Made by a program: the position numbers and the translations under genes | Shown here: one piece after another, positions 1 through 64,000 of the stretch | Layout: every line of letters begins with the position of its first letter | Position numbering within the stretch: position 1 is the first letter of the stretch | Source of the DNA: Kiritimatiellia bacterium | GTDB taxonomy: Bacteria; Verrucomicrobiota; Kiritimatiellia; UBA8416; JADHWI01 | NCBI GenBank assembly: GCA_030744755.1 | Contig: JASLPY010000002.1 | Span: forward strand, 67,006-131,005 | Direction of reading: 5' to 3' | Length of the DNA: 64,000 nt | The notes under the pieces: generated by a model | Told to the model about the DNA's origin: nothing | The model's database searches: none | What the model saw: the letters and a program-made list of their open reading frames with translations, nothing else

Positions 1-335
1 ATCGTTGGCCCGCGGGTGTGCCACAGGGTGCAACTCACAGCATCGGAAGCTTCGCTGACTGCGATAACGGGCCCACAAAATCCGTCATCGTGAAAATGAA
101 AGACGATCCCCGGAACGGGAAGTTCTACGATCTATGCTTTGCCAAACGCGGAGCGGTGGAACTCTATGACTGCGAAAAGGACACCGACCATGTCAATAAC
201 CTGGCGGCCGATCCGAAGCATGCCGGGACCATTGATAAACTTCGCTCACAACTGGTCGGGTATCTGGAAGCAACCGGGGATCCTCGCTTTACGGGTAAAC
301 CGGTGAAATTTGCGGAATACCCTTATCGGCCGTAG
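1..335 (+). CDS. Sulfatase, C-terminal fragment (5' end lies outside the window)
   Basis: The ORF runs in from the window edge. Its tail ...ELYDCEKDTDHVNNLAADPKHAGTIDKLRSQL... is typical of the C-terminal region of arylsulfatase-family proteins. Confidence 0.6.
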   Translation, partial: RWPAGVPQGATHSIGSFADCDNGPTKSVIVKMKDDPRNGKFYDLCFAKRGAVELYDCEKDTDHVNNLAADPKHAGTIDKLRSQLVGYLEATGDPRFTGKPVKFAEYPYRP

Positions 336-367
336 GTGTTGCAATAGAATGAAAAAGGGAGCGAAAA

Positions 368-1519
368 ATGGTCATTAAAAGTATCACCATCACCTTGACA
401 GCGATACTGCTTCTCACTGACGTTGCAGGCGCGGAACAGGTCAAGTTACGCATGGGACATGCTCAGAAACAGGAGGAGGCGAAGGCCGAACTGGAGGAAT
501 TCAAGCAGAGCTATTCCGACCTGGCCGGCTGGGAGGCCCGAAAGAAGAGAATCCGTGCGGGAATCCTGAAAGGGGCAAAGCTTACAAAACTGCCCGAGAA
601 AACACCTCTTAATCCGAAATATTTCAAGAAGCGGACCTACGATGGATACACAGTTGAGAGTGTTGCTTTAGAAAGTTCGCCCGGTTTCTATGTGACCGGG
701 ACATTATACCGTCCAACCGACCACAAAGGTTCTCTCGCCGGTATCCTTTGTCCGCACGGGCACGGCGGCCGCTTCAAGGCCAGCAAACAACAAAGGTGCG
801 CCGTACTTGCCCGGATGGGAGCCGTGGCCTTTCTGTACGATATGGTTGGCTACGGAGACTGGAAAGAGGCGGGCTGGGTGCACAGGAATACGCCGGAGGT
901 ACTCAGGCTGCAGACATGGAACAGCATGCGGATCGTGGATTTCGTTCTGTCACTACCGGGCGTAGATCCACAAAGGATTGGCATGACCGGTTGTTCCGGG
1001 GGCGGGACACAGACATTTCTCCTGACGGCAGTCGATGACCGGATAGCGGTCACCGTGCCGGTCTGCCAGGTTTCCGCCCATTTCTTTGGTGGCTGTGTAT
1101 GCGAGAGCGGTATGCCCATCCACCAAGGCCCCGATCACAAAACCAACAATGCGGAGATCTCGGCCCTTGCAGCACCTCGTCCACAACTTCTCATCTCCAA
1201 TGGTTCAGACTGGACGCTGAACACCCCAAAAATTGAGTACCCATACGTAAAACACGTTTACGAACTTTACGGGGCAGGGGACAGAGTTAAGAATGCTCAT
1301 TTTCCTAAAGAGAAACATGATTACGGAACATCCAAACGCATGGCGGCGTATCCTTTCCTGGCTGAACACCTGCAACTTGACATAAAGAAAGTTCAGGATG
1401 CAGAAGGGAAGATAGACGAATCTTTTGTGGTCCCGGAAGAGTACAAAGACCTTCTCGTTTTCGGCCCGGACAATCCCTATCCGAAAGACGCGGTGAAACC
1501 CAACACGCCATTGCCATGA
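368..1519 (+). CDS. Secreted alpha/beta hydrolase (esterase/peptidase-like)
   Basis: Ribosome-binding site aaaggga upstream of the ATG. N-terminal signal peptide. Nucleophile elbow GMTGCSGGG (G-x-S-x-G-G). Overall alpha/beta-hydrolase pattern similar to acetyl-xylan-esterase or S9-like enzymes. Confidence 0.7.
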
Positions 1520-1887
1520 ACAGAAGGATAAAATGGATATTGGTGCATCCGTGGATTGCCCACGCTGTGAGCTTCCTGGCCATGGCTGCATTAGCTTGCC
1601 CAATGTACAGGCGGATGGGCCCCGGTCCCGGCCTTGTCGAATATGTGCTGGACTCTTGTCTTCTTGCGATTCGCCTCCCTGGGATCTGGTTGGCAATGTT
1701 CATTCCGTTTCCGCAGGTTGAGATCGCGCTATGCATCATCATATGGGGGTTTACGCTGTGGCCGCTGTTTCGTCCGCGGACCAAGACGTGGATTGGGCGC
1801 GCCTATCTCACCTTCTTCACAATCTGGCCATTGTACGCCTTCGGATGGATCGTTTCACACCTGTTGGCGAGAGGAATCGCACATTGA
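1516..1887 (+). CDS. Small hydrophobic membrane protein, hypothetical
   Basis: ATGA overlap with the stop of the upstream gene. 123 aa that are strongly hydrophobic, with about 3-4 predicted transmembrane helices. No recognisable domain. Confidence 0.45.
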
Positions 1888-1922
1888 AAAGACGACCACG
1901 GATTCAGCTACATTGGACACCT

Positions 1923-2035
1923 CCCGTAGCTGAATTCGTTAGAATTCAGACTCTTCTGTACTGGTGAGGGCAAGATTTCTGAATCCTCACCCTCCGTCGC
2001 CAAGGCTAGGGAGGGCGGGCGGATTCAGCTACATG
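1923..2035 (+). repeat. Intergenic MITE-like repeat, copy A (about 113 bp)
   Basis: Shares a 32-bp block (cccgtagctgaattcgttagaattcagactct) and a second block (gaatcctcaccctccgtcgccaaggcta.ggagg...gcggat...gctacatg) with copy B at 7177-7291. Its ends are imperfect inverted repeats: cccgtagctgaattcg at the start and cggattcagctacatg at the end. A further 10-bp hairpin is formed by 1902-1911 and 1926-1935. Confidence 0.6.
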
Positions 2036-2054
2036 TAATGGAGATGAAGAACCG

Positions 2055-3899
2055 ATGACTGTAAGGGCCGTAATCTTGGGGTTGATCCTGTCGGTGGTGA
2101 TGGGCTCCGCCAACGTATACCTGGGGCTGAAGGCTGGTATGACTGTGTCTGCGTCTATTCCGGCCGCGGTGCTTGCCATGGTCTTTCTGCGTGGCCTCTT
2201 CCGCAATGGTACTATCCTGGAATGCAACCAGGTGCAGACTGCAGCCTCGGCAGGTGAATCGTTGGCGGCCGGCATTATCTTCACGATGCCGGCAATGATT
2301 CTTATCGGGGCCTGGCAGAGATTCGATTGGGGCCTGACTACGATTATCGCGTTCACAGGTGGCCTGCTGGGAATCCTGTTTATGATCCCCATGCGACGGG
2401 TCTTTGTGATCACGGAGGACCCCGATCTTAAGTTCCCCGAAGGTGTGGCCTGCGCCGCAGTGCTTCGGGCGGGCCAGGAGAACGCCGAGAAGGGTTCGGC
2501 ACTCGCTATACTTCAAGGCGGCGTTATAGGAGCAGTGGTCAAGTTGCTTGCCGGCCTGGTCGGCGTTGTCAACGGAACCCTCGAAGGGGCCACGAGGCTG
2601 GGCGGACGAATCTTCTACCTTGGCACCGACGTCTCACCGGCCCTTCTGGCCGTGGGTTACATCGTGGGGCTCAACGTGGCCATTTTGATCTTTATCGGCG
2701 GCGCTATTGCCTGGTTGGTGGGCATTCCGCTTCTGAGCGGTGATCCCGCGTCGGCGGGTGAAGTACTGGACAGTGCCTGGACCTTGTGGTCCACCAAGGT
2801 TCGCTATGTCGGGGTCGGCTGCATGGCGGTAGGTGGCGTATCGTCAATATGGAAGGTGCGCGGAGGACTCGTTCACGCGGTACGTGAGATGGGTAGAAAA
2901 CCTGCCGCGTCGGCGGGGGCAACCGACAAAGACCGGGACCTGCCCAAAAGCATCATCGTAGCCCTCAGCATGATAGCCGTTCTCATGGTAGGCGGGGTTT
3001 ACTTTCACCTCACGGGTGACTTGAGAATGACTCTGATCATAACCGCCATAATGATTGTTATGTCTTTCTTCTTCACCGCGGTGGCCAGCTATATCGTTGG
3101 CTTGGTTGGCAACTCGAACAGCCCGGTTTCCGGCATGACCATTACCACCGTACTCTTTACCGGGTTGTTGCTGGTGGTTTTGGGCTTCTCGGGGACTTCC
3201 GGCATGGTGGCGGTCCTGGGAGTGGCGGCCATAGTCTGTTGCGTGGCCTGCACTTCGGGTGACATCTGTAATGACCTCAAGACCGGTCAACTGGTCGGTG
3301 CCTCGCCCATGCGCCAGCAACTGATGCAGATCGGCGGGGTTGCGGTGGCCTGCCTGGTTATGGCGCCGGTCATGCAGCTTCTGCATGAAGCGGCCGATGG
3401 AGGAATAGGTGGTCCCGAGCTACCGGCCCCCCAGGCTGCCCTGTTTGCCGGTCTCGTCAGAGGTTTCTTCGGGGAAGGAGCGTTGCCATGGGATCTCGTT
3501 GGGGTGGGAGCGGGACTGGGGTTGCTGTTCCTGGTGATCGACAGGATACTCGAGTGGCGCAAGACCACTTTTCGCGTGCACCTGATGCCGGTAGCGGTGG
3601 GCATGTACCTTCCTTTCGGACTGGCAGCACCGATTCTGATCGGCGGACTGATCAATCATGCTGTCGTTAGAGGCAGGAACGAAAACGACGCCCAGGAACG
3701 CAGCCGGCGAGGCGTGCTTTTTGCTTCGGGGGCCATTGCCGGTGAGTCTCTTATGGGCGTGGGTATTGCTGTACTCTACAGGTTGGGAATTGAGAAAATG
3801 GATCTGCAATTGAGCGATCCTGTTCTGACTACGACAACGATTGTCATTGCGGTGGGCCTGGTCTTGTGCTTCCGATGGTTCTCCAGGCCCAGGAACTGA
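2055..3899 (+). CDS. OPT-family oligopeptide transporter
   Basis: 614-aa polytopic membrane protein. The N-terminus MTVRAVILGLILSVVMGSANVYLGLKAGMTVSASIPAAVLAM is characteristic of the bacterial OPT/YgaY-like family. Confidence 0.85.
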   Translation: MTVRAVILGLILSVVMGSANVYLGLKAGMTVSASIPAAVLAMVFLRGLFRNGTILECNQVQTAASAGESLAAGIIFTMPAMILIGAWQRFDWGLTTIIAFTGGLLGILFMIPMRRVFVITEDPDLKFPEGVACAAVLRAGQENAEKGSALAILQGGVIGAVVKLLAGLVGVVNGTLEGATRLGGRIFYLGTDVSPALLAVGYIVGLNVAILIFIGGAIAWLVGIPLLSGDPASAGEVLDSAWTLWSTKVRYVGVGCMAVGGVSSIWKVRGGLVHAVREMGRKPAASAGATDKDRDLPKSIIVALSMIAVLMVGGVYFHLTGDLRMTLIITAIMIVMSFFFTAVASYIVGLVGNSNSPVSGMTITTVLFTGLLLVVLGFSGTSGMVAVLGVAAIVCCVACTSGDICNDLKTGQLVGASPMRQQLMQIGGVAVACLVMAPVMQLLHEAADGGIGGPELPAPQAALFAGLVRGFFGEGALPWDLVGVGAGLGLLFLVIDRILEWRKTTFRVHLMPVAVGMYLPFGLAAPILIGGLINHAVVRGRNENDAQERSRRGVLFASGAIAGESLMGVGIAVLYRLGIEKMDLQLSDPVLTTTTIVIAVGLVLCFRWFSRPRN

Positions 3900-3900
3900 T

Positions 3901-6900
3901 CTACTGTTTCTCAACCACTCGCGCGGATGCCCCCCACTCGCCACCGAGCTGAATGATTTTGAGCATAAGATCGTTGGTACCCTTCATGAGGCGCACGTTC
4001 ACCTTGTCTCTGCCACGCTTATGTGCCGTCACGATATCGTTTGACCAGATTGCTTCCCCATTAAGCCAGGCCTTGATTCCGTCGTCGCTTCCCAGCTCCA
4101 GGATGGCATCACGTTCAGTTGTCGAGAAGACACGGGTCCTCAGGTACGCCACGCGGTTATTCCCGCCAACAATCGCGGTCAGATTGATATCCCCCGGTCG
4201 AAGCAACTTGGTGAAGGGACCCGCCAGCGTATCGATCGAACGCCACTCGACTTCCGTGTTGCCGTCCTGTTCGGGCGGGAACGCGGTATTGAAGAGGGAC
4301 TGCCTGTTGCCACCCGAGTAAGGTCCGGCCAATTCCCACGTGCAGATGCAACCGCCGATCTCCTTCACGGCATTCTGAAGATTCTTCACTTTCTGAAGGA
4401 CAAACTGTTTGTCCTCAGGTCGCCGCGCGAATTCAGCCGCAGCTTCCACTTTCGGCAGAACACGGTCATTGCCGGGGCTGAAGTCGCGCACCAGCATGTC
4501 TACGTATCCGCGAAATGCGAGTACACCGGCAACCATGTCCGGATCATCGCGTGCCATGTCGCGCAGAAGAGGTAGCGGCTTCGTTGTAGGCCAGTCGGAC
4601 AGGGCCCGAATCGCGGCCTTCCGGACCTCAACAACCTTGCTGTCCAGCGACTCCTTGATCGCTCCAAATGCGCGGTCCGTTCCGGAACGCCCCAGGACCT
4701 CAATCACTACGGGCTTCGTCGTTGAGTCGATCTTGTTGAGCACCGCTATCAGGCGTTCAATCTGTTTGTCCGTAACGCCGGCTTTTGCCACGATTGCTTT
4801 CATTGCGGCGGTAAGACGGGAACGATCGGATTCGGTCATCTCCACGGGCAACAGATCAACCAGGTCATCAAGATGTTCATTGGTCACGAGTGCGCGCAGA
4901 GCACGCAGTGCTGCGGAACGTTCTTCATCGCCTCCCTTTCTGACAGCTCCAATCAGGGAAGGGACTGCCTCTGACATTCCACGATCAGCCACGACACCCA
5001 TCATTTCGCAACGATTTGTGACCTGTCCCCCGGACAACCTCGCAAGGATGGCGGGTCCAACACCGGGTGCGTCAAGGCGACACAGGCTTTCCCGTGACAG
5101 TTTTCCCGGCTCGCCCTCTTCCAGCATCCTTTGCTCAAGTAATGCAACATGTGTCGGGCCGCCGAGGCCGCCAAGTGCTCTTATCGCTACGAGGTCGACG
5201 GCGTTGGTGCCATCCCTGGCCAGCTTTGCCACTGCATCCGCAGCACCGCGGTCCCCGCGTTGTTCCAATCCCGCGAGCAACACGATCTGGGCATCCTCGT
5301 GTAAGGAGGGCAACCGTTCGCCCGCGATTCTTGCGACTTCCGATCCATTGAGTTTCACCAACAGGCCGGCTGCCGCCAGGCATATCTCGCGGCTCTTTGA
5401 ATCCAGGGCCGCGATTACCGATTTCACTGCCACTGCATTGTCGAGACGCGCAAGGCCGTCAAGCGCCGCTACCCGCAGTGCCGTTGTCCCGCCATTTGCA
5501 TACACATCCTCGAGAACTCTCTGTGCCTTCTGCCTGGCGCCGCCTACCAGCAAACGATTTGCACAGGCAAGCCTCGCATGCGTTCTTGCAACCGTAAACT
5601 CCTTAGGCAAGCGTATTTCCTTCAGTGCTGCGAGGGCTGTCTCGGAACCCATGGATCCCAAGGCCCCCACCGCCGCGCAGACAACGGTCGTGTCCTGGCT
5701 GCCGGCCAGTGCGGCCAGCTTGTCCACGGCCTGACCGTCGCGGCGTTCGCCCACAACATTGATCACGCCCACCAGTTCATCTCCCTTGAATCGTGCCATT
5801 GCTGCTCTGAGTTCCCCTTCGCTTTCCGGTCCCGGCAGGCTTCTCAACGCTTCCAGCGCGGCATGGAAAGTGGCGGGTTCATCCATCAGCGAGGCAAGTG
5901 TTGAAACCAGCGGAGAGCCGTCGTCCGTCTTGGGCGTATTTACAGGGGCCCGGCGCTTTCCGAAGGGCATAAAGAGAGAGCGTTTGCGCTCGGCGCGGAC
6001 GGACGTTGTTGGGTGCCTCGCACTCACGTTTCCCCATTTGCCCAGCAGCCCGATCAGGCGGCATTTCGCGTCCGGCGTTGTTTTCTTCGAGGCCAGCATG
6101 TCCAGCAACTTACCCTGTATGATATCCCGTCCTTCCGGTCGCGCGTCGCGCAGGCGTTCTTCCAGAACGGTGAAGGCCTTCCGGCTGCCGCCGGCCTTGT
6201 ACGAAGCGATCTCCTTCATCAGATCCGTCCCGAGCAGCTCGCCTTCCCAGGAAGGTGCAGCCGGCGTCAGCTTTCTCCAGGCATCCATCGTCCCGGCGAG
6301 ATTAGCATGTGCATCGCCTCCGATACCGAAACCCTGGAATCCAACCGGGCCCTTGTACCCAACGTCCTTCAGCGCGGCCATGACCTTCCCGACATCATAG
6401 TTCCCGCGATCAAGTCTCTGAATCAGTTGCTTCCAGTCTTTGCCCCCGCGATCTGCGCCGTTTATTGAGACCATGGTCAGTAGCGGCGCCGCTTTTCGAA
6501 TGATTGTCACGAGATCCTGGTTTGGCGACACTTTCAGCCAGTGACACAGGTTGAATGTCACGCCGACATTCGGACGGTTAACTTTTTCCGCTACGCGGAG
6601 ACCGTCCTCCACACGTTCAATCCATGATCCGGCATGCGGATAAAGCGCCACACGCAACTTGTTCTTCGCAGCCAGATCTGCGATCTCCCGCAAATAGGGT
6701 ACGGCCAGCAAATCGCCAATGGGAGAAGAGAACCGGCTCGACGAGCTGTTCACTGCCAGCCAGAGACAAGAAACCCGGCCTTTCAGCACGGTCATAGCTT
6801 CGACCAGGTTCCCAGGTATCTGTTCGGCATCAACGGAAACAGTGAGGTAGATCGCGTAGAGCTTAAGCTTCTTGGCATCCAGGAGGCGAAGTGTGTCTTT

Positions 6901-7110
6901 CAGGTCGGCGATGTTGCCAAGTCCGAGGGAGATTCCATCGTAGCCGAGTTCCGCTACCATTTTCACCTGGCTCTCGCGTGTCCTGTGCTTGGCATCGCCA
7001 ATAGCCGTATCCATGGCAAAGAACTCGTTGGCTTGGCGCGCGCCTGCAACAGGCGCGCTCAACAACACACTCACCGCAAGAAGAGATATCAGCATCAAAA
7101 GTCTATTCAC
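3901..7110 (-). CDS. Secreted multidomain protein: xylose-isomerase-like TIM barrel, then HEAT repeats, then a C-terminal beta-sandwich
   Basis: GTG start with ribosome-binding site agagga, followed by a signal peptide. The N-terminal approximately 300 aa carry sugar-phosphate isomerase/epimerase motifs (..ALYPHAGSWIERVEDGLRVAEKVNRPNVGVTFNLCHWL..). The middle approximately 500 aa contain many A/L/G-rich HEAT/PBS-lyase-like repeats. The C-terminal approximately 200 aa form a ConA/LamG-like jelly-roll (..GIKAWLNGEAIWSNDIVTAHKRG..). Confidence 0.8.
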   Translation of the reverse strand: MNRLLMLISLLAVSVLLSAPVAGARQANEFFAMDTAIGDAKHRTRESQVKMVAELGYDGISLGLGNIADLKDTLRLLDAKKLKLYAIYLTVSVDAEQIPGNLVEAMTVLKGRVSCLWLAVNSSSSRFSSPIGDLLAVPYLREIADLAAKNKLRVALYPHAGSWIERVEDGLRVAEKVNRPNVGVTFNLCHWLKVSPNQDLVTIIRKAAPLLTMVSINGADRGGKDWKQLIQRLDRGNYDVGKVMAALKDVGYKGPVGFQGFGIGGDAHANLAGTMDAWRKLTPAAPSWEGELLGTDLMKEIASYKAGGSRKAFTVLEERLRDARPEGRDIIQGKLLDMLASKKTTPDAKCRLIGLLGKWGNVSARHPTTSVRAERKRSLFMPFGKRRAPVNTPKTDDGSPLVSTLASLMDEPATFHAALEALRSLPGPESEGELRAAMARFKGDELVGVINVVGERRDGQAVDKLAALAGSQDTTVVCAAVGALGSMGSETALAALKEIRLPKEFTVARTHARLACANRLLVGGARQKAQRVLEDVYANGGTTALRVAALDGLARLDNAVAVKSVIAALDSKSREICLAAAGLLVKLNGSEVARIAGERLPSLHEDAQIVLLAGLEQRGDRGAADAVAKLARDGTNAVDLVAIRALGGLGGPTHVALLEQRMLEEGEPGKLSRESLCRLDAPGVGPAILARLSGGQVTNRCEMMGVVADRGMSEAVPSLIGAVRKGGDEERSAALRALRALVTNEHLDDLVDLLPVEMTESDRSRLTAAMKAIVAKAGVTDKQIERLIAVLNKIDSTTKPVVIEVLGRSGTDRAFGAIKESLDSKVVEVRKAAIRALSDWPTTKPLPLLRDMARDDPDMVAGVLAFRGYVDMLVRDFSPGNDRVLPKVEAAAEFARRPEDKQFVLQKVKNLQNAVKEIGGCICTWELAGPYSGGNRQSLFNTAFPPEQDGNTEVEWRSIDTLAGPFTKLLRPGDINLTAIVGGNNRVAYLRTRVFSTTERDAILELGSDDGIKAWLNGEAIWSNDIVTAHKRGRDKVNVRLMKGTNDLMLKIIQLGGEWGASARVVEKQ

Positions 7111-7176
7111 AATGTTCCTCTAGATTGATCTATCCATCAACTCCATAGATTTCCGCGCACGCGCCTACGCAATAGT

Positions 7177-7291
7177 CCCGTAGCTGAATTCGTTAGAATT
7201 CAGACTCTCTCGGTCCAGAACCCTTTCACCCTTCGGAATCCTCACCCTCCGTCGCCAAAGGCTATGGAGGCCAAGCGGATCCCGCTACATG
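7177..7291 (+). repeat. Intergenic MITE-like repeat, copy B (about 115 bp)
   Basis: Second copy of the two conserved blocks seen at 1923-2035, in the same orientation. It lies between two minus-strand genes. Confidence 0.6.
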
Positions 7292-7326
7292 GGGTCCAGT
7301 AAACAGATCTTCGTGAATAATCCAGA

Positions 7327-8646
7327 CTACACTGCTGACAGTGACCATGGCGCACGCATTGCGCGTGACCGCATCGCATTGGCCTGGTCGTCATCTAAGA
7401 ATGATTCGTTGTCAGGATTCCACCGCAATTTTCGCCCCAGCAGCATGGCGATGTTGCCCAGGTGGCAAATTGTGGCCGTACGGTGTCCCACTTCAGCCGG
7501 TGCATACGTAGGCTGTCGGCTCTTAACGCAGTTGAGGAAATCGCGGTGTTCGCGATCCTTGCATGTGCGCAGGTGGATTTCATCCGGGCCTATCACAGAA
7601 TGGAGGATCTCTTCGGACGAAGCCTGCACGGCCGCCTCCCAGTTAGGGACATGCACCCAACCTTCATCGCCCTCGAAGCGAATACCTGGAACGCCGCTTT
7701 TGCAGCTCAGTTTCACTCCGTTCGCATATTCGTAGAGTACGTCAAACGTAAGGGCCGTGTTGTACAATCCATCCTGCGGGAAAACGCCGTGCCCTTCGAC
7801 GCTGACCGGTCCGCTGTGTTCCGTATCGTTTCCCCACTGTGCAACATCGTTGATATGGGCTCCCCAATCGGTCATAAGGCCGCCGGAGTAGTCGAAGATC
7901 CACCTGAAGTCGAAATGGCACCGTCCGCGCGTGTACGGAGCTTCCGGCGCCTGGCCGAGCCACATGTCGTAGTCGAAACCGTCAGGGACAGGTTGGGGCG
8001 GATGGGCCTGAGGCCCGACGTTCTGTCTGCTGCCCCCCTGCGGCAGTTCGGCGCGAATAGTGTGCAGCTTACCTATACGGCCGTTGCGCACCAGTTCACA
8101 TGCTCGCAGGAAATTCCCCTTCGACCGGTTTTCGCTGGCAGTCTGGAAAATCCGACCGTACTGGCGCATTGTATCGCTCAACACGCGTCCTTCGTGGATG
8201 GTCAGGGTGAGCGGTTTCTCGCAGAACACATCTTTTCCGGCGCGAGCCGCCGCGATGGCCGGTAGCACGTGCCAGTGATCAGGCGTGGAAACAACAACGG
8301 CATCAATATCATCGCGTGCGACGATTTCGCGCCAGTCGCCGGTTGTTACAGGACGCTCCGATTGCCCCTGTCTGGAGTAATGCTGCTGTGTCCTCTCGGC
8401 GGCCGACTTGAGCCGGTTCGCATCAACATCGCACAGTGCGACCACTTGAGCGTCCGGCTGGTGCAAGAAGGAGTTCAGGTTGACCCCCACACCGTGGCCT
8501 CCCAGGCCGATAAACCCGAGGGCGATTCGGTTACCCGGAGACGGCGAGGAGTCATTACCAAGAGCGCGTGCAGGGATAATCACGGGCAGCCCGATCGCGG
8601 CAGTTCCCGCAGCGAGGGTGGTTCTCAGAAAACGTCGTCGATTCAT
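7327..8646 (-). CDS. Gfo/Idh/MocA-family oxidoreductase with a Tat signal (periplasmic sugar dehydrogenase)
   Basis: Strong ribosome-binding site aaaggagg. Twin-arginine signal MNRRRFLRTTLAAGTAAIG. Rossmann GFIGLGGHG followed by the family core; approximately 439 aa. Confidence 0.85.
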   Translation of the reverse strand: MNRRRFLRTTLAAGTAAIGLPVIIPARALGNDSSPSPGNRIALGFIGLGGHGVGVNLNSFLHQPDAQVVALCDVDANRLKSAAERTQQHYSRQGQSERPVTTGDWREIVARDDIDAVVVSTPDHWHVLPAIAAARAGKDVFCEKPLTLTIHEGRVLSDTMRQYGRIFQTASENRSKGNFLRACELVRNGRIGKLHTIRAELPQGGSRQNVGPQAHPPQPVPDGFDYDMWLGQAPEAPYTRGRCHFDFRWIFDYSGGLMTDWGAHINDVAQWGNDTEHSGPVSVEGHGVFPQDGLYNTALTFDVLYEYANGVKLSCKSGVPGIRFEGDEGWVHVPNWEAAVQASSEEILHSVIGPDEIHLRTCKDREHRDFLNCVKSRQPTYAPAEVGHRTATICHLGNIAMLLGRKLRWNPDNESFLDDDQANAMRSRAMRAPWSLSAV

Positions 8647-8835
8647 GATCCTCCTTTATGGACAATATGAAGCAGAGCTCTCCTATACTATAAGCAAGGC
8701 GAAATGGTCAACCTCCACGTTGCGGATTTGTGCCACAGCGCAAGTTCCTCGTAAGAGAGCTATTTTCCCTGTCGTTCTGGTCAATGCAAGCGGGGTGAAT
8801 CAGAGGTGTGATGTTTTGTTTACCCCACAGCGGAA

Positions 8836-8973
8836 GGCGTTAGGCGCTAGGCGTTAGTAGCTAGGACTCTGGACGCGCAAATCGACCCCACGGTTTTCAA
8901 CGGCTTACGAGACAGGCATGGCTCCGCGGACGGCGGACCTTTCCTGCTAACGCCTAGCGCCTAACCCCTAGCC
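8836..8973. repeat. 138-bp element flanked by 19-bp perfect (about 30-bp imperfect) terminal inverted repeats
   Basis: Left arm ggcgttaggcgctaggcgttag (8836-8865) is the reverse complement of right arm ctaacgcctagcgcctaac (8943-8973). The left arm also contains an internal direct repeat of gcgttag. Confidence 0.5.
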
Positions 8974-8978
8974 ACTGC

Positions 8979-8999
8979 GTTCTGCGCGCCGCGCAGAAC
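8979..8999. promoter_or_regulatory. Perfect 21-bp palindrome (gttctgcgcg-c-cgcgcagaac), candidate operator
   Basis: Exact dyad symmetry about 90 bp upstream of the 9090 ORF. The central loop is too small for an RNA hairpin, so it fits a dimeric-repressor site better. Confidence 0.35.
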
Positions 9000-9089
9000 A
9001 CTCGTAAGAGTCTTTCCGTTTACAACTCATGGTCTACGCTCTAGACTTAAGTTGGCTGATGAATTGCAAAGCACCAAAAGGAGATCATC

Positions 9090-9368
9090 ATGGAGCAGAA
9101 TTATCAGTATTCCGGGAAGGTGACCCCACAGGGTATAGTTCTGGGCCTGGTAGCAGGCTGCGCGGCTGCTGCGGTTCTTTGCATACCGTACGCCTATATC
9201 ACCATCTTTATCCCGCTGGTCTTTTTCAATGTGGTTGCAACTATCATTTTCGGCATGATTGCAGGGATGTGTGCGGGGTGGGGTGGGCGCAAGGGCAATA
9301 TGCAGAGCGCCGCCATGTACGTGGTTGTCGGGCTGATCGTCGGCCTTGTTGCGGAGTATCTCAACTGA
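9090..9368 (+). CDS. Small membrane protein (92 aa), hypothetical
   Basis: Ribosome-binding site aaaaggag 7 nt upstream of the ATG. Two or three predicted hydrophobic helices with G/A-rich faces. Confidence 0.5.
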   Translation: MEQNYQYSGKVTPQGIVLGLVAGCAAAAVLCIPYAYITIFIPLVFFNVVATIIFGMIAGMCAGWGGRKGNMQSAAMYVVVGLIVGLVAEYLN

Positions 9369-9407
9369 GTTTTATGGGTATTCGTTTTTTCAGGACACGA
9401 GGCGGTT

Positions 9408-9908
9408 GTGCTGAGTCCCGTGCACCTTCTCAACATAGCTCGTGTGGTTATGGAGGAAGGGACCTGGGGAATGACCAGCGGAGATAATGTTGCCGGCCTG
9501 GAGCTGGCGTGTGTCTGGATTGCCGAAGGTCTGATGATTGTAGGAGGCTCTATCTACATGGCTCGCGGTGGGCTTACTTCATACATCTGCTGCCCTGACT
9601 GCACTGTGTGGTTCAAGGATCCGACAAAAACTATGAGCTACGAAATGCCGGAAGATCTCGACAAGGTAGTACATGACCTGAAGGGACTGAATCTAAAGAC
9701 TCTCCATCATCTGACCCCTCTGACAGGACAGAAACCGGCATCTCTTGAGTTTGACATATTCTTCTGTCCTGCATGCTCCACGTTCGGATGTTTTGACCTG
9801 CAGACCGTGGAACTCATCCAAAAGAAGAAAAAGGTGGAGACGAAGAAGGCGAAGTTGATAGACAGGCTGCTTCTCCCCAAGGAGGGATTGGCAGACTTGC
9901 TCAAATAA
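9408..9908 (+). CDS. Hypothetical protein with Cys clusters (CCPDC...CPAC, zinc-ribbon-like)
   Basis: GTG start 40 nt after the preceding ORF, so likely co-transcribed. Contains a hydrophobic segment, two Cys-x-x-Cys-type clusters and a Lys-rich C-terminus. Confidence 0.4.
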   Translation: MLSPVHLLNIARVVMEEGTWGMTSGDNVAGLELACVWIAEGLMIVGGSIYMARGGLTSYICCPDCTVWFKDPTKTMSYEMPEDLDKVVHDLKGLNLKTLHHLTPLTGQKPASLEFDIFFCPACSTFGCFDLQTVELIQKKKKVETKKAKLIDRLLLPKEGLADLLK

Positions 9909-9984
9909 GGGTTGGTTGTCGGCCTGCGATTGCTACAGGTGAAACCGACTCCGTTGTATGTATGAAGAAAGGAAGGGGATAAAT

Positions 9985-10713
9985 ATGAAGAGTCATATGC
10001 ATGTATTAGTCCTGGTTGTGTGTCTTGTGTCTTTCGGGTCTGTGATGACGGCGGGTGCGGAGGATACGGAATGTGTTGACCTGATGAAAGTTGAAGGGTT
10101 GGAGTCATTTCGTGAGCCAACGGGAGACTGGACGGTTGTTGGAAACGTGTCAAAAGACACGAAGAACGAACGTCTACTGGCCTCCGAGCCCGGCAAGGGG
10201 ACTGTTGTAAACGGGGCCAAGGGGCGGACCAAACACCTCTTCACGAAACTGGAGCACGGAGACATAGAGGCCCACATTGAGTTCGTGGTTCCGGCCAAGT
10301 CAAACTCGGGGGTCTATTTCCAGGGAAGGTATGAAATTCAGGTGCTGGACAGTTGGGGTGTTGAGAAACCCAAGCATGGCGATTGCGGCGGTATCTACCA
10401 GCGATGGAAGCAGGGCAAAGGATATGAAGGCCGTCCTCCGCGGGTCAATGCTTCGCGCAAGCCGGGGGAGTGGCAGTCGTTCGATGTGATATTCCGTGCG
10501 CCGCGTTTTGATAAGGACGGGAAGAAGACAGCCAACGCGGTTTTTGTAAAGGTTGTTCACAACGGAGTTGTGGTGCACGAAAACGAGGAACTTTCGGGAC
10601 CGACCCGCGCATCTGCTTACAATGATGAAAAGCCTCTTGGCCCACTGATGTTCCAGGGCGACCACGGTCCGGTTGCCTATCGAAACGTTCGGATCAAGTT
10701 GCTGAAGAACTAA
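9985..10713 (+). CDS. DUF1080 (3-keto-disaccharide hydrolase family) secreted protein
   Basis: Ribosome-binding site aaggaagggga before the ATG at 9985; the track's upstream start at 9958 is unlikely. Signal peptide present. Hallmark motifs SGVYFQGRYEIQVLDSW and MFQGDHGPVAYRNVRIK. Confidence 0.85.
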   Translation: MKSHMHVLVLVVCLVSFGSVMTAGAEDTECVDLMKVEGLESFREPTGDWTVVGNVSKDTKNERLLASEPGKGTVVNGAKGRTKHLFTKLEHGDIEAHIEFVVPAKSNSGVYFQGRYEIQVLDSWGVEKPKHGDCGGIYQRWKQGKGYEGRPPRVNASRKPGEWQSFDVIFRAPRFDKDGKKTANAVFVKVVHNGVVVHENEELSGPTRASAYNDEKPLGPLMFQGDHGPVAYRNVRIKLLKN

Positions 10714-10857
10714 CCGGCAAGGCAGAACACGGCTCAGCGCAGCTTTGCCCTCCATGCGTTGTCTAGAATGGCTGAGATTGTGGTCATGCAGGGCGAGGCC
10801 GTGCCGAGCCGGGGAGCACCCCGCCGATTTTCGATAGGCGCGATGACAGGTGAGAGT

Positions 10858-11157
10858 ATGAAAGAAGTGTGGTCAAGCCCCAGTCTCGTACAGTGCGACC
10901 TCGTCAAGGCTATGCTTGAGGGTGAAGGTATCGAGTGCGCGGTACGAAATGAGAGCAATGCGCGTTTCGCGGGAATAGGCTATCCGTTGCTTTCCGGGCA
11001 GACGCTCGCTTTTGCGTGGCCGCAACTGTGGGTGCCCGACGCGCAGTTTGAGAGGGCATCAGAGATAGTGCGTGACTATTCCAAAGGTCATGAGGAAACG
11101 CTCGAACGAGACAAGGAAAGATTGTCCGGCAATGAAACCGAGAGCGACGACTCGTAA
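10858..11157 (+). CDS. DUF2007-domain protein (putative signal-transducing protein)
   Basis: Internal ATG with ribosome-binding site ggtgagag. Matches the DUF2007 pattern ..VWSSPSLVQCDLVKAMLEGEGIECAVRNE..WPQLWVPDAQFERASEIV.. The upstream extension (from 10759) carries no domain. Confidence 0.55.
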   Translation: MKEVWSSPSLVQCDLVKAMLEGEGIECAVRNESNARFAGIGYPLLSGQTLAFAWPQLWVPDAQFERASEIVRDYSKGHEETLERDKERLSGNETESDDS

Positions 11158-11181
11158 CTTCTCATGGAGGAATGTTCGATG

Positions 11182-12372
11182 AGAATCACGCAAAGACGAT
11201 TTACAAACCGTGTCTTGCGAGCAATGCCGGTGATCCTCATCTTCCTGACCCTTGAAGCGCCTGCGCCTGGTGCTGACATCATGGTTCGTGATGCGAAAGA
11301 ATTGCGGGACGAGTTGCGTGGGGCACAACCCGGCGCCACGATCAGGCTGGCCCCGGGGAACTACGGTAGTGGTATTGGGGTCAAGGACCTCAATGGCACG
11401 AAAGACAAACCGATCGTCATTACGGGTGCAGACGCCCGGAATAGACCTTTGTTCGCCGGCGGTAACGAAGCCATACATTTTATCAATTGCAATTACATTA
11501 CGCTGCGTGACATCAAGGTATCCGGCTGTTCGGGAAACGGGATCAATGCCGACGATGGCGGCAGCTTTGATACGCCGTCAAGGGGGATGGTTTTTGAGAA
11601 TGTCACCATTGAAAACGTCGGGCCAACGGGCAATAGGGACGGCCTGAAACTGTCCGGTCTGGATTATTTCGTGGTCAGGAACTGCCGGATCTCCGGCTGG
11701 GGAGGTTCGGCAATCGATATGGTAGGGTGTCATGATGGTGTCATCGAAAGATGCCAATTCCTTGGTAAACAGGGATTTTCCCAGAGCACGGGAATCCAGA
11801 CCAAGGGTGGGTCCGAGAACATCATGATCAAGCAGAACTTTTTCAAGAACGCCGGCGGACGTGCTGTCAATATAGGCGGCAGTACCGGCCTTCAGTACTT
11901 CCGGCCAACTCTGCGTGACTACGAAGCGAAAGCCATTGAAGTTGCTGGGAACCACTTTGTCGGGAGTATGGCGCCGGTCGCTTACGTCACGTCGATCAAA
12001 TGCCTGGTGCGTCAAAATACCATTATCAACCCGGAGAAATGGGTCATGCGAATCCTCCAGGAACAGCCGACTGACAAGTTCCAGCCGTGCCAGCAGGGAG
12101 TCTTCGAAGCCAACCTGGTTGTTTTCGACAGACGAGTACGGACATTCGTCAACATCGGGCCAAACACAAAGCCCGAAACGTTTGTGTTCCGGAGAAACGC
12201 TTGGTTCTGCAGTGATGGGAACCGTCGCCCCTCGCTGCCTGCCAAGGAAGTCGATGGCGTCTATCAAATCGATCCCAAGCTGCAGAACCTTGAGACGCCC
12301 AGTCTGAAAGTGGGATCCAGAAATCTGAAACTGCAGGGTATAGGCGCCCATGCCTTCAGAATGCGAGATTAA
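11182..12372 (+). CDS. Right-handed parallel beta-helix repeat protein (pectate-lyase fold), secreted
   Basis: Ribosome-binding site ggagga. Signal-like N-terminus. Repeated motifs of the form ..NCxIxG..GIN.. (NCNYITLRDIKVSGCSGNGINADD, VRNCRISGWGGSAIDM). Confidence 0.7.
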   Translation, partial: RITQRRFTNRVLRAMPVILIFLTLEAPAPGADIMVRDAKELRDELRGAQPGATIRLAPGNYGSGIGVKDLNGTKDKPIVITGADARNRPLFAGGNEAIHFINCNYITLRDIKVSGCSGNGINADDGGSFDTPSRGMVFENVTIENVGPTGNRDGLKLSGLDYFVVRNCRISGWGGSAIDMVGCHDGVIERCQFLGKQGFSQSTGIQTKGGSENIMIKQNFFKNAGGRAVNIGGSTGLQYFRPTLRDYEAKAIEVAGNHFVGSMAPVAYVTSIKCLVRQNTIINPEKWVMRILQEQPTDKFQPCQQGVFEANLVVFDRRVRTFVNIGPNTKPETFVFRRNAWFCSDGNRRPSLPAKEVDGVYQIDPKLQNLETPSLKVGSRNLKLQGIGAHAFRMRD

Positions 12373-12387
12373 GAGGAAAACACAGTT

Positions 12388-15300
12388 ATGAAATCACTAT
12401 CAATCGTCCTGGTTGTGTTCGTGGCCTGTACCACCCGGTCCATCGCGGAGAAAGCGAATGGGCGCAAAGCCGTGCAAACGGAACTGGTTAAGGCCTCGGG
12501 TGTAACGGGAGGGCTGGTCGTTATTGTTGGTGACAATACTCAACTGGCGACTGAACTGGGATCAAAGGGCTCATACCTGGTGCACGTAATTGATACAGAC
12601 CAGGCAAGAGTCGACCGGGCAAGGGCACATATCCAATCAAAAGGACTTTACGGAACAGTGTCCGCGGATACGTTTGACGGAATCCATCTGCCCTACGTGG
12701 ACAACCTGGTGAACTTGGTCGTGATAGGGGACAGGCAATGTGAAATACGGCATGAGGAGGTCGAGCGCGTGCTTGCTCCTCGCGGCGTAGCCATCGCGCC
12801 GAAAGGTGCATCATGTATCCCTGACCCTTCCCTCCTCATAGCCGATGGGTTGGTTAGCTTCACAAACCCGGTTCCTTCCACTATTGACGACTGGACCCAT
12901 TTCCTGCATGGATCCGACAACAATGCCGTGGCTCGCGACAGCGTTGTTGGCCCGCCCCGGCATATGCAATGGGTGGGTGGCCCGCGCTACGGAAGGCATC
13001 ACGATAAGATGTCCAGTATCAGCGCCGTAGTCTCGTCAAGGGGGCGCGTCTTCTACATACAGGATGAAACTTCTCCTTTCTCGGTTCTTACGGCCCCGGA
13101 ATGGAAGCTCGTCGCCCGCGATGCCTTTAACGGGACAGTGCTCTGGAAACGGCATATAGCCAAATGGTTCAATGACCTCCATCCCCACAAAAGCGGCCCG
13201 GCAAATCTGCCGCGCAAGCTGGTCGCCGATGAAGACCGGGTCTACGTAACCCTCTCCATCGACGGTCCCGCCCTTGCCCTGAACGCAGCAACGGGTGAGA
13301 CGGTTAATACGTACGAAGGAACAGAACCGGCCGACGAACTTATGTACTCAGACGGAATTCTCTTTGTACGAAAAGAGACTGGGCTCTCGGCGTTCGATGC
13401 GGTTTCCAGCAAGGAACTGTGGAAAACCGACCAGGTACCCGTCAAGGGAAGCCTCGCCGTTGACGATGAGCGTGCCGTGTTCCTGGTTGGAGACCGAATT
13501 GCCTGTCTCAACAAGAAGGACGGAAAACAGATATGGCAATCGGAACCGGTGCCTCGACCCGAGAAGTACCATGTACGATTCACCCCAACCCTCATCCTTT
13601 ACGATGACATCGTGCTCTGGGCGGGTGGCGAGAAATCTGTGGGTCACAAGGATCACCAGGGGAACTACTCCTGGTTCAAAGGCCTTAACGATACCGTCAA
13701 CGCGCTGTCAGCCGAGACAGGCAAGCTGTTGTGGACGGCTCCTCATCCGTTATCCGGGTATGCTTCATCAGAGGATCTCTTCGTGATAGACGGGGTCGTC
13801 TGGTGTGGCGAAACCACCAGTGGCCACGCCGTAGGTCACTACAAGGGGCATGATGTAAAGACCGGCAAGGTCGTCAAGGAATTCGATCCGGATGTGGATA
13901 CTTACTGGTTTCATCACCGCTGTCATCGGGGCAAGGCGACCGAGAAGTTCATCCTGACGTCACGGACGGGCACCGAGTTTATCGACCCCAAGACCGGGCA
14001 CTGGCAGATCAACCACTGGGTACGCGGCGCATGTCTCTATGGCATCATGCCGGCCAACGGCCTGGTTTACTCGCCCCAGAATCCCTGTGCATGCTTTCTC
14101 GACAGCAGGATGGACGGTTTCAATGCTCTTGCCCATTCGCAAACGCCCTTCCCGAAAACGGAAACAGGACGACTCGAAAAAGGCCCTGCCTATCCGGAGG
14201 CCAGAGATCGGAAGTCAGAAGTCGGCAGGGCAGAGCCGCCCTCCGATCTCCGATCTCCGATCTCTGCTTCTTCCTGGCCCACCTACAGAGGCAACAACGG
14301 ACGAAGCGGAAGCATCGAGGCGAAGGTACCTCCTGAGGTGAGACCAGCCTGGGCAACGAAGATTGCCGGACGGATCAGCAGTCCAACGATTGCCTTCGGC
14401 AAAGTCTTCGTGGCCGCGATCGATCAGCACAAGGTTGTTGCCCTTGACGAAAAAGATGGGAAGATCCTCTGGCAGTATACAACCGGGGGGCGTGTGGATT
14501 CACCGCCAACTCTCATAGAGGCGGCAAAGGGCAAGGGGCAGAAGACGGTCGCCCTCTGTATCTTCGGCTCGCGCGACGGGATGATCACTTGCCTGAATGC
14601 ATCTGACGGCAAGGTTGCCTGGCGTTTCCGCGCCGCACCTGCCGACCGGCGTTTGATGGCATACGAGCAGATCGAATCGCTCTGGCCCGTAAGCGGCAGT
14701 GTGCTGGTCCACGACAATGTCCTCTACGCGGCGGTTGGACGATCCTTCTTCCTGGATGGTGGTCTTCGCCTCCTGCGGCTGGATCCCGTGAGCGGGAAAC
14801 TGCTTTCAGAGACTATGATGGGAGAGAAAGATGAGAAGGGCGAGGCGATACAGAGCTACGCCCGCCAACACAACATGCCCACTTCCCTTCCGGACATTCT
14901 CTCCTGTGACGGGAAGTATGTCTTCATGCGGTCGCAAGCTTTCAGGCTGGACGGCACCAGGTTGCCGCTGAAGGCATTGGAATACGGCGGCAATCCGGAA
15001 CGCTACTCTATCAAACCGACGCAGGATCCGGCGTTCGCGCATCTCTTCAGCCCCACGGGATTCCTGGACGACTCCTGGTGGCACCGGACCTACTGGGTAT
15101 ACGGCAGTCGCTTTATCGGGGGCTGGGCAGGCTATCCCCAGGCCGGCAAGGTTGCCCCGTCCGGCCGTATCCTGGTTTTTGACGATGACAGAGTGTTCGG
15201 TTATGGACGCCTGCCAAAGTTTTACCGCTGGACCAAGCCAATCGAACATCGCCTTTTCGCTGCCAGGAAGACCGGTTTCAAGATCAATGACAAGGAGGCG

Positions 15301-15627
15301 TATTCCTGGACTGGAGACATTGCCATGTTCCCGAGAGGTATGGTCAAGGCCGGCAATCTGCTGTTCATCGCGGGGCCGGAGGATTTCGTGAACGAAGAAG
15401 CCGCCTATCGCCACCGGAACAACCCAGAGTGGCAGGAAAAGATCCGCCGTCAGGCCGAAGCTTTCTCAGGAAGCGCCGGCGGTTTTCTGAGAGCAATGAA
15501 CACGGAGACGGGCGAGCAGGCCTCGCAGATAAAGATCGGCAGCATCCCCGTCTTTGACGGCATGGCCGCGGCCAACAGCAGGTTGTACATATCGCTCGTT
15601 GATGGCAGCGTCATGTGCTTGGAGTGA
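12388..15627 (+). CDS. PQQ-like beta-propeller repeat protein with an N-terminal methyltransferase-like Rossmann domain
   Basis: Ribosome-binding site aagagga. Signal peptide. GLVVIVGDNTQLATELG..VHVIDTD resembles methyltransferase motif I. Multiple PQQ/BamB-type blades (KILWQYTTGGRVDSPP, KVAWRFRAAPADRRL). 1079 aa. Confidence 0.75.
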   Translation: MKSLSIVLVVFVACTTRSIAEKANGRKAVQTELVKASGVTGGLVVIVGDNTQLATELGSKGSYLVHVIDTDQARVDRARAHIQSKGLYGTVSADTFDGIHLPYVDNLVNLVVIGDRQCEIRHEEVERVLAPRGVAIAPKGASCIPDPSLLIADGLVSFTNPVPSTIDDWTHFLHGSDNNAVARDSVVGPPRHMQWVGGPRYGRHHDKMSSISAVVSSRGRVFYIQDETSPFSVLTAPEWKLVARDAFNGTVLWKRHIAKWFNDLHPHKSGPANLPRKLVADEDRVYVTLSIDGPALALNAATGETVNTYEGTEPADELMYSDGILFVRKETGLSAFDAVSSKELWKTDQVPVKGSLAVDDERAVFLVGDRIACLNKKDGKQIWQSEPVPRPEKYHVRFTPTLILYDDIVLWAGGEKSVGHKDHQGNYSWFKGLNDTVNALSAETGKLLWTAPHPLSGYASSEDLFVIDGVVWCGETTSGHAVGHYKGHDVKTGKVVKEFDPDVDTYWFHHRCHRGKATEKFILTSRTGTEFIDPKTGHWQINHWVRGACLYGIMPANGLVYSPQNPCACFLDSRMDGFNALAHSQTPFPKTETGRLEKGPAYPEARDRKSEVGRAEPPSDLRSPISASSWPTYRGNNGRSGSIEAKVPPEVRPAWATKIAGRISSPTIAFGKVFVAAIDQHKVVALDEKDGKILWQYTTGGRVDSPPTLIEAAKGKGQKTVALCIFGSRDGMITCLNASDGKVAWRFRAAPADRRLMAYEQIESLWPVSGSVLVHDNVLYAAVGRSFFLDGGLRLLRLDPVSGKLLSETMMGEKDEKGEAIQSYARQHNMPTSLPDILSCDGKYVFMRSQAFRLDGTRLPLKALEYGGNPERYSIKPTQDPAFAHLFSPTGFLDDSWWHRTYWVYGSRFIGGWAGYPQAGKVAPSGRILVFDDDRVFGYGRLPKFYRWTKPIEHRLFAARKTGFKINDKEAYSWTGDIAMFPRGMVKAGNLLFIAGPEDFVNEEAAYRHRNNPEWQEKIRRQAEAFSGSAGGFLRAMNTETGEQASQIKIGSIPVFDGMAAANSRLYISLVDGSVMCLE

Positions 15628-15866
15628 GATGCGGCGGAGGCGGTCACCTTGCTGAGGGCGTCAGGTTTTGTGGCTTCTCTTGCGCTTGCCCACCGCCGAA
15701 CTTGCGCGGGTCGGGCAGGGTGCCAGTCCTACATGGGAGGGATCCAGTATCGTCTTACTGACACCTGCTTTTTGCGTCAAAGCGTAGAAAGCTCATTTAA
15801 CATGGTTGTTGTAAACGAAAACGGCGTAGTGCTACGATCCGGGCGAGATCAAAGGGAATGTGAGCA

Positions 15867-16631
15867 ATGCGAGAGACTATTTCTGCCTGTATAACTGCCG
15901 GAAACGAAGAAAAAAACATCCGGAGATGCCTTGAGAGCGTCACGTGGGCCGATGAAATCGTTGTTGTCGACAGTTTCAGCACGGACCGAACCGTAGAGAT
16001 CTGCAGGGAATACACGGATAGGGTCTACGCTCACCGGTGGCTTGGATACATAGGGCAGAAGAACCTTATAAAGGATCTGGCAAAGAAACCGTGGGTTCTT
16101 TTCCTCGACGCCGACGAGGAAATATCCGCGGGATTGCGAGACGAGATTCTGGGTGAATTCAAGAACGGTGCGAGTACATCGGTTGCGGGCTACGAATTTC
16201 CGCGCCTGGTGAAATACCTGGGCCGCTGGATAAAGCATGGGGACTGGTATCCGGACGTAAAGCTAAGGCTCTTCCGAAAGGAACATGGCAAATGTGGGGG
16301 CAAGGAACCTCATGATCGACTGATCGTGGACGGCCCGGTAAGGCGCCTCCAGAACTGCATGTACCATTACACCTACTCCGGGATTTCCGACCAGGTGGCT
16401 ACCATAAACAGGTTTTCTACAATCACGGCCCAGGGAAAGCATGACGAAGGGGTGAAGTTTCGGTTTACCGACTTGTTCTTGAGACCCGTATATCGCTTTT
16501 TCCGTGGATACTTCTTTAAACTCGGTTTTCTCGACGGGTTCGCAGGACTGGTAGTTGCGGTGACCACTTCATTCGGTGTCTTCATAAAATACGCCAAGCT
16601 CTGGGAAATGCGCCGGGAGGACACGGAGTGA
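15867..16631 (+). CDS. Family 2 glycosyltransferase (KdtX/WaaE-like)
   Basis: SACITAGNEEKNIRRCLESVTWADEIVVVDSFSTDRT and the FLDADEE (DxD-type) motif. Confidence 0.85.
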   Translation: MRETISACITAGNEEKNIRRCLESVTWADEIVVVDSFSTDRTVEICREYTDRVYAHRWLGYIGQKNLIKDLAKKPWVLFLDADEEISAGLRDEILGEFKNGASTSVAGYEFPRLVKYLGRWIKHGDWYPDVKLRLFRKEHGKCGGKEPHDRLIVDGPVRRLQNCMYHYTYSGISDQVATINRFSTITAQGKHDEGVKFRFTDLFLRPVYRFFRGYFFKLGFLDGFAGLVVAVTTSFGVFIKYAKLWEMRREDTE

Positions 16632-16662
16632 CGGTTCTTCTTATCCCCTGATGGTGAGGCCG

Positions 16663-17436
16663 TTACTTGGCCGTCGCGTTTTGCTTCAATCTCGACAGCA
16701 TTGTCAGGGCGGACGAGCGGTGTCCCACGCGTTCTTCTCTGCCTGCGCCGAGAAGGGCATTGCGAACATCTGCAAGCGGGGTTTCACCGGAGAAATCGCA
16801 GTCGATGATGGAAGCGTATGTCCCGGCTCTTACCTCCTCGCCGGAAAACGGGAGGGGATCGGATCCTGCAACGATGCCAATTCCGTCTCGTGCGGCTTTC
16901 TGCATCAGTCGCGGTTCAGGCCAGACCGTTGGGCGCAACGTCGTATCACCAACAATGATCTTGCCGGGACCGAACTTCGCCAGTACCGAGTCCACTACCT
17001 TTCCCCGCCCAAAAAACCACTTGCCTGGAGCCCAGCTCAGGATAGGAACGCCGTTATCGGCGAGAACCGCCGATATCGTGTCGGCGGCCGCGAGGCCATC
17101 CTCAATATGTCCGGCCATAGCCACGCCGAGGATTTCGATGCGTTCTTCGGTGACTATCTGTCTGCCGGAGAGAACGTACAGTGCATTCCCGTCATCAACG
17201 TTCAGAACCAGGGCACCCTCTTCTCCGGATGTTGAAACCTGTATGCCGGCACCCGTCAGATCGATGCTTCCCGACGCCAGCTTGGTGAAAACATGGCAGT
17301 CATGCCGTTCCGCCAGAAGGGCAATCTTCACCGCGTCGGGGGCAAGCTGCGAAAGGTTCGAATCCAGGCAGCGCAGCGCCAACGCCAGGTCATAGCAGGG
17401 GTACAGATGAACGTGCGTATCGATTATCAAGTGCAT
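16663..17436 (-). CDS. Metal-dependent hydrolase, PHP/TatD-like (putative)
   Basis: The N-terminus MHLIIDTHVHLY is a typical metal-binding start of PHP and amidohydrolase-fold enzymes. The rest has no clear family. Confidence 0.45.
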   Translation of the reverse strand: MHLIIDTHVHLYPCYDLALALRCLDSNLSQLAPDAVKIALLAERHDCHVFTKLASGSIDLTGAGIQVSTSGEEGALVLNVDDGNALYVLSGRQIVTEERIEILGVAMAGHIEDGLAAADTISAVLADNGVPILSWAPGKWFFGRGKVVDSVLAKFGPGKIIVGDTTLRPTVWPEPRLMQKAARDGIGIVAGSDPLPFSGEEVRAGTYASIIDCDFSGETPLADVRNALLGAGREERVGHRSSALTMLSRLKQNATAK

Positions 17437-17467
17437 GGATAGGCCTTCTGGTTAGACAGATGAATCT

Positions 17468-18637
17468 CTACCTCAGCATGGTTTCGTAGCATTCTGCAAG
17501 CCGTTTCTTGAACTGCTGGAAGTTATACGTGTCGTCTATCAGCCGGCGTCCGTTCTCTGCCAGTCTTTTCCGTAACTGGGGATCATCCAGCAGATTGCAG
17601 ATTGCCCGTGCGAATTCAGGCGGCTTGGGTTCGGCGAGAACTGCAATGGTCTCGTCCAGGATCAGCCGGTTTGCATCGGTGTCGGTTGCCACGATTGCGC
17701 TTTCGGCTTTGAGGTAATCGAGGAGCTTGAGCGGAGTGTTCACACCGCTGAGCCGTGGAGATAAGAGGATGTCAGCCGCAGCCAGGAAGTGGGGCAGGTC
17801 GTCCGGGGGTATCTTGCCCGCAAAGGTCACCGAATCCTCACAGTTTCTGTCCGTCAGCCACCGCTTCCTCTGTTCGATTTCCCCGGGCGTGCCGCCCACA
17901 ATCACGAACCGTGCCTCCGGATGACTCTTAACGACTTCGGGAACCGATTCGAACATAAGGTCGACTCCCTGATAAACGGCAAAAGATCCCACGAACATCA
18001 CAAGTCTTTCTTCCTGTGAGCCCGCGAGTTCTTTCCGGTGTGCATCGGCACGCTCCGGGGTAGGTTCAACAAGAGATGATGGAATGTCGAAGATGTGGTG
18101 ATGAGATGCGTGCCCCGCCATGGCCCTGGTCTGCGCGACAAGACCTTCTCCCGTTCCTATCACCGCATCGGCCCTGCGGACTATGAAGCGTTCCAGTGCC
18201 GCATACCCGCGCATCAAAAAGTTGCGAAGGGCGCCTTTCTTGTAGGCAGAAGGATCGCTGTGCTTCTCGTACACAAGTTTGCTCCCGGCAACCTTTGCAA
18301 CGAAAACGCCTATGGCCCCAGCATCTTCGACGCCATGAATAACTGCGTAACGGTTTCTGCGAGCCAGGGACAGGGCCTTGAACAGGAGAATGATATCGAA
18401 AAGCGCCTTCGATACTGACGGTCCTATCGGAACGTTCTTCACGCCCAGAAGGTTCGGAACCCTGATCACATTGACCCCATCAATCTGCCGATCTTCGCCA
18501 ATGGGCAGAGTCAATAGATCCACCTGATATCCGGATTCTGCCAGTGCCTGCAGATCGAATCCTGCCCGTATGGGTGATCCCCGCCACTGGAAAAACGGTT
18601 GCGGCAGAATGAACAGAACTTTCTCAGCGTCACTCAT
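17468..18637 (-). CDS. Family 4 glycosyltransferase (GT-B)
   Basis: GT4 pattern with an N-terminal acceptor domain. C-terminal ..FVGSFAVYQGVDLMFES.. followed by a TGEGL/E-x7-E-like region. Confidence 0.85.
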   Translation of the reverse strand: MSDAEKVLFILPQPFFQWRGSPIRAGFDLQALAESGYQVDLLTLPIGEDRQIDGVNVIRVPNLLGVKNVPIGPSVSKALFDIILLFKALSLARRNRYAVIHGVEDAGAIGVFVAKVAGSKLVYEKHSDPSAYKKGALRNFLMRGYAALERFIVRRADAVIGTGEGLVAQTRAMAGHASHHHIFDIPSSLVEPTPERADAHRKELAGSQEERLVMFVGSFAVYQGVDLMFESVPEVVKSHPEARFVIVGGTPGEIEQRKRWLTDRNCEDSVTFAGKIPPDDLPHFLAAADILLSPRLSGVNTPLKLLDYLKAESAIVATDTDANRLILDETIAVLAEPKPPEFARAICNLLDDPQLRKRLAENGRRLIDDTYNFQQFKKRLAECYETMLR

Positions 18638-18817
18638 GTCTATTTAAGTTTCCTTTGTGCTTCGTACTTTCGTATTGTGAACGGAAAGAGACGGCATGCC
18701 CCACTAGTAGGGATTTTCTTGTTGCAAATCAAATCGTTTCTTGCAGAATGCCGTCTCAATTTGCGCGGCGGGACCGAGGATGACGAACAAGCCGCGACAC
18801 AAAACCCGGAGAGAATC

Positions 18818-21040
18818 ATGGGTACATCCTTGGACGTGCGTTTTATATTCAGGCAGGCGATGCGCGCCTGCCTTCCTGTTCTACTGGCCGCAGGAGTGGG
18901 TTGTAGCCGCGCGCCTGAACCCGTCGGTGACGCACCCGTTGTGTACGATTTTGCAGAACGTGCGGAACATGCCATCCAGGTAGGTACATGGGGTGAGCTC
19001 GATCTTGGCAGCAGTGATACGGACATCTTCCTTGCAAAGGGATGGGCCACACCGGGGCAGACGTCGGATGGCACTCCGGCACGATGGATGTCCAAGAAAG
19101 TGGCGGGTGTCACCTTCTTCCTTTCCGAGCCGGCCGATCTGACCATGACCGCCAGTTGCAAGCCTTATACAAGAAGCTACATGGCACAGACTCTGACCAT
19201 CGTGGTGAACGGCAACGTGGCGGCAAAGCAGGAGCTTGAACGTAGTTCATCTCTTTCCGACTACACGTTCAAGATCCCGTCCAGTTTTCTTCTCAGGGGC
19301 AACAACGAAATCGAGTTCAAGGCCAGGTATGCGAGTCGTCGGCACGGCACGGCTATTCGCTTCGGCCGCTTGGAGATGTCGGCAGCATCCGGACCCACAC
19401 CGGAACTACCACCTGTCGGAAGAATCGGGGATCCTTTGTTGCAGGAACCCGGGACACGTGTTGCCTGGCATATCGTGGCGCCGCAAGCCGGGTATGTCAG
19501 GGTTCAACCCGAGTTTCAAGCCGTTTCACCGGGGGGGGAATGCAACGTTGTGTTTTGCCTGGATGGGGACAGGTACGAGATCGGAACGTTCACTGAAAGC
19601 CGGAAGGAACCGCAAGTTCTCTCACTTGCTCGCTGGCCGGGAGCGCGAGGAAGGATCGAGTTCGAGGTCCTGGGGACCAATGCTGTTCATTGGAAAGGCG
19701 CAGTCATTGGCGGCCGGGTATCCCCGAAGGACGTCAACATTCTCTTCTTTACCATCGACACCCTGAGGGAAGACCACGTTGGGGCTTACGGATATCAGCG
19801 GGATACTACTCCGTGTTTCGATCGTCTCGCCACGCGGGGTACGATGTTCCTCAACGCGTTCGTGTCGTCTAATCTGTCTTCACCTTCACATGCCTGTATG
19901 CTGACTTCACGCTACCCCCAGAGTCACGGGCTATTTGCTAATGGCAGAACCATGGACCGTCAGCAGCTCACAGTGTCGCAGCTCTTAAGAAGGGCGGGCT
20001 ATGAAACGGCGATCTACTCAAACTTTCCCCTTCTCCACAGGGGAGATATGACCGGTAAAGGGTTCACGACGCGCAGGTATGTTCCCGGCACGGCAGACAC
20101 GCCCGATGTCTCGGGGAAAGAGATGAATGTCTACGCCGCCGCCATGAAATGGTTGAAGTCCAACAGGAAGAAGAAGATGTTCCTGATGGTTCACAGTGAG
20201 TATCTTCACCTGCAGAACATACCAGAGCCCTACGATGCAATGTACTGGGAAAAGCCGGCCGACATCACCGGCAAGAGCTACTTCCCCGCCTTATCCGAAA
20301 AACAGCGAAGCACGATGCGCAGGGAGTACAACCAAAAGCACATCGACCTTTCGGAGGATGAGATTCAGTCGGTCACGGACTACTATGATGGTGCGATACG
20401 TTTGACGGACGATTGCATTGCTGCCTTCATGGATGTTGTTGGTTTCTATGGTCTCGATCCTTTTACGGCTGTTGCGATTACTTCGGATCACGGAATCAGC
20501 ATTGGTCAGAATCATCGCATAAGTCACACGGGATGGCCCTTCGACCATCTTCTCAAGGTTCCAATGCTCTTCGTACTGCCGGGTGTGGACCAGGAGGCGG
20601 GAAGGTCGGTTGAAGGGATCGTGGAGTCTGTCGATATTGCGCCCACGCTTCTTTCTTACACGGGCATTTCCGTTCCCCGGCGAATGCAGGGCATTGACCT
20701 GCTGCCATGGATCGTTGCCAACGGGAGGCCATCGGACGAGGTCAAGGAATGCTCTTACGCGGCGCTGAAGGGATACTCACGCTGGTACTCCATAAGGACA
20801 AAGGAGTGGCGCTACTCCGTGAATGCAGAGGAAAAGGAGATCCTGGAAAAGAATCCTCGCAGTGACGAGCAGCCGGTATCGGTAGTGAGAGATTTTCCGA
20901 AGGAGCGGGAAGAACTTCGCAAGAAACTGTTCCACTGGGTAAATGCCACTCCGGACGTCACTGAGGAGACAGACAAGCATTTGCCGCCGGAGATTACAGA
21001 AATGCTCAGAAAGGCAGGTTACCTTGACGACATCCAGTGA
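18818..21040 (+). CDS. Sulfatase-like hydrolase (alkaline-phosphatase superfamily) lipoprotein with an N-terminal beta-sandwich domain
   Basis: Ribosome-binding site ggagag before the ATG at 18818. Lipobox LAAGVGC. C-terminal domain ILFFTIDTLREDH... The active-site stretch SSPSHACMLTSR aligns with the canonical C/S-x-P-S-R-x-x-x-L-T-G-R motif. Confidence 0.75.
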   Translation: MGTSLDVRFIFRQAMRACLPVLLAAGVGCSRAPEPVGDAPVVYDFAERAEHAIQVGTWGELDLGSSDTDIFLAKGWATPGQTSDGTPARWMSKKVAGVTFFLSEPADLTMTASCKPYTRSYMAQTLTIVVNGNVAAKQELERSSSLSDYTFKIPSSFLLRGNNEIEFKARYASRRHGTAIRFGRLEMSAASGPTPELPPVGRIGDPLLQEPGTRVAWHIVAPQAGYVRVQPEFQAVSPGGECNVVFCLDGDRYEIGTFTESRKEPQVLSLARWPGARGRIEFEVLGTNAVHWKGAVIGGRVSPKDVNILFFTIDTLREDHVGAYGYQRDTTPCFDRLATRGTMFLNAFVSSNLSSPSHACMLTSRYPQSHGLFANGRTMDRQQLTVSQLLRRAGYETAIYSNFPLLHRGDMTGKGFTTRRYVPGTADTPDVSGKEMNVYAAAMKWLKSNRKKKMFLMVHSEYLHLQNIPEPYDAMYWEKPADITGKSYFPALSEKQRSTMRREYNQKHIDLSEDEIQSVTDYYDGAIRLTDDCIAAFMDVVGFYGLDPFTAVAITSDHGISIGQNHRISHTGWPFDHLLKVPMLFVLPGVDQEAGRSVEGIVESVDIAPTLLSYTGISVPRRMQGIDLLPWIVANGRPSDEVKECSYAALKGYSRWYSIRTKEWRYSVNAEEKEILEKNPRSDEQPVSVVRDFPKEREELRKKLFHWVNATPDVTEETDKHLPPEITEMLRKAGYLDDIQ

Positions 21041-21092
21041 TGACAACCTGAGAAGAACGCCCCGCACCGTTTTCGCCGCCTTTGCCGCAATC

Positions 21093-21752
21093 ATGGCATT
21101 GGACATACTGTTCGTTGTCCTGCACCTGCTGATTGGTGAGAAATTCGATATCATCAACCTTGACCAGGAAGGGAACCTGACCGCCTGGTATTCCAGCACA
21201 AAGCTCCTTGCCCTGGCGGCAATGTGTTTCACGATCTGGTCTACCGAACGGATTGCGAAGGTCGGTAAAAAGTGGCGTCTCACCGTGCTGTGGCTTCTTG
21301 TCGCGGCCGTCTTCCTGGGATTGAGCATGGACGAGACGGCAAGCATACATGAGCGGCTTGCACGATTCGTCATGCAGGAATCTTACGTCGGCCTGGACAT
21401 CAGGGAATCTGTTCTGGACGGGGATTCCACGAAGGACTCGTTCGCGTGGGTCCTGATTCTGTCGCCCATCATCTTGTCTGTTACGGTTTTCTTTTTCGTT
21501 TTTTTCTACAGCAGACTCTTCCTGTCCCGCACGGGCTATGTGCCTGCGCTCATAGCCCTCAGCATGTTTCTGATCGCGGTTGGAATGGAGGCGACGGTTT
21601 ATTTCACCCCATCCATGAGCGATTGGGACGCAAATATGCTGAACAAGTACAAGCTTGGGATTGCACTGGAAGAAACCGCGGAAATGATGGGAAGCACCCT
21701 TTTCCTCCTGGCATTCTGGCGCTACTGGCGGTTTCTGAAAGAAAGTCATTGA
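21093..21752 (+). CDS. Integral membrane protein, hypothetical
   Basis: In-frame ATG after the stop of the sulfatase-like gene. About 6 predicted transmembrane helices. No recognised domain. Confidence 0.5.
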   Translation: MALDILFVVLHLLIGEKFDIINLDQEGNLTAWYSSTKLLALAAMCFTIWSTERIAKVGKKWRLTVLWLLVAAVFLGLSMDETASIHERLARFVMQESYVGLDIRESVLDGDSTKDSFAWVLILSPIILSVTVFFFVFFYSRLFLSRTGYVPALIALSMFLIAVGMEATVYFTPSMSDWDANMLNKYKLGIALEETAEMMGSTLFLLAFWRYWRFLKESH

Positions 21753-21756
21753 ACAC

Positions 21757-23031
21757 ATGAGCCATGAGCATCCAGGCAGCTCGGGTATTACTGTGCCTGA
21801 GACGATTGGCGCCGGTGTGCCACGCTGGATGCGGGGGTTGAGTTACATCTTCTTCCTCCTGGGGTGTTCTCTTCTTCTGATGGTATGCCTGATTGCCTGG
21901 AAGGGTGGACGCTGGGAGTGGGGAGGCATATCGGCATCCAGCCCGGGAGACCGTCTCGCCGGCGCCGCAGCCTGCCTGATCATCTGGCTTATGCTCAGGG
22001 ACGGGTTCAAGAGGCCGCGAAAAGAATGGGTGTCGCTTTTCGGACGAATCTTCCTGCTTACGGCAAGTCTTGGCCTGGCGTTCTTTATGGCTGAGCGATT
22101 GTTGCGCATCCACCTGAGAAACACACAGGGCTTCAGTGCTATAGAGGATTTGACGAGATTCCATGAAGGCCGAAACGTCAAAGTGCAATCGCAGCACGCG
22201 TTGACGGCGTTAGTCCGGGTTTCCGCAAACAGTAAACTCATCTACGAGTTGAAGCCCAGGAGAGAGTTCCGCTTTGCCGGACGGCGTTTCAAATCCAACA
22301 GCATGGGGATGCGCGACAGCCTGGAGTACGCCGAACATAAGCCTGCTGGAACTGTGCGCATAATCGGAATTGGAGATTCCGGGATGTTCGGCTGGGGCAA
22401 TCACCAGGATGAGGATTACCTGGCCGTGCTGGAGGCCAACCTAAACTCGAAAAGCACCGGTCCCCGGTACGAGGTCCTCAACACGGCAGTTCCTGGCTAC
22501 AACACCCAGCAAGAACTCGAGGCCTTCAAAAGTAAGTGGCTTGCATTCGCACCTGACATCGTCGTGATCGGCTGGTGCAACAATGACTTCGATCTGCCGT
22601 TCTTCCTCTATGGTAAGAACGACTTTGACGACAGGGATGTTTCCTATTTCTACGAATTTCTATTCGACAGGAAGACCTACCGCGAGCTTATTGAACCACG
22701 CGTTCTTCCAGCCAAGAAGATTGACGAGAACCTGGTGGATCCTGAGCTGCTCCTTGGCGAAGGCGAGGACGGTGTGGGCAGGGCGCTTGGTGAGCTTAAG
22801 AGACTGGGGGAAGCGCACGGTTTCAAGATCATTGGGTTTGGGCCATTGGGCTCCAGAGCCATTCGTGTGTTCGAGAAGATTGGCGTCGATTACTACAGTA
22901 CTTCCAGGGAGATACCCAAGGATAAGTATCCGCGGGAATACTTCATTCATTTCATGCACCCCGCGGCAAGCGGGCACAAGGCATTGGCAACGCACCTGGA
23001 AGATGCACTCAAGACGCGCGGGTGGTTGTGA
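21757..23031 (+). CDS. Membrane-anchored SGNH/GDSL hydrolase
   Basis: N-terminal transmembrane helix. GDSx block IGIGDSGMFGWG. Paralogous to the gene at 40002-41096. Confidence 0.7.
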   Translation: MSHEHPGSSGITVPETIGAGVPRWMRGLSYIFFLLGCSLLLMVCLIAWKGGRWEWGGISASSPGDRLAGAAACLIIWLMLRDGFKRPRKEWVSLFGRIFLLTASLGLAFFMAERLLRIHLRNTQGFSAIEDLTRFHEGRNVKVQSQHALTALVRVSANSKLIYELKPRREFRFAGRRFKSNSMGMRDSLEYAEHKPAGTVRIIGIGDSGMFGWGNHQDEDYLAVLEANLNSKSTGPRYEVLNTAVPGYNTQQELEAFKSKWLAFAPDIVVIGWCNNDFDLPFFLYGKNDFDDRDVSYFYEFLFDRKTYRELIEPRVLPAKKIDENLVDPELLLGEGEDGVGRALGELKRLGEAHGFKIIGFGPLGSRAIRVFEKIGVDYYSTSREIPKDKYPREYFIHFMHPAASGHKALATHLEDALKTRGWL

Positions 23032-23064
23032 GTCCTCACCCGAACGCCGCGACGAGGAGTTTTG

Positions 23065-23170
23065 TCGTCCTGAGCGAAGCGTTGCGGAGTCAAAGAGCCT
23101 GTCCTGAGCTTGTCGAAGGAATCTCAAGCGCCTGGTGAAACATGAGATCCCTCGACAGGCTCGGGATGAC
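23065..23170. repeat. Direct plus inverted GTCCTGAGC...CGAAGG repeats between convergent genes
   Basis: gtcctgagcgaagcg (23068-82) and gtcctgagcttgtcgaagg (23101-19), with an imperfect reverse complement ccctcgacaggctcgggatgac (23149-70). Confidence 0.3.
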
Positions 23171-23204
23171 ATCAACTGTACGGTCGTGCCGGAAGCGATC
23201 CGCC

Positions 23205-25382
23205 TCAGAACCATTTACGAAAAGCCAGATCAAACTCCCGTTGGCCGTTTGGGTCGATTTCTATCAGGTCGATGTCTTCATCGACATGTCGTGGGCGAAT
23301 CTCCACCGGCGGGTCTACTTTCATACCGTCGACCCAATTGTATTTCAGGACAACCGGCTGCGACGGGTCTTCCACCACGACGTGCAAGTTGTTGATACTG
23401 GGCTCAACCGTGCCTGCCCCTTCCAGAAACATGGAAGATTCGCGCTTCACACGGAACACGTACTTCTTCCGGTTGTTCCCCCACATGTATACCTCTTCAA
23501 ATAGATCCGGTCGCTCCCGAAGATGCCTGACCCATCTGCCGTGATAGGTCACAACATGGGTCACGTTGTAGGCGTGGAAGAATTCCTCCATTTTCTGATG
23601 ATCGCGGCGATAGCGCTTGGGCGGATAGTTATACTCAACAAGAGCGGGCGAAAAATGATAGTAGTCGCATGCCATCATCTCTCGTCCGGTCAATGCCGGC
23701 AGCACGGCAACATGACCGCCTCCATAAGCATGAACCGTACTCCCCGCAAACATTATGCGGCCGTCTTCCGGGGTGTTGTCGCGTATCCATTCCGCCGCCT
23801 GCAGAATCTCAGATGACATGGGACGGAACTTCTCCGGCTGACGATTCTCATACATGTTTGACACGTTGAGTCCGCCAAGCAGGAGAAGGGCGGTGAGACC
23901 CGCGCGAACGGGACTCAGCCTGAGGGATCCGTCTTCAAGGAAACGGCTGGCCCAGAGCCCGGCGGGGATTGCGGCCAGGAAGAACATGGCAATCCCGCCC
24001 CTGGAAAGTTCGAAAGCCGGCAGCAGAAGTTCTCCCCACGACGAGAGGATCAGAAGGCAGGCTAGTACCGGGACAAGAAACTGACGGATGTCGCGGCGCG
24101 GGAGCACGGTCACTCCCAGCAGGCCAAAGAAAACTATCAACGGGTGTGCCTGCCATAGTTGCTCTCTCATCGTGCGGAACCCACCCTTAAGTCCTTCAAT
24201 CCAGGGCTGCTGCTTGCCGGCTTCCTCGGCAAAAGCCTTCACGTCAACGCGGCTCAAAATCGACAAAAAGTAGGGCATGCAGACCAGGACGATCATTACT
24301 GTGCAAAGGGCAAAGAACAGGATGCGCCGCCTGGACAAGCGTGGAATGCAGAACAGCATTCCCGGGACAAGCGTGAGGGCAATGAATGCCGAGGGGGGCC
24401 ATGCAAGTAATAGAAACGCACTGAAAACAAGCAGAACCGCGGCCCAGGGCTCTGGTGTTTCCACCCACAGGAGCCTGTAGACGCATGCGCACACCAGCGG
24501 AAGAAACGATATTGAGAGACACGCCCCGATGGTTCCGAAATGAAGGAACCAGACAAAGAAGTGGCGGCTTACGCCCAGGGCCACAATGGCCGCGCACATA
24601 GACGCGGTCGTGGACCCCTTCATCATACGCGTCGCGCCCATCAACATGAACGGAATGAACACAATAGACAGAAACGCGATCGCCGGCGTGTAAACATTGA
24701 GAATGTTCCCGAAGCGCCAGAGAGGCCACAAGAGCGTCCCGGGACATGTCGTACCGGAGGCGACGATGTAGACAGCTTCTTTCCCACCGTTCCAGAAGGG
24801 GTTGTAATAAACGAGCCGGGGAAATGTCTTGCCGAAAACCCAGAAACGAAACATGAACGAAGAATGATCGTCATTGTAAAGAGGCATGCCCTGCGTCGTA
24901 TCAATCAGCTCATGAATGCAGCGAAACTGACATACCAGCAGGATAACAAAGGGGATGACCCAGCTTCTCCTCCAGCGAACGACAAACACCGGTGTCAAGA
25001 TGGCGGTAAACAATGCAAACCTGGCCATCCACGAATCGAACAGGACGGAAACAGGGTCGCTGGTCGGAAGCCATCGCAGGAAGTAGAACCTGCTCTGCAG
25101 TCCCGCGCTGGATGCCAGGTAAAGGGCCATACAGCAAGCCAGTACAATGCCCGGCAGCAGTTCCCCCGCGGCCTTTCCATCCTTTTCGGGGTAGCGCCGC
25201 CGGTACCACTCTGCGCCGGCACATGCCATGGCTACCCATATGAGCGGTGCGGCAAGTTTGCCGATTACGAAGCGCGCCTGCGTCTGGAGAACGCAAAGCA
25301 GTACCAATCCAAGTACGGCGGCCGATAACACCGCCAGCGCGGATCTGCTGTTGTTACCCTTGCTCATGCCCGAGATGCTCAT
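23205..25382 (-). CDS. Large polytopic membrane protein with a C-terminal extracytoplasmic domain (GT-C-like, family unclear)
   Basis: About 725 aa. More than 12 hydrophobic helices, then a roughly 200-aa soluble C-terminus. ATG at 25382 follows a TTG. Confidence 0.6.
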   Translation of the reverse strand: MSISGMSKGNNSRSALAVLSAAVLGLVLLCVLQTQARFVIGKLAAPLIWVAMACAGAEWYRRRYPEKDGKAAGELLPGIVLACCMALYLASSAGLQSRFYFLRWLPTSDPVSVLFDSWMARFALFTAILTPVFVVRWRRSWVIPFVILLVCQFRCIHELIDTTQGMPLYNDDHSSFMFRFWVFGKTFPRLVYYNPFWNGGKEAVYIVASGTTCPGTLLWPLWRFGNILNVYTPAIAFLSIVFIPFMLMGATRMMKGSTTASMCAAIVALGVSRHFFVWFLHFGTIGACLSISFLPLVCACVYRLLWVETPEPWAAVLLVFSAFLLLAWPPSAFIALTLVPGMLFCIPRLSRRRILFFALCTVMIVLVCMPYFLSILSRVDVKAFAEEAGKQQPWIEGLKGGFRTMREQLWQAHPLIVFFGLLGVTVLPRRDIRQFLVPVLACLLILSSWGELLLPAFELSRGGIAMFFLAAIPAGLWASRFLEDGSLRLSPVRAGLTALLLLGGLNVSNMYENRQPEKFRPMSSEILQAAEWIRDNTPEDGRIMFAGSTVHAYGGGHVAVLPALTGREMMACDYYHFSPALVEYNYPPKRYRRDHQKMEEFFHAYNVTHVVTYHGRWVRHLRERPDLFEEVYMWGNNRKKYVFRVKRESSMFLEGAGTVEPSINNLHVVVEDPSQPVVLKYNWVDGMKVDPPVEIRPRHVDEDIDLIEIDPNGQREFDLAFRKWF

Positions 25383-25398
25383 CAATGTGCGCGGTTGG

Positions 25399-27825
25399 CT
25401 ATGACGGTTCTTTCCCCAGGAAGAGAGGAGCCGAAACGTAGAGAATCGCAGCTATAGCAAACACTGTCGTGAAACCGAAGTTGACGGCTATCAGAACACT
25501 GAGAGCTGTGCCGATAACCGTAAAGTAACCGTTCACTGCCCATCCCCAGGGGATGATCGGCTTGCCTGCTGCTTTCAAGTGACGGATTCCGCTGGGCATC
25601 GGCATGCCCATGAAGAAACCTGCGATTCCGGTGAAGAGGATGGCCACAAGCATCCGTACCGGAAGAGAGCTTCCGAGAAAGCGCCCTGTTACTGCAGGGG
25701 TCCCGAAATGTACGGCCAGCACGACGAGTGCGACGATTAACAGGAGAATACGCAGGTTCTTGACCGACGGGTTCATGATGCCCGAGCAGAGACTCCCCAG
25801 ACCGGCAAACACCAGCAGGCTGGCAAGCACGGAGGCCATACTGTACACGGGTGCTCCCAGGAACAGCACCAACTTCTGGATAAGACAGATTTCCACGAAG
25901 ATGAAGGCTATGCCGAGAAACGCGAAGTAGCCCAGAGGCCTTCTGTTCTTCCTGAGAGTCTCGCGTAGTTCGCGTTTGGAGAACATGGGGATGCCGAAGA
26001 ATACCGTTGAAAGCAGCAGCCCCTCAAAAAGGATGATCAGCGGTGGCAAATCGCCCTTGGGAACTCTTTTGTCAAGCTTGTTGGGCGCTTCCACGTGGTA
26101 GATCTCGCCGGGCAGCATCGGCATTTCATCCCGTTTTCGGTCCTGAAGTCCAAGAATCTTGAAATGATTAAAGAAAGGTTTCTTGTCAGTTGACGGTTCG
26201 AAGTTAAAGCATCCCAGCCGCCAGAACTTGCTGGGATCCTGCGAAGTGGCAATCTGGTAATAGAGGTTATTGTCGATATCAGGAAGATCCTCCGTGCGAT
26301 GCGGCGCATAGAGGATCTTCCTTTCGTGATCTCCACTTTCGTAGAAGTTGTAGAGAGTATCTATCTCACCTTCCGTGAACGGAGACTTCTTCATCATGAA
26401 AGTGTTCACATGCCACTGGCTTCCCTCGCCGACGAACAGCCGTTTCGAATACTCTTCCGGGCTCATCCCCATTTGCCTGAACATTTCAACGGCAACACTC
26501 AACATGCGGATGGTGCCCCACCTGCTGATTGCCAGGATGCCGTCATCCGTCAGATGATCGTAAAAGTCGCGAAACGACTCGACGGTCAGCAGATACGTCT
26601 CGCTCAGGTTCAAAGAACCGTTCTGAAAGGCGATAGGAGTGAAATTGTTGACCTGGTGGATCAGGTCAAATTCCCGGTTGCTTCGCCTGAGGTAGCTCCG
26701 GCCTTCATCCACCACCAGCTCGCTGTATTTGCCGTCGGTGAAGAGCCCTCCGGCGTAGTCCCGGTAGTCCACGGTTACGAATTTGGCGATGGCCGGGTCC
26801 ATCTCGATTCCAAGCACGTGCCGGGCACCCATCATGAGCCCGTAGAGCGAATCTTCCCCGCCCGACGTTCCGATCACGCAAACGGTATGATTCGTTTTGA
26901 TCGTGTGCGGGATGGCCTTGTGATGCAAAAACTTGGCGGCACGTTCAAGCAGTGCCTCGCGTTTGGCGGCCAGGCTTTCGAAATCCCCGTCGAAATTCAC
27001 AATGGCCGATTCGTTCACCCCCCCCGCAATCCACACTCGTTTGCGGCTTCCCGACATGCCGGCGATGTCAACTCTCGACAGGGCGCTCCACTTTGTTGCT
27101 TCAATATTGCCCTTTTCCAGGTCGTTCTTGAATGAACGTTTCGAGACATGCACCTTCAGAGCTATATGGTCAGCTGCCCTGGGCGTCCAAAGAGCGGTCA
27201 ATACCGCAGCTGCAACTGCAGCCACGATTCCCACTGCGTTCAACTTGCGTGATGGACCTTCGCTGCCGATGAGAAAAGTGAATGCACCAACGATAGCCGT
27301 ACCCGATGCAAGTACCACCAGACCCTGTGGCTGAATCAACTGGATAAGCGGAACAAGCGCAAAGCATCCCAATCCCGCGCCAACCAGGTCGGCAAAGTAG
27401 TAGATGTTGGCCTTGCTGCCGCGCTTTTCGAAGAGGAACCCGATGATCAATCCGATGAATGCGAAGGGGACACCCATCGATACGAAGACAGCCGTGATGT
27501 TCAAGAGCTCCCGCAATACACCGTCGGGAAATGATGGCAAATGAATCGGCACGGTGTTCATGACGTGGAAGGCTGTGAAAAACGTGATGCCTGAAAGCAG
27601 GGCGCATGAAAACAGAAAAGCGGTGTCCTTTATCTGCAGCAACTTAGGCCAGCACGTAAGAATGACCCCGCTCAGACCAAAGCCGAACATAGCGGTACTT
27701 ATCACGAGATAGGCATAGTTGGCCCAAACGCTGAACTCGAAGATCTTGGTGGCGGTGATTTCGAACAGCAGACTTGCAAACGCGACAAGAAACACGGCAA
27801 TAAGCTCACAATAGCGACGTCTCAT
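25399..27825 (-). CDS. Spermidine-synthase-like fused membrane protein (transmembrane block, Rossmann aminopropyltransferase fold, transmembrane block)
   Basis: Ribosome-binding site gggaaaggg before the ATG at 27825. N-terminal transmembrane bundle. Central VIGTSGGEDSLYGLMMGARHVLGIEMDP...DLIHQV matches spermidine/spermine synthase motifs. C-terminal transmembrane helices. Confidence 0.75.
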   Translation of the reverse strand: MRRRYCELIAVFLVAFASLLFEITATKIFEFSVWANYAYLVISTAMFGFGLSGVILTCWPKLLQIKDTAFLFSCALLSGITFFTAFHVMNTVPIHLPSFPDGVLRELLNITAVFVSMGVPFAFIGLIIGFLFEKRGSKANIYYFADLVGAGLGCFALVPLIQLIQPQGLVVLASGTAIVGAFTFLIGSEGPSRKLNAVGIVAAVAAAVLTALWTPRAADHIALKVHVSKRSFKNDLEKGNIEATKWSALSRVDIAGMSGSRKRVWIAGGVNESAIVNFDGDFESLAAKREALLERAAKFLHHKAIPHTIKTNHTVCVIGTSGGEDSLYGLMMGARHVLGIEMDPAIAKFVTVDYRDYAGGLFTDGKYSELVVDEGRSYLRRSNREFDLIHQVNNFTPIAFQNGSLNLSETYLLTVESFRDFYDHLTDDGILAISRWGTIRMLSVAVEMFRQMGMSPEEYSKRLFVGEGSQWHVNTFMMKKSPFTEGEIDTLYNFYESGDHERKILYAPHRTEDLPDIDNNLYYQIATSQDPSKFWRLGCFNFEPSTDKKPFFNHFKILGLQDRKRDEMPMLPGEIYHVEAPNKLDKRVPKGDLPPLIILFEGLLLSTVFFGIPMFSKRELRETLRKNRRPLGYFAFLGIAFIFVEICLIQKLVLFLGAPVYSMASVLASLLVFAGLGSLCSGIMNPSVKNLRILLLIVALVVLAVHFGTPAVTGRFLGSSLPVRMLVAILFTGIAGFFMGMPMPSGIRHLKAAGKPIIPWGWAVNGYFTVIGTALSVLIAVNFGFTTVFAIAAILYVSAPLFLGKEPS

Positions 27826-27947
27826 ACTCGCCCTTTCCCAAGAATTCGGAAAAACTCCACCCAGTCCAGCAGGTCCGGCCAATGCCAAAGGCAAAGCGCC
27901 TGTCACGGTGGGGTTACTATGCTTTCCCGGCGGAGCTTGTGTCAAGG

Positions 27948-30305
27948 TCAAGGGAGGAGAAGGAGATGGCCATTCCAGGAGAACCGGGGGAGATCCTGCG
28001 CTCCGGGGGCGGGGGCAGAGAAGGTGAAGAGTGAGTAATGAGGAAAATCAGTTCTTGCGAACTCAGCTTTCTCCTTAAGGACCGTGCCCAGGAAAGTCTC
28101 CATTTCATCTGCAAGCCGGGATACCACGGCAACCCCCAGGCCATCGCGGGGCCGGAATGTTCTTTCGATCCTTGTGTACGAATACCGTGGATTGAAACGG
28201 GGATAGACCGGCAGGCGGTTGTCCCTCGAAGGCAGTTTTGTGATCAGGGAGGAGCTTAGCCAGCGGTCCGTCACCGTGAAATCCACCCCCTTATCGATTA
28301 TCGCTTCGGTAATGTCTTCGACTTCCTCTTCTGAAACCGGAGATCCATTGCCGAGCTGCTTGAACAACCTCAGCTCGTTAATCTCCCAGGGTCGTTGAGA
28401 AACGATGTCGATCTTGACGTATTGCGCGGTAACGGGTTCGAAGCGAATCTCACCCCGTGCGTAATGCCCCATGATGTACGCCTTGTTGCCGTCAACGTAG
28501 GCATGCAGTGCCCTGTCGATACCGCCACGCCTGATGTAGTCGGTGCCATTGGTGGACGTTGACAGGTGCCAGGTTCCCGGCAGAAGGTCACTTTTGGTAG
28601 ACGTTAAGAATGCACAGCCGAGAGTGACCGGACGTTGCGCATCAATGATGATGCTGCAGGTCACGGGTCCGGTTTGGCTGCGGGCAAAGGCCAATGCAGT
28701 ATTCGCAGAATGATCGATGGCGAAGGATGGTTTCCCCGTGACCGGCCCGCTGGTTGTAATTCCCAGGTCGGCCAAGGGTACCGAGGATTCATTGATCCGA
28801 GGAACTTCGATCGAGTGAAGTATCATCTCTCCGCTATCGATAACTTTGTAATCGGTAATACCGGCCGCGGTGAAGTTTGCTTTCACCTTGCTGAAATGCC
28901 TCCTCGAACACATGAACGCCATGTTTGGGTCCTGTTCTGCGATCTGGGCGGAAGGGTCGTAACGTTCGTAATAGGAAGAAACAAAGCGCAGGCGATCCCT
29001 CGCGAAGAAGCTGAGAATCTGGCCGGAAAGTCCGCCGATGTCAGATCCAATGATGGTGACGTTTTTCAATCCCGCCGTTTCCACCAGGTCGACAACCTCG
29101 AAGTACTCGGCGCACCTTGCCTTCTTCTTTGGGGCCTTTGCCCTTGAGGTCATTTCTCCTGAGATCGCATTGAATGAAACCCAGGCGACAAGAGCCAGCC
29201 ACGCAAACCGTCTGAGCATACGATTCTTTGCTGTCACCGCGGAGGCGAAGGTTGTGCAGACAAGGACAATGGTCAGCGGGATGAGGTATCTGGGGGCGCC
29301 AAGACCGGCCATGGGGTGGGGCAGGTACATCACGAGGAATACGCCGGCGAACAGCAGGGGAACCCAAACGGTTCTGTTGCGCCCCGGCCGCAAGCTGGTG
29401 CAAACATGGCACAGGAACGGAACGGTCAGTACGCCAAGACAACCCAGGACAAAGAGATTGACCATTGTGAACTCACGAGTGACCGGCCATGTGAAAAGCG
29501 CCGGCATGGTTTCGCAAAGTACCTTCAGGTTGCCGGGAATCAGTTTCAACGATGGTGTGTCGGTTGTCATAGAGTCGAATGCGACATCACCTGTAACGAG
29601 CAATACGGGAATCAGGCCCAGCAACGAGACTGCGCCCGCGAATGCAAGGGCGGTCATTGTGGTCTTGTTGATCCCTTTTCTACAAAGGGTCAGCAGCAGG
29701 ATCAGCGCACCGCTCGCGAGGTACGATAGCACCTGGAGATTTGTCCATATGCCGAGCGCAGCAGACACACCCATTCCTGCCGCGTGGAGCCATTTGCTTC
29801 GCGGCGACAGGTCATGGAGAAGCATCCGCAGGGCAAGCCAGAGGAAGAAGGTTCCGAAGAAGAAGGTGCCAGGATAACCGCCGTGTGCTGCAAGGCTGAA
29901 CCATTGTGCATACCAACCAGGCACCGCCACGCAAAGAGCCGCAGCAATGGCTCCGGTCCGGCCGAACAGTTCTCTGAACAGAAAGTAAGAAGCGGCAATC
30001 CACATCAGTGCAAACAGGATGGGAGATAAGGACAGGGAAACATCCGACACTCCGAAGATGAGGAACATCAGAGAAGCAAGGTAAGCCTCGAGGGCGCCCA
30101 TGTAGCTTTGGCCATAGAAGAACAGCGGACGTGACACACCTTTAAGAATATGCAGTCCCATGAGACCAACTGTCGCCGTATCGAACTCCACGAAAAATGC
30201 AAGTATCGACATTCTCAGCCGAACAAGAAACCCAAGCAGCAGTATGGCCGGCAACGCCAGTTTCCAGGCGCATTCTCTAAGAGATCTTTTCTTTTCCTGT
30301 GACAT
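27948..30305 (-). CDS. ArnT/PMT-like GT-C glycosyltransferase (GT39/GT83-type) with a C-terminal discoidin-like domain
   Basis: DTATVGLMGLHILKG...FFYGQSYMGALEAYLAS is the PMT_2/ArnT-family N-terminal signature. The C-terminal ..QYVKIDIVSQRPWEINELRLFK resembles an F5/8-type C domain. Confidence 0.75.
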   Translation of the reverse strand: MSQEKKRSLRECAWKLALPAILLLGFLVRLRMSILAFFVEFDTATVGLMGLHILKGVSRPLFFYGQSYMGALEAYLASLMFLIFGVSDVSLSLSPILFALMWIAASYFLFRELFGRTGAIAAALCVAVPGWYAQWFSLAAHGGYPGTFFFGTFFLWLALRMLLHDLSPRSKWLHAAGMGVSAALGIWTNLQVLSYLASGALILLLTLCRKGINKTTMTALAFAGAVSLLGLIPVLLVTGDVAFDSMTTDTPSLKLIPGNLKVLCETMPALFTWPVTREFTMVNLFVLGCLGVLTVPFLCHVCTSLRPGRNRTVWVPLLFAGVFLVMYLPHPMAGLGAPRYLIPLTIVLVCTTFASAVTAKNRMLRRFAWLALVAWVSFNAISGEMTSRAKAPKKKARCAEYFEVVDLVETAGLKNVTIIGSDIGGLSGQILSFFARDRLRFVSSYYERYDPSAQIAEQDPNMAFMCSRRHFSKVKANFTAAGITDYKVIDSGEMILHSIEVPRINESSVPLADLGITTSGPVTGKPSFAIDHSANTALAFARSQTGPVTCSIIIDAQRPVTLGCAFLTSTKSDLLPGTWHLSTSTNGTDYIRRGGIDRALHAYVDGNKAYIMGHYARGEIRFEPVTAQYVKIDIVSQRPWEINELRLFKQLGNGSPVSEEEVEDITEAIIDKGVDFTVTDRWLSSSLITKLPSRDNRLPVYPRFNPRYSYTRIERTFRPRDGLGVAVVSRLADEMETFLGTVLKEKAEFARTDFPHYSLFTFSAPAPGAQDLPRFSWNGHLLLLP

Positions 30306-30393
30306 ATCTTCTTTCCTGCCCCGCTTCGTGAAAAAGAGTGTCCACTCCAGTTACCTGCAAATCAAGACCGTTCTTGGCTTGTCAAAGGGTCTC

Positions 30394-30423
30394 TTGACAC
30401 AAGGCGAAGATAATAGCTAGTGT
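30394..30423 (+). promoter_or_regulatory. Possible sigma70-type promoter (TTGACA ...18 nt... TAGTGT) for the outer-membrane protein gene
   Basis: TTGACA at 30394-99 and tagtgt at 30418-23 in the divergent intergenic region. The ribosome-binding site aaaggggt precedes the ATG at 30448. Confidence 0.25.
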
Positions 30424-30447
30424 ATTTCCTTCAAAGGGGTACTGAAT

Positions 30448-31263
30448 ATGACTACATTGACCATCGGGTTGCGTATCACTTACAGGCGGGTGATCCTTTT
30501 GGGGATTGTCCTGCCACTGTTCTGTTCTGCACAAGTCATTGCCGGCGGCCTTCTCCCGAAGACGAGGGGTATGCCCCAGTATCCCGACAACCATCCACTT
30601 AGCCGACTGGGCGTTTCGTTCGAGCTGTCGCAGTCATTGCGTGACGTTGAGGAATATGACGACCGTTCGCTTTTTGGCGGAGAGCGCGATACATCCGGAT
30701 CGGTAGAGCTCCAGGCTGCTTTGTTGGATGTGTCGTATCGTGTTCTGCCTTGGACCAGCGTTGCCCTTAAACTGGGCTTTGTCTCCGCCGACTTCGAAGA
30801 TTTCTCAACACAGGGTTACGAGCACTCATACGACTTAGGCCCGGTGTGGGGATTCGGGATGTGCCAGCGCCTGTTCCAGGAACGGCGTTACGGCATATCG
30901 GTTGACACAGTATTCGAATATATTCAGGGATCTCCCGATGAGTGGGAGACGCTGACATCGAGCGGTATCCTCACGAGCTTTGACCCCTTCGTTGAGACGT
31001 GGCACCTCGACGTTCTGGCGACCAAGGAATGGGGCAGGCTCGCCGGGTACACGGGCCTGAGATACTCCGATCTGATTCTAAAATATGAGCATCCCAGTAA
31101 CGACTACGAGTCCGGAACCCGCCAAGGTGGCTTTGAAGCTACGGATCACCTGGGGCTGTTTGGCGGCGTGTCGTACATTGTCGCCGATGGGGTAGTTGTC
31201 GATGCAGAGATAAGCCTCATCGATTCCATGGGCTTATACCTGGGCGCATCTTACCAGTTCTGA
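30448..31263 (+). CDS. Outer-membrane beta-barrel protein
   Basis: Signal peptide. Alternating amphipathic beta-strands. C-terminal ...GLYLGASYQF with a terminal Phe, a typical beta-barrel signature. Confidence 0.6.
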   Translation: MTTLTIGLRITYRRVILLGIVLPLFCSAQVIAGGLLPKTRGMPQYPDNHPLSRLGVSFELSQSLRDVEEYDDRSLFGGERDTSGSVELQAALLDVSYRVLPWTSVALKLGFVSADFEDFSTQGYEHSYDLGPVWGFGMCQRLFQERRYGISVDTVFEYIQGSPDEWETLTSSGILTSFDPFVETWHLDVLATKEWGRLAGYTGLRYSDLILKYEHPSNDYESGTRQGGFEATDHLGLFGGVSYIVADGVVVDAEISLIDSMGLYLGASYQF

Positions 31264-31294
31264 TTAACCAGATTCTTAGATAGGACGCATTCAC

Positions 31295-32680
31295 ATGGAG
31301 CACTCAAGTTCACAAACGTCCCTTCGCACCCTGTATATCATGGCTCTCTCCGTACTGCTGGCAGTTCCTTCTGCCGGCCGTGCCGAAGAAACCCCGTCCT
31401 GTGCTGTTCTAACATTCGCGCACGGGACAGGCGTATCGCCTTCCGAATCGGTTCTTCTAACCAGGAAGTACTGCGATGCTCTCGACGTGCTGGAGACCTA
31501 CCAACTCATGTCCTATCGCCAGATGAACGGTAGCCTGACAAAGAGCGGTTTCGGCAGCACCCGGTACAGCTCGAATCTCGAGAGAGCGATAGCCGCCGGT
31601 AGACTACTGGCGGTCGACTTCCTGGTATTTGGAACGGCGTACAGCGATGCAAACGGGAGTTACCTGAATTCATCCCTCCTGGACGTGAGATCCGGACAGC
31701 GTATAAAGGCGGTTGTTACGAGTGCACGCGGCGGAATGGAAGATATGGCCTCGCTAATTGCAACGGACAATATCCGGGCACTTCTCGGCGGGGATGCTGA
31801 TCAGCAGCAACTGCCGGCGCCGGTGCCTGCCCCGCGAACCGGTCGGCAGGAGATTCCAATGTACCAGCCCGGCCCGGATCGTTCTGCCGTGGACTATTCT
31901 GATGAACCGGGTCCCAAGACGGCGGTTATGCGGACCGGTGAAGGCGGGCGGTGGGACTTCCTCCCTGACGTACGCGGTATCCAGCTGCCCAGCCTGGGTG
32001 GAATCCCGGAAGACCTGAGGTTCGAGCTGGCAGCATCGATTACCAGGATACGTGACAGAGAAATGACGGAAAAGGGAGGCCTCGACAATAAATCGGTCTT
32101 CAAACATTACAGGGTTTCGTCCGACAGGTTCCTGCTTGATGCCGACGTGATCCTGATGGACAGGTTGCGCGTTCGGGGCACTTTGGGTGTGGCAGACCTC
32201 GAATTGCACTCCAGCGAAGGATCGACCTGGGAGTTTGATGCGGCTTTCGCGTATGGAATATCGGCAGAAGCCCTGCTTTACAGACTCCCCAATGCCCCTG
32301 TTTCGTTCTTTGCCTCGGTCGGGTACCTGGCCTTCAATGCCGACGATGGATCACTCACCGGCGTGGATGAGCCGGACCACCATTTCGTCGGTTGGGACGA
32401 AATAGACGTAGACTGGAGCGAAATCGGTTTTTCTGTATGGACGAGGTACGAAGTTACGGAAGACTGCAGAATGGATGCCGGTGCCAGGGTGATAAAGGTC
32501 TCGGGAGACGAATCCGGGAGCGGGGGTGGTGTCAGTGCGAGCGGGGATCTTGACGAAGACGACAGCTTCGGTCTATTCACTGCCCTCGAGTACGACATCC
32601 TCGATCGACTCAGAACGAAGCTCCAGGTGAATTTCGTGGACAGCACCGAGCTCCGAGTTGCTCTGCAGTACGAGCTCTGA
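31295..32680 (+). CDS. Putative outer-membrane protein with an N-terminal periplasmic alpha/beta domain
   Basis: Signal peptide. N-terminal domain of about 170 aa (CsgG/TolB-N-like, weak). C-terminal beta-rich half ending ..RVALQYEL. Confidence 0.45.
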   Translation: MEHSSSQTSLRTLYIMALSVLLAVPSAGRAEETPSCAVLTFAHGTGVSPSESVLLTRKYCDALDVLETYQLMSYRQMNGSLTKSGFGSTRYSSNLERAIAAGRLLAVDFLVFGTAYSDANGSYLNSSLLDVRSGQRIKAVVTSARGGMEDMASLIATDNIRALLGGDADQQQLPAPVPAPRTGRQEIPMYQPGPDRSAVDYSDEPGPKTAVMRTGEGGRWDFLPDVRGIQLPSLGGIPEDLRFELAASITRIRDREMTEKGGLDNKSVFKHYRVSSDRFLLDADVILMDRLRVRGTLGVADLELHSSEGSTWEFDAAFAYGISAEALLYRLPNAPVSFFASVGYLAFNADDGSLTGVDEPDHHFVGWDEIDVDWSEIGFSVWTRYEVTEDCRMDAGARVIKVSGDESGSGGGVSASGDLDEDDSFGLFTALEYDILDRLRTKLQVNFVDSTELRVALQYEL

Positions 32681-32747
32681 TTGTTCCCCCGTCAGGGTTC
32701 ATCCACCGCACATCCGGGACTCGGTCAGCCGATGCAGATGCCGGCTA

Positions 32748-34124
32748 ATGACTTTGCCTATGAAATTCAGGCGGGATATCTCCGATTACCGGAACGTGGA
32801 AGGGATAGCAGCCATAGTCAAGAATGGCCTCTGCCACAGGTGTGGTGCATGCGTCGGGATATGCCCGGCCGGTACTCTTTCACTGAACGGTGAGGGGTTT
32901 CCAAAGCAGACAAGCGAATGCATAAACTGCAATCGCTGCGTCCAGGTGTGTTCCGGAATTGTCGTGGACTGCGAAAGTATGGGCCGCGACATGTTCGGCG
33001 AGACGTACCGCTATGGTCCGGCACTTGGTGAATTCATAGACACGGTTGTGGCACATGCCACGGATGAGGAGATACGCTGGTGCGGTGCAAGCGGAGGCGT
33101 GATAACCCAGCTACTGGTTTATCTTCTCGAATCGGGCCAGATCAAGGGCGCGCTGGTCGCAGTGCAGCACCGCGATGATCCTTCGATGGGAGAAGGAATC
33201 CTGGCGAGGACCAGGGAGGAACTGGTTGCCGCGGCACAGTCAAGATACACAACGACACCAAGTCTCACGGCTTTGAAAGATATGTCCGGAGAAGATGGCC
33301 CTTTCGCCGTGGTGGGATTGCCTTGCCAGATTCATTCGGTGCGCATGCTGCAGAAAGTCGACAAGAGCTGGGCGCGTAAAGTGGTGCTTACCATCGGCCT
33401 GGTGTGTTCACACAACCCCCCCTGCATTGCTACACGAGAGGTGGCCGCCATGTTCTCCCGGGGCAAAGCACAGCTCGAGAAGGCGCACTACAGGCAGAGC
33501 GATCAGCGCGGCTGGCCGCACGACACGGTAGAGCTCAAGTATAGCAATGGCGAAGTGCGGCGTTCACCGTTCGGACCCGCAGAGACCGTAACCCTGCTGA
33601 AGAACCTGTACCCGCTGGGACGTTGCCTGATGTGCGTGGATGCAACGGCGGAGTTTGCGGACATTGGTGTAGCTGACCCTTGGATAAGGAATGAGAAGGG
33701 CTACTGGCGATACACCGATCCCGGCGGTTGGTCCAGCTTGATAGTGCGCACCGAGAAGGCCCGCCAGGATCTGCAGTCGGCCGTGGATGCGGGTAAACTC
33801 GTTATGCATCCCCAGCCCCCGGCGGAGATCGAGGCTGGACAGTACCGCATGATGTCCACAAAGAAGATCAAGGTGCCATGCCGCCTCCTCTGGCGCAAAT
33901 GGTTCGGATGGCCAGTGCCTTTTGTGACGGCCAGCCTTCCCAAGTCATCCCCGTGGCTAATGGCGCGCTCCCTGGTATATATGGCAACCAGGGTTATTCC
34001 GGTGTGGAAGCCTTTTCGGCTGTTCCTGCTGCGGTTGGGTTTTTCGCGCGTGGGGATTCGACTCATGGCCTTCCGCAAAGAACAGAAGCGAAAGAAGGCC
34101 GTAGAGAAAGCTGCGCGGTTGTAG
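32748..34124 (+). CDS. Coenzyme F420 hydrogenase/dehydrogenase beta-subunit-family FeS flavoprotein (FrhB/FdhB-like)
   Basis: Two ferredoxin-type clusters (CHRCGACVGICP, CINCNRCVQVC), then the FrhB-like core (..GASGGVITQLLVYLLESG..VVGLPCQIHS..). Family members pair with pyruvyl transferases in polysaccharide loci. Confidence 0.8.
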   Translation: MTLPMKFRRDISDYRNVEGIAAIVKNGLCHRCGACVGICPAGTLSLNGEGFPKQTSECINCNRCVQVCSGIVVDCESMGRDMFGETYRYGPALGEFIDTVVAHATDEEIRWCGASGGVITQLLVYLLESGQIKGALVAVQHRDDPSMGEGILARTREELVAAAQSRYTTTPSLTALKDMSGEDGPFAVVGLPCQIHSVRMLQKVDKSWARKVVLTIGLVCSHNPPCIATREVAAMFSRGKAQLEKAHYRQSDQRGWPHDTVELKYSNGEVRRSPFGPAETVTLLKNLYPLGRCLMCVDATAEFADIGVADPWIRNEKGYWRYTDPGGWSSLIVRTEKARQDLQSAVDAGKLVMHPQPPAEIEAGQYRMMSTKKIKVPCRLLWRKWFGWPVPFVTASLPKSSPWLMARSLVYMATRVIPVWKPFRLFLLRLGFSRVGIRLMAFRKEQKRKKAVEKAARL

Positions 34125-34137
34125 TCACGCCGGCGGG

Positions 34138-34875
34138 TTACTTGCGCATCCTCACCACCTTGGCAGGTACACCATAGGCTATGCAGAAATCCGGGAGATC
34201 CTCCGTTACAACGGCATGCGCCCCGACTACGGTGTGACCGCCCACGGATCGGCCGTCCATGACGGTCACCCGTGCGCCCAACCATGATCCGTCTCCTACC
34301 GTGACGCCACCCAGCGTTATCGTTGGTTGATCTATGATGGGAATATCAGTGCTGTCGGTTTCGTGGGTTGCCCCCACAAGGTAACAGTAAGCAGCCAGCA
34401 GGACTTTCTTCCCTACCCGCGTGTGCCCGTATGTGCCTATCCGGCAGTAGCTGCCTATGTTTGCGCCATCGTCGATTTCTATGGTGCCTCCGGCCATGGA
34501 GATGATGGTTCCCGCACCGATGAAAACTCCATCGCCGATGACAACACCTTCGCCGTCATCTCCCTTTGCGTCTATAGTGCAGCCGCTGTCCACGATGACA
34601 TTGTCGCCAAAGCTGACACGATGAGGATGGCGGAGGACAACATTTCGTCCGATGGTAAGCCGTTTGCCACATTTCCTGAACAAGAACGGATAGAACTTGC
34701 GTCTGAGCCAGAAGCCCATTGCCCCCGGGCAGGATCCGAACAGCACTGTTATCAACTCATACTTAAGAAGATTCCACCAGCCCCCGTGACCCGTGACGAC
34801 AGTCTGGTACTGGGCGACGGGTCCGGCACCACCCGTCAGTACAACCTGTGTTCCGTCCTTCTTGAGGTCAGCCAT
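34138..34875 (-). CDS. Hexapeptide-repeat (left-handed beta-helix) acetyl/acyltransferase
   Basis: Repeated [LIV]-G-x-x-x-x hexapeptides (..IGDGVFIGAGTIISMAGGTIEIDDGANIGSYCRIG..). Start placed at the second ATG to limit overlap with the upstream gene. Confidence 0.8.
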   Translation of the reverse strand: MADLKKDGTQVVLTGGAGPVAQYQTVVTGHGGWWNLLKYELITVLFGSCPGAMGFWLRRKFYPFLFRKCGKRLTIGRNVVLRHPHRVSFGDNVIVDSGCTIDAKGDDGEGVVIGDGVFIGAGTIISMAGGTIEIDDGANIGSYCRIGTYGHTRVGKKVLLAAYCYLVGATHETDSTDIPIIDQPTITLGGVTVGDGSWLGARVTVMDGRSVGGHTVVGAHAVVTEDLPDFCIAYGVPAKVVRMRK

Positions 34876-35986
34876 CGTGTTCGCCTTCCGCCTGGACATC
34901 GTCTGCGACAGGAATCAGTTCAGCCTCGGAGAAATCGTGTTCCCGGTGCTTATACGTAATATAGAACAGGAAACCGACGATTCCCACAACTAGAAGTTTG
35001 AGCCTTATCAGGAGCCCCATGGAAAGTGCTTCGGCACTGCCGATTTCGAGTAGCCCGAAGAAAACAACGAATACCCCCTCCGTGAATCCAAGGTTCCCGA
35101 GAAGCGTTACCGGCATCATGGCCACCAGCATAGCGGCAGGTACGAGAGCCGATATCCCGAGGAAGTCGGGATCCACCCCGAATGCCCTGAAGGAAACGTA
35201 CACATTCACCCACGTCATGAAATAGAAGAAGATTGTCAACACAACAACAGCCCACAGCGCCCTCGCGTGGCCTTTCAGGGCGCCGACGGCCAGGAGCAGC
35301 TTCTGGTGGAACTTCTCGAGGTGCAAGAAGGTTCGATCCAAGAAACGCTCGAACCGGTCGATTCCCCTTGCGGACACCCCGGGGTCATCTGTCCCTACCT
35401 TCTTCCGGACGAACCCGAGGACATCCATGGCTACTCGCCGGGGAAGTCTGAGGGGTTCGGGGACTCGCCACATCCACACCATGATCGAAAGAAGGCCCAC
35501 AGCGCCCAGGGCCGGCATGAAGACAAGGGGAGACCGGTAAAGCGACGGTTTCAGTGCCGGCGCAACAATCGCAAGTATCAGCAGCAGAATGATTCCCGTG
35601 AATCTCTCTATAAAGGTGCTGACAGCCGCCTGGTACTGGTCTCCTATGTGCCTGCCGATATAGTACGACCGGACAACATCACCACCTACATTGGAAGGCA
35701 GCATATTGCTGAAAAAGTACCCGATCAGGTAGATACGCATAAGGAAAAAGAAACTGATACTCCTGCCATGCTGCGCGAGCAGCACCTTCCACTTAAGGCA
35801 GCTTGACGGAATCATGATGGGAACCAGCAGGAATGAAAGGGTGAAGTAAAAAGGATCAACCTGGGACAGGATCTTTGAGAATTCGCCTTCACGCAGGCTG
35901 GAAAACAGCACGACAAAGAACAGGACGCTAATGCAGGCTTTTGCCAGGACAACCTTGGGTTTCATGCGGCGGACTGTACTATCCAT
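34868..35986 (-). CDS. Flippase-like domain (LPG-synthase-TM/UPF0104) membrane protein
   Basis: FLLVPIMIPSSCLKWKVLL...NMLPSNVGGDVVRSYYIG matches the TIGR00374/UPF0104 signature. Confidence 0.7.
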   Translation of the reverse strand: MDSTVRRMKPKVVLAKACISVLFFVVLFSSLREGEFSKILSQVDPFYFTLSFLLVPIMIPSSCLKWKVLLAQHGRSISFFFLMRIYLIGYFFSNMLPSNVGGDVVRSYYIGRHIGDQYQAAVSTFIERFTGIILLLILAIVAPALKPSLYRSPLVFMPALGAVGLLSIMVWMWRVPEPLRLPRRVAMDVLGFVRKKVGTDDPGVSARGIDRFERFLDRTFLHLEKFHQKLLLAVGALKGHARALWAVVVLTIFFYFMTWVNVYVSFRAFGVDPDFLGISALVPAAMLVAMMPVTLLGNLGFTEGVFVVFFGLLEIGSAEALSMGLLIRLKLLVVGIVGFLFYITYKHREHDFSEAELIPVADDVQAEGEHDG

Positions 35987-36048
35987 GGCGGACGTTGAGA
36001 AGGAAATTTGAATGAGGAAGAGGAACGCATGAGTTGCCTTTCTCTTTC

Positions 36049-36067
36049 TGTGGGCGGCCCGCCCACA
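36049..36067. promoter_or_regulatory. Perfect 19-bp palindrome tgtgggcgg-c-ccgcccaca between the two flippase-like genes
   Basis: Exact dyad. On the minus strand it is followed by A/G-rich rather than U-rich sequence, so not a classical terminator. Confidence 0.3.
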
Positions 36068-36092
36068 AGGGGTTTATGCCTGGATCAACGAA

Positions 36093-37277
36093 TTACGACA
36101 GGTGATAGATTGCCATGAGGATCAGGGCTGTCAGCACGACTGAAGCCAGAACGCGGGTATAGAAGAGGCCCCGCGACCCCACGGGATATGTTTGCCTATC
36201 GAGAAGCTGATCGTGCTTGAAGAATGGAATCATCAGGATCATCAGGGCGAGCGCACCCAGAGAATACCCGTAGATCTGCGTAAAGAGATGATGCGAGACG
36301 CTGGTCAGCTTGGCGATGTCCGCCGGGAAACCAAGTAGTTCGAACACCAGCGCCCAGGCCCCTTCGTAAGCCCCGAAGCCCGCAATGCCTGATATCGGCA
36401 GGCTTGCCGCCAGCTCGGAGGAACACAGACCAAGAAACACGCGCGGCACGTTCAATTGGGCGAATCCGTATCCCTTGGGCCCTATCAACGCAAACAAGAA
36501 GACATACAGCGAACCGTACTTGGCGACTCGAACCAAGATCGAGAGTGTCATCAACCGGTCATAGATTCCCGTAGATCTGACGTCCCGGACATCCTGTTCC
36601 GCCTTCTCCCATGCCGCCTGCCACTTGCTTCTCCGGGCCGCGGGGAACAGGGAGAGCTGTCCCAGTATTCTGCCGCCGATACTGAACATCCACGGTAAGG
36701 CACACAACACGGCAACAGTAATGGCCATCAGCGCGCAGCCCGCGGAGACGAGAATGACTGGAGAAATCCCGGTTGATCCCCACGTGGCTAATGCCGCTAG
36801 AGCGATCATGGGGGCCAGCGCGACCATGTCGAAAAGGAATGACAGGGAGAAACTTGACGCGGCTGCGCTGAAGGGGACACCAAGGCGACTGGTCACTATG
36901 TACACATAGATCAATGTTCCCAGCCGTGCCGGCAGGAGATCCGAGAAGAAGTTCCGGACAATAACCACGAGAAAAAGCGAACTCGATGGAGGTACGTAGC
37001 CCGATGTTCTGAGGCACAAGAGGTAACGCCATGTACGGAACACGCTCATCGCGATGGACAGGACAAGGAACATCGCGACGCCGCGGCGGTCCGCGCCGCG
37101 TATGAGGTCAAACACCTCGCCCAGCGAGACATGTGAGAGCAGATAGGAGAATATTCCAATCGTGACAATGAGGCTGAAAACGGCGTAAAGGAAGTTTTTC
37201 CGGAGTATCTTAAACACGAATCTCTTTCCCTTTTTAGGGCGGTATTCCTGGACAGAAAACTGTACGAACCATAGCAT
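36093..37277 (-). CDS. Flippase-like domain (UPF0104) membrane protein, paralogue
   Basis: ..FSDLLPARLGTLIYVYIVTSRLG.. matches the same family. Start moved to MLWFVQF.. at 37277 because the long form overlaps the divergent gene at 37359. Confidence 0.6.
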   Translation of the reverse strand: MLWFVQFSVQEYRPKKGKRFVFKILRKNFLYAVFSLIVTIGIFSYLLSHVSLGEVFDLIRGADRRGVAMFLVLSIAMSVFRTWRYLLCLRTSGYVPPSSSLFLVVIVRNFFSDLLPARLGTLIYVYIVTSRLGVPFSAAASSFSLSFLFDMVALAPMIALAALATWGSTGISPVILVSAGCALMAITVAVLCALPWMFSIGGRILGQLSLFPAARRSKWQAAWEKAEQDVRDVRSTGIYDRLMTLSILVRVAKYGSLYVFLFALIGPKGYGFAQLNVPRVFLGLCSSELAASLPISGIAGFGAYEGAWALVFELLGFPADIAKLTSVSHHLFTQIYGYSLGALALMILMIPFFKHDQLLDRQTYPVGSRGLFYTRVLASVVLTALILMAIYHLS

Positions 37278-37358
37278 GGTCGCCGGCAAATGGCACCAAC
37301 ATAAAGCTATTCGCGCTTGCTTGCATTTTGACCGCAATCGTGGAATGCTTCTTCCGGT

Positions 37359-38249
37359 ATGAAATTGTTCAGGCAACATAGAACAGCCGGTGCGGCCGCG
37401 GTCGCGTGTCTCGGGATAGGGTTGACAGCTGCGCTGTACTTCGTACGAGATGCTTCCGTGCATAGTTCGGGAAGTTCCGATTCTGCCCGGTTGCAGGCGC
37501 CCGAGATGCTGTCGGAGATCATAGATGGAAGCATGGCCTTCACCTTCGAAGGTGATGTTTATAGAATGGATATCGGCAGCCGTGAACCAACTCTTCTTGT
37601 GAAGGACGGCTCCTATCCCAGGTGGTCACCAGACGGCGGATTCATAGCCTTCGTTAGAGGCAACAGCATCATGCGGGTGCGGTCCGACGGCGCAAACGAA
37701 GAAAAACTTGCAGCCGCCTCCGAAGCCCGAGCCGTGGCCTATCACCCGAAAGGCAGTCACGTCCTGTTTACGGATAAGAAAGCGGTCCGGTCCGTAGAGC
37801 TCCAAACGGGCACGGTGGAAACCGTCCTTGAGGGTTGGACTGTGCGCGAACTGGACGTCTCATCAGACGGCCGGCGGCTTGCTGCAACCGTTCGCAGGGC
37901 GGGTTATCACGTGTATGTTTTTGACCTGGAAACGGGAGAATCCAAACGCCTGGCGAGGGGATGTTCGGCAAACATGTCGCCCGACGGTCGCCTTGTGAGT
38001 CTCAACAGGAGCGGGCACAGGGTTCTGGGTTTTCTGTCTTCCGAGTCGGGCGAAGAATCCGGCGCAATCCATGCACTGCCGGACCGCAGGTTCGACAACC
38101 ATTCGTGGTCGAACGAGCAAGACTGGATAGTCTGCGTTTCCGAAGAGGACGCACAGAACGTGTTTGCTCACCAGATTTCAACCGACGAGGCATTCCAGCT
38201 TACCTTCCGCGGCAACTGCAACAGGCCTGATCTGTACGTCCAGCCTTAG
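37359..38249 (+). CDS. TolB-like WD40/PD40 beta-propeller periplasmic protein
   Basis: Signal anchor. PD40-type repeats (SYPRWSPDGGFIAFV, SANMSPDGRLVSL). Confidence 0.65.
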   Translation: MKLFRQHRTAGAAAVACLGIGLTAALYFVRDASVHSSGSSDSARLQAPEMLSEIIDGSMAFTFEGDVYRMDIGSREPTLLVKDGSYPRWSPDGGFIAFVRGNSIMRVRSDGANEEKLAAASEARAVAYHPKGSHVLFTDKKAVRSVELQTGTVETVLEGWTVRELDVSSDGRRLAATVRRAGYHVYVFDLETGESKRLARGCSANMSPDGRLVSLNRSGHRVLGFLSSESGEESGAIHALPDRRFDNHSWSNEQDWIVCVSEEDAQNVFAHQISTDEAFQLTFRGNCNRPDLYVQP

Positions 38250-38316
38250 GCAGGTGATTCCCGCCGAAACGCGGCCACTCTATTCGCCACGGTTGCCGAG
38301 GCCGGCGGCCTTCCCT

Positions 38317-38342
38317 GGCGCACCCTGTGCCGTATCTTTTTT
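38317..38342 (+). terminator. Weak intrinsic terminator candidate
   Basis: Short GC hairpin ggcgcac-cct-gtgccg followed by tatcTTTTTTgc, about 70 nt after the stop of the TolB-like gene. Confidence 0.3.
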
Positions 38343-38486
38343 GCATACTTTTGGCTGTGGTTCTTTCCTTTCGCTGCACCGCTGATTGTTGGTAACATAC
38401 TGGCTGGTTGCGTCAAATCTGTGAAGGAGAATAACCCGGGGAGCGGACAATTGCTCCCCCGCAACTGAAAGAACAGGTAGAGACAA

Positions 38487-38915
38487 ATGAAAAATCTGGC
38501 GGCAGGTTATATAGGTATAGTGCTCACAGCGGTCTGCGCGTTTGCCCTGATGTCGGGGTGTGATGGAGGTGGAGGCGGCAGTTCGTCATCGGCGGTTGTA
38601 GACATTGCCGGTTCTTGGTCGGGGTCTTACGAGAACGAGGAAACCGGCGAGCATGTGTCGATCTCGGCAACAGTGGACCAGGACGGATCCGGAGTTGTCA
38701 TCAAGACCACTAAGGGCAACCCTCCGGGGCAGTCTCTGTCGGGTTCGATGGACGGGAACGCCAACCTCACGATGACAGACGCTGGTGATGGTGAAGTCTG
38801 GACGAGTTTTACGCCGACTACGGCCGGCCGCATAGTGATAACCGACTTCACTTACCAGCCGCAAGCGGGGGACTCGAACGACGTACCCAGGAAGATCATC
38901 GATCTGCGCCGGTGA
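38487..38915 (+). CDS. Lipoprotein, hypothetical
   Basis: Lipobox LMSGC, then a Gly/Ser linker and a small beta-rich domain. Confidence 0.5.
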   Translation: MKNLAAGYIGIVLTAVCAFALMSGCDGGGGGSSSSAVVDIAGSWSGSYENEETGEHVSISATVDQDGSGVVIKTTKGNPPGQSLSGSMDGNANLTMTDAGDGEVWTSFTPTTAGRIVITDFTYQPQAGDSNDVPRKIIDLRR

Positions 38916-38927
38916 ATGCCGGGTCGA

Positions 38928-39917
38928 TTACAGCCACTTGTTTTCTTTGTACCACCGGGTGATTTCGACGACTTCTTCGTCGAAGCTCTTCTCCGGGGCG
39001 AAATCCAGGTCGCGCTTCGCTTTCGAAGAATCGAAATGACGGTTCTTCGTAAAGAAATCCACCCGCCTCCGAAAGATCGGCGGTTCGATATGAAGCGGGC
39101 GACATATGGTCTCCACTATCGTCCCGAGCCACTGCATTGGTTTCACGGGCAGGTGTAGCCAGGGAGGTCTTACCCCCAGCTCGCGGGCAATGATATTTGC
39201 CATGTCAATCAAGGGAACCGCTTTTTCGCCGGAGATGATGTAGATCTCACCGTTGAGAGACTCCTTCTCCATTGCCAGGTCAAAAGATCTGACAAGGTCG
39301 CGAACATCTATAAAATGGACCTCGCACGTTCCGGGGCCCACGTAGAAGAAGCGGCCGTGAGCAACCATTCGAAACATCTTCAGGTTTCTCGTATCCCCGG
39401 GCCCGTAGATCATGGCCGGGCGGATAACGACTCCCGACATCTTGCCGGATTGGTAGTATTCCATGGCGATCTTCTCGCCGGCCATCTTGGTTCTCTGGTA
39501 CATGTCGCCAGGGTTGTAGGGTGTTTCCTCGTTAGCCGGAGGATTGGCCACGTGACCCAGAACGCCGACAGTTGCACAGTGGATGACGCGTTTAACCCCG
39601 GCATCGATGGCTACATCCATGAGGCGCCGCACACCCTCGGCGTTAACGTCGTGGAAGACGCTTTCGGGAAAGCTTGCCTGGCGAAAAAGGCTGGCTATGT
39701 GGTAGATCCCTGTTACTCCCTGTACCGCGCGGGAAAGGCTGTCCTTATCCCTGAGGTCGCCGATAACGACTTCGACCCCCAGCTTGCGCAAGGGATCCGC
39801 CTTGCTTTCGTCCTTGATCATGGCTCGCACCTTTCGGCCCTTCTTGACCAGGTACTCAACCATGTGTCCGCCCACAAAACCTGACGCGCCGGTCACTAGA
39901 AACAAATTGCTGTCCAT
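38928..39917 (-). CDS. NAD-dependent epimerase/dehydratase (SDR family)
   Basis: VTGASGFVGGHMVEYL Rossmann motif and the extended SDR pattern. Confidence 0.85.
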   Translation of the reverse strand: MDSNLFLVTGASGFVGGHMVEYLVKKGRKVRAMIKDESKADPLRKLGVEVVIGDLRDKDSLSRAVQGVTGIYHIASLFRQASFPESVFHDVNAEGVRRLMDVAIDAGVKRVIHCATVGVLGHVANPPANEETPYNPGDMYQRTKMAGEKIAMEYYQSGKMSGVVIRPAMIYGPGDTRNLKMFRMVAHGRFFYVGPGTCEVHFIDVRDLVRSFDLAMEKESLNGEIYIISGEKAVPLIDMANIIARELGVRPPWLHLPVKPMQWLGTIVETICRPLHIEPPIFRRRVDFFTKNRHFDSSKAKRDLDFAPEKSFDEEVVEITRWYKENKWL

Positions 39918-40001
39918 TCTCAGACTGTTCTCCTTCCAGGGCTTTCTGACTTCCCACCGTCAAAAAGCAGTTACTTACCGGTCTGCATTCCGTCCGCCCA
40001 G

Positions 40002-41096
40002 TCAGGGCGAATCCTCACGCTCAATGATCGCCAGTTTTCGCATCTCTTCTATCAAAGCGTCGGCACAAATGGAATGCCCAATGGCATTGGGGTGCGAATC
40101 GCCGGGTGAAACCCACAACAGTTTCTGCCGTGCGCTCGTCGTGTCGGGTATCCCGTGCTTCTTTACGTAGGCGTTCGTATAGAGGCGAAGATCGAACAGG
40201 CCAAAGCCATGTTCCTTCGCCACATCCGCAAGGAGTTTCTGCTGCGAGGCAGAAGCCTGCCCCTGCATGATCATAACCGGTATGCCCCGGGAGGCAGTTA
40301 GATCTGCCAGCCGTTTCATCGCGCGTCTATAACCGGAATGGCCGCACATATGCCGGTACCGGGACAGCACCTTGGACTTTTCTTCCTTGTTAACGTCTTT
40401 GAGCCGGTAACCTATCAGTTCGGCATGCCCCGACCTGCCCCTCCCGACACGAGCCTTCAGGAAGTCCCAGAGATAGAAGTTACGGGTAGACAAGGTCCTG
40501 GGCGGACGTTCCATGAACATGGGAACGCCCAGATCATTGCCCACAAAAAGAATGATCACCAGGTCAGGGTTGTATTTCAACGCGCGGTGCTCAAACGTGG
40601 CCACCTCCATGGTGGTGTTGTAGCCGGGTACACCAAAGTTGAAGGTTTCGAAAGTGCGGGTGTCGTCGAGTCTGTTGAGCCTATCCTCGAGCACCTCCAT
40701 GTAAGAGTCCTCCTGTTCAACCCCCCATCCAAACGTCACGGAATCGCCCAACCCGACTATCCTGTATACGCCGTCCGGCTTGTCCAGGGAATGTTCATCG
40801 TCCCGCAGGCCCCTGGAATTGGTAACAAGGCGCTTATCACGGAAAGTTCCTTCGACCCCCGGTTTGAGTTCGTAGACCACATCTTCGTACGCACTGCCCC
40901 TCACCAGGCCGGTCATGTTGAACTTTCCCTTACCACCGTCCAGGCCGGTTCTGGCCGAACGTTCCAGCTTCTCCCTGAGGGTTCCCCCTCGCTTGAGGTC
41001 TGCCGCATAGACCACGCGTATGGCCATTTCGGCAACGCCCAGGGCCATAAGACCGCCGACCCCGGCAAGAATGATGCGGAATACTACCTTCTTCAT
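40002..41096 (-). CDS. Membrane-anchored SGNH/GDSL hydrolase, paralogue
   Basis: Start at MKKVVFRIILAGV (ATG at 41096); the longer track ORF overlaps the divergent gene at 41233. GDS block IVGLGDSVTFGWG. Confidence 0.7.
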   Translation of the reverse strand: MKKVVFRIILAGVGGLMALGVAEMAIRVVYAADLKRGGTLREKLERSARTGLDGGKGKFNMTGLVRGSAYEDVVYELKPGVEGTFRDKRLVTNSRGLRDDEHSLDKPDGVYRIVGLGDSVTFGWGVEQEDSYMEVLEDRLNRLDDTRTFETFNFGVPGYNTTMEVATFEHRALKYNPDLVIILFVGNDLGVPMFMERPPRTLSTRNFYLWDFLKARVGRGRSGHAELIGYRLKDVNKEEKSKVLSRYRHMCGHSGYRRAMKRLADLTASRGIPVMIMQGQASASQQKLLADVAKEHGFGLFDLRLYTNAYVKKHGIPDTTSARQKLLWVSPGDSHPNAIGHSICADALIEEMRKLAIIEREDSP

Positions 41097-41232
41097 CGAG
41101 TGATTCTTCTCCGTCCCGAATACCGTTGTTGTGAGTAACGGATGGAAGAGCAGGACGGGTGATTGTCTACTATACTTCTCAGTCCAAAGATAGTAAAAAC
41201 TCTCATCAGAACGAGCACTTGAAAGGTCTGTT

Positions 41233-42453
41233 ATGCTTAAATCGGTTACGTTACTCGGTTCATCTTCCGGAAGAAATGCCGGCGATGCAGCCCTGATATC
41301 AGGAATCATGGAATCGGTCGATGCCGCCTGCGGTACCCGGTTGACTTACGAAATACCCACGATAAAGCCGGGGTACATAAGAGATAACTACCACAACGAT
41401 ACCGTACCGATATCAATGATGCCGTGGGCCATGTCCGTAAAAATGCTGGGAATTCCCACATACCGGTCCATCATGCGAACGGATTTAACCCTGATTTTTG
41501 ACGCGATTCTCTTTGACCGGTCTCTCTACAACCCGCTGTTCAATTTTATGTCTACCCTGTATCTCCTTCTTCCCATTGCCAGGAAGAAGGGCAAGAAAAT
41601 GGCCTACTTCAATATTGGCGCCGGGCCCGTGACTACTCCACATGGCCGGACAATGCTTCGTAAGATCTCGGACATGATGGATTTCATAACGGTCAGGGAT
41701 GAAGATTCATTTGAGATCCTGCGGGAGATCGACTGCAGCAATCCCCGGATGCTTCGCGCCGCGGATGCCGCTTTGATCGTCAAGGCCTCTGAAGAGCAGG
41801 AAGCCGATGACATGTTACGGAAGCTTGGACTCGATCCGTCCCAGGAGATCCTGGGAATAAACGTCAACGCGTATATAGACACCTGGGCCGGACCGCACGT
41901 GACGCCGATGGGGAAAGAGAAGTTCCTGTCCACGTATTCCGCCGCCCTGAACCGCGTGGCCGAAACCGTGAAAGCTCCGTTTCTCTTCGTGTGCACTCAG
42001 CATCTTGACGTTCCCATCACCAGGGAACTTATGGAAAGAGTGAACATTCCCCAGAAGAAGGCGCTCCTGACGAACGTTGACTACAACCACTACCAGATCA
42101 AAGCGGCACTGGGTAAGCTTGCGCTGCTGTTCGGCATGCGTCTGCATTGTACGATTCTCTCTTCATCCGAGCTTACTCCTATTATTGGCTTGGCTTACCA
42201 GCCCAAGATCCACCATTACTTCACTAACCTGGAGCTACCCGAATACAGCCTGGACTTTGCAGATTTCTCCGAGGATGCCCTGGTGAGACACATTACGAAG
42301 GGATGGGAGAATCGGAAAGCAATAGGCGAAAAACTGTCGCAACGCATTCCCGAGCTTAAGAAGCAGGCCAATATTGCGGCTGAGCTCGTGGCGTGTCTAC
42401 ATCGCGGCGATGATCTGGATGAAGCCTTTGCTTCATTCCAGATTCCCGCTTAG
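41233..42453 (+). CDS. Polysaccharide pyruvyl transferase (CsaB/WcaK family)
   Basis: The N-terminus LLGSSSGRNAGDAALISG is the PS_pyruv_trans signature. Confidence 0.8.
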   Translation: MLKSVTLLGSSSGRNAGDAALISGIMESVDAACGTRLTYEIPTIKPGYIRDNYHNDTVPISMMPWAMSVKMLGIPTYRSIMRTDLTLIFDAILFDRSLYNPLFNFMSTLYLLLPIARKKGKKMAYFNIGAGPVTTPHGRTMLRKISDMMDFITVRDEDSFEILREIDCSNPRMLRAADAALIVKASEEQEADDMLRKLGLDPSQEILGINVNAYIDTWAGPHVTPMGKEKFLSTYSAALNRVAETVKAPFLFVCTQHLDVPITRELMERVNIPQKKALLTNVDYNHYQIKAALGKLALLFGMRLHCTILSSSELTPIIGLAYQPKIHHYFTNLELPEYSLDFADFSEDALVRHITKGWENRKAIGEKLSQRIPELKKQANIAAELVACLHRGDDLDEAFASFQIPA

Positions 42454-42478
42454 CAGTGGCTGAAAGAGAAAGCTGTAG

Positions 42479-45010
42479 ATGGATACCAAGCGAATTATCC
42501 TTATCTCCCTTCTGCTTACAGTGGTCTGCTGGGTGGTTTTTTCCTGGCCCCTGCCGCGCTACTTCGGGTCGGGGGTGACAAGATCGGCCGAGAGGCACGG
42601 AAACATAGTCCGGAGAATGGTTCCCGGCGATCATCTCCAGCTCATGTATCACTTCTGGCTGGCAGGAGACATGGTTGCCGGTAAGACGCCTGCTTTCCAG
42701 AACATCTACGAGTTCAACGAGGGCAATGACGAAGACTGTATAAGAAGATCTTTTTACTTTGCGCCTTACTCGCTTGTAAGCAGCCTGGCGTCCCTGGCGG
42801 GCGGGCAGGCCTTCGGCTGGAATTTCGCAAGCGTTCTCTCCCTGTGGCTTACTTATCTCTTTACCTGGAGACTTGTGGCAAGGTACAACCCGGACGAGCT
42901 GCAAGCAGCGGTCGCCGCAATGGTCGGCCTGCTCCTTCCATTTCGGTGGCACGGTGTGTGCGAGGGAAGTCCGATAGGTTTCGCAATGTCGTGGATTCCC
43001 GCGCTCATGCTCGGCATAGACGGGGTAATGCGCAAGGGATCCAAAAGCAGCGCGGTACTTGCGGGATGCGCCCTGATGTTCTCCGGTTGGGGGGATGCCC
43101 ACGTATTCTTCTTTGCGGCCCTGATGATTCCTGTCTGGGGGATCATCACGTGGCTTGCCCTGCCGGACCGGAACCTTAAAGTTGTCGGCATGCGCCTTCT
43201 TTCTGTTTGGCCAGCCATACCATTTGCCCTGTCATCCTCTATCAATCTGTTCTGGAAACAGGAAAGAATCGCCGATTCGGGTCTTGAAAAAGGGTGGGAC
43301 CTGATTTACGTGGCTTTATGCTCTCCCAGCCCGGGCGGACTGTTCAGCAGAGCCTTCGAGGGTGACACGCGCGGTATCTACATAGGATGGTTCCTGATCG
43401 TGTGTGTCGCGGTGGCTGCGACAGTGTTACTGACACGCGCCTTCCGGCATAGGACTTCTGATCATCGCATGACCTGTGTGTTCTTCATTCTTCTTGCTGG
43501 AATGTTCATCATCACACTTCTGGCCATGGGTACAAAAGCCCCTGCAGGGGGGGCGGTCATTAAGACCGTAAGGTTAATCTTCTCTCCCTACCGAAAGATC
43601 AGGCAGCCCGACAAGATATTCGTCGTGATGCCGTCACTGTTGGCCATTGCATCGGGTATCACCCTTTCGACCTGGATCGGTCTTATCAGGCAACGGCTGT
43701 GGAAATACGGTTGCGTTGTGGTCTTCGCGGTTGTGATATTCGCCGACTATAACAAACATATTGCACCGGAGATATGTCTCATCGATTCTGAACAGAAGGC
43801 TTATGAAGCCATAGTCACGGATGCCGCGAAGACAGGCGATGTTCCCAGGGCCGTCGCGGTTCCCCTCTGGCCGGGTGATTCTCACTGGTCATCGCTTTAC
43901 GAGTACTATGCGTCACTTTACAGAATCCGTTTCTTGAACGGATACTCACCAGTGGCGAAAAAGCGGTACGTCGAAGAGGTGTTTCTCAAGCTGAAACCCC
44001 TGAATATGGGGTATATTTCCGATGATCACATCAAACACCTTGACGATATGGGAATCCGCTACCTGGTGCTGCACGAAGATGCTTTTCCCGAGAAGGTAAG
44101 CCTCTTCCCTGTTGCAATGACGCTGAAACGTCTGCTCAATCATCCCCGGTTGGAGCTTCTCCGGCAGGAAGAAAGCGTATGGTCATTCAAGATCATGGAT
44201 GAACCGATCACGAAGGATGTACTCGGAACAGACTGGCAGGTTCACTTTCCCAGCAGAAAGTGGGAAATGGAACGGGTAAGGACGGATACAGGCGAGGAAT
44301 TGACTGATAGTCGGGCCTCGCGGGGCCGGTACCGTCGGATCGCGGCAGGAGATGTCGTGACCGGTAAGGGCACGAGCGCGGTGTATTTTGAAGGCCTGAA
44401 ATGGCAACTACGCGCCAAGGGAGAGGGTGTTCTTAAGGTGACAACTTTCTCTGAGGACGAAGCACTGTGTGCAACCAATGTCACGATGTCAACGGATGAG
44501 TGGGAATGGGTGGATATCCCGATAGGAAGTTTTGAGAACGCGCCCCGCACCGCAGGGCGCTTAGATTGCCAGGAAGGCAGTGTTGACCTGGACCTGCTTC
44601 TTCTTTCGGCAGGTGAGTGGGCCGGTCCCCAAGTCGGTGGCAGCATAAAGATTCCGGCAGCCTGTTTCTTCCATGCCGGCTACACCGATATTGAGAACGG
44701 GGAAGTGGTGCTGAGAGCATCAAGGGACGCCGCCGAAGAGGTCATTTACGCAAAGAACCTGCGGTTGGATCCGGGCGCTTATCGCGTTGAGATGGAATAC
44801 TCGTCGGATGGTGAGGACGGTGCAGTGCTGGGTTCTCTGATATACCGGTTCGAGAATGTGGAACCCGAAGGATCAACTGCCGTGACAGACGGTTTGCCGG
44901 CCAGTCTGGAGTTTGTGCATGAACGGGATGTTCCTTTTCGACTGGCTTTTCGTTTTAACCGGACTCGCGATGTGAGAATCGGCACAGTAACTATCAACCG
45001 GACCAGGTAG
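42479..45010 (+). CDS. Large polytopic membrane protein with a C-terminal soluble domain (YfhO/GT-C-like architecture)
   Basis: 843 aa. N-terminus PGDHLQLMYHFWLAGDM..GKTPAF followed by many transmembrane helices, then a roughly 350-aa extracytoplasmic C-terminus. Confidence 0.5.
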   Translation: MDTKRIILISLLLTVVCWVVFSWPLPRYFGSGVTRSAERHGNIVRRMVPGDHLQLMYHFWLAGDMVAGKTPAFQNIYEFNEGNDEDCIRRSFYFAPYSLVSSLASLAGGQAFGWNFASVLSLWLTYLFTWRLVARYNPDELQAAVAAMVGLLLPFRWHGVCEGSPIGFAMSWIPALMLGIDGVMRKGSKSSAVLAGCALMFSGWGDAHVFFFAALMIPVWGIITWLALPDRNLKVVGMRLLSVWPAIPFALSSSINLFWKQERIADSGLEKGWDLIYVALCSPSPGGLFSRAFEGDTRGIYIGWFLIVCVAVAATVLLTRAFRHRTSDHRMTCVFFILLAGMFIITLLAMGTKAPAGGAVIKTVRLIFSPYRKIRQPDKIFVVMPSLLAIASGITLSTWIGLIRQRLWKYGCVVVFAVVIFADYNKHIAPEICLIDSEQKAYEAIVTDAAKTGDVPRAVAVPLWPGDSHWSSLYEYYASLYRIRFLNGYSPVAKKRYVEEVFLKLKPLNMGYISDDHIKHLDDMGIRYLVLHEDAFPEKVSLFPVAMTLKRLLNHPRLELLRQEESVWSFKIMDEPITKDVLGTDWQVHFPSRKWEMERVRTDTGEELTDSRASRGRYRRIAAGDVVTGKGTSAVYFEGLKWQLRAKGEGVLKVTTFSEDEALCATNVTMSTDEWEWVDIPIGSFENAPRTAGRLDCQEGSVDLDLLLLSAGEWAGPQVGGSIKIPAACFFHAGYTDIENGEVVLRASRDAAEEVIYAKNLRLDPGAYRVEMEYSSDGEDGAVLGSLIYRFENVEPEGSTAVTDGLPASLEFVHERDVPFRLAFRFNRTRDVRIGTVTINRTR

Positions 45011-45047
45011 TCGTCGGTAGCTTGGACCCATTGGCGCAGCGTAGAAT

Positions 45048-45719
45048 TCAGGCCTGTCTTCTCTGGCGGTAAAGGCTGGGGTCTGTCACCTCTGCCATCT
45101 TCTCACGATCCATACCGCTGTCTAGAAAATCCGCGACCTTTGCCGCCGTTGCTGCGGAATCGGCAAGAGTCTGGTTATAGTTGCAGTAAAACACATCGAA
45201 ACACTCTCGGTCTGCGAGCCATTCCCTGGTGTCCGCAAGGTGCTTCTCGAAAAGAGCTTTCATCTTATCATCGCCTGGACCACCCGGTTTCCCGCGTCTT
45301 TCGAGCATCTTCTGCTGAGAAGCAAGAGTCTCATCGAGATCTCGGATCATGAAGATAACCTTGTACCGACGGTCTTCCGGCAGATCTCTGAGCAGCATGG
45401 ATATCATTTTGACAACCTTGCCCTCGGCATCATCCAACCACGAAGCATCCTCCTTCGTCTTCTTGACTTTCTCCAACTCGTAGTATCCCCGGGGATTATC
45501 TTCGTCTGCTTCGCGAATCCCGTCCGTCACAGTATTCATGCCTCCGGCTTCGAGCATCTTCATCATCATTGAAGTCCCGGAACGTGGAAGACCTGAAACA
45601 ATCGTTATCAAAACCAACTCCCTCCATTGACCCAAACCCGAAAGGCCTTTGATCTTGCCCTGCGGCAAACACATCCTTGTACTGTTATCGTGCGGCAGAC
45701 TATAGCACCCTGCAGCCAA
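45048..45719 (-). CDS. Sulfotransferase-family protein
   Basis: PAPS 5'-phosphosulfate-binding P-loop IVSGLPRSGTSMMMKML, with a sulfotransferase-like remainder. Start ambiguous: TTG at 45719 or ATG at 45674. Confidence 0.7.
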   Translation of the reverse strand: MAAGCYSLPHDNSTRMCLPQGKIKGLSGLGQWRELVLITIVSGLPRSGTSMMMKMLEAGGMNTVTDGIREADEDNPRGYYELEKVKKTKEDASWLDDAEGKVVKMISMLLRDLPEDRRYKVIFMIRDLDETLASQQKMLERRGKPGGPGDDKMKALFEKHLADTREWLADRECFDVFYCNYNQTLADSAATAAKVADFLDSGMDREKMAEVTDPSLYRQRRQA

Positions 45720-45799
45720 TCGGATAAAGTGTCAAAAGAGGATTGCGGCAAAAGAGTTACACGGTATAGTCTGACGGCGAACATATGTGCGCGTGGAAG

Positions 45800-45816
45800 C
45801 GTCAAATCTTTTGACG
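45800..45816. promoter_or_regulatory. Perfect 7-3-7 palindrome CGTCAAA-tct-TTTGACG in a divergent promoter region
   Basis: Lies between the sulfotransferase (-) and the WbpB/D-like gene (+). It overlaps a TTGACG -35-like hexamer. A half-site gtcaaaag also occurs at about 45731. Confidence 0.35.
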
Positions 45817-45864
45817 TGATGGTTTTCTTTAGAAAAGGGCTGACGCCTTGGAAAGGAGACAGGA

Positions 45865-47550
45865 ATGACTGAGAACAGTGCTCCTGTCCGGGTAGCCGTT
45901 ATGGGCGCTGGCTACTGGGGAAAGAACATAATCCGCTCGATGAACAGTCTTGGATCGCTGGCGGCAATCTGTGACAGCGAAGAAGACAGGCGGAAGGCAT
46001 TTGCTGAACAGTATCCCGAATGCAGAATCGTCAGCGCATATTCTGATATCCTGGAAGACAAGGACATCCCGGCGGTAGCCGTCGCCACGCCCGCGGAATC
46101 GCATTCGGACTTCGTGAGAAAAGCTCTCCTCGCGGGCAAAGACGTGTTCGTAGAGAAGCCACTGTGTCTGTCGCCGGAGACGGGCAGAGAGTTGGTCGCC
46201 CTTGCCGAAAGCCGCGGCCTGATCCTGATGGTCGGACACCTCCTCTGGTACCATCCCGCAGTATTGAAGCTTAAAGCGATGATTGATGAAGGCGCATTGG
46301 GCCGTATTCAATACGTGTACTCCAATCGTCTCAACCTGGGGAAAATACGGCGGGAGGAAAACATCCTCTGGTCTTTCGCGCCTCATGATATATCCGTTAT
46401 TCTCGGTCTGTTGGGAGAGATTCCCGACCACGTTTCCGCTCACGGAGGTAACTACCTGCATAGCCATATTGCAGATGTCACGGTGAGCGTCTTGTCTTTT
46501 CCCAGCGGTGTGAAAGCCCACGTCTTCGTGTCATGGCTGCATCCATTCAAAGAGCAAAAGCTTGTGGTTGTTGGCGAGAAGAAGATGGCGGTGTTCGATG
46601 ACGTGGAGAAAGAGAACAAGCTCATGCTCTATCCGCATTCCATCGACTGGAAGAACAAGATGCCGATTGCAAACAAGGCAGAAGCCCAGGCGGTTGAGAT
46701 AGAGAACGTTGAGCCTCTCAGAGAAGAGTGTGCCCACTTCCTTGACTGCGTAGCAAAAAGGGTCACGCCAAGAACGGATGGCAAGGAAGGGTTGCGTGTC
46801 CTAACTGTACTCGAGCGTTGCCAAAGGGCTATGGACCTGGAGACTGCCCAGGAGGCGGGAAGCCAGGATGAAGAGGAGGACAAGCACGTGCCCGGAGATT
46901 TCTTCGTACATGAGAGCGCATGTGTTGATGATGGCGCAAGGATAGGCAAGGGAACGAAGATCTGGCATTACTCTCATGTGCAGGCAGGCAGCACAGTTGG
47001 AGCGAACTGCTCGCTGGGCCAGAACGTTAATATTGCCAACGACGTTGTGATGGGCAACAACGTAAAAATCCAGAACAATGTCAGCCTGTACAAGGGTACA
47101 GTCATTGAAGACGATGTATTCCTCGGGCCTTCCTGTGTTCTGACCAATGTCAGCAATCCGCGCTCGCAAGTGAGCCGCCGCTCAGTATACGAGAAGACGC
47201 TCATCCGCAGAGGGGCGACGATTGGTGCCAACTCAACGATTGTGTGCGGAGTGGAGATAGGCCGTTACGCTTTCGTTGCGGCGGGCGCGGTTGTCACGAA
47301 GGATATAGCCGATTACGCACTTGTGAGGGGGAATCCCGCAAGGGCGGTGGGATGGATAAGCAGACACGGTCACCCACTTTCCGAGCCGGATGAAGAGGGC
47401 ATAATGGTCTGCCCGGAAAGCAAGTTGCGATACAAGGAATCTGAGCCGGGCGTCCTTCGATGCCTGGATGTTGACGAAGAAGATGTGCTTCCCGAGAAGC
47501 TGGCCGTTGGAAAACATCCTTACCGGTCTTTCAAGGAGGCTCAGCAGTAG
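45865..47550 (+). CDS. Bifunctional Gfo/Idh/MocA sugar dehydrogenase plus hexapeptide N-acetyltransferase (WbpB/WlbA-like fused to WbpD/WlbB-like)
   Basis: Ribosome-binding site aaggagac. N-terminal VRVAVMGAGYWGKN...VFVEKPL. C-terminal left-handed beta-helix repeats (..IGANSTIVCGVEIGRYAFVAAGAVVTKD..). Confidence 0.8.
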   Translation: MTENSAPVRVAVMGAGYWGKNIIRSMNSLGSLAAICDSEEDRRKAFAEQYPECRIVSAYSDILEDKDIPAVAVATPAESHSDFVRKALLAGKDVFVEKPLCLSPETGRELVALAESRGLILMVGHLLWYHPAVLKLKAMIDEGALGRIQYVYSNRLNLGKIRREENILWSFAPHDISVILGLLGEIPDHVSAHGGNYLHSHIADVTVSVLSFPSGVKAHVFVSWLHPFKEQKLVVVGEKKMAVFDDVEKENKLMLYPHSIDWKNKMPIANKAEAQAVEIENVEPLREECAHFLDCVAKRVTPRTDGKEGLRVLTVLERCQRAMDLETAQEAGSQDEEEDKHVPGDFFVHESACVDDGARIGKGTKIWHYSHVQAGSTVGANCSLGQNVNIANDVVMGNNVKIQNNVSLYKGTVIEDDVFLGPSCVLTNVSNPRSQVSRRSVYEKTLIRRGATIGANSTIVCGVEIGRYAFVAAGAVVTKDIADYALVRGNPARAVGWISRHGHPLSEPDEEGIMVCPESKLRYKESEPGVLRCLDVDEEDVLPEKLAVGKHPYRSFKEAQQ

Positions 47551-47636
47551 CCTTCCTGATTCGTTTAGGGAGCCTGCCGCATGACCACGAGATATCGCCT
47601 TGCCACGTTGAGCGGGCATTTAGAAAGGAATAAGAA

Positions 47637-48752
47637 GTGAACGTACCCCTCTTGGATCTCAAGGCCCAATACCAGTCCATCAAGACGGAGATCGATCCTG
47701 TGGTAGCCGAGATAATGGAGTCCCAGTACTTTATTCTTGGTCCAAAAGTCAAGGAATGTGAAGAAGCGGTTGCCGCCTACTCGAACTGTAGCCATGCCAT
47801 CGGCGTCTCTTCGGGAACGGATGCCCTCCTCATTGCTCTTATGGCCGAAGGGATTGGCGCTGGAGACGAGGTCATCACTACGCCGTACACGTTTTTCGCC
47901 ACTGTCGGCTCAATCGTCCGCACCGGGGCAACTCCCGTGTTCGTGGATATCGATCCGGTCTCGTTTAACATAGACCCGTTGGCAATAGAGGAGAAGGTCA
48001 CGGACATGACCAAGGCGATCATTCCCGTTCACCTATACGGGCAGATGGCGGACATGGATCCGATCATAGAGATTGCCCGCAAGAATGGCATTGCGGTCAT
48101 TGAAGACGGCGCGCAGGCTATAGGCGCCGAGCGGAACGGGCAAAGAGCAGGATCTGTAGGAGACTACGGATGCTTCTCGTTCTTTCCGTCGAAGAACCTT
48201 GGCGCGTTTGGCGATGGCGGCATGGTTGTTACGAACGATCCGGAGAGAGCAGAAAGGCTCGAGATTCTGAGAGCTCACGGTTCCAGGCCCAAGTATTACC
48301 ATACGGTGATCGGCGGGAATTTCAGGCTGGATGCCTTGCAGGCGGCAGTAGTCACCGTGAAGCTATCCCACCTTGATTCGTGGACTGCAGGGCGCCAGTC
48401 GAATGCGCAGAGATACGACCGTCTCCTGGGCGAGACGGGCCTGGTGGAGAAAGGACTTGTTTCCCTGCCTACGGTGATAGCCAACAGACATATCTTCAAT
48501 CAATACGTGATACGGGTGGACAGAAGAGATGAGCTCAGGGATTACCTGAAAGAGAACTCGATCGGGTGCGAAATCTACTACCCGGTTCCGCTACACATTC
48601 AGGAATGTTTCAGCTACCTTGGGCTATCGAAGGGCGATATGCCCGAAAGCGAGAAGGCTGCCGACACAACCCTGGCACTGCCCGTGTACCCGGAACTGTC
48701 CGACGAGCAGGCGAAGTACGTGGTAGACACGATAGCATCTTTCATGTCTTGA
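47637..48752 (+). CDS. DegT/DnrJ/EryC1/StrS-family PLP-dependent sugar aminotransferase (WbpE-like)
   Basis: GTG start with ribosome-binding site gaaagga. [12 protein letters not shown] lysine motif [19 protein letters not shown]. Confidence 0.9.
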
Positions 48753-48762
48753 GGGCTGAGTC

Positions 48763-50868
48763 TCAGCGGCCCTGCCAGGTATAGAGCCGAAATACGCGGG
48801 TCTTGTGCTTGATCTTGAAGTCAGACATTCGCTTGTGATGGATTATCTCGTCTACGTTGATCGTTCCACTGGTCCAATCGAGCTCGACCTTTCCAGGATC
48901 CATGGGATAGACAGTCAGTCCACGTTCCGTTGAGGTGAGGAAACGTATCTTTGCGCCCTCGTTTCTCAGGCGTTCAAGGGCGGCAAGGCCAGCAGACATT
49001 GTCTGTCCTCCGTCTCTTGCATAAAAAGTGCGGGCGTTAAGGATTCTTACGCCGTGAAGAAAACGAAGCGGAGTTCCCCACCACGGGTGATCCACGACAA
49101 CGATGTCCTCCGGATCAATCTGTTCGGCGACTTCCGCCAGGGCTGCCGACAGGCCATCGTACTCGGTCCGATTCCAGGCATGCCAGCTACTCTTTGCCGA
49201 AGATAGAAGCACGGCCATGAGAATGATCACGGCAAGGCCCTTACCCCATGGAATTCGCCCGGCGGTTCGCGGCCAAAGCCAGTGACACAGGTAAGCAAGG
49301 AGTATGGAAAGACAAGGGACTGTGAACTGAAGATAGCGCCGCGTTGCCCAGGGGTAAATCATGGCCATGAAACTCTGGATAAGTACAACGGCAGTGACTG
49401 CCGCCAGCCAGCATATGACAATTCTAAGCAGATGAGTTTCTTCCCCCTGTTTAGAGTAGAGCACCAGGGCTCCAAGAGCGGCGGCAATCATATATCCCCA
49501 ACCGAGGTAGGGAAGTATTCTGCGCAGGCTTGTGGCAGTACCGGCCATACAATCAACGCCGGCGGAGAACCATATTGCAGGGAGAGCAATAATGGCCAGG
49601 GAACAGGCTGCCGGCGAAAGCCATGATGGAGTCTTCTCCATGAATCTCCGCACCAGGGGCCGGCAAGCTATTTCATCTAAAACAACCGCCGCAATGGCAA
49701 AACCTGCCCCTGCCTTGACGAGCGTCGGAACCACACGCTGGAGTTGCTCGGTAGTAACCGATGTCACGAAGATATCAAAACATCCGCCGAGAATAAGCGC
49801 CATTACGAGCGTGGACCGTTCGAACCTCACCCGCCATCTGTCCTTACGTGTTCTGTCCTGCCAGGCGATGCATGGAAGCAACATGGCGCCAAATGGCATG
49901 AAGCTGATGCGGTTTAATTCGGCGGCCATTACGGTCGCGGCCAGGAGTACGGGTGCAGCGTAGCCGGTGGTGCGGATAGAAAGAAGCAAGGCAATGCAGC
50001 ATACAAGCAGCAACTGCAGCATCTCGGAAACCGGAATGTGCAGGTGATAAAGCCACAGCGGATGTGCCGCCAGGCATATTGCTGCGGCAACAGCGCAGAA
50101 TGGATCTCTGATCTCCCCCAGGAGAAACGCCGCAAGCATTGCGCACGCAAAGAAACCAAGAATGAAGTTAACCCGCGTTGCGGCACGAAGTCCCCCGCAT
50201 CTTGCAACTATGCTTATTGCTGTCGGGCTCAGGCGATAGAAGTAATTACGAACGGCCCGGGTTTCCCGGTCCAGCGGGATTCCCGGGAAACACTCACGGT
50301 AATCGCCGGCGCCCTTGCCTCCCCTGCGGGTGAAGACGATGAATTCTTCATCCGTGAGATTCTCGTAGGCATTCTCGGGCTCGGGATAGAACGTTCCTGT
50401 CTGTGCAACCCATGCGCCCTGGTTCAGGTAAACGCCCGGGTCCCACCCTCCGACAATCCATTCACCAGATTTCGGCAGCCACATGATAGCGGTCATTGCG
50501 AGTGCGAAGATGACGGTGCCTGGGAGCGAAAGAACGATGCCATTGAACAAGAGTTTACGCTCCCTGGCGAGCCCGGTCAGAATCCCAGAAGCCACGAGGA
50601 TCAGAGAGACGGTAATCTCGGTTCCGAGTGTGCAGACCCCTGCTTCGCATAACGCGAGTGAAACGAGTAGAGAACTGACAAGACCGATAAGAAATGCCTG
50701 GGCAGAACGAACAAGGCTGCGAACCCAACACAGCCCGGCACAGCGTTCCGGGAACGGCAGAATCCAGACCCAGGCCGCGCCGACCAGAACGAACCTGAGA
50801 CACAAAACGGCCGTGCAAGTTATCCACGGGTTGGCTGCAACTGTATGAATCGAAGGCGGCGCCAGCAT
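48763..50868 (-). CDS. Polytopic membrane protein (GT-C-like), divergent partner of the polyprenyl-phosphate GT
   Basis: 701 aa. At least 12 transmembrane helices with one large periplasmic loop (..GWDPGVYLNQGAWVAQTGTFYPEPENAYENL..). Confidence 0.55.
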   Translation of the reverse strand: MLAPPSIHTVAANPWITCTAVLCLRFVLVGAAWVWILPFPERCAGLCWVRSLVRSAQAFLIGLVSSLLVSLALCEAGVCTLGTEITVSLILVASGILTGLARERKLLFNGIVLSLPGTVIFALAMTAIMWLPKSGEWIVGGWDPGVYLNQGAWVAQTGTFYPEPENAYENLTDEEFIVFTRRGGKGAGDYRECFPGIPLDRETRAVRNYFYRLSPTAISIVARCGGLRAATRVNFILGFFACAMLAAFLLGEIRDPFCAVAAAICLAAHPLWLYHLHIPVSEMLQLLLVCCIALLLSIRTTGYAAPVLLAATVMAAELNRISFMPFGAMLLPCIAWQDRTRKDRWRVRFERSTLVMALILGGCFDIFVTSVTTEQLQRVVPTLVKAGAGFAIAAVVLDEIACRPLVRRFMEKTPSWLSPAACSLAIIALPAIWFSAGVDCMAGTATSLRRILPYLGWGYMIAAALGALVLYSKQGEETHLLRIVICWLAAVTAVVLIQSFMAMIYPWATRRYLQFTVPCLSILLAYLCHWLWPRTAGRIPWGKGLAVIILMAVLLSSAKSSWHAWNRTEYDGLSAALAEVAEQIDPEDIVVVDHPWWGTPLRFLHGVRILNARTFYARDGGQTMSAGLAALERLRNEGAKIRFLTSTERGLTVYPMDPGKVELDWTSGTINVDEIIHHKRMSDFKIKHKTRVFRLYTWQGR

Positions 50869-50988
50869 GTGCCGATACTAGCCGACTCCAAACAGGGCCT
50901 CAAGCAGTTTCGGACTCGTGCCTAATGTACTCGACACACTTAGTGCAATCCGTTACGTTCCGGTGGTTCTGGCGATCAAGGAGTGAGC

Positions 50989-51942
50989 ATGGAAGACATG
51001 CAGAATAAGTCTGAAACAACAGTGATAATGCCGGTTTTTAATGAGGCTGGAGCTGTCGCGGACGTCTTGCGAGAGCTTACCGCATCATCAAGAGATATCG
51101 GGTTTCAAGTGATTGTTGTGGATGACGGTTCTACCGATGGATCGGCGGCGGTCGTTGACGGCTTTAAGGATCAGGTTCAGGTGATTCACCACACGTCCAA
51201 CCATGGATACGGTGCCGCCCTGAAAACAGGGATTCTTGCCACGCGTGCCCAGAACGTCGTCTTCTTCGACAGCGATGGCCAGCACAAGACTGAGAATATG
51301 GCCGAACTTATTGGGCTCCTTGCTGAGCACGAATTCGTTTTCGGAGAACGGCCGAAAGGTGGTGGGTCGCCGTTGATCAGACAACCCGGTAAATGGGTAC
51401 TTGGCAAGGTCTGCAATTTTCTTGCCCTGCGCAAGATTCCCGACATCAACTGCGGTTTCCGGGGAGGAAGGCGACGGATCTACATGCGGATGCTGGACCT
51501 GTTGCCTGACGGGTTCTCTTTCTCGACAACTTCCCTGTTGTTCGCTCTGCGCAGCCGCTACTCCACGGTGTTTATGCCAGTGCGGGCGGACGCGCGTCAG
51601 GGCAAGAGCTCGGTCCGGATATTCTACGATGGGTTCAAAACGCTGCTTCTGGCCCTGAGGCTGATGATGCTTTTTGATCCCATGCGCGCCTTTGGATACC
51701 CGGCGATGGGGCTGATCCTTGTGGGGGTGATCTACCAGATTTTCATATTCTCTACCGCGGGGCTTCATATTGAGGGCGGCGCGATTCTCTCACTGCTTGC
51801 CGGCGTGATTCTGTTCCATTTCGGCTTACTTGGCGACCAGGTGGCATCTTTGCGAAAGGAGATGAGCTCGCAGACAAGCCTTTTCTGGGAGGAACACGAA
51901 TTCTTGGAACGCCGGCAAAGCCAACTCGAAAATCAACAGTAA
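50989..51942 (+). CDS. GT2 polyprenyl-phosphate glycosyltransferase (ArnC/GtrB/DPM1-like) with C-terminal transmembrane helices
   Basis: Ribosome-binding site aaggag. VIMPVFNEAGAV..VIVVDDGSTDGS..FFDSDGQH, plus two C-terminal transmembrane helices. Confidence 0.8.
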   Translation: MEDMQNKSETTVIMPVFNEAGAVADVLRELTASSRDIGFQVIVVDDGSTDGSAAVVDGFKDQVQVIHHTSNHGYGAALKTGILATRAQNVVFFDSDGQHKTENMAELIGLLAEHEFVFGERPKGGGSPLIRQPGKWVLGKVCNFLALRKIPDINCGFRGGRRRIYMRMLDLLPDGFSFSTTSLLFALRSRYSTVFMPVRADARQGKSSVRIFYDGFKTLLLALRLMMLFDPMRAFGYPAMGLILVGVIYQIFIFSTAGLHIEGGAILSLLAGVILFHFGLLGDQVASLRKEMSSQTSLFWEEHEFLERRQSQLENQQ

Positions 51943-51953
51943 CACTCGCAACG

Positions 51954-53171
51954 ATGAAAAACCATAGCCGCGTATCCTCGCTCCTTATAATCTGTCACGG
52001 CTATCCCCCTTACTACGGGGGCGGGGAAGGGGTCGCGGCCGGGATTGCATCGGAAGTCGCACGCTCATCAAGCTACAACGTCACCGTGCTCACATCCGAT
52101 ATTGGAGGGCGACTCAAGGAACGTGAGATTCTACAGGGCGTTTCCGTGATCCGGATTCCGGCGATGAAGAGGGAATGGTCTCGTCACACCGTGGTGGAGC
52201 TCCTGTCTTTCTATGTCTCTGCCGTCCGCCGTCTTCGCTCGATACATGAAGAGATACGACCGGATCATGTACTAGCCATTTTCTCCATGCCGGCAGGGCT
52301 TGTTGCCTTGAAGTGGTTCCGGATGTTCGGCGTTCCTTATTCTGTTGGACTCCACGGCTCGGATGTGCCGGGCTATCAGCCCCGCAGGTTTCGTCTGCTG
52401 CATCCGGCAATGCGCCTCGCCGTGCGGCGAGTATGGTCAAATGCGGAGAACGTTTTCGCCGTGAGCTCAAAACTTAAGGAGCTCGCATTGAAAACATGGC
52501 CGAAAGGGAGAATTGAGGTCATCCCAAACGGTGTGGATACTCGTCGCTTCCATCCTGGTAATCCCGAGGACAGTTGTAAAGGAAGACTCCGCATGGTGCT
52601 CGTATCGCAGCTGATAGAAAGGAAAGGCATTCAGTATCTCCTTGAAGCACTGGCCGAAATGGACCCCTCCCTGGGCGAGAAACTTGAAGTCGATATATAT
52701 GGCACTGGTGATTACCGTAGAACCCTTGAAGAGCAGGTGCGTGACCTCCGGCTGGGTGACCGTGTATCATTAAACGGTCTGCTGGAAACGGAAGAGCTTG
52801 CGAAGACGCTCCATGACGCCGATATGTTTGCTCTGCCTTCCCTGCAGGAAGGTCTCCCACTGGCATTACTGGAGGCCATGGCATGCGGGTTGCCCATTGT
52901 GGCGACGGCCGTGGGTGATGTTCCGAGCGTGATGCGTGACAATATCAACGGACGCCTGGTGGCACCTGCCGATAGCCAGGCTCTTTGCCGTGCCGTTTCG
53001 GCAATGGTGGCGGACTCTGAACTGCGCAGTCAACTGGGCAAACAGGCCAGGCTTACCGCGGAAGATTACTCATGGGACAGAATATGGGCTCGCTATGATA
53101 CTTCGCTGTCCCGAGGGACCGACACGAACGAGGGTGCCTGTTCTGCAGCGAAAGAGAGCGAGGTAAACTAA
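51954..53171 (+). CDS. Family 4 glycosyltransferase
   Basis: GT4 pattern including ..LPSLQEGLPLALLEAMACGLPIVAT.. Confidence 0.85.
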   Translation: MKNHSRVSSLLIICHGYPPYYGGGEGVAAGIASEVARSSSYNVTVLTSDIGGRLKEREILQGVSVIRIPAMKREWSRHTVVELLSFYVSAVRRLRSIHEEIRPDHVLAIFSMPAGLVALKWFRMFGVPYSVGLHGSDVPGYQPRRFRLLHPAMRLAVRRVWSNAENVFAVSSKLKELALKTWPKGRIEVIPNGVDTRRFHPGNPEDSCKGRLRMVLVSQLIERKGIQYLLEALAEMDPSLGEKLEVDIYGTGDYRRTLEEQVRDLRLGDRVSLNGLLETEELAKTLHDADMFALPSLQEGLPLALLEAMACGLPIVATAVGDVPSVMRDNINGRLVAPADSQALCRAVSAMVADSELRSQLGKQARLTAEDYSWDRIWARYDTSLSRGTDTNEGACSAAKESEVN

Positions 53172-53174
53172 CAC

Positions 53175-55316
53175 ATGGCACTACAACCCATAAACCGCGA
53201 ACAGGGGGACCAGCTTTCCGAGGTCTATCTGGGTGAGCGCAGCGACAGCGAAACGCAGCGAGTCACTCGAGAACGCGTGGAATGGATGTGCCGGGAGGCT
53301 GAAGGCCCACGCGTGATGGACGTAGGGTGCAGTCAAGGAATGACATCTACACTTGTAGCCAGGCAGGGATTGTTCTGTGTGGGGGTGGACGTTTCTCGTG
53401 ACGGTTTAGCCTATGCTGAGAACCTGAAGCGCAAGGGAAGTCCTGAGGTTAAAGAACGCCTGAGTTTCGTGTCTGCCAGTTGTTTCGAGTTGCCTTTCAA
53501 CGGTGATTACTTCGACAGTTGCCTTCTGGGTGAGGTCTTGGAACACTTAGAATGCCCCCGGGAATGCCTGGCGGAAACAGCCAGGGTGCTGAAGCCGGGC
53601 GGCAAAGCCGTAATCACCGTCCCATTTGGTCAGTTGCCGCACCCTGATCACAAAAGGGTTTACCATTTCACTTCTTTCCTCGCCGAGGTCGAAGCATTTT
53701 TTGACCCGGTTTCGATGGATCTGGTTGACAAACGAATACGTTTCGTCGGAAGACTCAGATCATCGGCGCCAGACGCAAAGCATGACAGTGTCGACAAGGG
53801 CCGTTTGCTTGAGAAGGCCGAACTGTTCATTGATGCACTGGAGGAATCGAAGGAAAACGAACAATTACGATTGAATATGGCTTTTGATCAACGAAAGAAG
53901 GCCCTTGAACAGCGCGATAGAAGCCTCGAGCACCTTCAGAGATTGGAAAATGGCGAAGGAGTTTCCAGACTCATTCGGGAAGTAGCACGCAAGCGAATGA
54001 GCTGGGTTGTGAGGGATTTGAGGAAGAATGGGTTCGGTTGGACCCTGATGAGGTGCTTTCGGAAGACCCTCAGGTTGATGATCAAACTGATGTCTAATTG
54101 CTTCAGCGTTTTGAAGAAGATACTGGATCTTCTCAGGGAAGAGAGGGTATGCAAGAAAGCAAGAGCCATATTTACAAAACGTCTTGCAGGTTTCGTGGAG
54201 AAAGCAAACAGCCACGATTCCAAACGTGTTGTCGTGATATTCTCCGGGACGAAGGAGATTAGGGAGATCTATGGAAACCGTCCCATGCGACAAACCAGGA
54301 TTCTTCTCGACGGAAGTACTCCCGTATTATTCTCCTACTATCGCTGGAACAAGACTGACCGTCTGGCAGAGAGTAATCGTCCGCTGCTTCTGCAATCTCC
54401 CATCGACTTCACAATGGAGTTCTTCTCCCAGATAATGCAGGCAGATTTCCCCGGCAAAGAGAAGATATTCATCGTGTCGTTCCCTCATCCTTTCATCGTT
54501 CGCAGGCTGAATGAACTGCACACGTGGGGCTGGCGAACCATCTATGATGTTCGTGATAACTGGGGGGAATTTGCGGTAGTGGGTGCAGCTCGCTGGTATG
54601 ACCAGGATGTAGAGCGGTATGTTGTCAACAACGTAGAGGCATGTTGCTGCGTCGCAGCTCCCCTTAGAGACAAGATCCAGGGTTTCACTACCAACAAGAC
54701 GGTGCACCTCAACCCGAACGCCTTCGATGTTCTGTTTCTGAAACCAGAGAACCGTGGACGGGTGGCCCCCAGGAGCGGACCGAAGATTGTCGGTTACTTC
54801 GGCCATCTTACACCTGCCTGGTTCGACTGGAAGAGGCTCAATGCAGTTGCTCGATTGTTACCGGAATGGACGTTCGAGGTAGTAGGACGGGATGCAGAAG
54901 GACATGGGGACCTGGAACGTAATATCTGTCTATCCGGACCGAAGTCTCATGCGGAACTGAACGAGATAACACAGCGTTGGCGGGTAGCCATGATCCCGTT
55001 CAAGATGGGCCCATTGGCTGATGGTGTGGATCCGATCAAGATCTACGAATACCTCGCAATGGGTTTGCCCACAGTCTCTTTCCGCATGCCCCAGATACAT
55101 GAGTACCCATATGTGTTTCCTGTGTATTCTGTCGAGGAATTCGCCGAAAAGATTGTCGAAGCATCTGAAGTGTCCATCGACAGAGAAGCTATTGACATGT
55201 TTCTCTCGGCCAATACCTGGGAAATCAGGGTCGACGAAATGTTAAGTCTTTTGATGGATCCTGAATTGACGCCTTGTGATCTGCAACTGCTCAATCCCGG
55301 CGGAGGCAATTCATGA
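53175..55316 (+). CDS. Fusion: class I SAM-dependent methyltransferase, coiled-coil linker, then a GT-B-like glycosyltransferase domain
   Basis: N-terminal VMDVGCSQGMTS...LKPGGKAVITVP. Central K/E/R-rich coiled-coil. C-terminal ..DPIKIYEYLAMGLPTVS.. resembles the GT4 donor-binding helix. Confidence 0.65.
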   Translation: MALQPINREQGDQLSEVYLGERSDSETQRVTRERVEWMCREAEGPRVMDVGCSQGMTSTLVARQGLFCVGVDVSRDGLAYAENLKRKGSPEVKERLSFVSASCFELPFNGDYFDSCLLGEVLEHLECPRECLAETARVLKPGGKAVITVPFGQLPHPDHKRVYHFTSFLAEVEAFFDPVSMDLVDKRIRFVGRLRSSAPDAKHDSVDKGRLLEKAELFIDALEESKENEQLRLNMAFDQRKKALEQRDRSLEHLQRLENGEGVSRLIREVARKRMSWVVRDLRKNGFGWTLMRCFRKTLRLMIKLMSNCFSVLKKILDLLREERVCKKARAIFTKRLAGFVEKANSHDSKRVVVIFSGTKEIREIYGNRPMRQTRILLDGSTPVLFSYYRWNKTDRLAESNRPLLLQSPIDFTMEFFSQIMQADFPGKEKIFIVSFPHPFIVRRLNELHTWGWRTIYDVRDNWGEFAVVGAARWYDQDVERYVVNNVEACCCVAAPLRDKIQGFTTNKTVHLNPNAFDVLFLKPENRGRVAPRSGPKIVGYFGHLTPAWFDWKRLNAVARLLPEWTFEVVGRDAEGHGDLERNICLSGPKSHAELNEITQRWRVAMIPFKMGPLADGVDPIKIYEYLAMGLPTVSFRMPQIHEYPYVFPVYSVEEFAEKIVEASEVSIDREAIDMFLSANTWEIRVDEMLSLLMDPELTPCDLQLLNPGGGNS

Positions 55317-56374
55317 CGAAGATACTGTTTCTTTATCAGTATGCAGTACTCGGAGGTTGCACTACACAACTTCGTAACCGAATGGCTCTCACGGGTCTTG
55401 GCATTGAACCGCACTTCGTGTTTGCCCGGGAACATGGTGGCACTAAAGCGTTTGGCGACTACCCTCATGTGAAGAGTGAAATCACAGACGACCAACTCAA
55501 GGCACTGATTCTGCAAAACGGTTTCGAGGTAGTGTCGGTTCTGGATGCCCCTGGATATCTCCGGTTGTTGGCCGAAATGAACTTCAAAGGCAAGATAGTC
55601 TGTGAAGTTCATACGACCTATCCGAAAGCACTCGAGTACCTTGCCGATGACAACCTGATGTCCGCGGTCGACATGTTCATAACCCCCTCCCAGTACCAGA
55701 TGAACATGATAAAGGAGCGCTCGCAGGCGGCGCTCTCCGTGCCTGTACAGGTAGTGCCGGATTGCATTGATGCGGATCTGTTCCGGCCCGTAGATATATT
55801 TCCGGAATCACCCCATCCCATCGTTCTGTGGGTGGGTAAGCTTGACGATCACAAGAACTGGCGGGGATTCCTTTCTATGGCTCGGGGAATCGCAGCCGAG
55901 CGTCCGGATACCGAGTTCTGGATGGTAGGCGGCGAAGCCGCAGGGGATGATGTAGTGAGCAAGTTACTGTCCGAGATGACAGACAAGGATCTTGCCTCAT
56001 CTCTTCGATGGATCGGCCGGGTTGAGCATGACAGGATGCCGCCATTGTACAGTCTGGTGGCGCGACGCCAGGGGTGCATGCTGGTTACATCACACGGGGA
56101 ATCTTTTTGTACGGCTGCCGTGGAAGCCATGTTTTGCGGTTGTCCCGTAGTAGCCCCCCGGCACACCGCCTTGCCGGAGATCGTCTGTCACGAGACCCAT
56201 GGCCTGCTGTACGCACCAGGTGATGAACGGGACGCAGTTGACCAGACCATTCGCCTGCTTTCGGATAAGCAGCTGTGGGCGAGTATTGCGGCACGAGACG
56301 CAAACGAACTTCCTGGCAGATTCGGCACAACCGAAGTGTTGCGTAAGCTAAGAGATGTCTTTGAGAAGATATAG
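55313..56374 (+). CDS. Family 4 glycosyltransferase
   Basis: ATGA overlap with the upstream gene. GT-B C-terminal motifs (..TSHGESFCTAAVEAMFCGCPVVA..). Confidence 0.8.
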   Translation: MTKILFLYQYAVLGGCTTQLRNRMALTGLGIEPHFVFAREHGGTKAFGDYPHVKSEITDDQLKALILQNGFEVVSVLDAPGYLRLLAEMNFKGKIVCEVHTTYPKALEYLADDNLMSAVDMFITPSQYQMNMIKERSQAALSVPVQVVPDCIDADLFRPVDIFPESPHPIVLWVGKLDDHKNWRGFLSMARGIAAERPDTEFWMVGGEAAGDDVVSKLLSEMTDKDLASSLRWIGRVEHDRMPPLYSLVARRQGCMLVTSHGESFCTAAVEAMFCGCPVVAPRHTALPEIVCHETHGLLYAPGDERDAVDQTIRLLSDKQLWASIAARDANELPGRFGTTEVLRKLRDVFEKI

Positions 56375-56471
56375 GAATACCCCTGTGGCCCACGACGCAA
56401 TTGAACTTCATATTGCCCTCAAGTGCCGGGTAACCAACCAGTGCCCTACGTCGAAAGGGAAGCGGCTGAAG

Positions 56472-58925
56472 ATGTTGCAGGACCGTATCAGTATCGTGTG
56501 GCTTCTCGCCCTGGTCCTTGTTGTCACCAGTGCGTGCAGCGACCGCCGGGAACAAAGGGCATCCGATCCGTTAACGAAGGAAAATGAGGTGGCAGCCGGC
56601 GAATCACGCTGGAAGATCGTGGCCAGGGAAATGAACTGGGTCGGCATTAGTGACGTAAAGACCTTTCAAGAAGACAACACAGTCAGCACAGTACTTCCCC
56701 CCATCAGCAACCGACATGTCCTTGTGATTGCCGATACCGCAGTCTCGGCGGTTGTTTCCACCAACTTTGCCGTAGAAACACAGGTGCGGTTGTCCGGGTG
56801 GAACTCCGTTCGTCTGATTACTCTCGGGATACACTTGGACAACGGAAACGTTATGTATCAAGGCAGAAAGAGTCATCCCGAACAGAATCGCTGGCTGAAC
56901 TTGCACGTGACCACGGCCAACCGCCTGAGATTGGCAGCGGACAATCCGAACCGCCCCTTGCCGACTGGGGCTTCAAACCGGGTGGACTTCGTGCGCGTTT
57001 ATGTAGTTGGGGCCCCCGGGACAGAAAGCAGGCTTGATGTGTTAGACGTACCGCTGGAGATCACCGAACCGGAGCCCTCGGAAATGCTTGCGGGCATTGA
57101 AGAAATCCTCGACCGGGACATCGGCAAAACGAGCTCCGAAATAGCGAACTACTTCGAACGCAAGAAACCTATCGGCTGGATCAAAGATGAATTTGCAGGG
57201 GAATCATCGGAGCGGGGCATCGCCCTCCTGGAAGACAATGAGTATACGACGGCGGTCCATCCGTCATTCGTCTTCCCTGAGAACCCAACATGGTGCGAAG
57301 ACCCCTTCAATGATGCCAATTGGCGCCTTCGCCTCCAAGGTTTCGACTGGTTGCATCAATTAACGGCGGCATCTGTCAGCAGCGGTTCGGATGAGTATTT
57401 CAAGAGGGCCATTTACCTCATCGAGGACTGGACGAGCGATATGCCGGGAAGAATGCCGCGCGATGTAATGGTCTGGAACGATCATTCTGTGCCTCTCCGC
57501 CTGGAGCGCCTTCTCAACTTCTTTGAAGTGCATCGTTCTCCTGCCATGGCACCGGATTCAACAGCTTTCCTCCTGCGCCTTATTCACGCCCATGCGCAGT
57601 TCTGTTCTGACGAAGATTTCTACGCGAGAAACCAGCCAACACGCGTTCATAACCACGCATTCTTCCAGGACCGGGCTCTTCTAAGGGCGGCGCTTTGTTT
57701 TCCAGAGTTCATACATGCTGAAGAATGGGAACGCACGGCTGCCCGAAGAATTGTGTTTCAGATGAATGAAGGGCTTACATCTGATGGCGTCTGGAAGGAG
57801 AACACGTCGGGCTACCACCTGGGGATGTTCAAGCACGTACAGAAACTCAACGCCTTATGGAAGTACCATGGTCGTCCCGAAGTGCTCAAGAAGGTGGAGC
57901 AGGACATGCTCAGATTCATTCTTGCGCTTGCCGAGGTCGATGGAGCTCTTGTGGCGTTCGGAGATAATCCCAGGCACTTAATGCGGGCCGAAGTTGAGAC
58001 AGAACAACTCGATGCAAAATACATCTTCTCCCAGGGCAAAGTCGGCCATGCACCGGAATGGATAGATCAGGCATTTCTCGACAGTGGATATGTAGCCATG
58101 CGCGACCGGTGGTGGCCCGAAGACAGGTTCTACATGGGTGCTCACACACTGATGCTTGCAGGTTTTAACTCAGTGACACACAAGCACCGTGACGATCTTT
58201 CTTTCTTGATATCCGCACAGGGGGAAAGGTGGCTCGTGGATCCCGGGTTCTATTCGTCAGATCGAGACGATCCTTTACAGATTTATGCATGGTCGGCGCG
58301 AGGGCACAACACTGTCTCGGTAGACGACCAGGACTTCCCGGTGGAACGGAGCCGGATAGGAAGTACAGCTGTAACGAAGTACAAATCGGAAGAATCGTTT
58401 GCATATGTTGAGGCCACAACAAAAGTCTACCGAAACATCGATTTCTATCGAAAGCTCGTCTACCTGAGGCCCAATGTCTGGTTTGTTCAAGACGTTCTCA
58501 AATCTCTTGATGGGATGAATCACAAATTTACGCAGAACTTTCATTTCTCGCCAGACAAGGAGGTAGCCGTGACGAAAGGTGTGCTGTCAATAACGGCTGA
58601 CTCGGGATCCGACATGCGCATTTTCAATCTGGATGGCCTCGGTGAACCCACTCTTCACAGAGGAGAGAAGGAGCCGCAAGTACTTGGGTGGTTCTTCCCC
58701 GTCTACGGACAGGCGGTTCCCTGCGTATGTGCAACCTATGTCCACACGGGAGAAGAAGCGCTCTTTTCAAAACTGATTGTGCTGTCCGGCGAAGATCCTT
58801 TGGCCCGTAAGTTCAAGGTTGCTCCGACCGGAGAAATCATGGGCATGTTGAAGTCGGAATTGCCCGCGGAGATCCTGGGGCGACTGGATATGACTTTCGG
58901 ACCTCCGAACAGCCGTCAACAGTGA
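56472..58925 (+). CDS. Heparinase II/III-like protein (alginate-lyase-like toroid plus Hepar_II_III beta-domain), lipoprotein
   Basis: Lipobox VVTSAC after the ATG at 56472. N-terminal beta-sandwich. The conserved ..HKHRDDLSFLISAQGERWLVDPG.. block is typical of the heparinase II/III family. Confidence 0.7.
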   Translation: MLQDRISIVWLLALVLVVTSACSDRREQRASDPLTKENEVAAGESRWKIVAREMNWVGISDVKTFQEDNTVSTVLPPISNRHVLVIADTAVSAVVSTNFAVETQVRLSGWNSVRLITLGIHLDNGNVMYQGRKSHPEQNRWLNLHVTTANRLRLAADNPNRPLPTGASNRVDFVRVYVVGAPGTESRLDVLDVPLEITEPEPSEMLAGIEEILDRDIGKTSSEIANYFERKKPIGWIKDEFAGESSERGIALLEDNEYTTAVHPSFVFPENPTWCEDPFNDANWRLRLQGFDWLHQLTAASVSSGSDEYFKRAIYLIEDWTSDMPGRMPRDVMVWNDHSVPLRLERLLNFFEVHRSPAMAPDSTAFLLRLIHAHAQFCSDEDFYARNQPTRVHNHAFFQDRALLRAALCFPEFIHAEEWERTAARRIVFQMNEGLTSDGVWKENTSGYHLGMFKHVQKLNALWKYHGRPEVLKKVEQDMLRFILALAEVDGALVAFGDNPRHLMRAEVETEQLDAKYIFSQGKVGHAPEWIDQAFLDSGYVAMRDRWWPEDRFYMGAHTLMLAGFNSVTHKHRDDLSFLISAQGERWLVDPGFYSSDRDDPLQIYAWSARGHNTVSVDDQDFPVERSRIGSTAVTKYKSEESFAYVEATTKVYRNIDFYRKLVYLRPNVWFVQDVLKSLDGMNHKFTQNFHFSPDKEVAVTKGVLSITADSGSDMRIFNLDGLGEPTLHRGEKEPQVLGWFFPVYGQAVPCVCATYVHTGEEALFSKLIVLSGEDPLARKFKVAPTGEIMGMLKSELPAEILGRLDMTFGPPNSRQQ

Positions 58926-58957
58926 TTGAGCGGGTCTAACGAGAATACAGGCATAGA

Positions 58958-60979
58958 ATGACGAGCTCTCCGAGAAGAATCATACCGCGCATCATTCCGC
59001 TGCTACTCCTGGCAGCACTGCTGTTCGCCGGATTCTTCTGGCGTGATATGCGTCGCTGCCTGAAAACGCTGCAGGCAAAATCTGATGTTTATGATGGCAG
59101 CATTATAGTCGCCCCCGCTGGTTGGCGCATGACTGCCGAATCTCACTTCTCTGGGAATCGACTCGATACTGAAGTGTGCCGTTCCAATGATTTCGTGGAC
59201 GTTACTTTCTCCGCGACTCCCGACGAACGTGCGACGCTGTATTGTGTAATGCCAATGAAAGTCAGCATGTCCGGTGAGTTCCTTCTTCGGATCCCTGTGC
59301 GGCTGTCCTCATGGGACTCGGTGTCACTTCTTGCCGTGGGCGTTCGCAACGGGACGAATGGATACTACTACGCCAGGAAAAGCCATCCATCCCAAGACAG
59401 GCGGCACAGCGTCGAGTTGTCTCCTCTCAAGCGACTCAGGTTCATTGTGGACAATACGGGAATGCGCCCCGTGAGCGAAAGCGCGTTTAACGCTGATTAC
59501 ATTCGCGTCATTGTTGATGGGGTTCCGGGGGCCGGCGCCCGGACGCGAATCTGGGAAAGTGTTATCGATCCCGATTCACCGCAGTCACCACAGCCCATTC
59601 TTCCCGTGCTGAAGAGTATTGTGCGCGAGAACATTGATTCTTCGCGTGATGGATTGACCAAGTACTTCCGGGAGAAACCGGCACCCCCGGGTCAGCGTGT
59701 CAGGTATACTCCGGAAGACGTGAAACATGGTGAACTCCTGGTGGGACAGGGTATGTTTCAGACGTTGGTTCATCCAGCCGTACGGATGCCGCCTGACCCG
59801 GACTGGGCCGCGGATCCGTTTAGTGATGCCAACTGGAGGTATCGGCTGCATGGATTCGACTGGCTGCGCGCTATTACGGCTGAGTTCCGCAAGTCGGGCT
59901 CAGCAGCGTCGCTGGAGAAGGCGACATCCTTTATAAAGGACTGGGCTTCGGATGTGCTTGGCGTCATGCCATGTGACCGCATTGTCTGGTACGATATGTC
60001 AGTTCCCGACAGGATGAAGAGAATGGTTGAGTTCTTCGAGGTCTACCGGACATCGTCCAGTTGTCAGTCCGACATGAAATTCCTGCTTTCTCAAGGAAAG
60101 GAAGGGAGCAGGCCATCCTGGCTTGACCGCCTGTTTGTGAAGAGTGGTTACGTGACTTTCAGGGATCGCTGGTGGTCTGCCGGCGATTTCAACATGGGTG
60201 TGCACACGCTTTTTCTCGCAGGCTACAACTCAATAACACATAAGCACCGGGACGATCTTTCCTTTACAATCTACGGGTATGGTGAAGACTGGCTTGTGGA
60301 TGCAGGCATGTACAAGTACAATCACATGGACAAGTTTCAACAGTACGCGCGATCCGCGCGCGCACACAATACCGTATCAATAGACGGCACTGACTTCCCT
60401 GTCTCGCGCTCCTTCGTCGGCGCAACGGAAATAACAGATTGCTACTCAGGTCCCGATGCGGCATTCGTTGAAGCGTCGACCCGGGCATACGGTGATGTAA
60501 CGTTCTCAAGGAAGTTGCTGTTCATCAGGCCCAATATTTGGATCGTTGAAGACAGCCTGGAAGACGTGAGCGACAAAGAACACGATTTCGTTCAGCACTT
60601 TCACTTTTCTCCGGGCAAAGAACTCGAACCCATGAGCAATATGTTGCTGGTTAGAGGGAGTGGTGATTCAAAAATGTCTCTCATTGACCCGTGCGGCCAT
60701 CCGGCGCCCGTTCTGATCCGGGGTGTGACTGACCCCCGGGTTCAGGGGTGGTTCTTCCCGCAATACGGTCAGAAGACTGAGAACGTGTGTGCCGACTACC
60801 GGCTTCGGGGAACATCGGCGCGTTTCGTCAAGGTGCTTGTCCTTGAAGGCAATGATCCGCATGCAAAGAAGGTCGGTGATATCTCACTTCCGGCGCTTGT
60901 GGACGGAATTCCGAAACTCGCACCGGCCGAAATGGCGGCTGCGCTGCTTACGGGAATCGACATGGGAGATAGGCGATGA
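58958..60979 (+). CDS. Heparinase II/III-like protein, tandem paralogue
   Basis: Signal anchor. N-terminal beta-sandwich and the ..HKHRDDLSFTIYGYGEDWLVDAG.. block are collinear with the gene at 56472-58925. Confidence 0.7.
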   Translation: MTSSPRRIIPRIIPLLLLAALLFAGFFWRDMRRCLKTLQAKSDVYDGSIIVAPAGWRMTAESHFSGNRLDTEVCRSNDFVDVTFSATPDERATLYCVMPMKVSMSGEFLLRIPVRLSSWDSVSLLAVGVRNGTNGYYYARKSHPSQDRRHSVELSPLKRLRFIVDNTGMRPVSESAFNADYIRVIVDGVPGAGARTRIWESVIDPDSPQSPQPILPVLKSIVRENIDSSRDGLTKYFREKPAPPGQRVRYTPEDVKHGELLVGQGMFQTLVHPAVRMPPDPDWAADPFSDANWRYRLHGFDWLRAITAEFRKSGSAASLEKATSFIKDWASDVLGVMPCDRIVWYDMSVPDRMKRMVEFFEVYRTSSSCQSDMKFLLSQGKEGSRPSWLDRLFVKSGYVTFRDRWWSAGDFNMGVHTLFLAGYNSITHKHRDDLSFTIYGYGEDWLVDAGMYKYNHMDKFQQYARSARAHNTVSIDGTDFPVSRSFVGATEITDCYSGPDAAFVEASTRAYGDVTFSRKLLFIRPNIWIVEDSLEDVSDKEHDFVQHFHFSPGKELEPMSNMLLVRGSGDSKMSLIDPCGHPAPVLIRGVTDPRVQGWFFPQYGQKTENVCADYRLRGTSARFVKVLVLEGNDPHAKKVGDISLPALVDGIPKLAPAEMAAALLTGIDMGDRR

Positions 60980-62157
60980 AGATAATGATGACGGCCTCTC
61001 TCGATCCGGGCAAAGAGACTGCGGGGAAGACTCATTTTCTGTCGCTCTGCAGATGTTTTGCCAAATCCGGTCACGATGTTACAGCGATATTGCCGTCTTT
61101 CGGAGACCCGGAAGAAGATGCACGCATTCCTGAAGAGCTTGGTATAAACGTTGTATGGACGCATTCATTAACGTCTTCCGTGCATGAATGGCTATTATGG
61201 GGCTGGATTCGCACGTTGGTGCTTGGGTGGCAAATTGTTCGCCTGCGCCCCGCCATGCTGTATGTCAGGACCAGGACATCCGCCCCGTTTTTCTGTATGA
61301 TTGCGCGTCTTGTAAGCCCGCGGCTCCGTGTAGTCAGCGGTCATCCCGGCTGGGTTGCCTACCAGTTACTTGCCTGTGGCCAGCCACGTTTCCAGCAGTC
61401 ACTGGCAAGATGGTCCCAGCTAATGAACGCAAGATTCTCTTCGCGAATACGGGTTGTTGCGGATGGTATCCGTCATGCATTGATAAGGGGGGGCATTGCA
61501 GCCGAGAAGATATACGTGGTTGGTAACGGCACAGCCGTTCAAAGATTCAGGCCCGTCGATGCTCAGGAAGCATGGAAGGCGACAGGTCTTGACGCATCTC
61601 TAACGCACCTGGGGTTTGCAGGCACATTGGAGAAATGGCAGGGCGTAGACCGCATGCTTGAGGCCGCGAAGATCTTGTTCCGTGATCGTGAGAACCTGAG
61701 GGTATTGGTCGTGGGAAGCGGACCCGAAGAAGAGTCCCTGCAGAAGAAAGCTGAAGAACTCGGCATAGCCGATCGATGCATGTTCGTTGGTGCCGTGCCG
61801 CATGCCAAGATGCCGTTTTACATCAACTGCTTCACCATCGCAGTGCTGTTCAAGTGCGGCTTGGACGAGATAGCCGGATCACTGTACTCTTCCCTGAAAC
61901 TGCGCGACTACGCTGCATGCGGAGTCCCCATTCTGGCATCGCGTGGTGCGGCTGATCACGGTATCATCACTCAAGGCAAGTTCGGGATGCTCGTAGATCC
62001 TGAGAACCCATCGGAAGTGGCACAGACGGTGATGAGGATGCTCAATGACAAGACGGCACTGGAGCAAATGGGTCAAGAAGGAAGGCGCACTGCAGAAGCC
62101 GAATTTGCCTGGGAGAAGATTGCCGAGAGTGTTCTTTGCCTGGCCCTGGAAGGTTGA
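60976..62157 (+). CDS. Family 4 glycosyltransferase
   Basis: ATGA overlap with the upstream gene. GT-B pattern (..ASRGAADHGIITQGKFGMLVDPENP..). Confidence 0.8.
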   Translation: MKIMMTASLDPGKETAGKTHFLSLCRCFAKSGHDVTAILPSFGDPEEDARIPEELGINVVWTHSLTSSVHEWLLWGWIRTLVLGWQIVRLRPAMLYVRTRTSAPFFCMIARLVSPRLRVVSGHPGWVAYQLLACGQPRFQQSLARWSQLMNARFSSRIRVVADGIRHALIRGGIAAEKIYVVGNGTAVQRFRPVDAQEAWKATGLDASLTHLGFAGTLEKWQGVDRMLEAAKILFRDRENLRVLVVGSGPEEESLQKKAEELGIADRCMFVGAVPHAKMPFYINCFTIAVLFKCGLDEIAGSLYSSLKLRDYAACGVPILASRGAADHGIITQGKFGMLVDPENPSEVAQTVMRMLNDKTALEQMGQEGRRTAEAEFAWEKIAESVLCLALEG

Positions 62158-62192
62158 CACGAGATGCTCACTGTAAAGCGGTAAGCGTTGTG

Positions 62193-62885
62193 CTACGTGG
62201 CCAGAAGTGTTCCCGGCAAATCTTCGAGATTCTCCATCACCAGGCTTCCTTTCGCGCACAGCATCAAGCGATAAGACATTCCCACGCTATGACAGCTGGT
62301 TGGCAACGCGATATCCAGAACTCGCGTGAGGGACAGCTCCCTGAAGATGCGGTAGTAATCGTGATAATAGGAGAAAGGCGCGGTTTTTGAGACGTCGCCC
62401 TCCGCGTGCTCTCCATCTATTCGTCCTTCGCCCCCGTGGACGCAAGGCTCACAAAAAAGCAGGTACCGACCGGCAATTCGGTTTAGCTCGGTGCATGTTG
62501 CCACTGGGTCCGGGATGTGGTCGAGAACGGAAATCGTAAAGACAAGATCCCAACGATTGTCAGGGTAGTCATCCAGAGCCAATTCATCACCGACACGTAG
62601 ATCCAGACCATAGTGTTCAACACCATATTTGATGGATGCCTCATTTATGTCGATACCCGACACGGCGGTTAATTCCGATTTCTTAGCGATAAGGTCCAGG
62701 TTTCTGCCGCTGTTGCATCCGAACTCGAAGACGGATGCTGGGCTGAGTAACGAGACAATTGAGGAAACAGTGTCTGCATAGTACGGCACTCCGCCTCCGT
62801 AGCCGAGCCCCATGCAATCAGTAGAACGCCAGTATGTCTTGGCATCCGCGCTTTCCCGGATGTCTGATCCCATCTCTTCGGTCAT
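62193..62885 (-). CDS. Class I SAM-dependent methyltransferase
   Basis: Motif I VFEFGCNSGRNL and motif post-I VSGIDIN. ATG at 62885 with ribosome-binding site ggaga; the track's TTG extension is rejected. Confidence 0.7.
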   Translation of the reverse strand: MTEEMGSDIRESADAKTYWRSTDCMGLGYGGGVPYYADTVSSIVSLLSPASVFEFGCNSGRNLDLIAKKSELTAVSGIDINEASIKYGVEHYGLDLRVGDELALDDYPDNRWDLVFTISVLDHIPDPVATCTELNRIAGRYLLFCEPCVHGGEGRIDGEHAEGDVSKTAPFSYYHDYYRIFRELSLTRVLDIALPTSCHSVGMSYRLMLCAKGSLVMENLEDLPGTLLAT

Positions 62886-62919
62886 TCTACATGTCTCCAC
62901 TGAATACGATGGCGGGATG

Positions 62920-64000
62920 CTAACAAGGGCGGTCAATAGCGTCAATATTCACCTTGCCGCGGTATGTTTGCACCCAGTAGCAGAACTCCGCCATGATACC
63001 GGCGTCCCTCAGATACTCCCACCTTTCTACCGGTCCCGCATCCAATCTTGTCCGGGCTCCGGCCATCCATTTGGGATTCAGAATAGACGATATGATCTCT
63101 GATTCCTGATCTATGACCTCGAGGTAACTTGAGAGGGCACCGGGGGACTGGATGCTCAGCCGGGTTCGTGGTCTACGTTTGAACCCGCTTGGCCACACGG
63201 TGTCGCTGCCGAGCGGAATGGTGGCCAACCTGGGGTCAATGGCTCCTATTATGCGCGTATTGACATTCCCCCCCAGTTTTGTCTGGGGCGGTATTCCCAT
63301 GGCGAGATGAAACACGGATGGATCTGTGAATGGAGTCACCACAAGCCATCGACGGTTGAGCATAGAACAAGGCGAGGATGCAATGGCCCGTCGGGACCTG
63401 TGCTGGAGCCAGAAGAATGACACGGTATTCGGATGTCCATCGTATTCCTTAATCTCACGTCTGACGGTACTGGTCAGCCCTTCCTTCCAGTGCTCTGCTA
63501 CCCGTGGCCTCAGAAAGTTCGAGGGCGTGCGACCTGCGAGCATGAACGTGGCCAATTCATCGGCAAGAGCTCGCAACCTCCCGTTCTTGAGCAAGTCCAG
63601 ACGGTTTGCATCCAGCATGTGCGGCTTGAGCATGACATCGCCTATGAGCCCGTCGAATGCCACCGCCCCGTCATGACCTCCCGACGCGGCGAGGTGCATT
63701 ATCCAGGTGTGAAAAGCAGTTGAGAAATCAGCTGCCTCGCATTTGTCCCGCCACGTGCGTTCAACGTAGTCCGATGGCAACGGCACGAAGGTGTTCTCGA
63801 CTTTCAGTGTTCGCGCCACTTCCAGCGCCAGGTCTGGATCAAAGAGGGCCCCGTTGTCCGGATCAGTGGTCAGCGTAGAGAATTCCACTCCCGCGTGGGC
63901 GAGAACTCCGGCAATGGACCGCGAATCCCTTCCGCCGCCGAGAAGACAGAGATGTTCCCGGTTCTCCTCCACTCTCCGCAGCGCGCCCCTGCCAATTTCG
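62920..64000 (-). CDS. Asparagine-synthetase-like amidotransferase (synthetase domain); the 5' end lies beyond the window
   Basis: Degenerate PP-loop LLGGGRDSRSIAG and a C-terminal AsnB-like domain. The reading frame stays open upstream of the GTG at 63972 to the window edge, so the gene is probably longer. Confidence 0.55.
   Translation of the reverse strand, partial: EIGRGALRRVEENREHLCLLGGGRDSRSIAGVLAHAGVEFSTLTTDPDNGALFDPDLALEVARTLKVENTFVPLPSDYVERTWRDKCEAADFSTAFHTWIMHLAASGGHDGAVAFDGLIGDVMLKPHMLDANRLDLLKNGRLRALADELATFMLAGRTPSNFLRPRVAEHWKEGLTSTVRREIKEYDGHPNTVSFFWLQHRSRRAIASSPCSMLNRRWLVVTPFTDPSVFHLAMGIPPQTKLGGNVNTRIIGAIDPRLATIPLGSDTVWPSGFKRRPRTRLSIQSPGALSSYLEVIDQESEIISSILNPKWMAGARTRLDAGPVERWEYLRDAGIMAEFCYWVQTYRGKVNIDAIDRPC

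Follow-up and report, generated by a model that had tools for sequence, protein, structure and literature searches.

The closest described counterpart of the locus analyzed here is the BT2156-BT2160 cluster of Bacteroides thetaiotaomicron, together with AL1-AL5 of Alistipes, which encodes an 'alternative' glycoside-cleavage pathway (Liu et al. 2021, PMC8121099; Nasseri et al., bioRxiv 10.1101/2024.03.25.586180). Its clustered genes specify an exported, Tat-signal-bearing Gfo/Idh/MocA oxidoreductase, a xylose-isomerase-like TIM barrel and a DUF1080 protein, families shown in these organisms to perform periplasmic glycoside 3-oxidation, 1,2-elimination and hydration. Elimination of 3-keto-glycosides and hydration of glycals are the sole characterized activity of the DUF1080 family, and all characterized 3-keto-glycoside lyases of the TIM fold require Co2+ or Mn2+. 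The same logic of C3 oxidation, β-elimination by a TIM barrel, hydration and Gfo-type reduction is found in the glycoside-3-oxidase/AtOGE/AtHYD/Gfo reductase operon of Agrobacterium tumefaciens and in the gut C-glycoside deglycosidases DgpA-DgpBC (PMC10628242), although the Agrobacterium oxidase is a flavoenzyme and its operon lacks DUF1080. A Gfo/Idh/MocA dehydrogenase paired with a PF01261 TIM barrel acting beside the new carbonyl also occurs in Escherichia coli YcjQRS, where YcjS is a glucoside 3-dehydrogenase and YcjR a 3-keto-glucoside 4-epimerase, and in Bacillus subtilis IolG/IolI; these systems, in contrast, work in the cytoplasm, depend on a metal, leave glycosidic bonds intact and contain no DUF1080.

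In a 64-kb stretch of DNA from an uncultured marine bacterium (the window), three exported proteins with neighboring genes match the Bacteroides/Alistipes set in family, export and clustering. A preliminary description had proposed this three-family cluster, and the domain searches bore it out: Pfam placed the TIM-barrel protein (3901-7110) in PF01261, the oxidoreductase (7327-8646) in PF01408 and PF19051, and the DUF1080 protein (9958-10713) in PF06439, and the translations carry export signals at all three N-termini. Each subfamily is present in a single copy in the window, all within 7 kb. The accompanying interpretation as a glycoside-cleavage system held for the families and, by comparative genomics, for the functional unit. 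None of the module's proteins is an equivalog of a characterized enzyme, and all three fall into paralogue groups distant from BT2156-BT2160/AL1-AL5. Annotation of the locus also revealed neither a second, cytoplasmic Gfo (BT2159/AL4 in the known clusters) nor a SusR-type regulator.

The oxidoreductase (439 aa; minus strand, 7327-8646), supported by Pfam, TIGR01409 and its orthologues, is a candidate glycoside 3-dehydrogenase and the first gene of a conserved pair. It matches PF01408 (E 3e-19) and PF19051 (GFO_IDH_MocA_C2, E 2e-31), it has an N-terminal twin-arginine motif, MNRRRFLR, and the Tat-signal model TIGR01409 scores 18.1 bits, above the 16.7-bit cutoff. The top NCBIfam match was the BT_2158_fam glycoside 3-dehydrogenase (E 1e-37), reaching 129.8 bits as against an equivalog cutoff of 750, while the myo_inos_iolG model scored 72 bits against a cutoff of 355. 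The best PDB matches were 8tdf/8tdh (E 3e-21), with DgpA among the next best (E 2e-15). By these matches, the glycoside 3-dehydrogenases BT_2158_fam and 8tdf/8tdh are its nearest named or solved relatives. Orthologues (47-95% identical) retain GxGxxG and the catalytic motifs EKP (143-145) and D260-x3-H264 in 124-128 of 128 cases, and the RR pair in all 116 that have an N-terminus. The sugar-binding R192/W195 of AL3 align to Q203/S206, both positions being variable across the subfamily.

The second gene of the pair (minus strand, 3901-7110) encodes a secreted multidomain protein of 1,069 aa from a GTG at 7110, or 1,064 aa from an ATG at 7095, in which a signal peptide is followed by a TIM barrel, a HEAT solenoid and a PA14-like β-sandwich. 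This architecture is kept at full length in homologues P0001-P0012 (32-92% identity). The barrel (aa 25-290; 6241-7038) matches AP_endonuc_2 (PF01261) with E 2.3e-15 at aa 138-272, and its AF2 model (pLDDT 94.7) shows eight β/α units. Within PF01261 it falls into a distinct subfamily whose signature is Y157-P-H159 ... N187-L-C-H190-W ... (T/S)215-I-N-G-A-D220 ... G-(L/F)-Q259. Foldseek returned ketose 3-epimerases, AsbF and YcjR as top matches (TM 0.7-0.77); YcjR (6wn6) and IolI (1i60) are among its structural and sequence neighbors. No characterized 3-keto-glycoside lyase was matched by the subfamily profile in the PDB up to E 10, and in NCBIfam neither the TIM nor the DUF1080 protein matched a model of the BT2156/BT2157 type. 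Whereas BT1/AL1 carry His/Asp/His/Glu as metal ligands, and AtOGE and CGD use Mn2+ at a His/carboxylate site, the window barrel lacks all four canonical ligand residues that these enzymes use; the four positions read Y/N/(T,S)/Q in 162 of 162 domains. Profile comparison found no sequence relation between AtOGE/CGD and this subfamily. The barrel nevertheless lines the C-terminal ends of its strands with polar Y157, H159, N187, H190, D220 and Q259, each kept in 154-162 of 162 domains. Two residues past the first canonical ligand position stands an invariant His, in the same relative place as His180/184, which bind substrate in AL1/BT1; it may, by analogy, be equivalent to the catalytic-base His of AtOGE/CGD.

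Behind the barrel, a HEAT-repeat α-solenoid (about aa 395-880; 4471-5928; HEAT_2, E 1.6e-27; alphaRep matches at aa 449-876) possibly serves as a scaffold. The C-terminal β-sandwich (aa 905-1069; 3904-4398; AF2 pLDDT 92.4) resembles PA14 inserts of GH3 enzymes (3ac0, 7pjj), CBM35 and a GH2 sugar-binding domain in Foldseek (TM about 0.5, E about 1e-4), and a weak Pfam PA14 match appears in 6 of 13 homologues; on its modeled fold, it is a probable carbohydrate-binding module.

The DUF1080 protein is encoded divergently, on the strand opposite to the Gfo and TIM genes, another departure from the Bacteroides/Alistipes clusters. Its reading frame opens at 9958 (PF06439 3keto-disac_hyd, E 2.5e-32 on 9958-10713), and the start at 9985 chosen in the preliminary description agrees with homologues of 242 aa, giving a secreted 242-aa candidate 3-keto-glycoside lyase/2-hydroxy-3-keto-glycal hydratase (plus strand, 9985-10713). 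The closest solved relative is PDB 4qhz, a structural-genomics 'putative glycosyl hydrolase' (profile search, E 8e-32 over 160 aligned residues), in which a Q-x-H motif takes the place of the Q-G-D-H invariant in the window's subfamily. The Withers-lab DUF1080 entry 8tda (BT2 or AL2), in contrast, reached only E 1.6e-3 over 37 aa; the protein belongs to the uncharacterized 4QHZ clade and has only remote similarity to BT2/AL2. It retains NSG, E-x-Q, GIY and Q..H, motifs of the family that coincide with residues reported to form the active site of BT2.

Comparative genomics shows the three proteins to be one functional unit, because the Gfo gene repeatedly adjoins the TIM gene and both partners also occur fused to the barrel. 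All seven homologous loci examined have a Gfo orthologue immediately next to the TIM gene and on its strand; among them is Kiritimatiella glycovorans, whose pair occupies 2223508-2227880 of CP010904. Of the 66 genome loci with enough sequence upstream, 47 have this arrangement of orthologous Gfo and TIM genes, and eight more have another Gfo-type neighbor. In 61 of 80 genome loci (76%), the TIM subfamily carries a fused DUF1080 domain, and in 11 database proteins the DUF1080 part joined to it is 55-68% identical to the free-standing protein of the window. P0010 combines TIM, DUF1080 and HEAT with the C-terminal domain of the window protein, and P0063 is a Gfo-TIM fusion. Since both the adjacency and the fusions are seen in several phyla, and single copies sit within 7 kb, the grouping is more than chance.

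With moderate confidence, we favor a periplasmic three-component oxidoreductive glycoside-processing module, by analogy a PVC/Planctomycetota-type variant of the BT2156-58 (AL1-3) pathway. We infer its chemistry, substrate and division of labor as follows. The Gfo/Idh/MocA enzyme, exported folded via Tat with its NAD cofactor bound, would act on an oligosaccharide or glycoside, oxidizing its non-reducing-end sugar at the C3-OH and so giving a 3-keto-glycoside. The acidified C2-H would then be abstracted, the aglycone eliminated and the resulting 2-hydroxy-3-keto-glycal hydrated, steps that would be divided between the DUF1080 protein and the TIM barrel, in most relatives a single polypeptide. 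Finally, the Gfo enzyme would reduce the 3-keto sugar, regenerating its own cofactor. The solenoid carrying the barrel and the terminal sugar-binding domain, absent from the Bacteroides/Alistipes systems as are the DUF1080 fusions, may hold substrate or partner enzymes. Comparison across genomes points to a conserved and widespread variant of oxidation-first sugar-chain cleavage.

The nearest TIM relatives are IolI (profile E 3e-9), ketose 3-epimerases (E 2e-7) and the 3-keto-glucoside 4-epimerase YcjR rather than lyases, which raises the unlikely alternative of redox epimerization or isomerization without cleavage. Here, Gfo would make a keto-sugar or keto-glycoside, the barrel would epimerize or isomerize it beside the carbonyl, as in YcjS/YcjR, IolG/IolI or the ketose 3-epimerases, and Gfo would re-reduce it, so that an unusual epimer of a marine sugar would become usable. 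In the same line, HEAT-type loci conserve the Gfo-TIM pair as their core, and the more distant ones contain no DUF1080 of the window's subfamily within about 8 kb. However, this barrel has Tyr and Gln in place of the catalytic Glu pair found in the epimerases, and the frequent covalent joining to DUF1080, with its single characterized activity, speaks against this reading.

Loss of all four ligand positions could instead mean that the barrel is non-catalytic, a sugar-binding or assembly module whose ancestral metal site was lost, with Gfo and DUF1080 cleaving alone and the large protein acting as HEAT/PA14 scaffold or substrate capture. We consider this improbable. The barrel occurs joined to a great many unrelated catalytic domains (sulfatases, GH20/29/32/36/78, esterases, propellers), a pattern typical of binding modules, and some members, including such fusions, occur without any Gfo neighbor; yet its invariant polar strand-end residues resemble an active site or a highly specific site for a ligand, and many members stand alone as proteins of 290-305 aa. 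Coincidental adjacency is very improbable: PVC and Planctomycetota genomes abound in Gfo/Idh/MocA, DUF1080 and TIM-barrel genes, Planctomycetes show a strong over-representation of DUF1080 proteins, another DUF1080 gene lies immediately left of the window and the DUF1080-side flank varies between strains, but the single copies per subfamily and the fusion and synteny counts across several phyla contradict it.

This strain variation was traced to a breakpoint at 9004. TARA contigs are 99.9% identical to the window over 4479-9004 and continue with toxin-antitoxin-like and integrase-fragment ORFs instead; therefore, the DUF1080 side is not contiguous in them. The breakpoint falls in the divergent intergenic region (8647-9089), which holds an insertion of roughly 245 nt (8757-9001) with inverted repeats and a hairpin. 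The Gfo/TIM spacer (7111-7326), in turn, is enlarged by a repeat element of roughly 116 nt (7176-7291), the gap being 8 nt in 92%-identical relatives. The supposed membrane-protein mini-operon (9090-9368 and 9408-9908) proved to be one plus-strand gene for a small membrane and Cys-rich protein (9090-9908), interrupted by a TGA at 9367-9369 where relatives read TGG; their unbroken form has 237 aa and is 99% identical. Pfam and NCBIfam gave no match for it, and its membership in the module is doubtful because it is a neighbor in the closest relatives only.

The esterase, sulfatase fragment and OPT transporter noted earlier are indeed neighbors by Pfam and homology: a CE15/AXE-like esterase (368-1519), the transporter (2055-3899) and the C-terminal end (18-335) of a 497-aa sulfatase whose remainder lies beyond the window edge, all conserved in the closest relatives only. 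Downstream of DUF1080, plus-strand genes for a DUF2007 protein, a β-helix and a PQQ-like β-propeller (10759-15627) follow tightly, with gaps of 45, 6 and 15 nt, and are probably co-transcribed with it. The window's propeller resembles the propellers fused to TIM homologues at the repeat level only.

The three proteins belong to the families from which the preliminary description had assembled a candidate glycoside-cleavage module. The large protein at 3901-7110(-), described as a TIM-barrel protein, has 1069 aa, an N-terminal signal peptide and matches to PF01261 (E 2.3e-15; the TIM domain, at 6241-7038) and HEAT_2 (E 1.6e-27). The Gfo/Idh/MocA enzyme (Gfo) at 7327-8646(-), 439 aa in length, matches PF01408 (E 3e-19) and PF19051 (E 2e-31), and Tat export is again predicted, both by the N-terminus MNRRRFLR and by the TIGR01409 TAT-signal model, which scores above cutoff. 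The DUF1080 assignment also held: the frame at 9958-10713(+) matches PF06439, '3-keto-disaccharide hydrolase' (E 2.5e-32; 112.9 bits versus a cutoff of 26.8), with the start at 9985 borne out by a signal peptide opening at the Met there and by the same start in 242-aa homologues. The neighbouring OPT transporter (2055-3899) and CE15/AXE-like esterase (368-1519) were found as described, while the supposed sulfatase fragment (18-335) is indeed a sulfatase, not a fragment, its 497-aa gene being cut by the window edge. Transporter, esterase and sulfatase were rejected as module members, their conservation being confined to the 92%-identical relatives. The window is identical over 1-18646 to the 143-kb contig Ga0373649_0000041 (JGI metagenome 3300035205), and its Gfo protein recurs on contigs from TARA Oceans and other marine metagenomes. 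Where relatives of the window proteins carry a name, they come from Kiritimatiella glycovorans, Lentisphaeria, Verrucomicrobiota and Planctomycetota, so the source is probably an uncultured marine member of the PVC group.

Genes for DUF1080 and Gfo proteins are so numerous in these phyla that chance grouping was tested directly. HMMs built from homologues found one gene each of the Gfo, TIM and DUF1080 subfamilies in the 64-kb window. We then compared seven independent loci, carrying the 92%, 54%, 34% and 32% relatives of the large protein and three further types, namely the K. glycovorans homologue (29%), a TIM-DUF1080-HEAT-F5/8C protein and a DUF1080-TIM-DUF1080 protein. At all seven, the TIM gene is directly flanked, 8-63 nt away, by a co-oriented Gfo gene (423-442 aa, PF19051 domain); the Gfo product is 47-95% identical to the window Gfo and far better conserved than the TIM partner. 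Scanning one genome per GTDB species with the TIM profile returned at least 580 relatives, and the best 80 loci were analysed, mostly from Phycisphaerae/Sedimentisphaerales and Pirellulales, with others from Verrucomicrobiota, Victivallales/Lentisphaeria and Hydrogenedentota. TIM and DUF1080 domains share a single ORF in 61 of these best 80 loci (54 DUF1080-TIM, 7 TIM-DUF1080). Of the 66 loci whose upstream sequence was long enough, 47 have an orthologous Gfo (>300 bits) directly alongside in the same orientation, and 8 more have another Gfo-type neighbour. Complementarily, the free-standing DUF1080 of the window is 55-68% identical to the TIM-fused DUF1080 domains of 11 database proteins (E 1e-80 to 1e-104), one of which (P0010) has a TIM-DUF1080-HEAT arrangement and the same C-terminal domain as the large protein. 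In a further homologue, P0063, Gfo and TIM are fused, and the Gfo half shares 36% identity with the window Gfo along its full length. Together, conserved adjacency and reciprocal domain fusions are strong evidence that the three proteins act together, and we are highly confident that they are functionally coupled.

In its usual form the module is an operon of two genes, Gfo followed by DUF1080-TIM; in the window lineage, DUF1080 has a gene of its own and the TIM domain is carried on HEAT and PA14-like domains. The DUF1080 gene is divergent from Gfo, 1.3 kb apart, and heads a tightly packed string encoding DUF1080, DUF2007, beta-helix and PQQ-like propeller proteins. Assigning the downstream propeller and beta-helix to the types fused to TIM homologues was rejected, as the similarity of the propeller is confined to its repeats (30-35% across about 125 aa) and the beta-helix returned no match. 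The more distant HEAT-type loci have no DUF1080 of the window subfamily within about 8 kb. Left of the window, past a GDSL esterase and the sulfatase cut by the window edge, contig L001 has another DUF1080 gene of a different kind (20708-21316; 50 bits with the subfamily HMM), indicating that the family is common in this genome. A sigma-70 promoter and terminator scan of 3.5-11.2 kb does not define operons, because its matches were no commoner than in shuffled sequence.

In the Bacteroides/Alistipes reference pathway (BT2156-60/AL1-5), glycosides are oxidised at C3 by a Tat-exported Gfo that binds NAD tightly, beta-glycosides are eliminated by a TIM-barrel enzyme in which His/Asp/His binds Co2+ and a Glu is catalytic, and the Gfo is probably re-oxidised by reduction of the 3-keto-sugar (PMC8121099; 10.1101/2024.03.25.586180). 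As in that pathway, the three periplasmic components are encoded in clusters or inherited together (adjacency at 7/7 and 47/66 loci, fusion at 61/80, and P0063). In contrast to it, 1-20 kb of the window holds neither a cytoplasmic Gfo (BT2159/AL4) nor a SusR/DUF6377 regulator, both of which are dispensable in vitro (PMC8121099; 10.1101/2024.03.25.586180).

The best NCBIfam model for the window Gfo is that of its counterpart in the reference pathway, BT2158/AL3 (NF058561 BT_2158_fam, 'glycoside 3-dehydrogenase'; 129.8 bits, E 1.1e-37), with a score below the 750-bit equivalog cutoff and a match to profile positions 1-255 of 487 only; BT_2159_fam reached just 18.7 bits on the same protein. Its best solved relatives are 8tdf and 8tdh (E 3e-21), the residue pattern of 8tdf corresponding to AL3 numbering with an offset of 29. 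The Rossmann motif GFIGLGGHG (GxGxxG) and an EKP motif (E143-K144-P145) are present, and D260/H264 align to 8tdf chain positions 219/223, that is, AL3 D248/H252 (Asp-x3-His); these motif residues are conserved in 124-128 of 128 orthologues. The AL3 pocket residues Gln161, Arg192 and Trp195 are replaced by E172, Q203 and S206 in the phmmer alignment (Tyr349 lies outside the aligned region), and positions 203-207 are variable within the subfamily. More than 8000 relatives were found at E <= 1e-20, the named ones labelled only 'Gfo/Idh/MocA family' or 'predicted dehydrogenase'. The UniRef label for the K. glycovorans homologue is 'inosose isomerase', and the iolG model scored 72 bits on the window Gfo versus a cutoff of 355; a role in inositol catabolism (IolG/IolI) was rejected in view of the periplasmic export signals, this sub-threshold score and the DUF1080 fusions.

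The DUF1080 protein groups in one clade with 4QHZ, an uncharacterised structure (E 8e-32); its match to 8tda is marginal (E 1.6e-3 over 37 residues). Active-site residues of the reference DUF1080 enzyme, BT2, are E103, N134, E164, Q166, Y190, K245, Q273 and H275 (10.1101/2024.03.25.586180; PMC8121099). Four motifs, NSG, Y-E-I-Q, G-I-Y and Q-G-D-H, are invariant in the window subfamily, and their sequences plausibly correspond to BT2 N134, E164/Q166, Y190 and Q273/H275, with 37 aligned residues and the last spacing off by one residue. The position of BT2 E103 aligns to His/Asn in the subfamily, again with 37 residues of 8tda aligned, and no counterpart of K245 could be assigned.

The most divergent of the three parts is the TIM domain. 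Modelled in AlphaFold2 together with 30 homologues, aa 25-295 are confidently predicted to form a TIM barrel (pLDDT 94.7), whose structural neighbours in Foldseek are ketose 3-epimerases, AsbF, YcjR and similar PF01261 enzymes (TM 0.7-0.77, 13-21% identity). PF01261 match, model and Foldseek thus agree on a xylose-isomerase-like barrel, the fold of BT2156/AL1. A 30-sequence TIM profile searched against all PDB sequences found IolI (E 3e-9) and ketose 3-epimerases (E 2e-7), as well as AsbF and IolE, and up to E 10 returned no AL1/BT1, AtOGE (another TIM-barrel eliminase), DgpB/C or LgdB. NCBIfam gave only weak epimerase/isomerase matches, with all equivalog scores <22 bits versus cutoffs of 290-1200. 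In the alignment to epimerase 7cj4, the canonical ligand positions Glu/Asp/His/Glu are occupied by Y157, N187, S215 and Q259. Y157, H159, N187 and H190 are invariant across 162 subfamily domains, Q259 is found in 161/161 and D220 in 154/162, and position 215 is Thr, Ser or Asn save for one Ala. The domain therefore has neither the Glu/Asp/His/Glu metal tetrad of IolI, ketose 3-epimerases and YcjR nor the His/Asp/His(+Glu) Co2+/Mn2+ site of AL1 (H178, D211, H237, E272), whose ligands very probably sit at the same four positions, because the ligand spacing is identical to the canonical one (33/26/35). Judged by sequence, the metal site on which BT1/AL1, AtOGE and the C-glycoside deglycosidases rely is absent from the subfamily. 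What remains is an invariant His two residues past the first ligand position, together with a second His and an Asp in loops above the barrel, which may form a new metal site, a metal-free active site or a binding site.

At the other end of the large protein, the C-terminal 165 aa, which have no Pfam assignment, are predicted to form a beta-sandwich (pLDDT 92.4) whose closest resemblance is to PA14 inserts in GH3 beta-glucosidases, to CBM35 and to the sugar-binding domain of GH2 enzymes; weak PA14 matches appear in 6/13 homologues. The protein is therefore composed of signal peptide, TIM barrel, HEAT solenoid and a PA14-like domain that probably binds carbohydrate. The full architecture is conserved from 92% down to 32% identity (P0001-P0012). 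The same PA14-like domain also occurs in a DUF1549/DUF1553 protein (P0092), and the related contig L003 (4813-5218) departs from the window at 4058, within the conserved LELGSDDGIK motif of this domain, to continue by eye into a DUF1553-type protein; the junction is most likely an assembly chimera at the shared domain.

As to chemistry, we favour, with moderate confidence, a PVC-type oxidoreductive glycoside-cleavage module. Gfo would oxidise C3 in the periplasm, DUF1080 and the TIM domain would perform elimination and hydration, and Gfo would then reduce the keto-sugar, while the HEAT/PA14-like extension may act as a scaffold for substrate capture or assembly. That DUF1080 and TIM are fused in most relatives is consistent with BT2 and BT1 having complementary roles for alpha and beta anomers, respectively. 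Judged by its closest relatives, the TIM domain would instead suggest a redox epimerase/isomerase system like YcjQRS or IolG/IolI; we consider this reading unlikely, since it sits poorly with the fusions to DUF1080 and with the missing epimerase Glu pair. We give rather little credence to the TIM domain being a non-catalytic module: the invariant polar constellation on its catalytic face argues against this, even if the canonical ligands are lost, the span of fusion partners is wide and some fusions have no Gfo neighbour. Chance adjacency, conceivable where both gene families are so abundant, is highly improbable given the recurrent neighbourhood and fusions.

For the wider TIM subfamily, the profile search yielded 560 representatives of 50%-identity clusters at E <= 1e-30. 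Members of the subfamily are fused N- or C-terminally (P0010-P0081) to sulfatases, GH20, GH29, GH32, GH36, GH78 and Gfo, and further to SASA, GDSL and beta-lactamase-like esterases, PQQ propellers, beta-helix, DUF6807 (PF14100) and FG-GAP/VCBS domains. At the DUF6807-TIM locus (L098), the adjacent gene encodes ThuA, which works with the Gfo-family dehydrogenase ThuB; as ThuAB, the two make 3-keto-disaccharides. A speculative reading, which we hold to be doubtful, is that the subfamily (YPH/NLCHW/INGAD/GLQ) is a new catalytic type of keto-sugar barrel that works without the ancestral His/carboxylate metal site, recruited by PVC bacteria and Planctomycetota as a general accessory module and making oxidative glycan processing a broad modular network. 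These bacteria may have fused the barrel to DUF1080, Gfo, sulfatases, several GH families, esterases and HEAT/PA14 scaffolds, and glycan processing through keto intermediates may be a periplasmic network in marine polysaccharide degraders rather than a single operon.

Neighbouring genes offer some indication of substrate. Around Planctomycetota modules of the Gfo plus DUF1080-TIM form (L018-L097, L012, L015), URO-D-like genes recur in 23/50 and DUF4962 with heparinase II/III-like genes in 18/50, alongside a second DUF1080 type (22/50) and a MATE transporter (22/50). The locus in K. glycovorans L21-Fru-AB, with its Gfo/TIM pair at 2223508-2227880 of CP010904, has a URO-D-like gene two genes upstream, with sulfatases, GH38 and GH115 nearby. 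These neighbours hint at a uronic-acid-containing or sulfated glycan substrate; their recurrence could also reflect shared ancestry of the sampled genomes. Elsewhere in the window, 15867-45010 is a large polysaccharide biosynthesis or modification region, with GT2, GT4, PMT_2-like and other large membrane proteins, an FrhB/FdhB-like protein beside a polysaccharide pyruvyl transferase, two LPG_synthase_TM proteins, a hexapeptide acyltransferase, an NAD-dependent epimerase and GDSL esterases. Also encoded there, at 18599-21040, is a sulfatase whose N-terminal fusion partner, about 380 aa long, has no assignment.

The three-family triad and its chemistry are already known; to our knowledge, stepwise oxidation-elimination-hydration of glycosides is a recent finding, so far confined to Bacteroidota of the gut and a few bacteria from soil and gut. 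Our searches found nothing specific on DUF1080 or 3-keto-glycosides in PVC bacteria, and in the literature searched the wide PVC/Planctomycetota spread, the DUF1080-TIM and TIM-HEAT-PA14 architectures and the remodelled TIM active site are undescribed. Hundreds of related loci indicate that a divergent three-family system is widespread in Planctomycetota, Verrucomicrobiota, Lentisphaeria/Kiritimatiellota-like bacteria and Hydrogenedentota, groups that are major degraders of marine and sediment polysaccharides. If active, the module would give carbon-cycle models a further, non-Koshland route by which glycans are broken down, and would supply enzymes of potentially broad specificity. Its main value lies in providing a concrete candidate for such breakdown in marine PVC bacteria, together with a mechanistic question posed by the remodelled TIM site: can 3-keto-glycoside elimination or hydration proceed without the Co2+/Mn2+ site used by all known examples?

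What the preliminary description took for a membrane-protein mini-operon (9090-9368 and 9408-9908) proved to be a single gene at 9090-9908(+), encoding 237 aa in the closest, 99%-identical relatives (L006-L008), which have TGG where the window has TGA at 9367-9369, either a nonsense mutation or a sequencing error. The window frame runs about 35 codons beyond the relatives' stop, and the product, with an N-terminal membrane part and a Cys-rich C-terminal part (CxxC...CxxC), had no match in Pfam or NCBIfam. Upstream of Gfo, an insertion of about 245 nt (8757-9001) that is missing from the 92% relatives contains inverted repeats (8835-8860/8944-8969) and a GC hairpin (8975-9000). Two TARA contigs (L002, L004) are 99.9% identical to the window over 4479-9004 and diverge exactly at 9004, continuing with toxin-antitoxin-like, integrase-fragment and other ORFs as judged by eye from translations; 8757-9004 is probably a mobile-element edge or rearrangement hotspot. 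The sole match of an Rfam scan of 1-12 kb, psbNH at 2037-2092(+), overlaps the OPT gene start, is sub-threshold (27.9 bits versus a gathering score of 45, E 0.004) and was regarded as chance. Finally, an intergenic repeat of roughly 116 nt, without a match in Rfam, occurs in at least three copies that are 79% identical, at 1922-2035 and 7176-7291 of the window and just left of it (L001 19820-19922). The copy at 7176-7291 widens the Gfo/TIM gap from 8 nt in the 92% relatives to 216 nt.

What the first reader, a model, noticed from the sequence alone, without database searches (positions are those of the whole stretch)
3901..7110. Unusual fusion of a sugar-isomerase TIM barrel, a roughly 500-aa HEAT-repeat solenoid and a ConA-like beta-sandwich in a secreted protein
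Sugar-phosphate isomerase/epimerase barrels are normally stand-alone cytoplasmic enzymes of about 300 aa. Here one carries a signal peptide and is fused to a long HEAT/PBS-lyase solenoid and a lectin-like domain. This could be a periplasmic scaffold that presents a 3-keto-sugar lyase to a substrate or a partner.
Basis: inference. Interest (0 to 1): 0.55.

Follow-up and report, generated by a model that had tools for sequence, protein, structure and literature searches.

The report
Exported partner protein of sugar dehydrogenase
This gene encodes an exported three-part protein (an unusual sugar-enzyme barrel, a long helical scaffold and a sugar-binding-type domain) that always sits next to an exported sugar-oxidising enzyme, so it probably belongs to a little-studied bacterial route for breaking down complex sugars by oxidation.

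Summary
The ORF is real: window 3901-7110, minus strand, 1069 aa, with a Sec-type signal peptide. It is 100% identical to an NCBI Kiritimatiellia MAG protein annotated only as 'HEAT repeat domain-containing protein'. Modelling and fold search confirm a xylose-isomerase-like (βα)8 barrel and a ~36-helix HEAT solenoid. The C-terminal β-sandwich is PA14-like, not ConA-like, and carries an invariant DD motif.

The main result is genomic context. A TAT-exported Gfo/Idh/MocA oxidoreductase lies immediately upstream on the same strand. Its closest named family is the BT_2158 glycoside 3-dehydrogenase.
- All 7 relatives with this module order share this neighbour.
- 57 of 74 loci carrying the same barrel subfamily share it. 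Most of those are DUF1080-barrel fusions.
- 70 of 75 loci encoding HEAT-only homologues have an oxidoreductase upstream, but of a different subfamily.

A DUF1080 gene lies nearby, so the locus resembles the known periplasmic 3-keto-glycoside pathway.

The barrel is not a canonical lyase. All four superfamily metal/catalytic positions are replaced (Y157, N187, S215, Q259). A different polar set is essentially invariant.

Best reading: an exported scaffolded partner of a glycoside 3-dehydrogenase. Its chemistry is unproven. I rate it a new variant of a known kind.

The parts
3901..7110 (-). Whole gene: exported TIM-barrel / HEAT-solenoid / PA14-like protein, 1069 aa, stop codon at 3901-3903. It is 100% identical to NCBI MDP6522807.1 (Kiritimatiellia MAG).
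7039..7110 (-). Sec-type signal peptide, residues 1-24, with predicted cleavage after AGA
   Evidence: Hydropathy. Homologues also start with signal-like segments. No signal-peptide predictor was available.
6256..7032 (-). Xylose-isomerase-like (βα)8 barrel, residues 27-285, of a PVC-type subfamily
   Evidence: Pfam PF01261. AF2 secondary structure. PDB profile hits to IolI, ketose 3-epimerases and others.
6634..6642 (-). Invariant Y157-P158-H159 after β5. Y157 occupies the first canonical metal-ligand position.
   Evidence: Alignments. Conservation is 81/81 in two separate sets.
6538..6552 (-). Invariant N187-L-C189-H190-W191 at the end of β6. N187 occupies the position that is Asp in epimerases and Cys in UxuA.
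6451..6468 (-). S215-I-N217-G-A-D220 at the end of β7. S215 (Ser or Thr across the family) occupies the canonical His position. N217, G218, A219 and D220 are nearly invariant.
6334..6336 (-). Invariant Q259 at the end of β8, at the position of the canonical catalytic/metal Glu
5917..6027 (-). Basic insert predicted to be disordered, residues 362-398 (pLDDT below 50). It is absent from the 32-36% identical homologues.
4357..6228 (-). HEAT solenoid, residues 295-918, about 36 helices. The core of ~510 aa (residues ~400-915) recurs as one homologous unit in other proteins.
3904..4356 (-). C-terminal PA14-like β-sandwich, residues 919-1069
   Evidence: AF2 pLDDT 93. Foldseek against PDB. Weak Pfam PA14 hits in 6 of 13 relatives. 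The family has 14,202 representative proteins.
4081..4086 (-). Invariant D1009-D1010 within GSDDG, at the position of the DD pair of PA14 domains
   Evidence: Invariant, nearly invariant. The link to the Ca2+/sugar-binding DcisD motif is from my own knowledge of PA14 lectins and is an inference.
7327..8646 (-). Upstream partner gene: Gfo/Idh/MocA oxidoreductase with the C2-type C-terminal domain, 439 aa
   Evidence: Pfam. NCBIfam best hit BT_2158_fam glycoside 3-dehydrogenase, 129.8 bits, below the cutoff of 750. Closest PDB entries are 8tdf/8tdh, DgpA and levoglucosan dehydrogenase. The adjacency is conserved.
8563..8646 (-). Twin-arginine (TAT) signal of the oxidoreductase: MNRRRFLRTTLAAGTAAIGLPVIIPARA
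   Evidence: An RR motif is present in 56 of 61 adjacent oxidoreductases.
9958..10713 (+). Exported DUF1080 (3keto-disac_hyd) protein. It is 68% identical to the DUF1080 module fused between barrel and HEAT in P0010.
7111..7326 (.). Intergenic spacer between the two partner genes. It holds a ~205-bp insert that is absent from the 92%-identical relatives, where the gap is 8 bp.

Best explanation
The gene encodes an exported (periplasmic) multi-module partner of the TAT-exported glycoside-3-dehydrogenase-like oxidoreductase encoded just upstream.

Shown:
- The protein has a signal peptide, a xylose-isomerase-like barrel, a ~520-620 aa HEAT solenoid and a PA14-like β-sandwich.
- The barrel subfamily and the HEAT family are each, independently, encoded directly downstream of TAT-signal Gfo/Idh/MocA genes.
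- The barrel is most often fused to DUF1080, and here a DUF1080 gene lies nearby.

Inferred:
- The oxidoreductase oxidises a glycoside to a keto-sugar, probably at C3, using tightly bound NAD(P).
- The barrel then acts on that keto-glycoside by β-elimination, hydration or isomerisation. Its active site lacks the usual metal ligands and instead offers Y157, H159, N187, C189, H190, N217, D220 and Q259, with E165 and D169 nearby.
- The HEAT solenoid holds the oxidoreductase and/or the glycan chain.
- The PA14-like domain binds the carbohydrate substrate through its DD motif.

Together with DUF1080, this would be a scaffolded PVC-bacterial version of the oxidative, non-Koshland glycoside-cleavage pathway.
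For: Architecture and export:
- ORF, signal peptide and folds.

The neighbouring oxidoreductase:
- It has a TAT motif.
- Its best named family is the BT_2158 glycoside 3-dehydrogenase.
- Its closest solved relatives are 8tdf/8tdh, DgpA and levoglucosan dehydrogenase.

Conservation of the gene pair:
- The pair is kept in all 7 loci with barrel-HEAT(-C-terminal domain) order, across 29-92% protein identity and with otherwise different neighbours. It is also kept, with the oxidoreductase downstream, in one reversed HEAT-barrel protein.
- The adjacent oxidoreductases score 429-1002 bits against the window's, so they behave as co-inherited orthologues.
- In 80 genome loci with this barrel subfamily, the upstream same-strand neighbour is an oxidoreductase in 57 of 74 cases. 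The rate among non-adjacent genes is 21 of 409 (binomial p about 3e-58).
- 56 of 61 adjacent oxidoreductases carry an RR motif.
- Barrel-gene architectures in those loci: DUF1080-barrel 54, barrel alone 23, barrel-DUF1080 2.
- Among HEAT-only exported homologues, 3 of 3 looked up and 70 of 75 in 80 metagenome loci have an oxidoreductase immediately upstream. The rate among non-adjacent genes there is 29 of 199.

Links to other keto-sugar modules:
- The window's DUF1080 is 68% identical to the module fused inside P0010.
- The C-terminal domain family co-occurs with HEAT in 31 of 54 relatives scanned. It co-occurs with ThuA in 5 and with DUF1080 in 2.

Published precedent (bioRxiv 10.1101/2024.03.25.586180):
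- A TAT-exported Gfo/Idh/MocA 3-dehydrogenase works with a Sec-exported TIM-barrel 3-keto-β-glucoside lyase.
- A DUF1080 protein supplies the α-lyase and hydratase steps.

Conserved barrel site:
- A polar constellation at the C-terminal ends of the barrel strands is 93-100% conserved in 81 modules, and again in 80 independent loci.
Against: - The barrel has no detectable sequence relationship to solved 3-keto-glycoside lyases or C-glycoside deglycosidases. A profile search of PDB at E ≤ 10 finds only IolI, ketose 3-epimerases, MJ1311, TM0416 and similar proteins. No specific NCBIfam model matches.
- All four canonical metal/catalytic positions are changed: E→Y157, D→N187, H→S/T215, E→Q259. The published lyase mechanism (Co2+ held by His/Asp/His, with a catalytic Glu) therefore cannot apply as such.
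- E→Q and D→N are the kind of changes seen in inactive pseudoenzymes.
- The same barrel is also fused to sulfatases, glycoside hydrolases, esterases and β-propellers. Two such fusions that I looked up have no adjacent oxidoreductase.
- HEAT-only proteins pair with a different oxidoreductase subfamily, scoring ~262 bits against ~561 bits for the barrel-linked ones.
- No physical interaction, activity, metal content or sugar binding has been tested. The published AL/BT enzymes do not need to form complexes.
- The barrel's active-site loops are modelled with low confidence, pLDDT below 50 at residues 192-197 and 219-237.
Confidence: 0.55

Rival explanations
1. The barrel is a catalytically dead, ligand-binding derivative (a pseudoenzyme). 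The whole protein would then be a non-enzymatic scaffold or lectin that positions the dehydrogenase, and other enzymes, on glycans. The barrel and the PA14-like domain bind sugar and the HEAT solenoid binds protein.
For: - All four canonical catalytic/metal positions are replaced by non-ionisable H-bonding residues (Y, N, S/T, Q), and these replacements are fixed in 81 of 81 modules.
- The barrel is fused to many unrelated catalytic domains, in the way carbohydrate-binding modules are: sulfatase, GH20/29/32/78, melibiase, esterases, β-lactamase-like, PQQ propellers.
- Some of those fusions have no adjacent oxidoreductase.
- GH18 'chi-lectins' are a precedent for TIM-barrel enzymes that turned into lectins by losing the catalytic Glu (my own knowledge).
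Against: - Two His, a Cys and several acidic residues (H159, H190, C189, D220, E165, D169) remain invariant at or near the catalytic face. That fits a re-built active site.
- The stand-alone barrel and the DUF1080-barrel fusion are paired with an oxidoreductase as tightly as pathway enzymes usually are.
Confidence: 0.25
2. The barrel is a keto-sugar or keto-cyclitol isomerase/epimerase, similar to IolI inosose isomerase or the ketose 3-epimerases. It would work with an inositol- or sugar-dehydrogenase to epimerise substrates rather than to cleave glycosidic bonds.
For: - The closest solved sequences by profile search are IolI (E 1.2e-8) and ketose 3-epimerases (E ~1e-7).
- UniRef names the Kiritimatiella homologue 'Inosose isomerase'.
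- The oxidoreductase also hits the inositol 2-dehydrogenase model at 72 bits.
Against: - Those enzymes use the E-D-H-E metal site that is missing here.
- The oxidoreductase matches the glycoside 3-dehydrogenase family better: 130 bits against 72.
- The pervasive fusion to DUF1080 and the PA14-like lectin domain point to glycosides or glycans rather than free cyclitols.
Confidence: 0.12
3. The ORF is an artefact: a frameshifted or chimeric join of separate genes, or a chance long ORF in GC-rich DNA.
For: The DNA is 57-61% GC, and long ORFs also appear on the opposite strand.
Against: - An identical protein is in NCBI.
- Collinear full-length homologues at 32-92% identity come from independent assemblies.
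- All three regions have domain or fold support.
Confidence: 0.01
4. The HEAT region is a bilin-lyase/NblB-like module (PBS-lyase HEAT repeats), and the protein handles a tetrapyrrole or another non-sugar ligand.
For: Weak NCBIfam hits to NblB (29.7 bits) and to CpcE and CpeY.
Against: - The scores are far below the cutoffs of 300-600 bits and are typical of generic HEAT similarity.
- The host is a non-photosynthetic Kiritimatiellia MAG.
- Every conserved association is with sugar-active modules.
Confidence: 0.02

Closest known systems
AL/BT 3-keto-glycoside pathway of Alistipes and Bacteroides thetaiotaomicron (BT2156-2160): AL3/BT3 Gfo/Idh/MocA 3-dehydrogenase, AL1/BT1 TIM-barrel 3-keto-β-glucoside 1,2-lyase, AL2/BT2 DUF1080 α-lyase/hydratase (bioRxiv 10.1101/2024.03.25.586180)
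   Same: - The same three protein families are encoded together.
- The oxidoreductase carries a TAT signal.
- The barrel and DUF1080 proteins carry Sec signals, so the location is periplasmic.
- The oxidoreductase's best named match is the BT_2158 family.
   Different: - The barrel belongs to a different subfamily with no detectable sequence match to solved lyases.
- It lacks the His/Asp/His metal site and the catalytic Glu.
- It is fused to a HEAT solenoid and a PA14-like domain, neither of which exists in the AL/BT system.
- The oxidoreductase scores only 130 of the 750 bits needed for the BT_2158 equivalog.
IolI inosose isomerase (PDB 1i60) and ketose 3-epimerases (7cj4, 5zfs, 8yeb), within the Pfam AP_endonuc_2 superfamily
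   Same: These are the closest solved sequences (E 1e-8 to 1e-5 with the family profile). They share the (βα)8 fold and the strand-end motif positions.
   Different: - Those enzymes are cytoplasmic, stand-alone proteins of ~280-300 aa with an E-D-H-E metal site.
- Here the four positions are Y, N, S/T and Q.
- Here the protein is exported and multi-domain.
PA14 domains of GH3 β-glucosidase (3ac0), GH31 α-xylosidases (2xvk, 5jou) and adhesins/lectins (Cea1A, Epa1, MpIBP)
   Same: These are the best structural matches to the C-terminal domain (Foldseek E 4e-5 to 1e-3, TM 0.45-0.57). The conserved DD pair lies in a 'DDG..W.NG' context like the PA14 consensus. In PA14 lectins the DD pair binds Ca2+ and sugar (my own knowledge).
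   Different: - Pfam PA14 does not reach significance on the window's domain.
- TM-scores are only moderate.
- It belongs to a large family without a Pfam model of its own (14,202 representatives), and that family is mostly attached to HEAT solenoids.
Helical-repeat scaffolds: PP2A A subunit, importin-β and SF3B1 (structural matches). Functional analogy from my own knowledge: periplasmic TPR scaffolds of exopolysaccharide systems (PelB, PgaA, AlgK) that dock polysaccharide-modifying enzymes.
   Same: A long α-solenoid of paired helices. It is exported, and it is encoded next to the enzyme it may hold.
   Different: - There is no sequence relationship beyond the repeat type.
- No partner binding has been shown.
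- This ~510-aa unit forms a discrete family tied to Gfo/Idh/MocA genes.

Membership tests
Xylose isomerase-like TIM barrel superfamily (Pfam PF01261 AP_endonuc_2) | Sequence match above the Pfam gathering score | tested here: met
   57.4 bits against a cutoff of 31.1, residues 138-272
Xylose isomerase-like TIM barrel superfamily (Pfam PF01261 AP_endonuc_2) | (βα)8 barrel fold | tested here: met
   Eight strands alternate with helices over residues 28-285 in the AF2 model. Xylose isomerase 6qrr is among the Foldseek hits.
Xylose isomerase-like TIM barrel superfamily (Pfam PF01261 AP_endonuc_2) | Divalent-metal site formed by Glu/Asp/His/Glu (or equivalents) at the ends of β5-β8 | tested here: not met
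   The aligned positions are Y157, N187, S215 and Q259 in alignments to 7cj4, 1i60, 3tva and 1tz9. These residues are fixed across 81 modules and again in 80 independent loci.
AL1/BT1-type 3-keto-β-glucoside 1,2-lyase | Exported TIM barrel encoded with a TAT-exported Gfo/Idh/MocA 3-dehydrogenase and a DUF1080 protein | tested here: met
AL1/BT1-type 3-keto-β-glucoside 1,2-lyase | Co2+/Mn2+ bound by His-Asp-His, with a catalytic Glu above C2 of the substrate (residues as given in the paper) | tested here: not met
   I mapped positions through the superfamily alignments. They give Y/N/S/Q, with only H159 and H190 retained. A direct alignment to AL1/BT1 was not possible because their sequences could not be retrieved.
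AL1/BT1-type 3-keto-β-glucoside 1,2-lyase | Detectable sequence homology to the characterised enzymes | tested here: not met
   No chain with a name suggesting such a lyase appears in the profile search of all PDB sequences at E ≤ 10. No specific NCBIfam model matches at E ≤ 1.
AL1/BT1-type 3-keto-β-glucoside 1,2-lyase | β-elimination activity on 3-keto-glycosides | not testable with these tools
   Needs an enzyme assay.
HEAT repeat proteins (Pfam HEAT_2 PF13646) | Repeated helix-turn-helix units forming an α-solenoid | tested here: met
   HEAT_2 E 1.6e-27 with 5 matched stretches. About 36 helices. Foldseek hits to PP2A-A, importin-β, SF3B1 and CAND1.
PA14 domain (Pfam PF07691) | β-sandwich fold matching solved PA14 domains | tested here: met
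PA14 domain (Pfam PF07691) | Significant match to the Pfam model | tested here: inconclusive
   No hit for the window's own domain. 6 of 13 close relatives hit weakly, best E 0.065. 3 of 54 family members hit at E ≤ 1e-5.
PA14 domain (Pfam PF07691) | Conserved DD pair (the Ca2+/sugar-binding DcisD motif of PA14 lectins) | tested here: met
   D1009-D1010 are invariant in 11 full-length and 13 domain sequences, and at least 90% conserved in 54-62 wider relatives. Ca2+ or sugar binding itself was not tested.
   None of the 50 listed Foldseek hits is described as ConA-, GH16- or laminin-G-type. No Pfam hit of that clan appears at E ≤ 10.
BT_2158 glycoside 3-dehydrogenase (for the neighbouring gene 7327-8646) | NCBIfam equivalog score, and a TAT signal | tested here: inconclusive
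   It is the best-scoring named family, but at 129.8 bits against a cutoff of 750 and covering only the N-terminal half. The TAT motif RRRFL is present.

The most novel reading that the evidence does not exclude
Two uncharacterised exported module families act as dedicated physical partners of TAT-exported, NAD-bound sugar dehydrogenases. One is a barrel subfamily that has replaced all four canonical metal/catalytic residues. The other is a ~510-aa HEAT solenoid. In this protein they are fused to a PA14-like lectin domain to make a periplasmic 'oxidative glycosidase' assembly. The barrel would catalyse keto-glycoside elimination or hydration without a transition metal, stabilising the enolate through a Tyr/Asn/Ser/Gln H-bond network with a His, Cys or Asp as base. 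That would be a new catalytic solution within the xylose-isomerase-like superfamily, and a PVC-specific way of organising glycan breakdown.
Probability: 0.25. Interest if true: 0.75.

Novelty: new variant of a known kind. Interest (0 to 1): 0.6.

Why it matters
Oxidative (3-keto) glycoside cleavage was recognised only recently as a broad alternative to classical glycosidases, and it has been studied mainly in gut Bacteroidota. This locus suggests that PVC bacteria run a related system built from different parts. These phyla (Kiritimatiellota, Planctomycetota, Lentisphaerota, Verrucomicrobiota) include specialists on complex and sulfated marine polysaccharides.

- The barrel has a re-modelled, apparently metal-ligand-free site and occurs in at least 586 loci across species-representative genomes.
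- The HEAT scaffold family sits next to the dehydrogenase in more than 90% of the loci examined.
- The PA14-like domain family has no Pfam model of its own and more than 14,000 representative members.

If the modules form a complex, this gives a concrete, testable model for how periplasmic dehydrogenases with a trapped cofactor are coupled to downstream steps and to polymeric substrates. It would also give names to three large groups of 'hypothetical' or 'HEAT repeat' proteins.

Tried and rejected
- Foldseek with the full-length model was dominated by eukaryotic HEAT proteins.
- I tried to find the AL1/BT1 lyase structures or sequences for a direct active-site alignment. PDB-code and keyword searches of the paper library gave only irrelevant papers, and the preprint text has no accession codes. 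The residue mapping to AL1/BT1 is therefore indirect.
- The first alignment of HEAT-only proteins (A8) was too diverse for pattern design. A narrower alignment (A9) worked.
- NCBIfam hits of the HEAT region to NblB, CpcE and CpeY were rejected as generic repeat similarity.
- I considered a UxuA-like His/Cys/His/Asp metal site. The alignment puts the UxuA Cys opposite N187 and its His opposite S215, so it gives no support.
- I considered TAT 'hitch-hiking' of the HEAT proteins with the oxidoreductase. I rejected it because all of them carry their own Sec-type signal peptides.
- A literature search for the HEAT / Gfo-Idh-MocA / DUF1080 / ThuA combination found nothing relevant.

Full report
**1. 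The observation**

Window 3901-7110 holds one uninterrupted minus-strand ORF of 1069 codons. It has a GTG start and a GAGGAA motif 7 nt upstream. The protein is 100% identical to NCBI MDP6522807.1, 'MAG: HEAT repeat domain-containing protein [Kiritimatiellia bacterium]'. The sequence is therefore already public, but it is annotated only by its repeats.

It is not a mis-joined frame. P0002 aligns at 54% identity over 99% of the length. P0003-P0012 align at 32-36% over 83-100%, collinearly through all three regions, and come from independent NCBI, JGI, ENA and Logan assemblies.

The N-terminus MNRLLMLISLLAVSVLLSAPVAGA|RQ is the only strongly hydrophobic segment and looks like a Sec signal peptide. 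Homologues start in the same way.

**2. The three folds**

*Sequence families.* Pfam finds AP_endonuc_2 (xylose isomerase-like TIM barrel, 57.4 bits against a cutoff of 31.1, residues 138-272). It also finds HEAT_2 (E 1.6e-27, five stretches). It finds nothing for the last ~150 residues.

*Full-length model.* An AlphaFold2 model built on 11 homologues has mean pLDDT 80. It shows:
- eight β-strands alternating with helices over residues 28-285;
- a disordered basic insert at residues 362-398, which the distant homologues lack;
- about 36 helices from residue 295 to 918;
- a β-sandwich from residue 919 to 1069.

Foldseek against PDB returns SF3B1, the PP2A A subunit, importin-β and CAND1 for the solenoid. 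Xylose isomerase also appears, at rank 39.

*C-terminal domain.* A separate model of this domain has pLDDT 93. Its best matches are PA14 domains: GH3 β-glucosidase 3ac0, Cea1A, the GH31 enzymes 2xvk and 5jou, MpIBP 6x8a/6x8d and Epa1. CBM35 and GH2 N-terminal domains also match. E-values run from 4e-5 to 1e-3 and TM-scores from 0.45 to 0.57. None of the 50 listed hits is described as a ConA-, GH16- or laminin-G-type protein.

Pfam PA14 hits 6 of 13 close relatives weakly and 3 of 54 wider relatives at E ≤ 1e-5. The pair D1009-D1010 in 'GSDDG' is invariant. From my own knowledge, it corresponds to the DD pair that binds Ca2+ and sugar in PA14 lectins.

The 'ConA-like' label is not: the domain is PA14-like.

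**3. The modules are mobile**

Domain mapping of the 94 homologues shows that the three modules recombine freely.
- The barrel (40-57% identical) occurs before or after the HEAT unit and with DUF1080.
- The barrel also occurs with sulfatases, GH20/29/32/78, melibiase, esterases, PQQ propellers, FG-GAP repeats, DUF6807 and even a Gfo/Idh/MocA domain.
- The HEAT core of ~510 aa aligns end to end as one unit in proteins that lack the barrel. These include stand-alone exported proteins of 636-680 aa.
- A profile of the C-terminal domain finds 14,202 representative proteins in the 50%-identity library, 7,642 of them at E ≤ 1e-10.
- Of 54 of the best hits, 31 carry HEAT repeats, 5 carry ThuA and 2 carry DUF1080.

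The exact barrel-HEAT-PA14-like order is therefore a rare combination of common parts. It accounts for about a dozen 90%-identity clusters. It also accounts for 1 of the 80 best genome loci, plus 1 more with DUF1080 inserted between barrel and HEAT.

**4. Genomic context, the main result**

*The upstream gene.* Immediately upstream on the same strand (7327-8646) lies a Gfo/Idh/MocA oxidoreductase with the C2-type C-terminal domain.
- It has a clear twin-arginine signal, MNRRRFLRTTLAAG...ARA.
- Its best NCBIfam match is BT_2158_fam 'glycoside 3-dehydrogenase', at 129.8 bits, well below the equivalog cutoff of 750.
- Its closest solved relatives are 8tdf/8tdh, the C-glycoside 3-oxidase DgpA and levoglucosan dehydrogenase.

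*Relatives with the same module order.* The same gene pair is present in every barrel-HEAT relative I looked up.

| Protein | Source | Locus |
|---|---|---|
| P0001 | — | L001, L002 |
| P0009 | — | L003, L004 |
| P0012 | — | L005 |
| P0029 | Kiritimatiella glycovorans | L006 |
| P0008 | — | L007 |
| P0007 | — | L008 |

The surrounding genes differ between these loci. In the reversed HEAT-barrel protein P0030, the oxidoreductase follows instead (L009). The adjacent oxidoreductases score 429-1002 bits against the window's, so they behave as co-inherited orthologues.

*All loci with this barrel subfamily.* A scan of one genome per GTDB species with the barrel alignment found at least 586 loci. 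Most are in Planctomycetota, with others in Verrucomicrobiota, Lentisphaerota and Hydrogenedentota. I called ORFs in the best 80 loci and searched them with my own profiles.
- Architectures: DUF1080-barrel 54, barrel alone 23, barrel-DUF1080 2, barrel-HEAT-C-terminal 1, barrel-DUF1080-HEAT-C-terminal 1.
- The upstream same-strand neighbour is a Gfo/Idh/MocA gene in 57 of 74 cases.
- Among non-adjacent genes the rate is 21 of 409 (binomial p about 3e-58). The loci are from different species but are not fully independent.
- 56 of 61 adjacent oxidoreductases carry an RR motif.

*HEAT-only proteins.* The HEAT module shows the same behaviour without any barrel.
- Three of three HEAT-only proteins I looked up lie directly downstream of such an oxidoreductase.
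- In 80 metagenome loci retrieved with a HEAT-only alignment, 70 of 75 upstream neighbours are oxidoreductases. The rate among non-adjacent genes is 29 of 199 (p about 2e-52).
- These oxidoreductases form a separate subfamily. Their median score against the window's is 262 bits, against 561 bits for the barrel-linked ones.
- All HEAT-module proteins have their own Sec-type signal peptides.

*DUF1080.* The window also encodes an exported DUF1080 protein at 9958-10713. It is 68% identical to the DUF1080 module fused between barrel and HEAT in P0010, and 55% identical to the one in P0024.

**5. Comparison with what is known**

The preprint 10.1101/2024.03.25.586180 describes a periplasmic pathway in Alistipes and Bacteroides.
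1. A TAT-exported Gfo/Idh/MocA enzyme (AL3/BT3) with tightly bound NAD oxidises glycosides at C3.
2. A Sec-exported TIM barrel formerly annotated as 'sugar phosphate isomerase' (AL1/BT1) is a 3-keto-β-glucoside 1,2-lyase.
3. A DUF1080 protein (AL2/BT2) is the α-lyase and the hydratase.
4. The 3-keto-glucose product re-oxidises the cofactor.

The window locus has the same three families with the same export signals. This is the strongest argument that the protein works in such a pathway.

**6. Why the barrel is not simply 'the lyase'**

The preprint gives the AL1/BT1 active site as Co2+ bound by His178/Asp211/His237, a catalytic Glu272, and substrate contacts from His103, His180 and Trp214.

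I aligned the window's barrel and its family profile to ketose 3-epimerases (7cj4), IolI (1i60), 3tva and UxuA (1tz9). These alignments place Y157, N187, S215 and Q259 at the four canonical metal/catalytic positions at the ends of β5-β8.

These replacements are fixed. Y157, H159, N187, H190, G218, A219 and Q259 are 100% conserved, C189 99% and D220 93% in 81 modules. In 80 independent genome loci the same core residues are again essentially invariant, as are N217 and D169.

A profile search of all PDB sequences at E ≤ 10 finds IolI, epimerases, MJ1311, TM0416 and similar proteins. It finds no chain with a name suggesting a 3-keto-glycoside lyase or a C-glycoside deglycosidase. NCBIfam gives no specific family.

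The barrel therefore belongs to the xylose-isomerase-like superfamily but fails the defining metal-site test, and it cannot be filed with AL1/BT1. The strictly conserved two His, one Cys and several acidic residues at the catalytic face argue for a functional pocket. I cannot decide computationally whether that pocket is catalytic, perhaps metal-independent, or only ligand-binding. The mapping onto AL1/BT1 is indirect, because I could not retrieve their sequences.

**7. Most likely mechanism (confidence 0.55)**

The protein is an exported partner of the upstream dehydrogenase.
- The dehydrogenase makes a keto-glycoside.
- The barrel processes it, or at least binds it.
- DUF1080 supplies the complementary lyase/hydratase step.
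- The HEAT solenoid acts as a docking surface for the dehydrogenase and/or the polymer.
- The PA14-like domain anchors the assembly on a glycan.

The architecture, the export signals and the gene linkage are shown. Complex formation, the reaction and sugar binding are inferred.

Rivals:
- The barrel is a pseudoenzyme and the protein is a pure scaffold or lectin (0.25). In favour are the E→Q and D→N type substitutions, the CBM-like range of fusion partners, and the absence of an adjacent oxidoreductase in a sulfatase-barrel and a DUF6807-barrel fusion.
- The barrel is an IolI-like keto-sugar isomerase/epimerase (0.12).
- The ORF is an artefact (0.01).
- The HEAT region is bilin-lyase-like (0.02).

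**8. Novelty and score**

The pathway type is known and the sequence is already in databases. Within the paper library I could search, none of the following appears to be described:
- the barrel subfamily with a rebuilt site;
- the HEAT family as a near-obligate neighbour of TAT-exported dehydrogenases;
- the large PA14-like family that has no Pfam model of its own;
- the fusion of all three.

I rate it a new variant of a known kind, with interest 0.6.

**9. Limits**

- The active-site loops of the barrel are modelled with low confidence (residues 192-197 and 219-237).

Noticed in passing
window 7111-7326: The spacer between the oxidoreductase stop and the start of the barrel-HEAT gene holds a ~205-bp insert. 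It is absent from the 92%-identical relatives L001 and L002, where the two genes are 8 bp apart. The insert is flanked by TAG...TAG and contains the perfect hairpin CTGAATTC-GTTA-GAATTCAG. The signal-peptide codons just after it are much more diverged than the rest of the gene.
   Followed up: partly
window 1922-2035 and 7176-7291: A repeated intergenic element. Part of the insert above recurs in the same orientation upstream of the OPT transporter gene (2055-3899). Blocks of 33/33 and 49/56 identical bases include the hairpin and CCTCACCCTCCGTCGCCAAAGGCTA. It could be a small mobile or regulatory repeat.
   Followed up: partly
L095-L174 (metagenome loci), L090-L092: Exported HEAT-only proteins of ~640-680 aa form a family that lies directly downstream of a TAT-signal Gfo/Idh/MocA gene in 70 of 75 loci. 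Those oxidoreductases belong to a different subfamily from the one linked to the barrel (~262 against ~561 bits versus the window's enzyme).
   Followed up: yes
L010-L089 (genome loci): The commonest form of this barrel subfamily is a ~500-580 aa DUF1080-barrel fusion, seen in 54 of 81 barrel genes. It is preceded by the oxidoreductase, so the two genes together carry all three families of the published 3-keto-glycoside pathway.
   Followed up: yes
window 3904-4356 and proteins P0095-P0240: The PA14-like C-terminal domain belongs to a very large family without a Pfam model of its own: 14,202 representatives at E ≤ 1e-3. It is often present in two tandem copies and often sits at the C-terminus of ~850-aa HEAT proteins. 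It also occurs with ThuA, FN3/purple-acid-phosphatase N-terminal domains and PSCyt/DUF1549/DUF1553 proteins.
   Followed up: partly
window 10759-15627: On the plus strand after the DUF1080 gene come a DUF2007 protein (10759-11157), a β-helix/NosD-like protein (11164-12372) and a 1079-aa PQQ_2 β-propeller protein (12388-15627). The order is syntenic in L001 and L002. PQQ-type propellers are also found fused to the barrel module (P0023, P0025, P0042).
   Followed up: no
window 15867-62157: The rest of the window looks like an envelope-polysaccharide biosynthesis region. It holds GT2, GT4, PMT_2, an FrhB/FdhB-like Fe-S protein and two LPG_synthase_TM proteins. It also holds a Gfo/Idh/MocA-hexapeptide acyltransferase fusion (45865-47550), a methyltransferase-GT fusion, a sulfatase (18599-21040) and GDSL esterases.
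   Followed up: no
window 23205-25385, 25399-27951, 42479-45010, 48763-50868: Four large ORFs (701-850 aa) have no Pfam hit at E ≤ 1e-5.
   Followed up: no
window 5917-6027 (residues 362-398): A basic, low-complexity insert predicted to be disordered (VSARHPTTSVRAERKRSLFMPFGKRRAPVNTPKTDDG) lies between the first four helices and the main HEAT core. It is present only in the closest relatives (P0001, P0002) and not in the 32-36% identical homologues.
   Followed up: no

Follow-up and report, generated by a model that had tools for sequence, protein, structure and literature searches.

A sulfatase-like lipoprotein with a predicted serine nucleophile and its conserved six-helix membrane-protein neighbour in a Kiritimatiellia bacterium

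Genes of the locus

Within the window, i.e. the whole 64-kb stretch of DNA that was analysed, we identified an open reading frame for a sulfatase-like protein of 740 amino acids (Table 1). The frame starts with ATG, preceded by GGAGAG, and ends with TGA at positions 21038-21040, and NCBI has a Kiritimatiellia MAG protein, labelled 'sulfatase', that matches the product at 100% identity. Pfam analysis assigned residues 307-617 to PF00884 (Sulfatase; 145.7 bits, E 2.5e-42). The domain layout is given by the AF2 model (pLDDT 89.9): a signal helix with a lipobox (Cys at about residue 29), a pair of beta-sandwich domains (about residues 41-190 and 213-300), a catalytic domain with the alkaline phosphatase fold (about residues 305-640) and a C-terminal subdomain with a conserved L-x3-G-Y-L at its end. 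Cys29 is almost invariant in the ortholog alignment and, judged by the lipobox, the product is a periplasmic lipoprotein. It is anchored to the membrane by one signal/lipobox helix only, without a fused polytopic N-terminal membrane domain. The N-terminal domains gave weak Pfam hints (CBM-like, E 0.029; BcsB, E 0.12) and no match among the PDB sequences. The surrounding locus contains many envelope-glycan genes of the GT2, GT4 and GT-C types.

Table 1. Features of the sulfatase-like locus (positions in the window)
Feature	Coordinates	Strand	Basis
Sulfatase-fold lipoprotein gene	18818..21040	+	ORF, RBS, PF00884, AF2 model
Asp314, predicted metal ligand	19757..19759	+	Invariant in orthologs; hhalign to EptA
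Motif SSPSHACMLTSR, residues 354-365	19877..19912	+	Translation, HMMER against solved sulfatases, ortholog alignment, clade census
His459-x4-His464	20192..20209	+	Alignments, spacing check, representatives; PMC5216409
Asp557-His558 (SDHG), predicted metal ligands, and His570	20486..20527	+	Orthologs, representatives, hhalign to EptA
Six-helix inner-membrane partner, about 230-242 aa	21024..21752	+	10/10 loci, AF2, ortholog identity
PAPS-type sulfotransferase-domain protein, about 187-189 aa, cytoplasmic	45048..45617	-	Pfam above gathering scores

In each of ten loci, the next gene after the sulfatase-like one encodes a six-helix membrane protein; the two reading frames often overlap, and their spacing varies between a 17-nt overlap and a 47-nt gap. 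In the window the gene for this protein starts either at TTG 21024 (17-nt overlap with the upstream stop) or at ATG 21093. The orthologs of this protein share 48-87% identity, its AF2 model has a pLDDT of 93.3, and the predicted topology is N-in/C-in. Six of its residues are invariant (E49, D103, H109, E189, E216 and E220) and three more nearly so (E104, E110 and E217), and all of these acidic and His residues are located at predicted periplasmic helix ends. No match was found in Pfam (E<=1) or NCBIfam, Foldseek detected no similar fold in the PDB (best E 0.19, TM 0.28), and the profile of the family retrieved nothing from the PDB sequences at E<=10; Foldseek and profile searches alike revealed no kinship to known lipid-handling folds. 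From the gene pairing we infer that the lipoprotein and the six-helix protein are also physical partners.

Distant homologs of the membrane protein were also found without any sulfatase-like gene, adjoining UbiA, mevalonate and DprE1/2-like genes, and these neighbours suggest a connection with polyprenyl lipids. The lipoprotein-partner pair itself occurs in some non-glycan loci as well. In a locus of Phycisphaerae the pair is followed by an overlapping gene for a DAGK_cat lipid kinase, the one circumstantial hint at transfer of a phospho-head group from a membrane lipid. DgkB, for its part, recycles the diacylglycerol produced by LtaS.

The sequence-only reading had pointed to a PAPS-type sulfotransferase with a P-loop PRSGTS in the same locus, and this gene proved genuine: the product of ORF 45048-45719 (minus strand), with the P-loop-like PRSGTS near its N-terminus, scored above the cut-offs of two Pfam models (Sulfotransfer_3, 34.4 bits against 27; Sulfotransfer_1, 24.7 bits against 22). 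Translation probably begins at a TTG near 45611-45617, preceded by GGAGGGAG, which would give about 187-189 aa, the same length as in homologs. The family is very widespread at about 60% identity.

The catalytic motif and its clade

In HMMER alignments the motif SSPSHACMLTSR coincides, column by column, with the C/S-x-P-x-R motif of solved sulfatases (phmmer alignment of the signature with 7p24: LSGPSRACMITGK; with 5g2v: LSGPSRACILTGK; 4upi and 2w8s behave likewise). The match is beyond chance, because phmmer compares the whole protein with solved S1 sulfatases and PMH at E-values of 1e-24 to 1e-26. Ser354 occupies the formylglycine position and His358 the position of the Arg, as the sequence-only reading had claimed, and the Arg was restored neither in the alignments with solved sulfatases nor in the orthologs. 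Where sulfatases carry C/S-x-P/A-x-R, the protein of the window has S-S-P-S-H. Among 12 orthologous sequences (the window protein and 11 orthologs) the nucleophile is Ser in ten and Thr in two, the Thr-bearing orthologs being 75-76% identical to the window protein. The residue at +4 is His, Phe or Tyr; His358 is thus variable within the ortholog group and therefore unlikely to be essential, while Ser354 is the predicted nucleophile.

A wider census was based on the 147 nearest representatives of 50% clusters (226-154 bits; best Cys-type match, at most 104 bits). In their 163 domain hits the nucleophile position is occupied by Thr (142), Ser (19) or Ala (2); Cys does not occur there, and none of the 147 has Arg at +4. 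Among 202 domain hits a Thr or Ser nucleophile was never paired with Arg; in Cys-type hits, all of which came from the word-based search, Arg accompanied Cys in nine out of nine. The whole search yielded 2283 cluster representatives at E<1e-30, and all 147 of the nearest, which were examined, are of the same Thr/Ser type. The predicted active-site residues are strongly conserved among the representatives: D314 is Asp in 158 of 162, and the counterparts of H464, D557, H558 and H570 are retained in 143/146, 157/162, 161/162 and 148/158, respectively.

These proteins form a 'sulfatase-like hydrolase/transferase' clade with the pattern T-L-P-S-H ... SDHGESLGEHG..H, in which TPR repeats or 4-6 TM helices are often fused to the catalytic domain. 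Most members are soluble or have one anchor helix, and about 27 of 198 have 4-6 N-terminal TM helices, as in LtaS/EptA. We considered a split-gene origin of the six-helix partner, i.e. its homology to these fused TM domains, and rejected it: hhalign gave a probability of 0.1%, and the partner HMM had no match among the 198 clade proteins. The resemblance between the partner and the fused domains appears to be one of analogy only, not homology.

The 740-aa protein belongs to this clade and has in common with it the signature residues and the C-terminal L-x3-G-Y-L. Compared with the clade at large, however, Ser is commoner than Thr in its ortholog group, the Glu of DHGE is absent, and the group has N-terminal domains, a lipobox and a membrane partner of its own. 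New here, and absent from the sequence-only reading, are the lipoprotein nature of the protein, its pair of N-terminal beta-sandwich domains and the membrane partner conserved beside it. A search of the PDB with the clade profile retrieved formylglycine enzymes and TPR proteins only, with no solved Thr-type relative, and in the literature we found no characterised Thr-type PF00884 enzyme of this clade.

On the evidence of these alignments, the change to Ser/Thr together with the replacement of Arg is a signature of the clade and not the oddity of a single protein. To treat the Ser...His combination as a rare variant, as had been done earlier, was an overstatement, since it characterises a very large clade, with Ser as the minority state. 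Nor does the protein cluster with canonical Ser-type sulfatases, as the 147 nearest relatives have Thr, Ser or Ala and lack both Cys and the Arg.

Comparison with characterised enzymes

In overall sequence and fold the closest characterised enzymes are S1 sulfatases and PMH (BT4656, 5g2v; RlPMH, 2vqr; BcPMH, 2w8s; EfAS). The best 50 Foldseek matches belong to them without exception (E ~1e-24, target-normalised TM 0.63-0.72), and the best PDB matches by sequence and by fold are formylglycine enzymes throughout. The Asp...Asp-His metal ligands, the general-acid His, the Asn at +21 and the SGSH_C C-terminal subdomain are shared. However, S1 sulfatases and PMH convert a Cys or Ser to formylglycine and have Arg at +4, whereas the group described here has a Ser/Thr nucleophile and His, Phe or Tyr at +4. 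The sulfate-binding Lys/His pair past GY.T is replaced by Asn402 and Pro404, and the Lys past D-N/H-G, 13 residues after the Asp, by His570. Thus, R65, K110, H112 and K324 of EfAS, which are required for its sulfatase/phosphonatase activity (PMC12421950), have H358, N402, P404 and H570 at the aligned positions. The lipobox, the two N-terminal beta-sandwich domains and the constant membrane-protein neighbour go beyond what S1 sulfatases and PMH possess.

An unusual maturation of Ser354, which the sequence-only reading had offered as one explanation, was not borne out: Thr cannot be converted to formylglycine (PMC5066984), and Thr is present in two orthologs and in 142 of the 163 domain hits of their relatives. 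No Pfam match to Radical_SAM/SPASM or FGE-sulfatase was found among the scanned ORFs of the window. The NCBIfam family 'manganese-dependent arylsulfatase' (E 3e-9), considered as a possible sulfatase that works without formylglycine, was rejected as being of Cys type (PMC12421950). Judging from its sequence, the 740-aa protein is almost certainly not a sulfatase.

For the profile comparison with hydroxyl-nucleophile enzymes, E. coli EptA was used as the reference; like MCR-1 it is a phosphoethanolamine transferase, and LtaS, OpgB and BcsG are analogous lipid head-group phosphotransferases of the alkaline phosphatase superfamily. hhalign matched the two with a probability of 90.6% (E 1.3e-6) and paired D314 with E244, S354 with T282, D557-H558 with D455-H456 (SDHG with SDHG) and H570 with H468, while H459/H464 fell without gaps on H380/H385 with the same spacings (H-x4-H; Asp+13). 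The conserved set D314, S354, H459-x4-H464, D557-H558 and H570 therefore maps to the EptA/MCR-1 active site, for which the ligand roles in MCR-1, including His395 and His478, have been described (PMC5216409). Asp314 aligns with the Glu ligand of EptA and also with the first Asp of sulfatases. His464, invariant in the orthologs, is the counterpart of one of the EptA His pair, of MCR-1 His395 and of the general-acid His of PMH/EfAS. Asp557, His558 and His570 are likewise invariant in the orthologs, and His570, 13 residues past Asp557, stands where PMH/EfAS have Lys and MCR-1 has His478.

The likeness to EptA and MCR-1 thus comprises a hydroxyl nucleophile, the position-for-position order of acidic ligand, Thr/Ser, H-x4-H, SDHG and His+13, and a predicted action on the periplasmic side of the inner membrane. 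On the other hand, the first ligand is Glu in EptA and Asp in the 740-aa protein, and this ortholog group has lost the E of DHGE, the Glu by which His478 is polarised in MCR-1; Ile, Val, Met or some other residue takes its place. EptA and MCR-1 also have a fused five-helix membrane domain, in place of which we find a lipoprotein and a separate, non-homologous six-helix partner. The overall sequence is nearer to sulfatases than to EptA/MCR-1. The NCBIfam model P_eth_NH2_trans, which has a cut-off of 500 bits, scored 23.7 bits; the models for MCR and EptA also stayed far under theirs, and OpgB was matched weakly by hhalign (probability 7%).

Similarity to NPP was also observed. PF01663 (Phosphodiest) scored 44.4 bits against a gathering score of 23, far weaker than PF00884. 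As in NPP, the nucleophile is Thr/Ser and an Asn is present at +21 (Asn375, 21 residues past the nucleophile in the ortholog alignment and the census); the Thr/Ser followed by x-P-x-His, together with YP..HG...N, would resemble the T-x-P-x-H and YPxxHG...N of NPP. The C-terminal subdomain, however, is of a kind different from that of NPP, and no third ligand of an NPP-type second zinc site was identified in the 740-aa protein.

Proposed activity and alternatives

Based on these comparisons, we propose, with a probability of roughly 0.6, that the 740-aa protein is a lipid-anchored periplasmic metalloenzyme of the alkaline phosphatase superfamily, which would use the Ser354 hydroxyl directly and act together with the six-helix partner on a lipid-linked phosphodiester. 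A non-canonical activity within this superfamily, such as phosphoglycerol or phosphoethanolamine transfer, had been suggested by the sequence-only reading, and phosphoryl transfer is indeed the best reading of the missing Arg, of the Thr/Ser/Ala clade and of the EptA match.

In the proposed mechanism, a divalent metal bound by Asp314, Ser354, Asp557 and His558 would activate the Ser. The Ser354 hydroxyl, or that of Thr in some orthologs, would attack directly, forming a covalent phospho-enzyme as in EptA/MCR-1, LtaS, BcsG and NPP. His464, His570 and usually His459, at the positions of MCR-1 His395/His478, might occupy the places that the general-acid His and Lys have in sulfatases, and Asn375 might bind a non-bridging oxygen. 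A phosphodiester is the most likely substrate because the protein lacks the cationic Arg and Lys by which sulfate or monoester dianions are bound. The site of action would most likely be the outer face of the inner membrane, where the enzyme and its co-translated partner may cleave a lipid-linked phosphodiester, i.e. the head group of a phospholipid or polyprenyl-phosphate. The fate of the phospho-substituent would then be either hydrolysis or transfer to an envelope glycan, which the N-terminal beta-sandwich domains would hold. The more specific idea of a two-component machine, in which the partner presents the polyprenyl-phosphate or phospholipid head group and the Ser/Thr transferase puts the phospho-substituent on an envelope glycan, is speculative and in our opinion unlikely.

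The most serious competitor, which we consider somewhat unlikely, is a periplasmic hydrolase of the NPP/phosphatase type (examples being a phosphodiesterase, a pyrophosphatase or a polyprenyl-diphosphate phosphatase) that serves scavenging or lipid-carrier recycling without any transfer to glycan, the partner being an anchor, a presenter or unrelated. The PF01663 score, the Ser/Thr nucleophile with Asn at +21, the prevalence of soluble or single-helix proteins in the clade, the pairs outside glycan loci and the distant partner homologs near UbiA, mevalonate and DprE1/2-like genes all agree with such a role. However, a lipid anchor, N-terminal domains with weak CBM-like hints and a strict pairing with a membrane protein would be odd for a scavenger, and no third ligand of the second zinc site was identified.

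It is very unlikely that the protein has lost its enzymatic function and acts as a sensor, scaffold or binding protein of the PbgA/YejM kind. Such a role would accommodate the loss of the canonical sulfatase residues, the variability of residue 358 and the tight pairing with a membrane protein, but the predicted metal ligands, the nucleophile and both flanking His are invariant in orthologs down to 36% identity and conserved throughout the clade, a pattern typical of active enzymes.

Equally improbable, in our view, is a Ser/Thr enzyme of sulfuryl transfer that works without formylglycine and forms, with the PAPS-type sulfotransferase encoded in the locus, a cycle of sulfation and desulfation; to our knowledge, no Ser/Thr-nucleophile sulfatase has been described. 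The sulfotransferase family does adjoin other Thr-type sulfatase-like genes in 5 of 80 metagenome loci and in locus L016, and one relative adjoins a gene of PAPS synthesis (ATP-sulfurylase/APS-kinase). Those Thr-type neighbours, however, represent other subfamilies, about 25% identical and in several cases apparently cytoplasmic, and tblastn found the sulfotransferase in none of 13 loci (L001-L013), including nine that contain the ortholog with its partner. Moreover, a distance of 24 kb, with about 20 genes, separates the two genes in the window; they lie on opposite strands, and their products belong to different compartments.

Finally, if an anaerobic sulfatase-maturating enzyme able to accept His for Arg converted the Ser to formylglycine, the protein would be a true Ser-type sulfatase. 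Such a reading could be suspected from the Ser of the window protein, from the sulfatases among its best PDB matches and from the sulfatase richness of Kiritimatiellota genomes. It is rendered extremely improbable by the Thr of close orthologs and of most domain hits, by the absence of Arg beside Thr/Ser and the variable +4 residue, by the replacement of all the required sulfate-binding residues and by the lack of radical-SAM/SPASM or FGE genes among the scanned ORFs.

As a rule, members of the clade are labelled and counted as sulfatases, so that sulfatase inventories are inflated in PVC bacteria and other groups. The pattern T/S-x-P-S-[H] ... H-x4-H ... DHG ... H offers a simple filter for the hydroxyl-nucleophile enzymes. 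The strict pairing with a six-helix membrane protein constitutes a concrete two-gene unit that is open to test and could reveal a new route of envelope lipid or glycan modification or recycling. If the two-component machine is real, it would be a trans-acting counterpart of LtaS/EptA/BcsG, with the partner as a new family of membrane proteins, and would for the first time give functional access to a clade that comprises thousands of 'sulfatase-like' proteins.

Active site and clade of the sulfatase-like enzyme

The window enzyme, which is 100% identical to a Kiritimatiellia MAG protein named 'sulfatase' at NCBI, matched the Pfam families Sulfatase (PF00884; E 2.5e-42, residues 307-617), Phosphodiest (PF01663; 2e-11) and SGSH_C (2.6e-11). 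A phmmer comparison with all PDB chains placed the signatures of solved sulfatases opposite its motif column by column (LSGPSRACMITGK in 7p24, LSGPSRACILTGK in 5g2v, and likewise those of 4upi and 2w8s), with whole-protein E-values near 1e-25. The sequence-only reading had correctly recognized this motif as a Ser...His variant, as the formylglycine position is occupied by Ser354 and the Arg position by His358.

In an alignment of the window enzyme with 11 full-length orthologs (36-76% identity; Kiritimatiellia, Phycisphaerae and metagenome bins) the nucleophile was Ser in 10 of the 12 proteins and Thr in two, both of the latter being the orthologs 75-76% identical to the window enzyme. The Arg position carried His (8), Phe (3) or Tyr (1) and in no case Arg, and D314, P356, S357, H370, G371, N375, H464, D557, H558 and H570 were invariant. 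Searched exhaustively with HMMER, 1.84 billion cluster representatives yielded 2283 proteins (E<1e-30), the nearest 147 of which were aligned to a catalytic-domain profile. Among these representatives, members of the Thr-type clade that includes the window enzyme, position 354 was Thr (142), Ser (19) or Ala (2), never Cys; position +4 (358) was His (93) or V/L/T/F/I/Y, never Arg; and H459 (134/144), H464 (143/146), D557 (157/162), H558 (161/162) and H570 (148/158) were largely kept. Cys-type proteins (at most 104 bits) were seen only lower in a word-based search, had Arg at +4 in 9/9 cases and carried Lys opposite His570 in all six in which the D-x-G region was read directly. These residue patterns indicate that Cys/Arg/Lys and Thr-Ser/no-Arg/His are alternative, mutually exclusive active-site states, and they place the window enzyme firmly in the latter; its Ser...His variant is, at the level of sequence, a signature of the clade.

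Many PF00884 seed sequences carry Thr, whose oxidation would yield a ketone and not formylglycine, and Thr proteins cannot be called sulfatases, as pointed out by the SulfAtlas authors (PMC5066984). Since Thr occurs both among the orthologs and throughout the census, the 'unusual maturation' proposed earlier was rejected. The window ORFs that were scanned included neither a radical-SAM/SPASM nor an FGE gene.

The closest solved relatives of the window enzyme are PMH and arylsulfatases with an Asp-His metal pair. In contrast to these, its nucleophile is a hydroxyl, Arg at +4 is replaced by His, the Lys/His pair after the GY.T motif by Asn402/Pro404, and the Lys 13 residues past the metal Asp by His570. 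The equivalents of the replaced residues in the Enterococcus arylsulfatase EfAS are R65, K110, H112 and K324, whose mutants lose all or nearly all activity towards sulfate, phosphate and phosphonate esters (PMC12421950). When E. coli EptA was compared by profile with the ortholog alignment, the probability was 90.6%, and the Glu ligand E244 paired with D314, T282 (of CGTATAVSVP) with S354, H468 with H570, and the SDHG segments of both proteins with each other. A direct check revealed a gapless match of VH459-SEYL-H464 with LH380-TIGS-H385 of EptA, and an Asp-to-His spacing of 13 in both enzymes. The counterparts in MCR-1 are Glu246, Thr285, Asp465 and His466 at zinc 1, and His395 and His478 at a putative second site contacting phospho-Thr (PMC5216409). 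Judged by this alignment and these residue roles, the conserved constellation of the window enzyme is that of a metal-activated Ser/Thr phosphoryl-transfer enzyme. The replacement of the sulfatase residues, the absence of Arg at +4 of Thr/Ser and the EptA match thus support the earlier view of the protein as not a canonical sulfatase, and probably a phosphoryl-transfer enzyme. His478 of MCR-1 is hydrogen-bonded by a Glu (E of DHGE) that much of the wider Thr-type clade shares; unlike MCR-1, the ortholog group of the window enzyme has Ile, Val, Met or other residues there. OpgB gave a weak, partial match. We also take the NPP motif T-F-P-N-H...YP..HG...N to be similar to that of the window enzyme.

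The N-terminal hydrophobic helix of the window enzyme and its orthologs ends in a nearly invariant Cys (...AGVGC or ...LAAGC), which fits a lipoprotein signal. The AlphaFold2 model (pLDDT 89.9) consists of this signal helix, two beta-sandwich domains (residues ~41-190 and ~213-300), an alkaline-phosphatase fold (~305-640) and a C-terminal subdomain. The N-terminal domains matched no PDB sequence, and from Pfam they drew weak hints only (CBM-like, E 0.029; BcsB, E 0.12). Foldseek against the PDB retrieved formylglycine sulfatases and PMHs only, as did the Thr-type clade profile, and there appears to be no solved structure of any clade member in the PDB. Many Thr-type proteins are TPR-repeat fusions or contain a tandem pair of catalytic domains. 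A motif L-x3-G-Y-L/I, conserved clade-wide, is found at the very end of short members and just ahead of the TPR repeats in fused ones.

Coordinates of features (L numbers are fetched relatives' loci, in their own coordinates; all other positions are in the window)
Feature	Position	Strand	Remarks
Window enzyme ORF	18818-21040	+	ATG 7 bases past GGAGAG; TGA 21038-21040; 740 aa
Motif SSPSHACMLTSR	19877-19912		translated from bases
L-x3-G-Y-L/I motif	20999-21040		
Six-helix partner	21024 (TTG) or 21093 (ATG) to 21752	+	
Four very large predicted membrane proteins	23205-30305 and 42479-45010		726, 850, 785, 843 aa
Sulfotransferase ORF	45048-45719	-	above Pfam gathering scores of Sulfotransfer_3 and Sulfotransfer_1; start most likely TTG near 45611-45617
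GFO/IDH/MocA oxidoreductase-hexapeptide acetyltransferase fusion, then DegT aminotransferase	45865-48752		
Two consecutive heparinase II/III-like proteins	56355-60979		in glycosyltransferase-rich biosynthetic stretch, downstream of methyltransferase-GT fusion
Enzyme-partner-lipid kinase string	L006/L018:3964-7744		Phycisphaerae MAG
Tandem Thr-type genes and partner	L010:3932-9753		more distant locus
Distant partner homologs	L011/L012:7001-7741; L013:7001-7780; L025:9875-10567; L023:9674-10549		
Sulfotransferase-family gene beside Thr-type gene	L016:4519-6573; L050, L058, L078, L109, L113		

The six-helix membrane partner

In every ortholog-carrying locus examined (nine fetched ones, drawn from seven distinct contexts, besides the window) a gene for a protein of ~225-250 aa lies directly downstream of the enzyme gene on its strand, and the junctions range between 17 nt of overlap and a gap of 47 nt. 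In one of these loci a 38%-identical partner follows shorter sulfatase-like genes without the N-terminal domains. The partner is 48-87% identical among loci and better conserved than the enzyme. It had no Pfam, NCBIfam or PDB sequence match, and its confident structure model (pLDDT 93.3) resembled no PDB fold significantly (best E 0.19, TM 0.28). Helix positions and the positive-inside rule predict that the chain crosses the membrane in six helices, its N- and C-terminus both being cytoplasmic. Residues E49, D103, H109, E189, E216 and E220 are invariant and E104, E110 and E217 nearly so; all nine are predicted to be located at the periplasmic ends of helices or within a periplasmic amphipathic segment, i.e. 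on the side where the lipoprotein enzyme sits.

In many phyla the partner has distant homologs (22-34% identity) that are unaccompanied by a sulfatase-like gene. Among the genes adjoining them are UbiA+HAD, PMT_2 (GT-C), a Wzx-like flippase, mevalonate-pathway genes (mevalonate kinase/decarboxylase) and FAD_binding_4 with a short-chain dehydrogenase (DprE1/DprE2-like), which hint that the family is tied to isoprenoid-lipid or glycan-carrier biology and handles polyprenyl lipids. In a single case, from a Phycisphaerae MAG, the pair is extended to an overlapping string of three genes, the third coding for a DAGK_cat/YegS-type lipid kinase. Diacylglycerol released by LtaS is recycled by DgkB, and we presume a resemblance of the Phycisphaerae string to that system.

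A more distant locus contains two tandem short Thr-type sulfatase-like genes (T-G-P-A-H) followed by the partner and preceded by a Radical_SAM_N2/Radical_SAM protein without a SPASM domain.

About 27 of 198 clade members (~14%; P0123, P0131, P0202, P0208, P0219, P0220, P0230 and others) have an LtaS/EptA-like architecture, in which 4-6 N-terminal transmembrane helices precede the catalytic domain. The idea that the partner is a split-off piece of these fused domains was rejected, as they are not homologous to it; it is at most their analogue.

Genomic surroundings and the sulfotransferase

The pair is surrounded in the window by a large envelope-glycan region encoding GT2, several GT4, a PMT_2-type GT-C and other large membrane proteins, two flippase-like LPG_synthase_TM proteins, a pyruvyl transferase with an FrhB-like protein, acetyltransferases, two SGNH/GDSL proteins, an epimerase and a WbpB/D/E-like set. 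The last of these, with its oxidoreductase fusion and aminotransferase, is presumably akin to the WbpB/WbpD/WbpE route, which leads to di-N-acetylated uronic acid sugars. Four very large predicted membrane proteins, with weak or single Pfam hints (DUF6541 under its cut-off; PMT_2), are probably GT-C-type glycosyltransferases or polymerases. Most of the gene order, including two of these four proteins beside the pair, is retained around the 75%-identical relative. Other orthologs lie in different surroundings, e.g. between RNase T and H+-PPase, and therefore the conserved module is the two-gene unit and not the glycan locus.

A functional link between the enzyme and the sulfotransferase of the same locus, as suggested earlier, found no support: the sulfotransferase gene is monocistronic, lies 24 kb away on the opposite strand, encodes a predicted cytoplasmic protein and is absent from all 13 loci inspected (L001-L013, including the nine with enzyme and partner). 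The family (~190 aa) is very widespread and highly conserved (~60% identity across phyla), and an ATP-sulfurylase/APS-kinase gene adjoining one relative is consistent with PAPS dependence. Glycan sulfation may occur here; nothing in the analysis connected it to the window enzyme.

Of 80 metagenome loci, five had a sulfotransferase-family gene (52-60% identical to that of the window) directly beside another Thr-type gene, and so did an LPS-core-like locus of Marinimicrobia (GT9, Glyphos_transf, Kdo/WaaP kinase). These Thr-type neighbours belong to other subfamilies, ~25% identical to the window enzyme, and some appear to be cytoplasmic, others TAT-secreted.

Proposed role of the pair

Based on our observations, we suggest, with a probability of roughly 60%, that the window enzyme is a periplasmic, lipid-anchored, metal-dependent phosphodiesterase/phosphotransferase with a Ser/Thr nucleophile. 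The enzyme would act on a lipid-linked phosphodiester jointly with the new six-helix protein, and the pair might thereby decorate an envelope glycan. The main rival, that the protein is a plain hydrolase or a recycling enzyme, seems rather unlikely.

The kind of enzyme proposed here, and the existence of Thr-type members within PF00884, are already known. The Thr-type clade is uncharacterised, and what is new is the conserved trans partner, which matches no solved fold.
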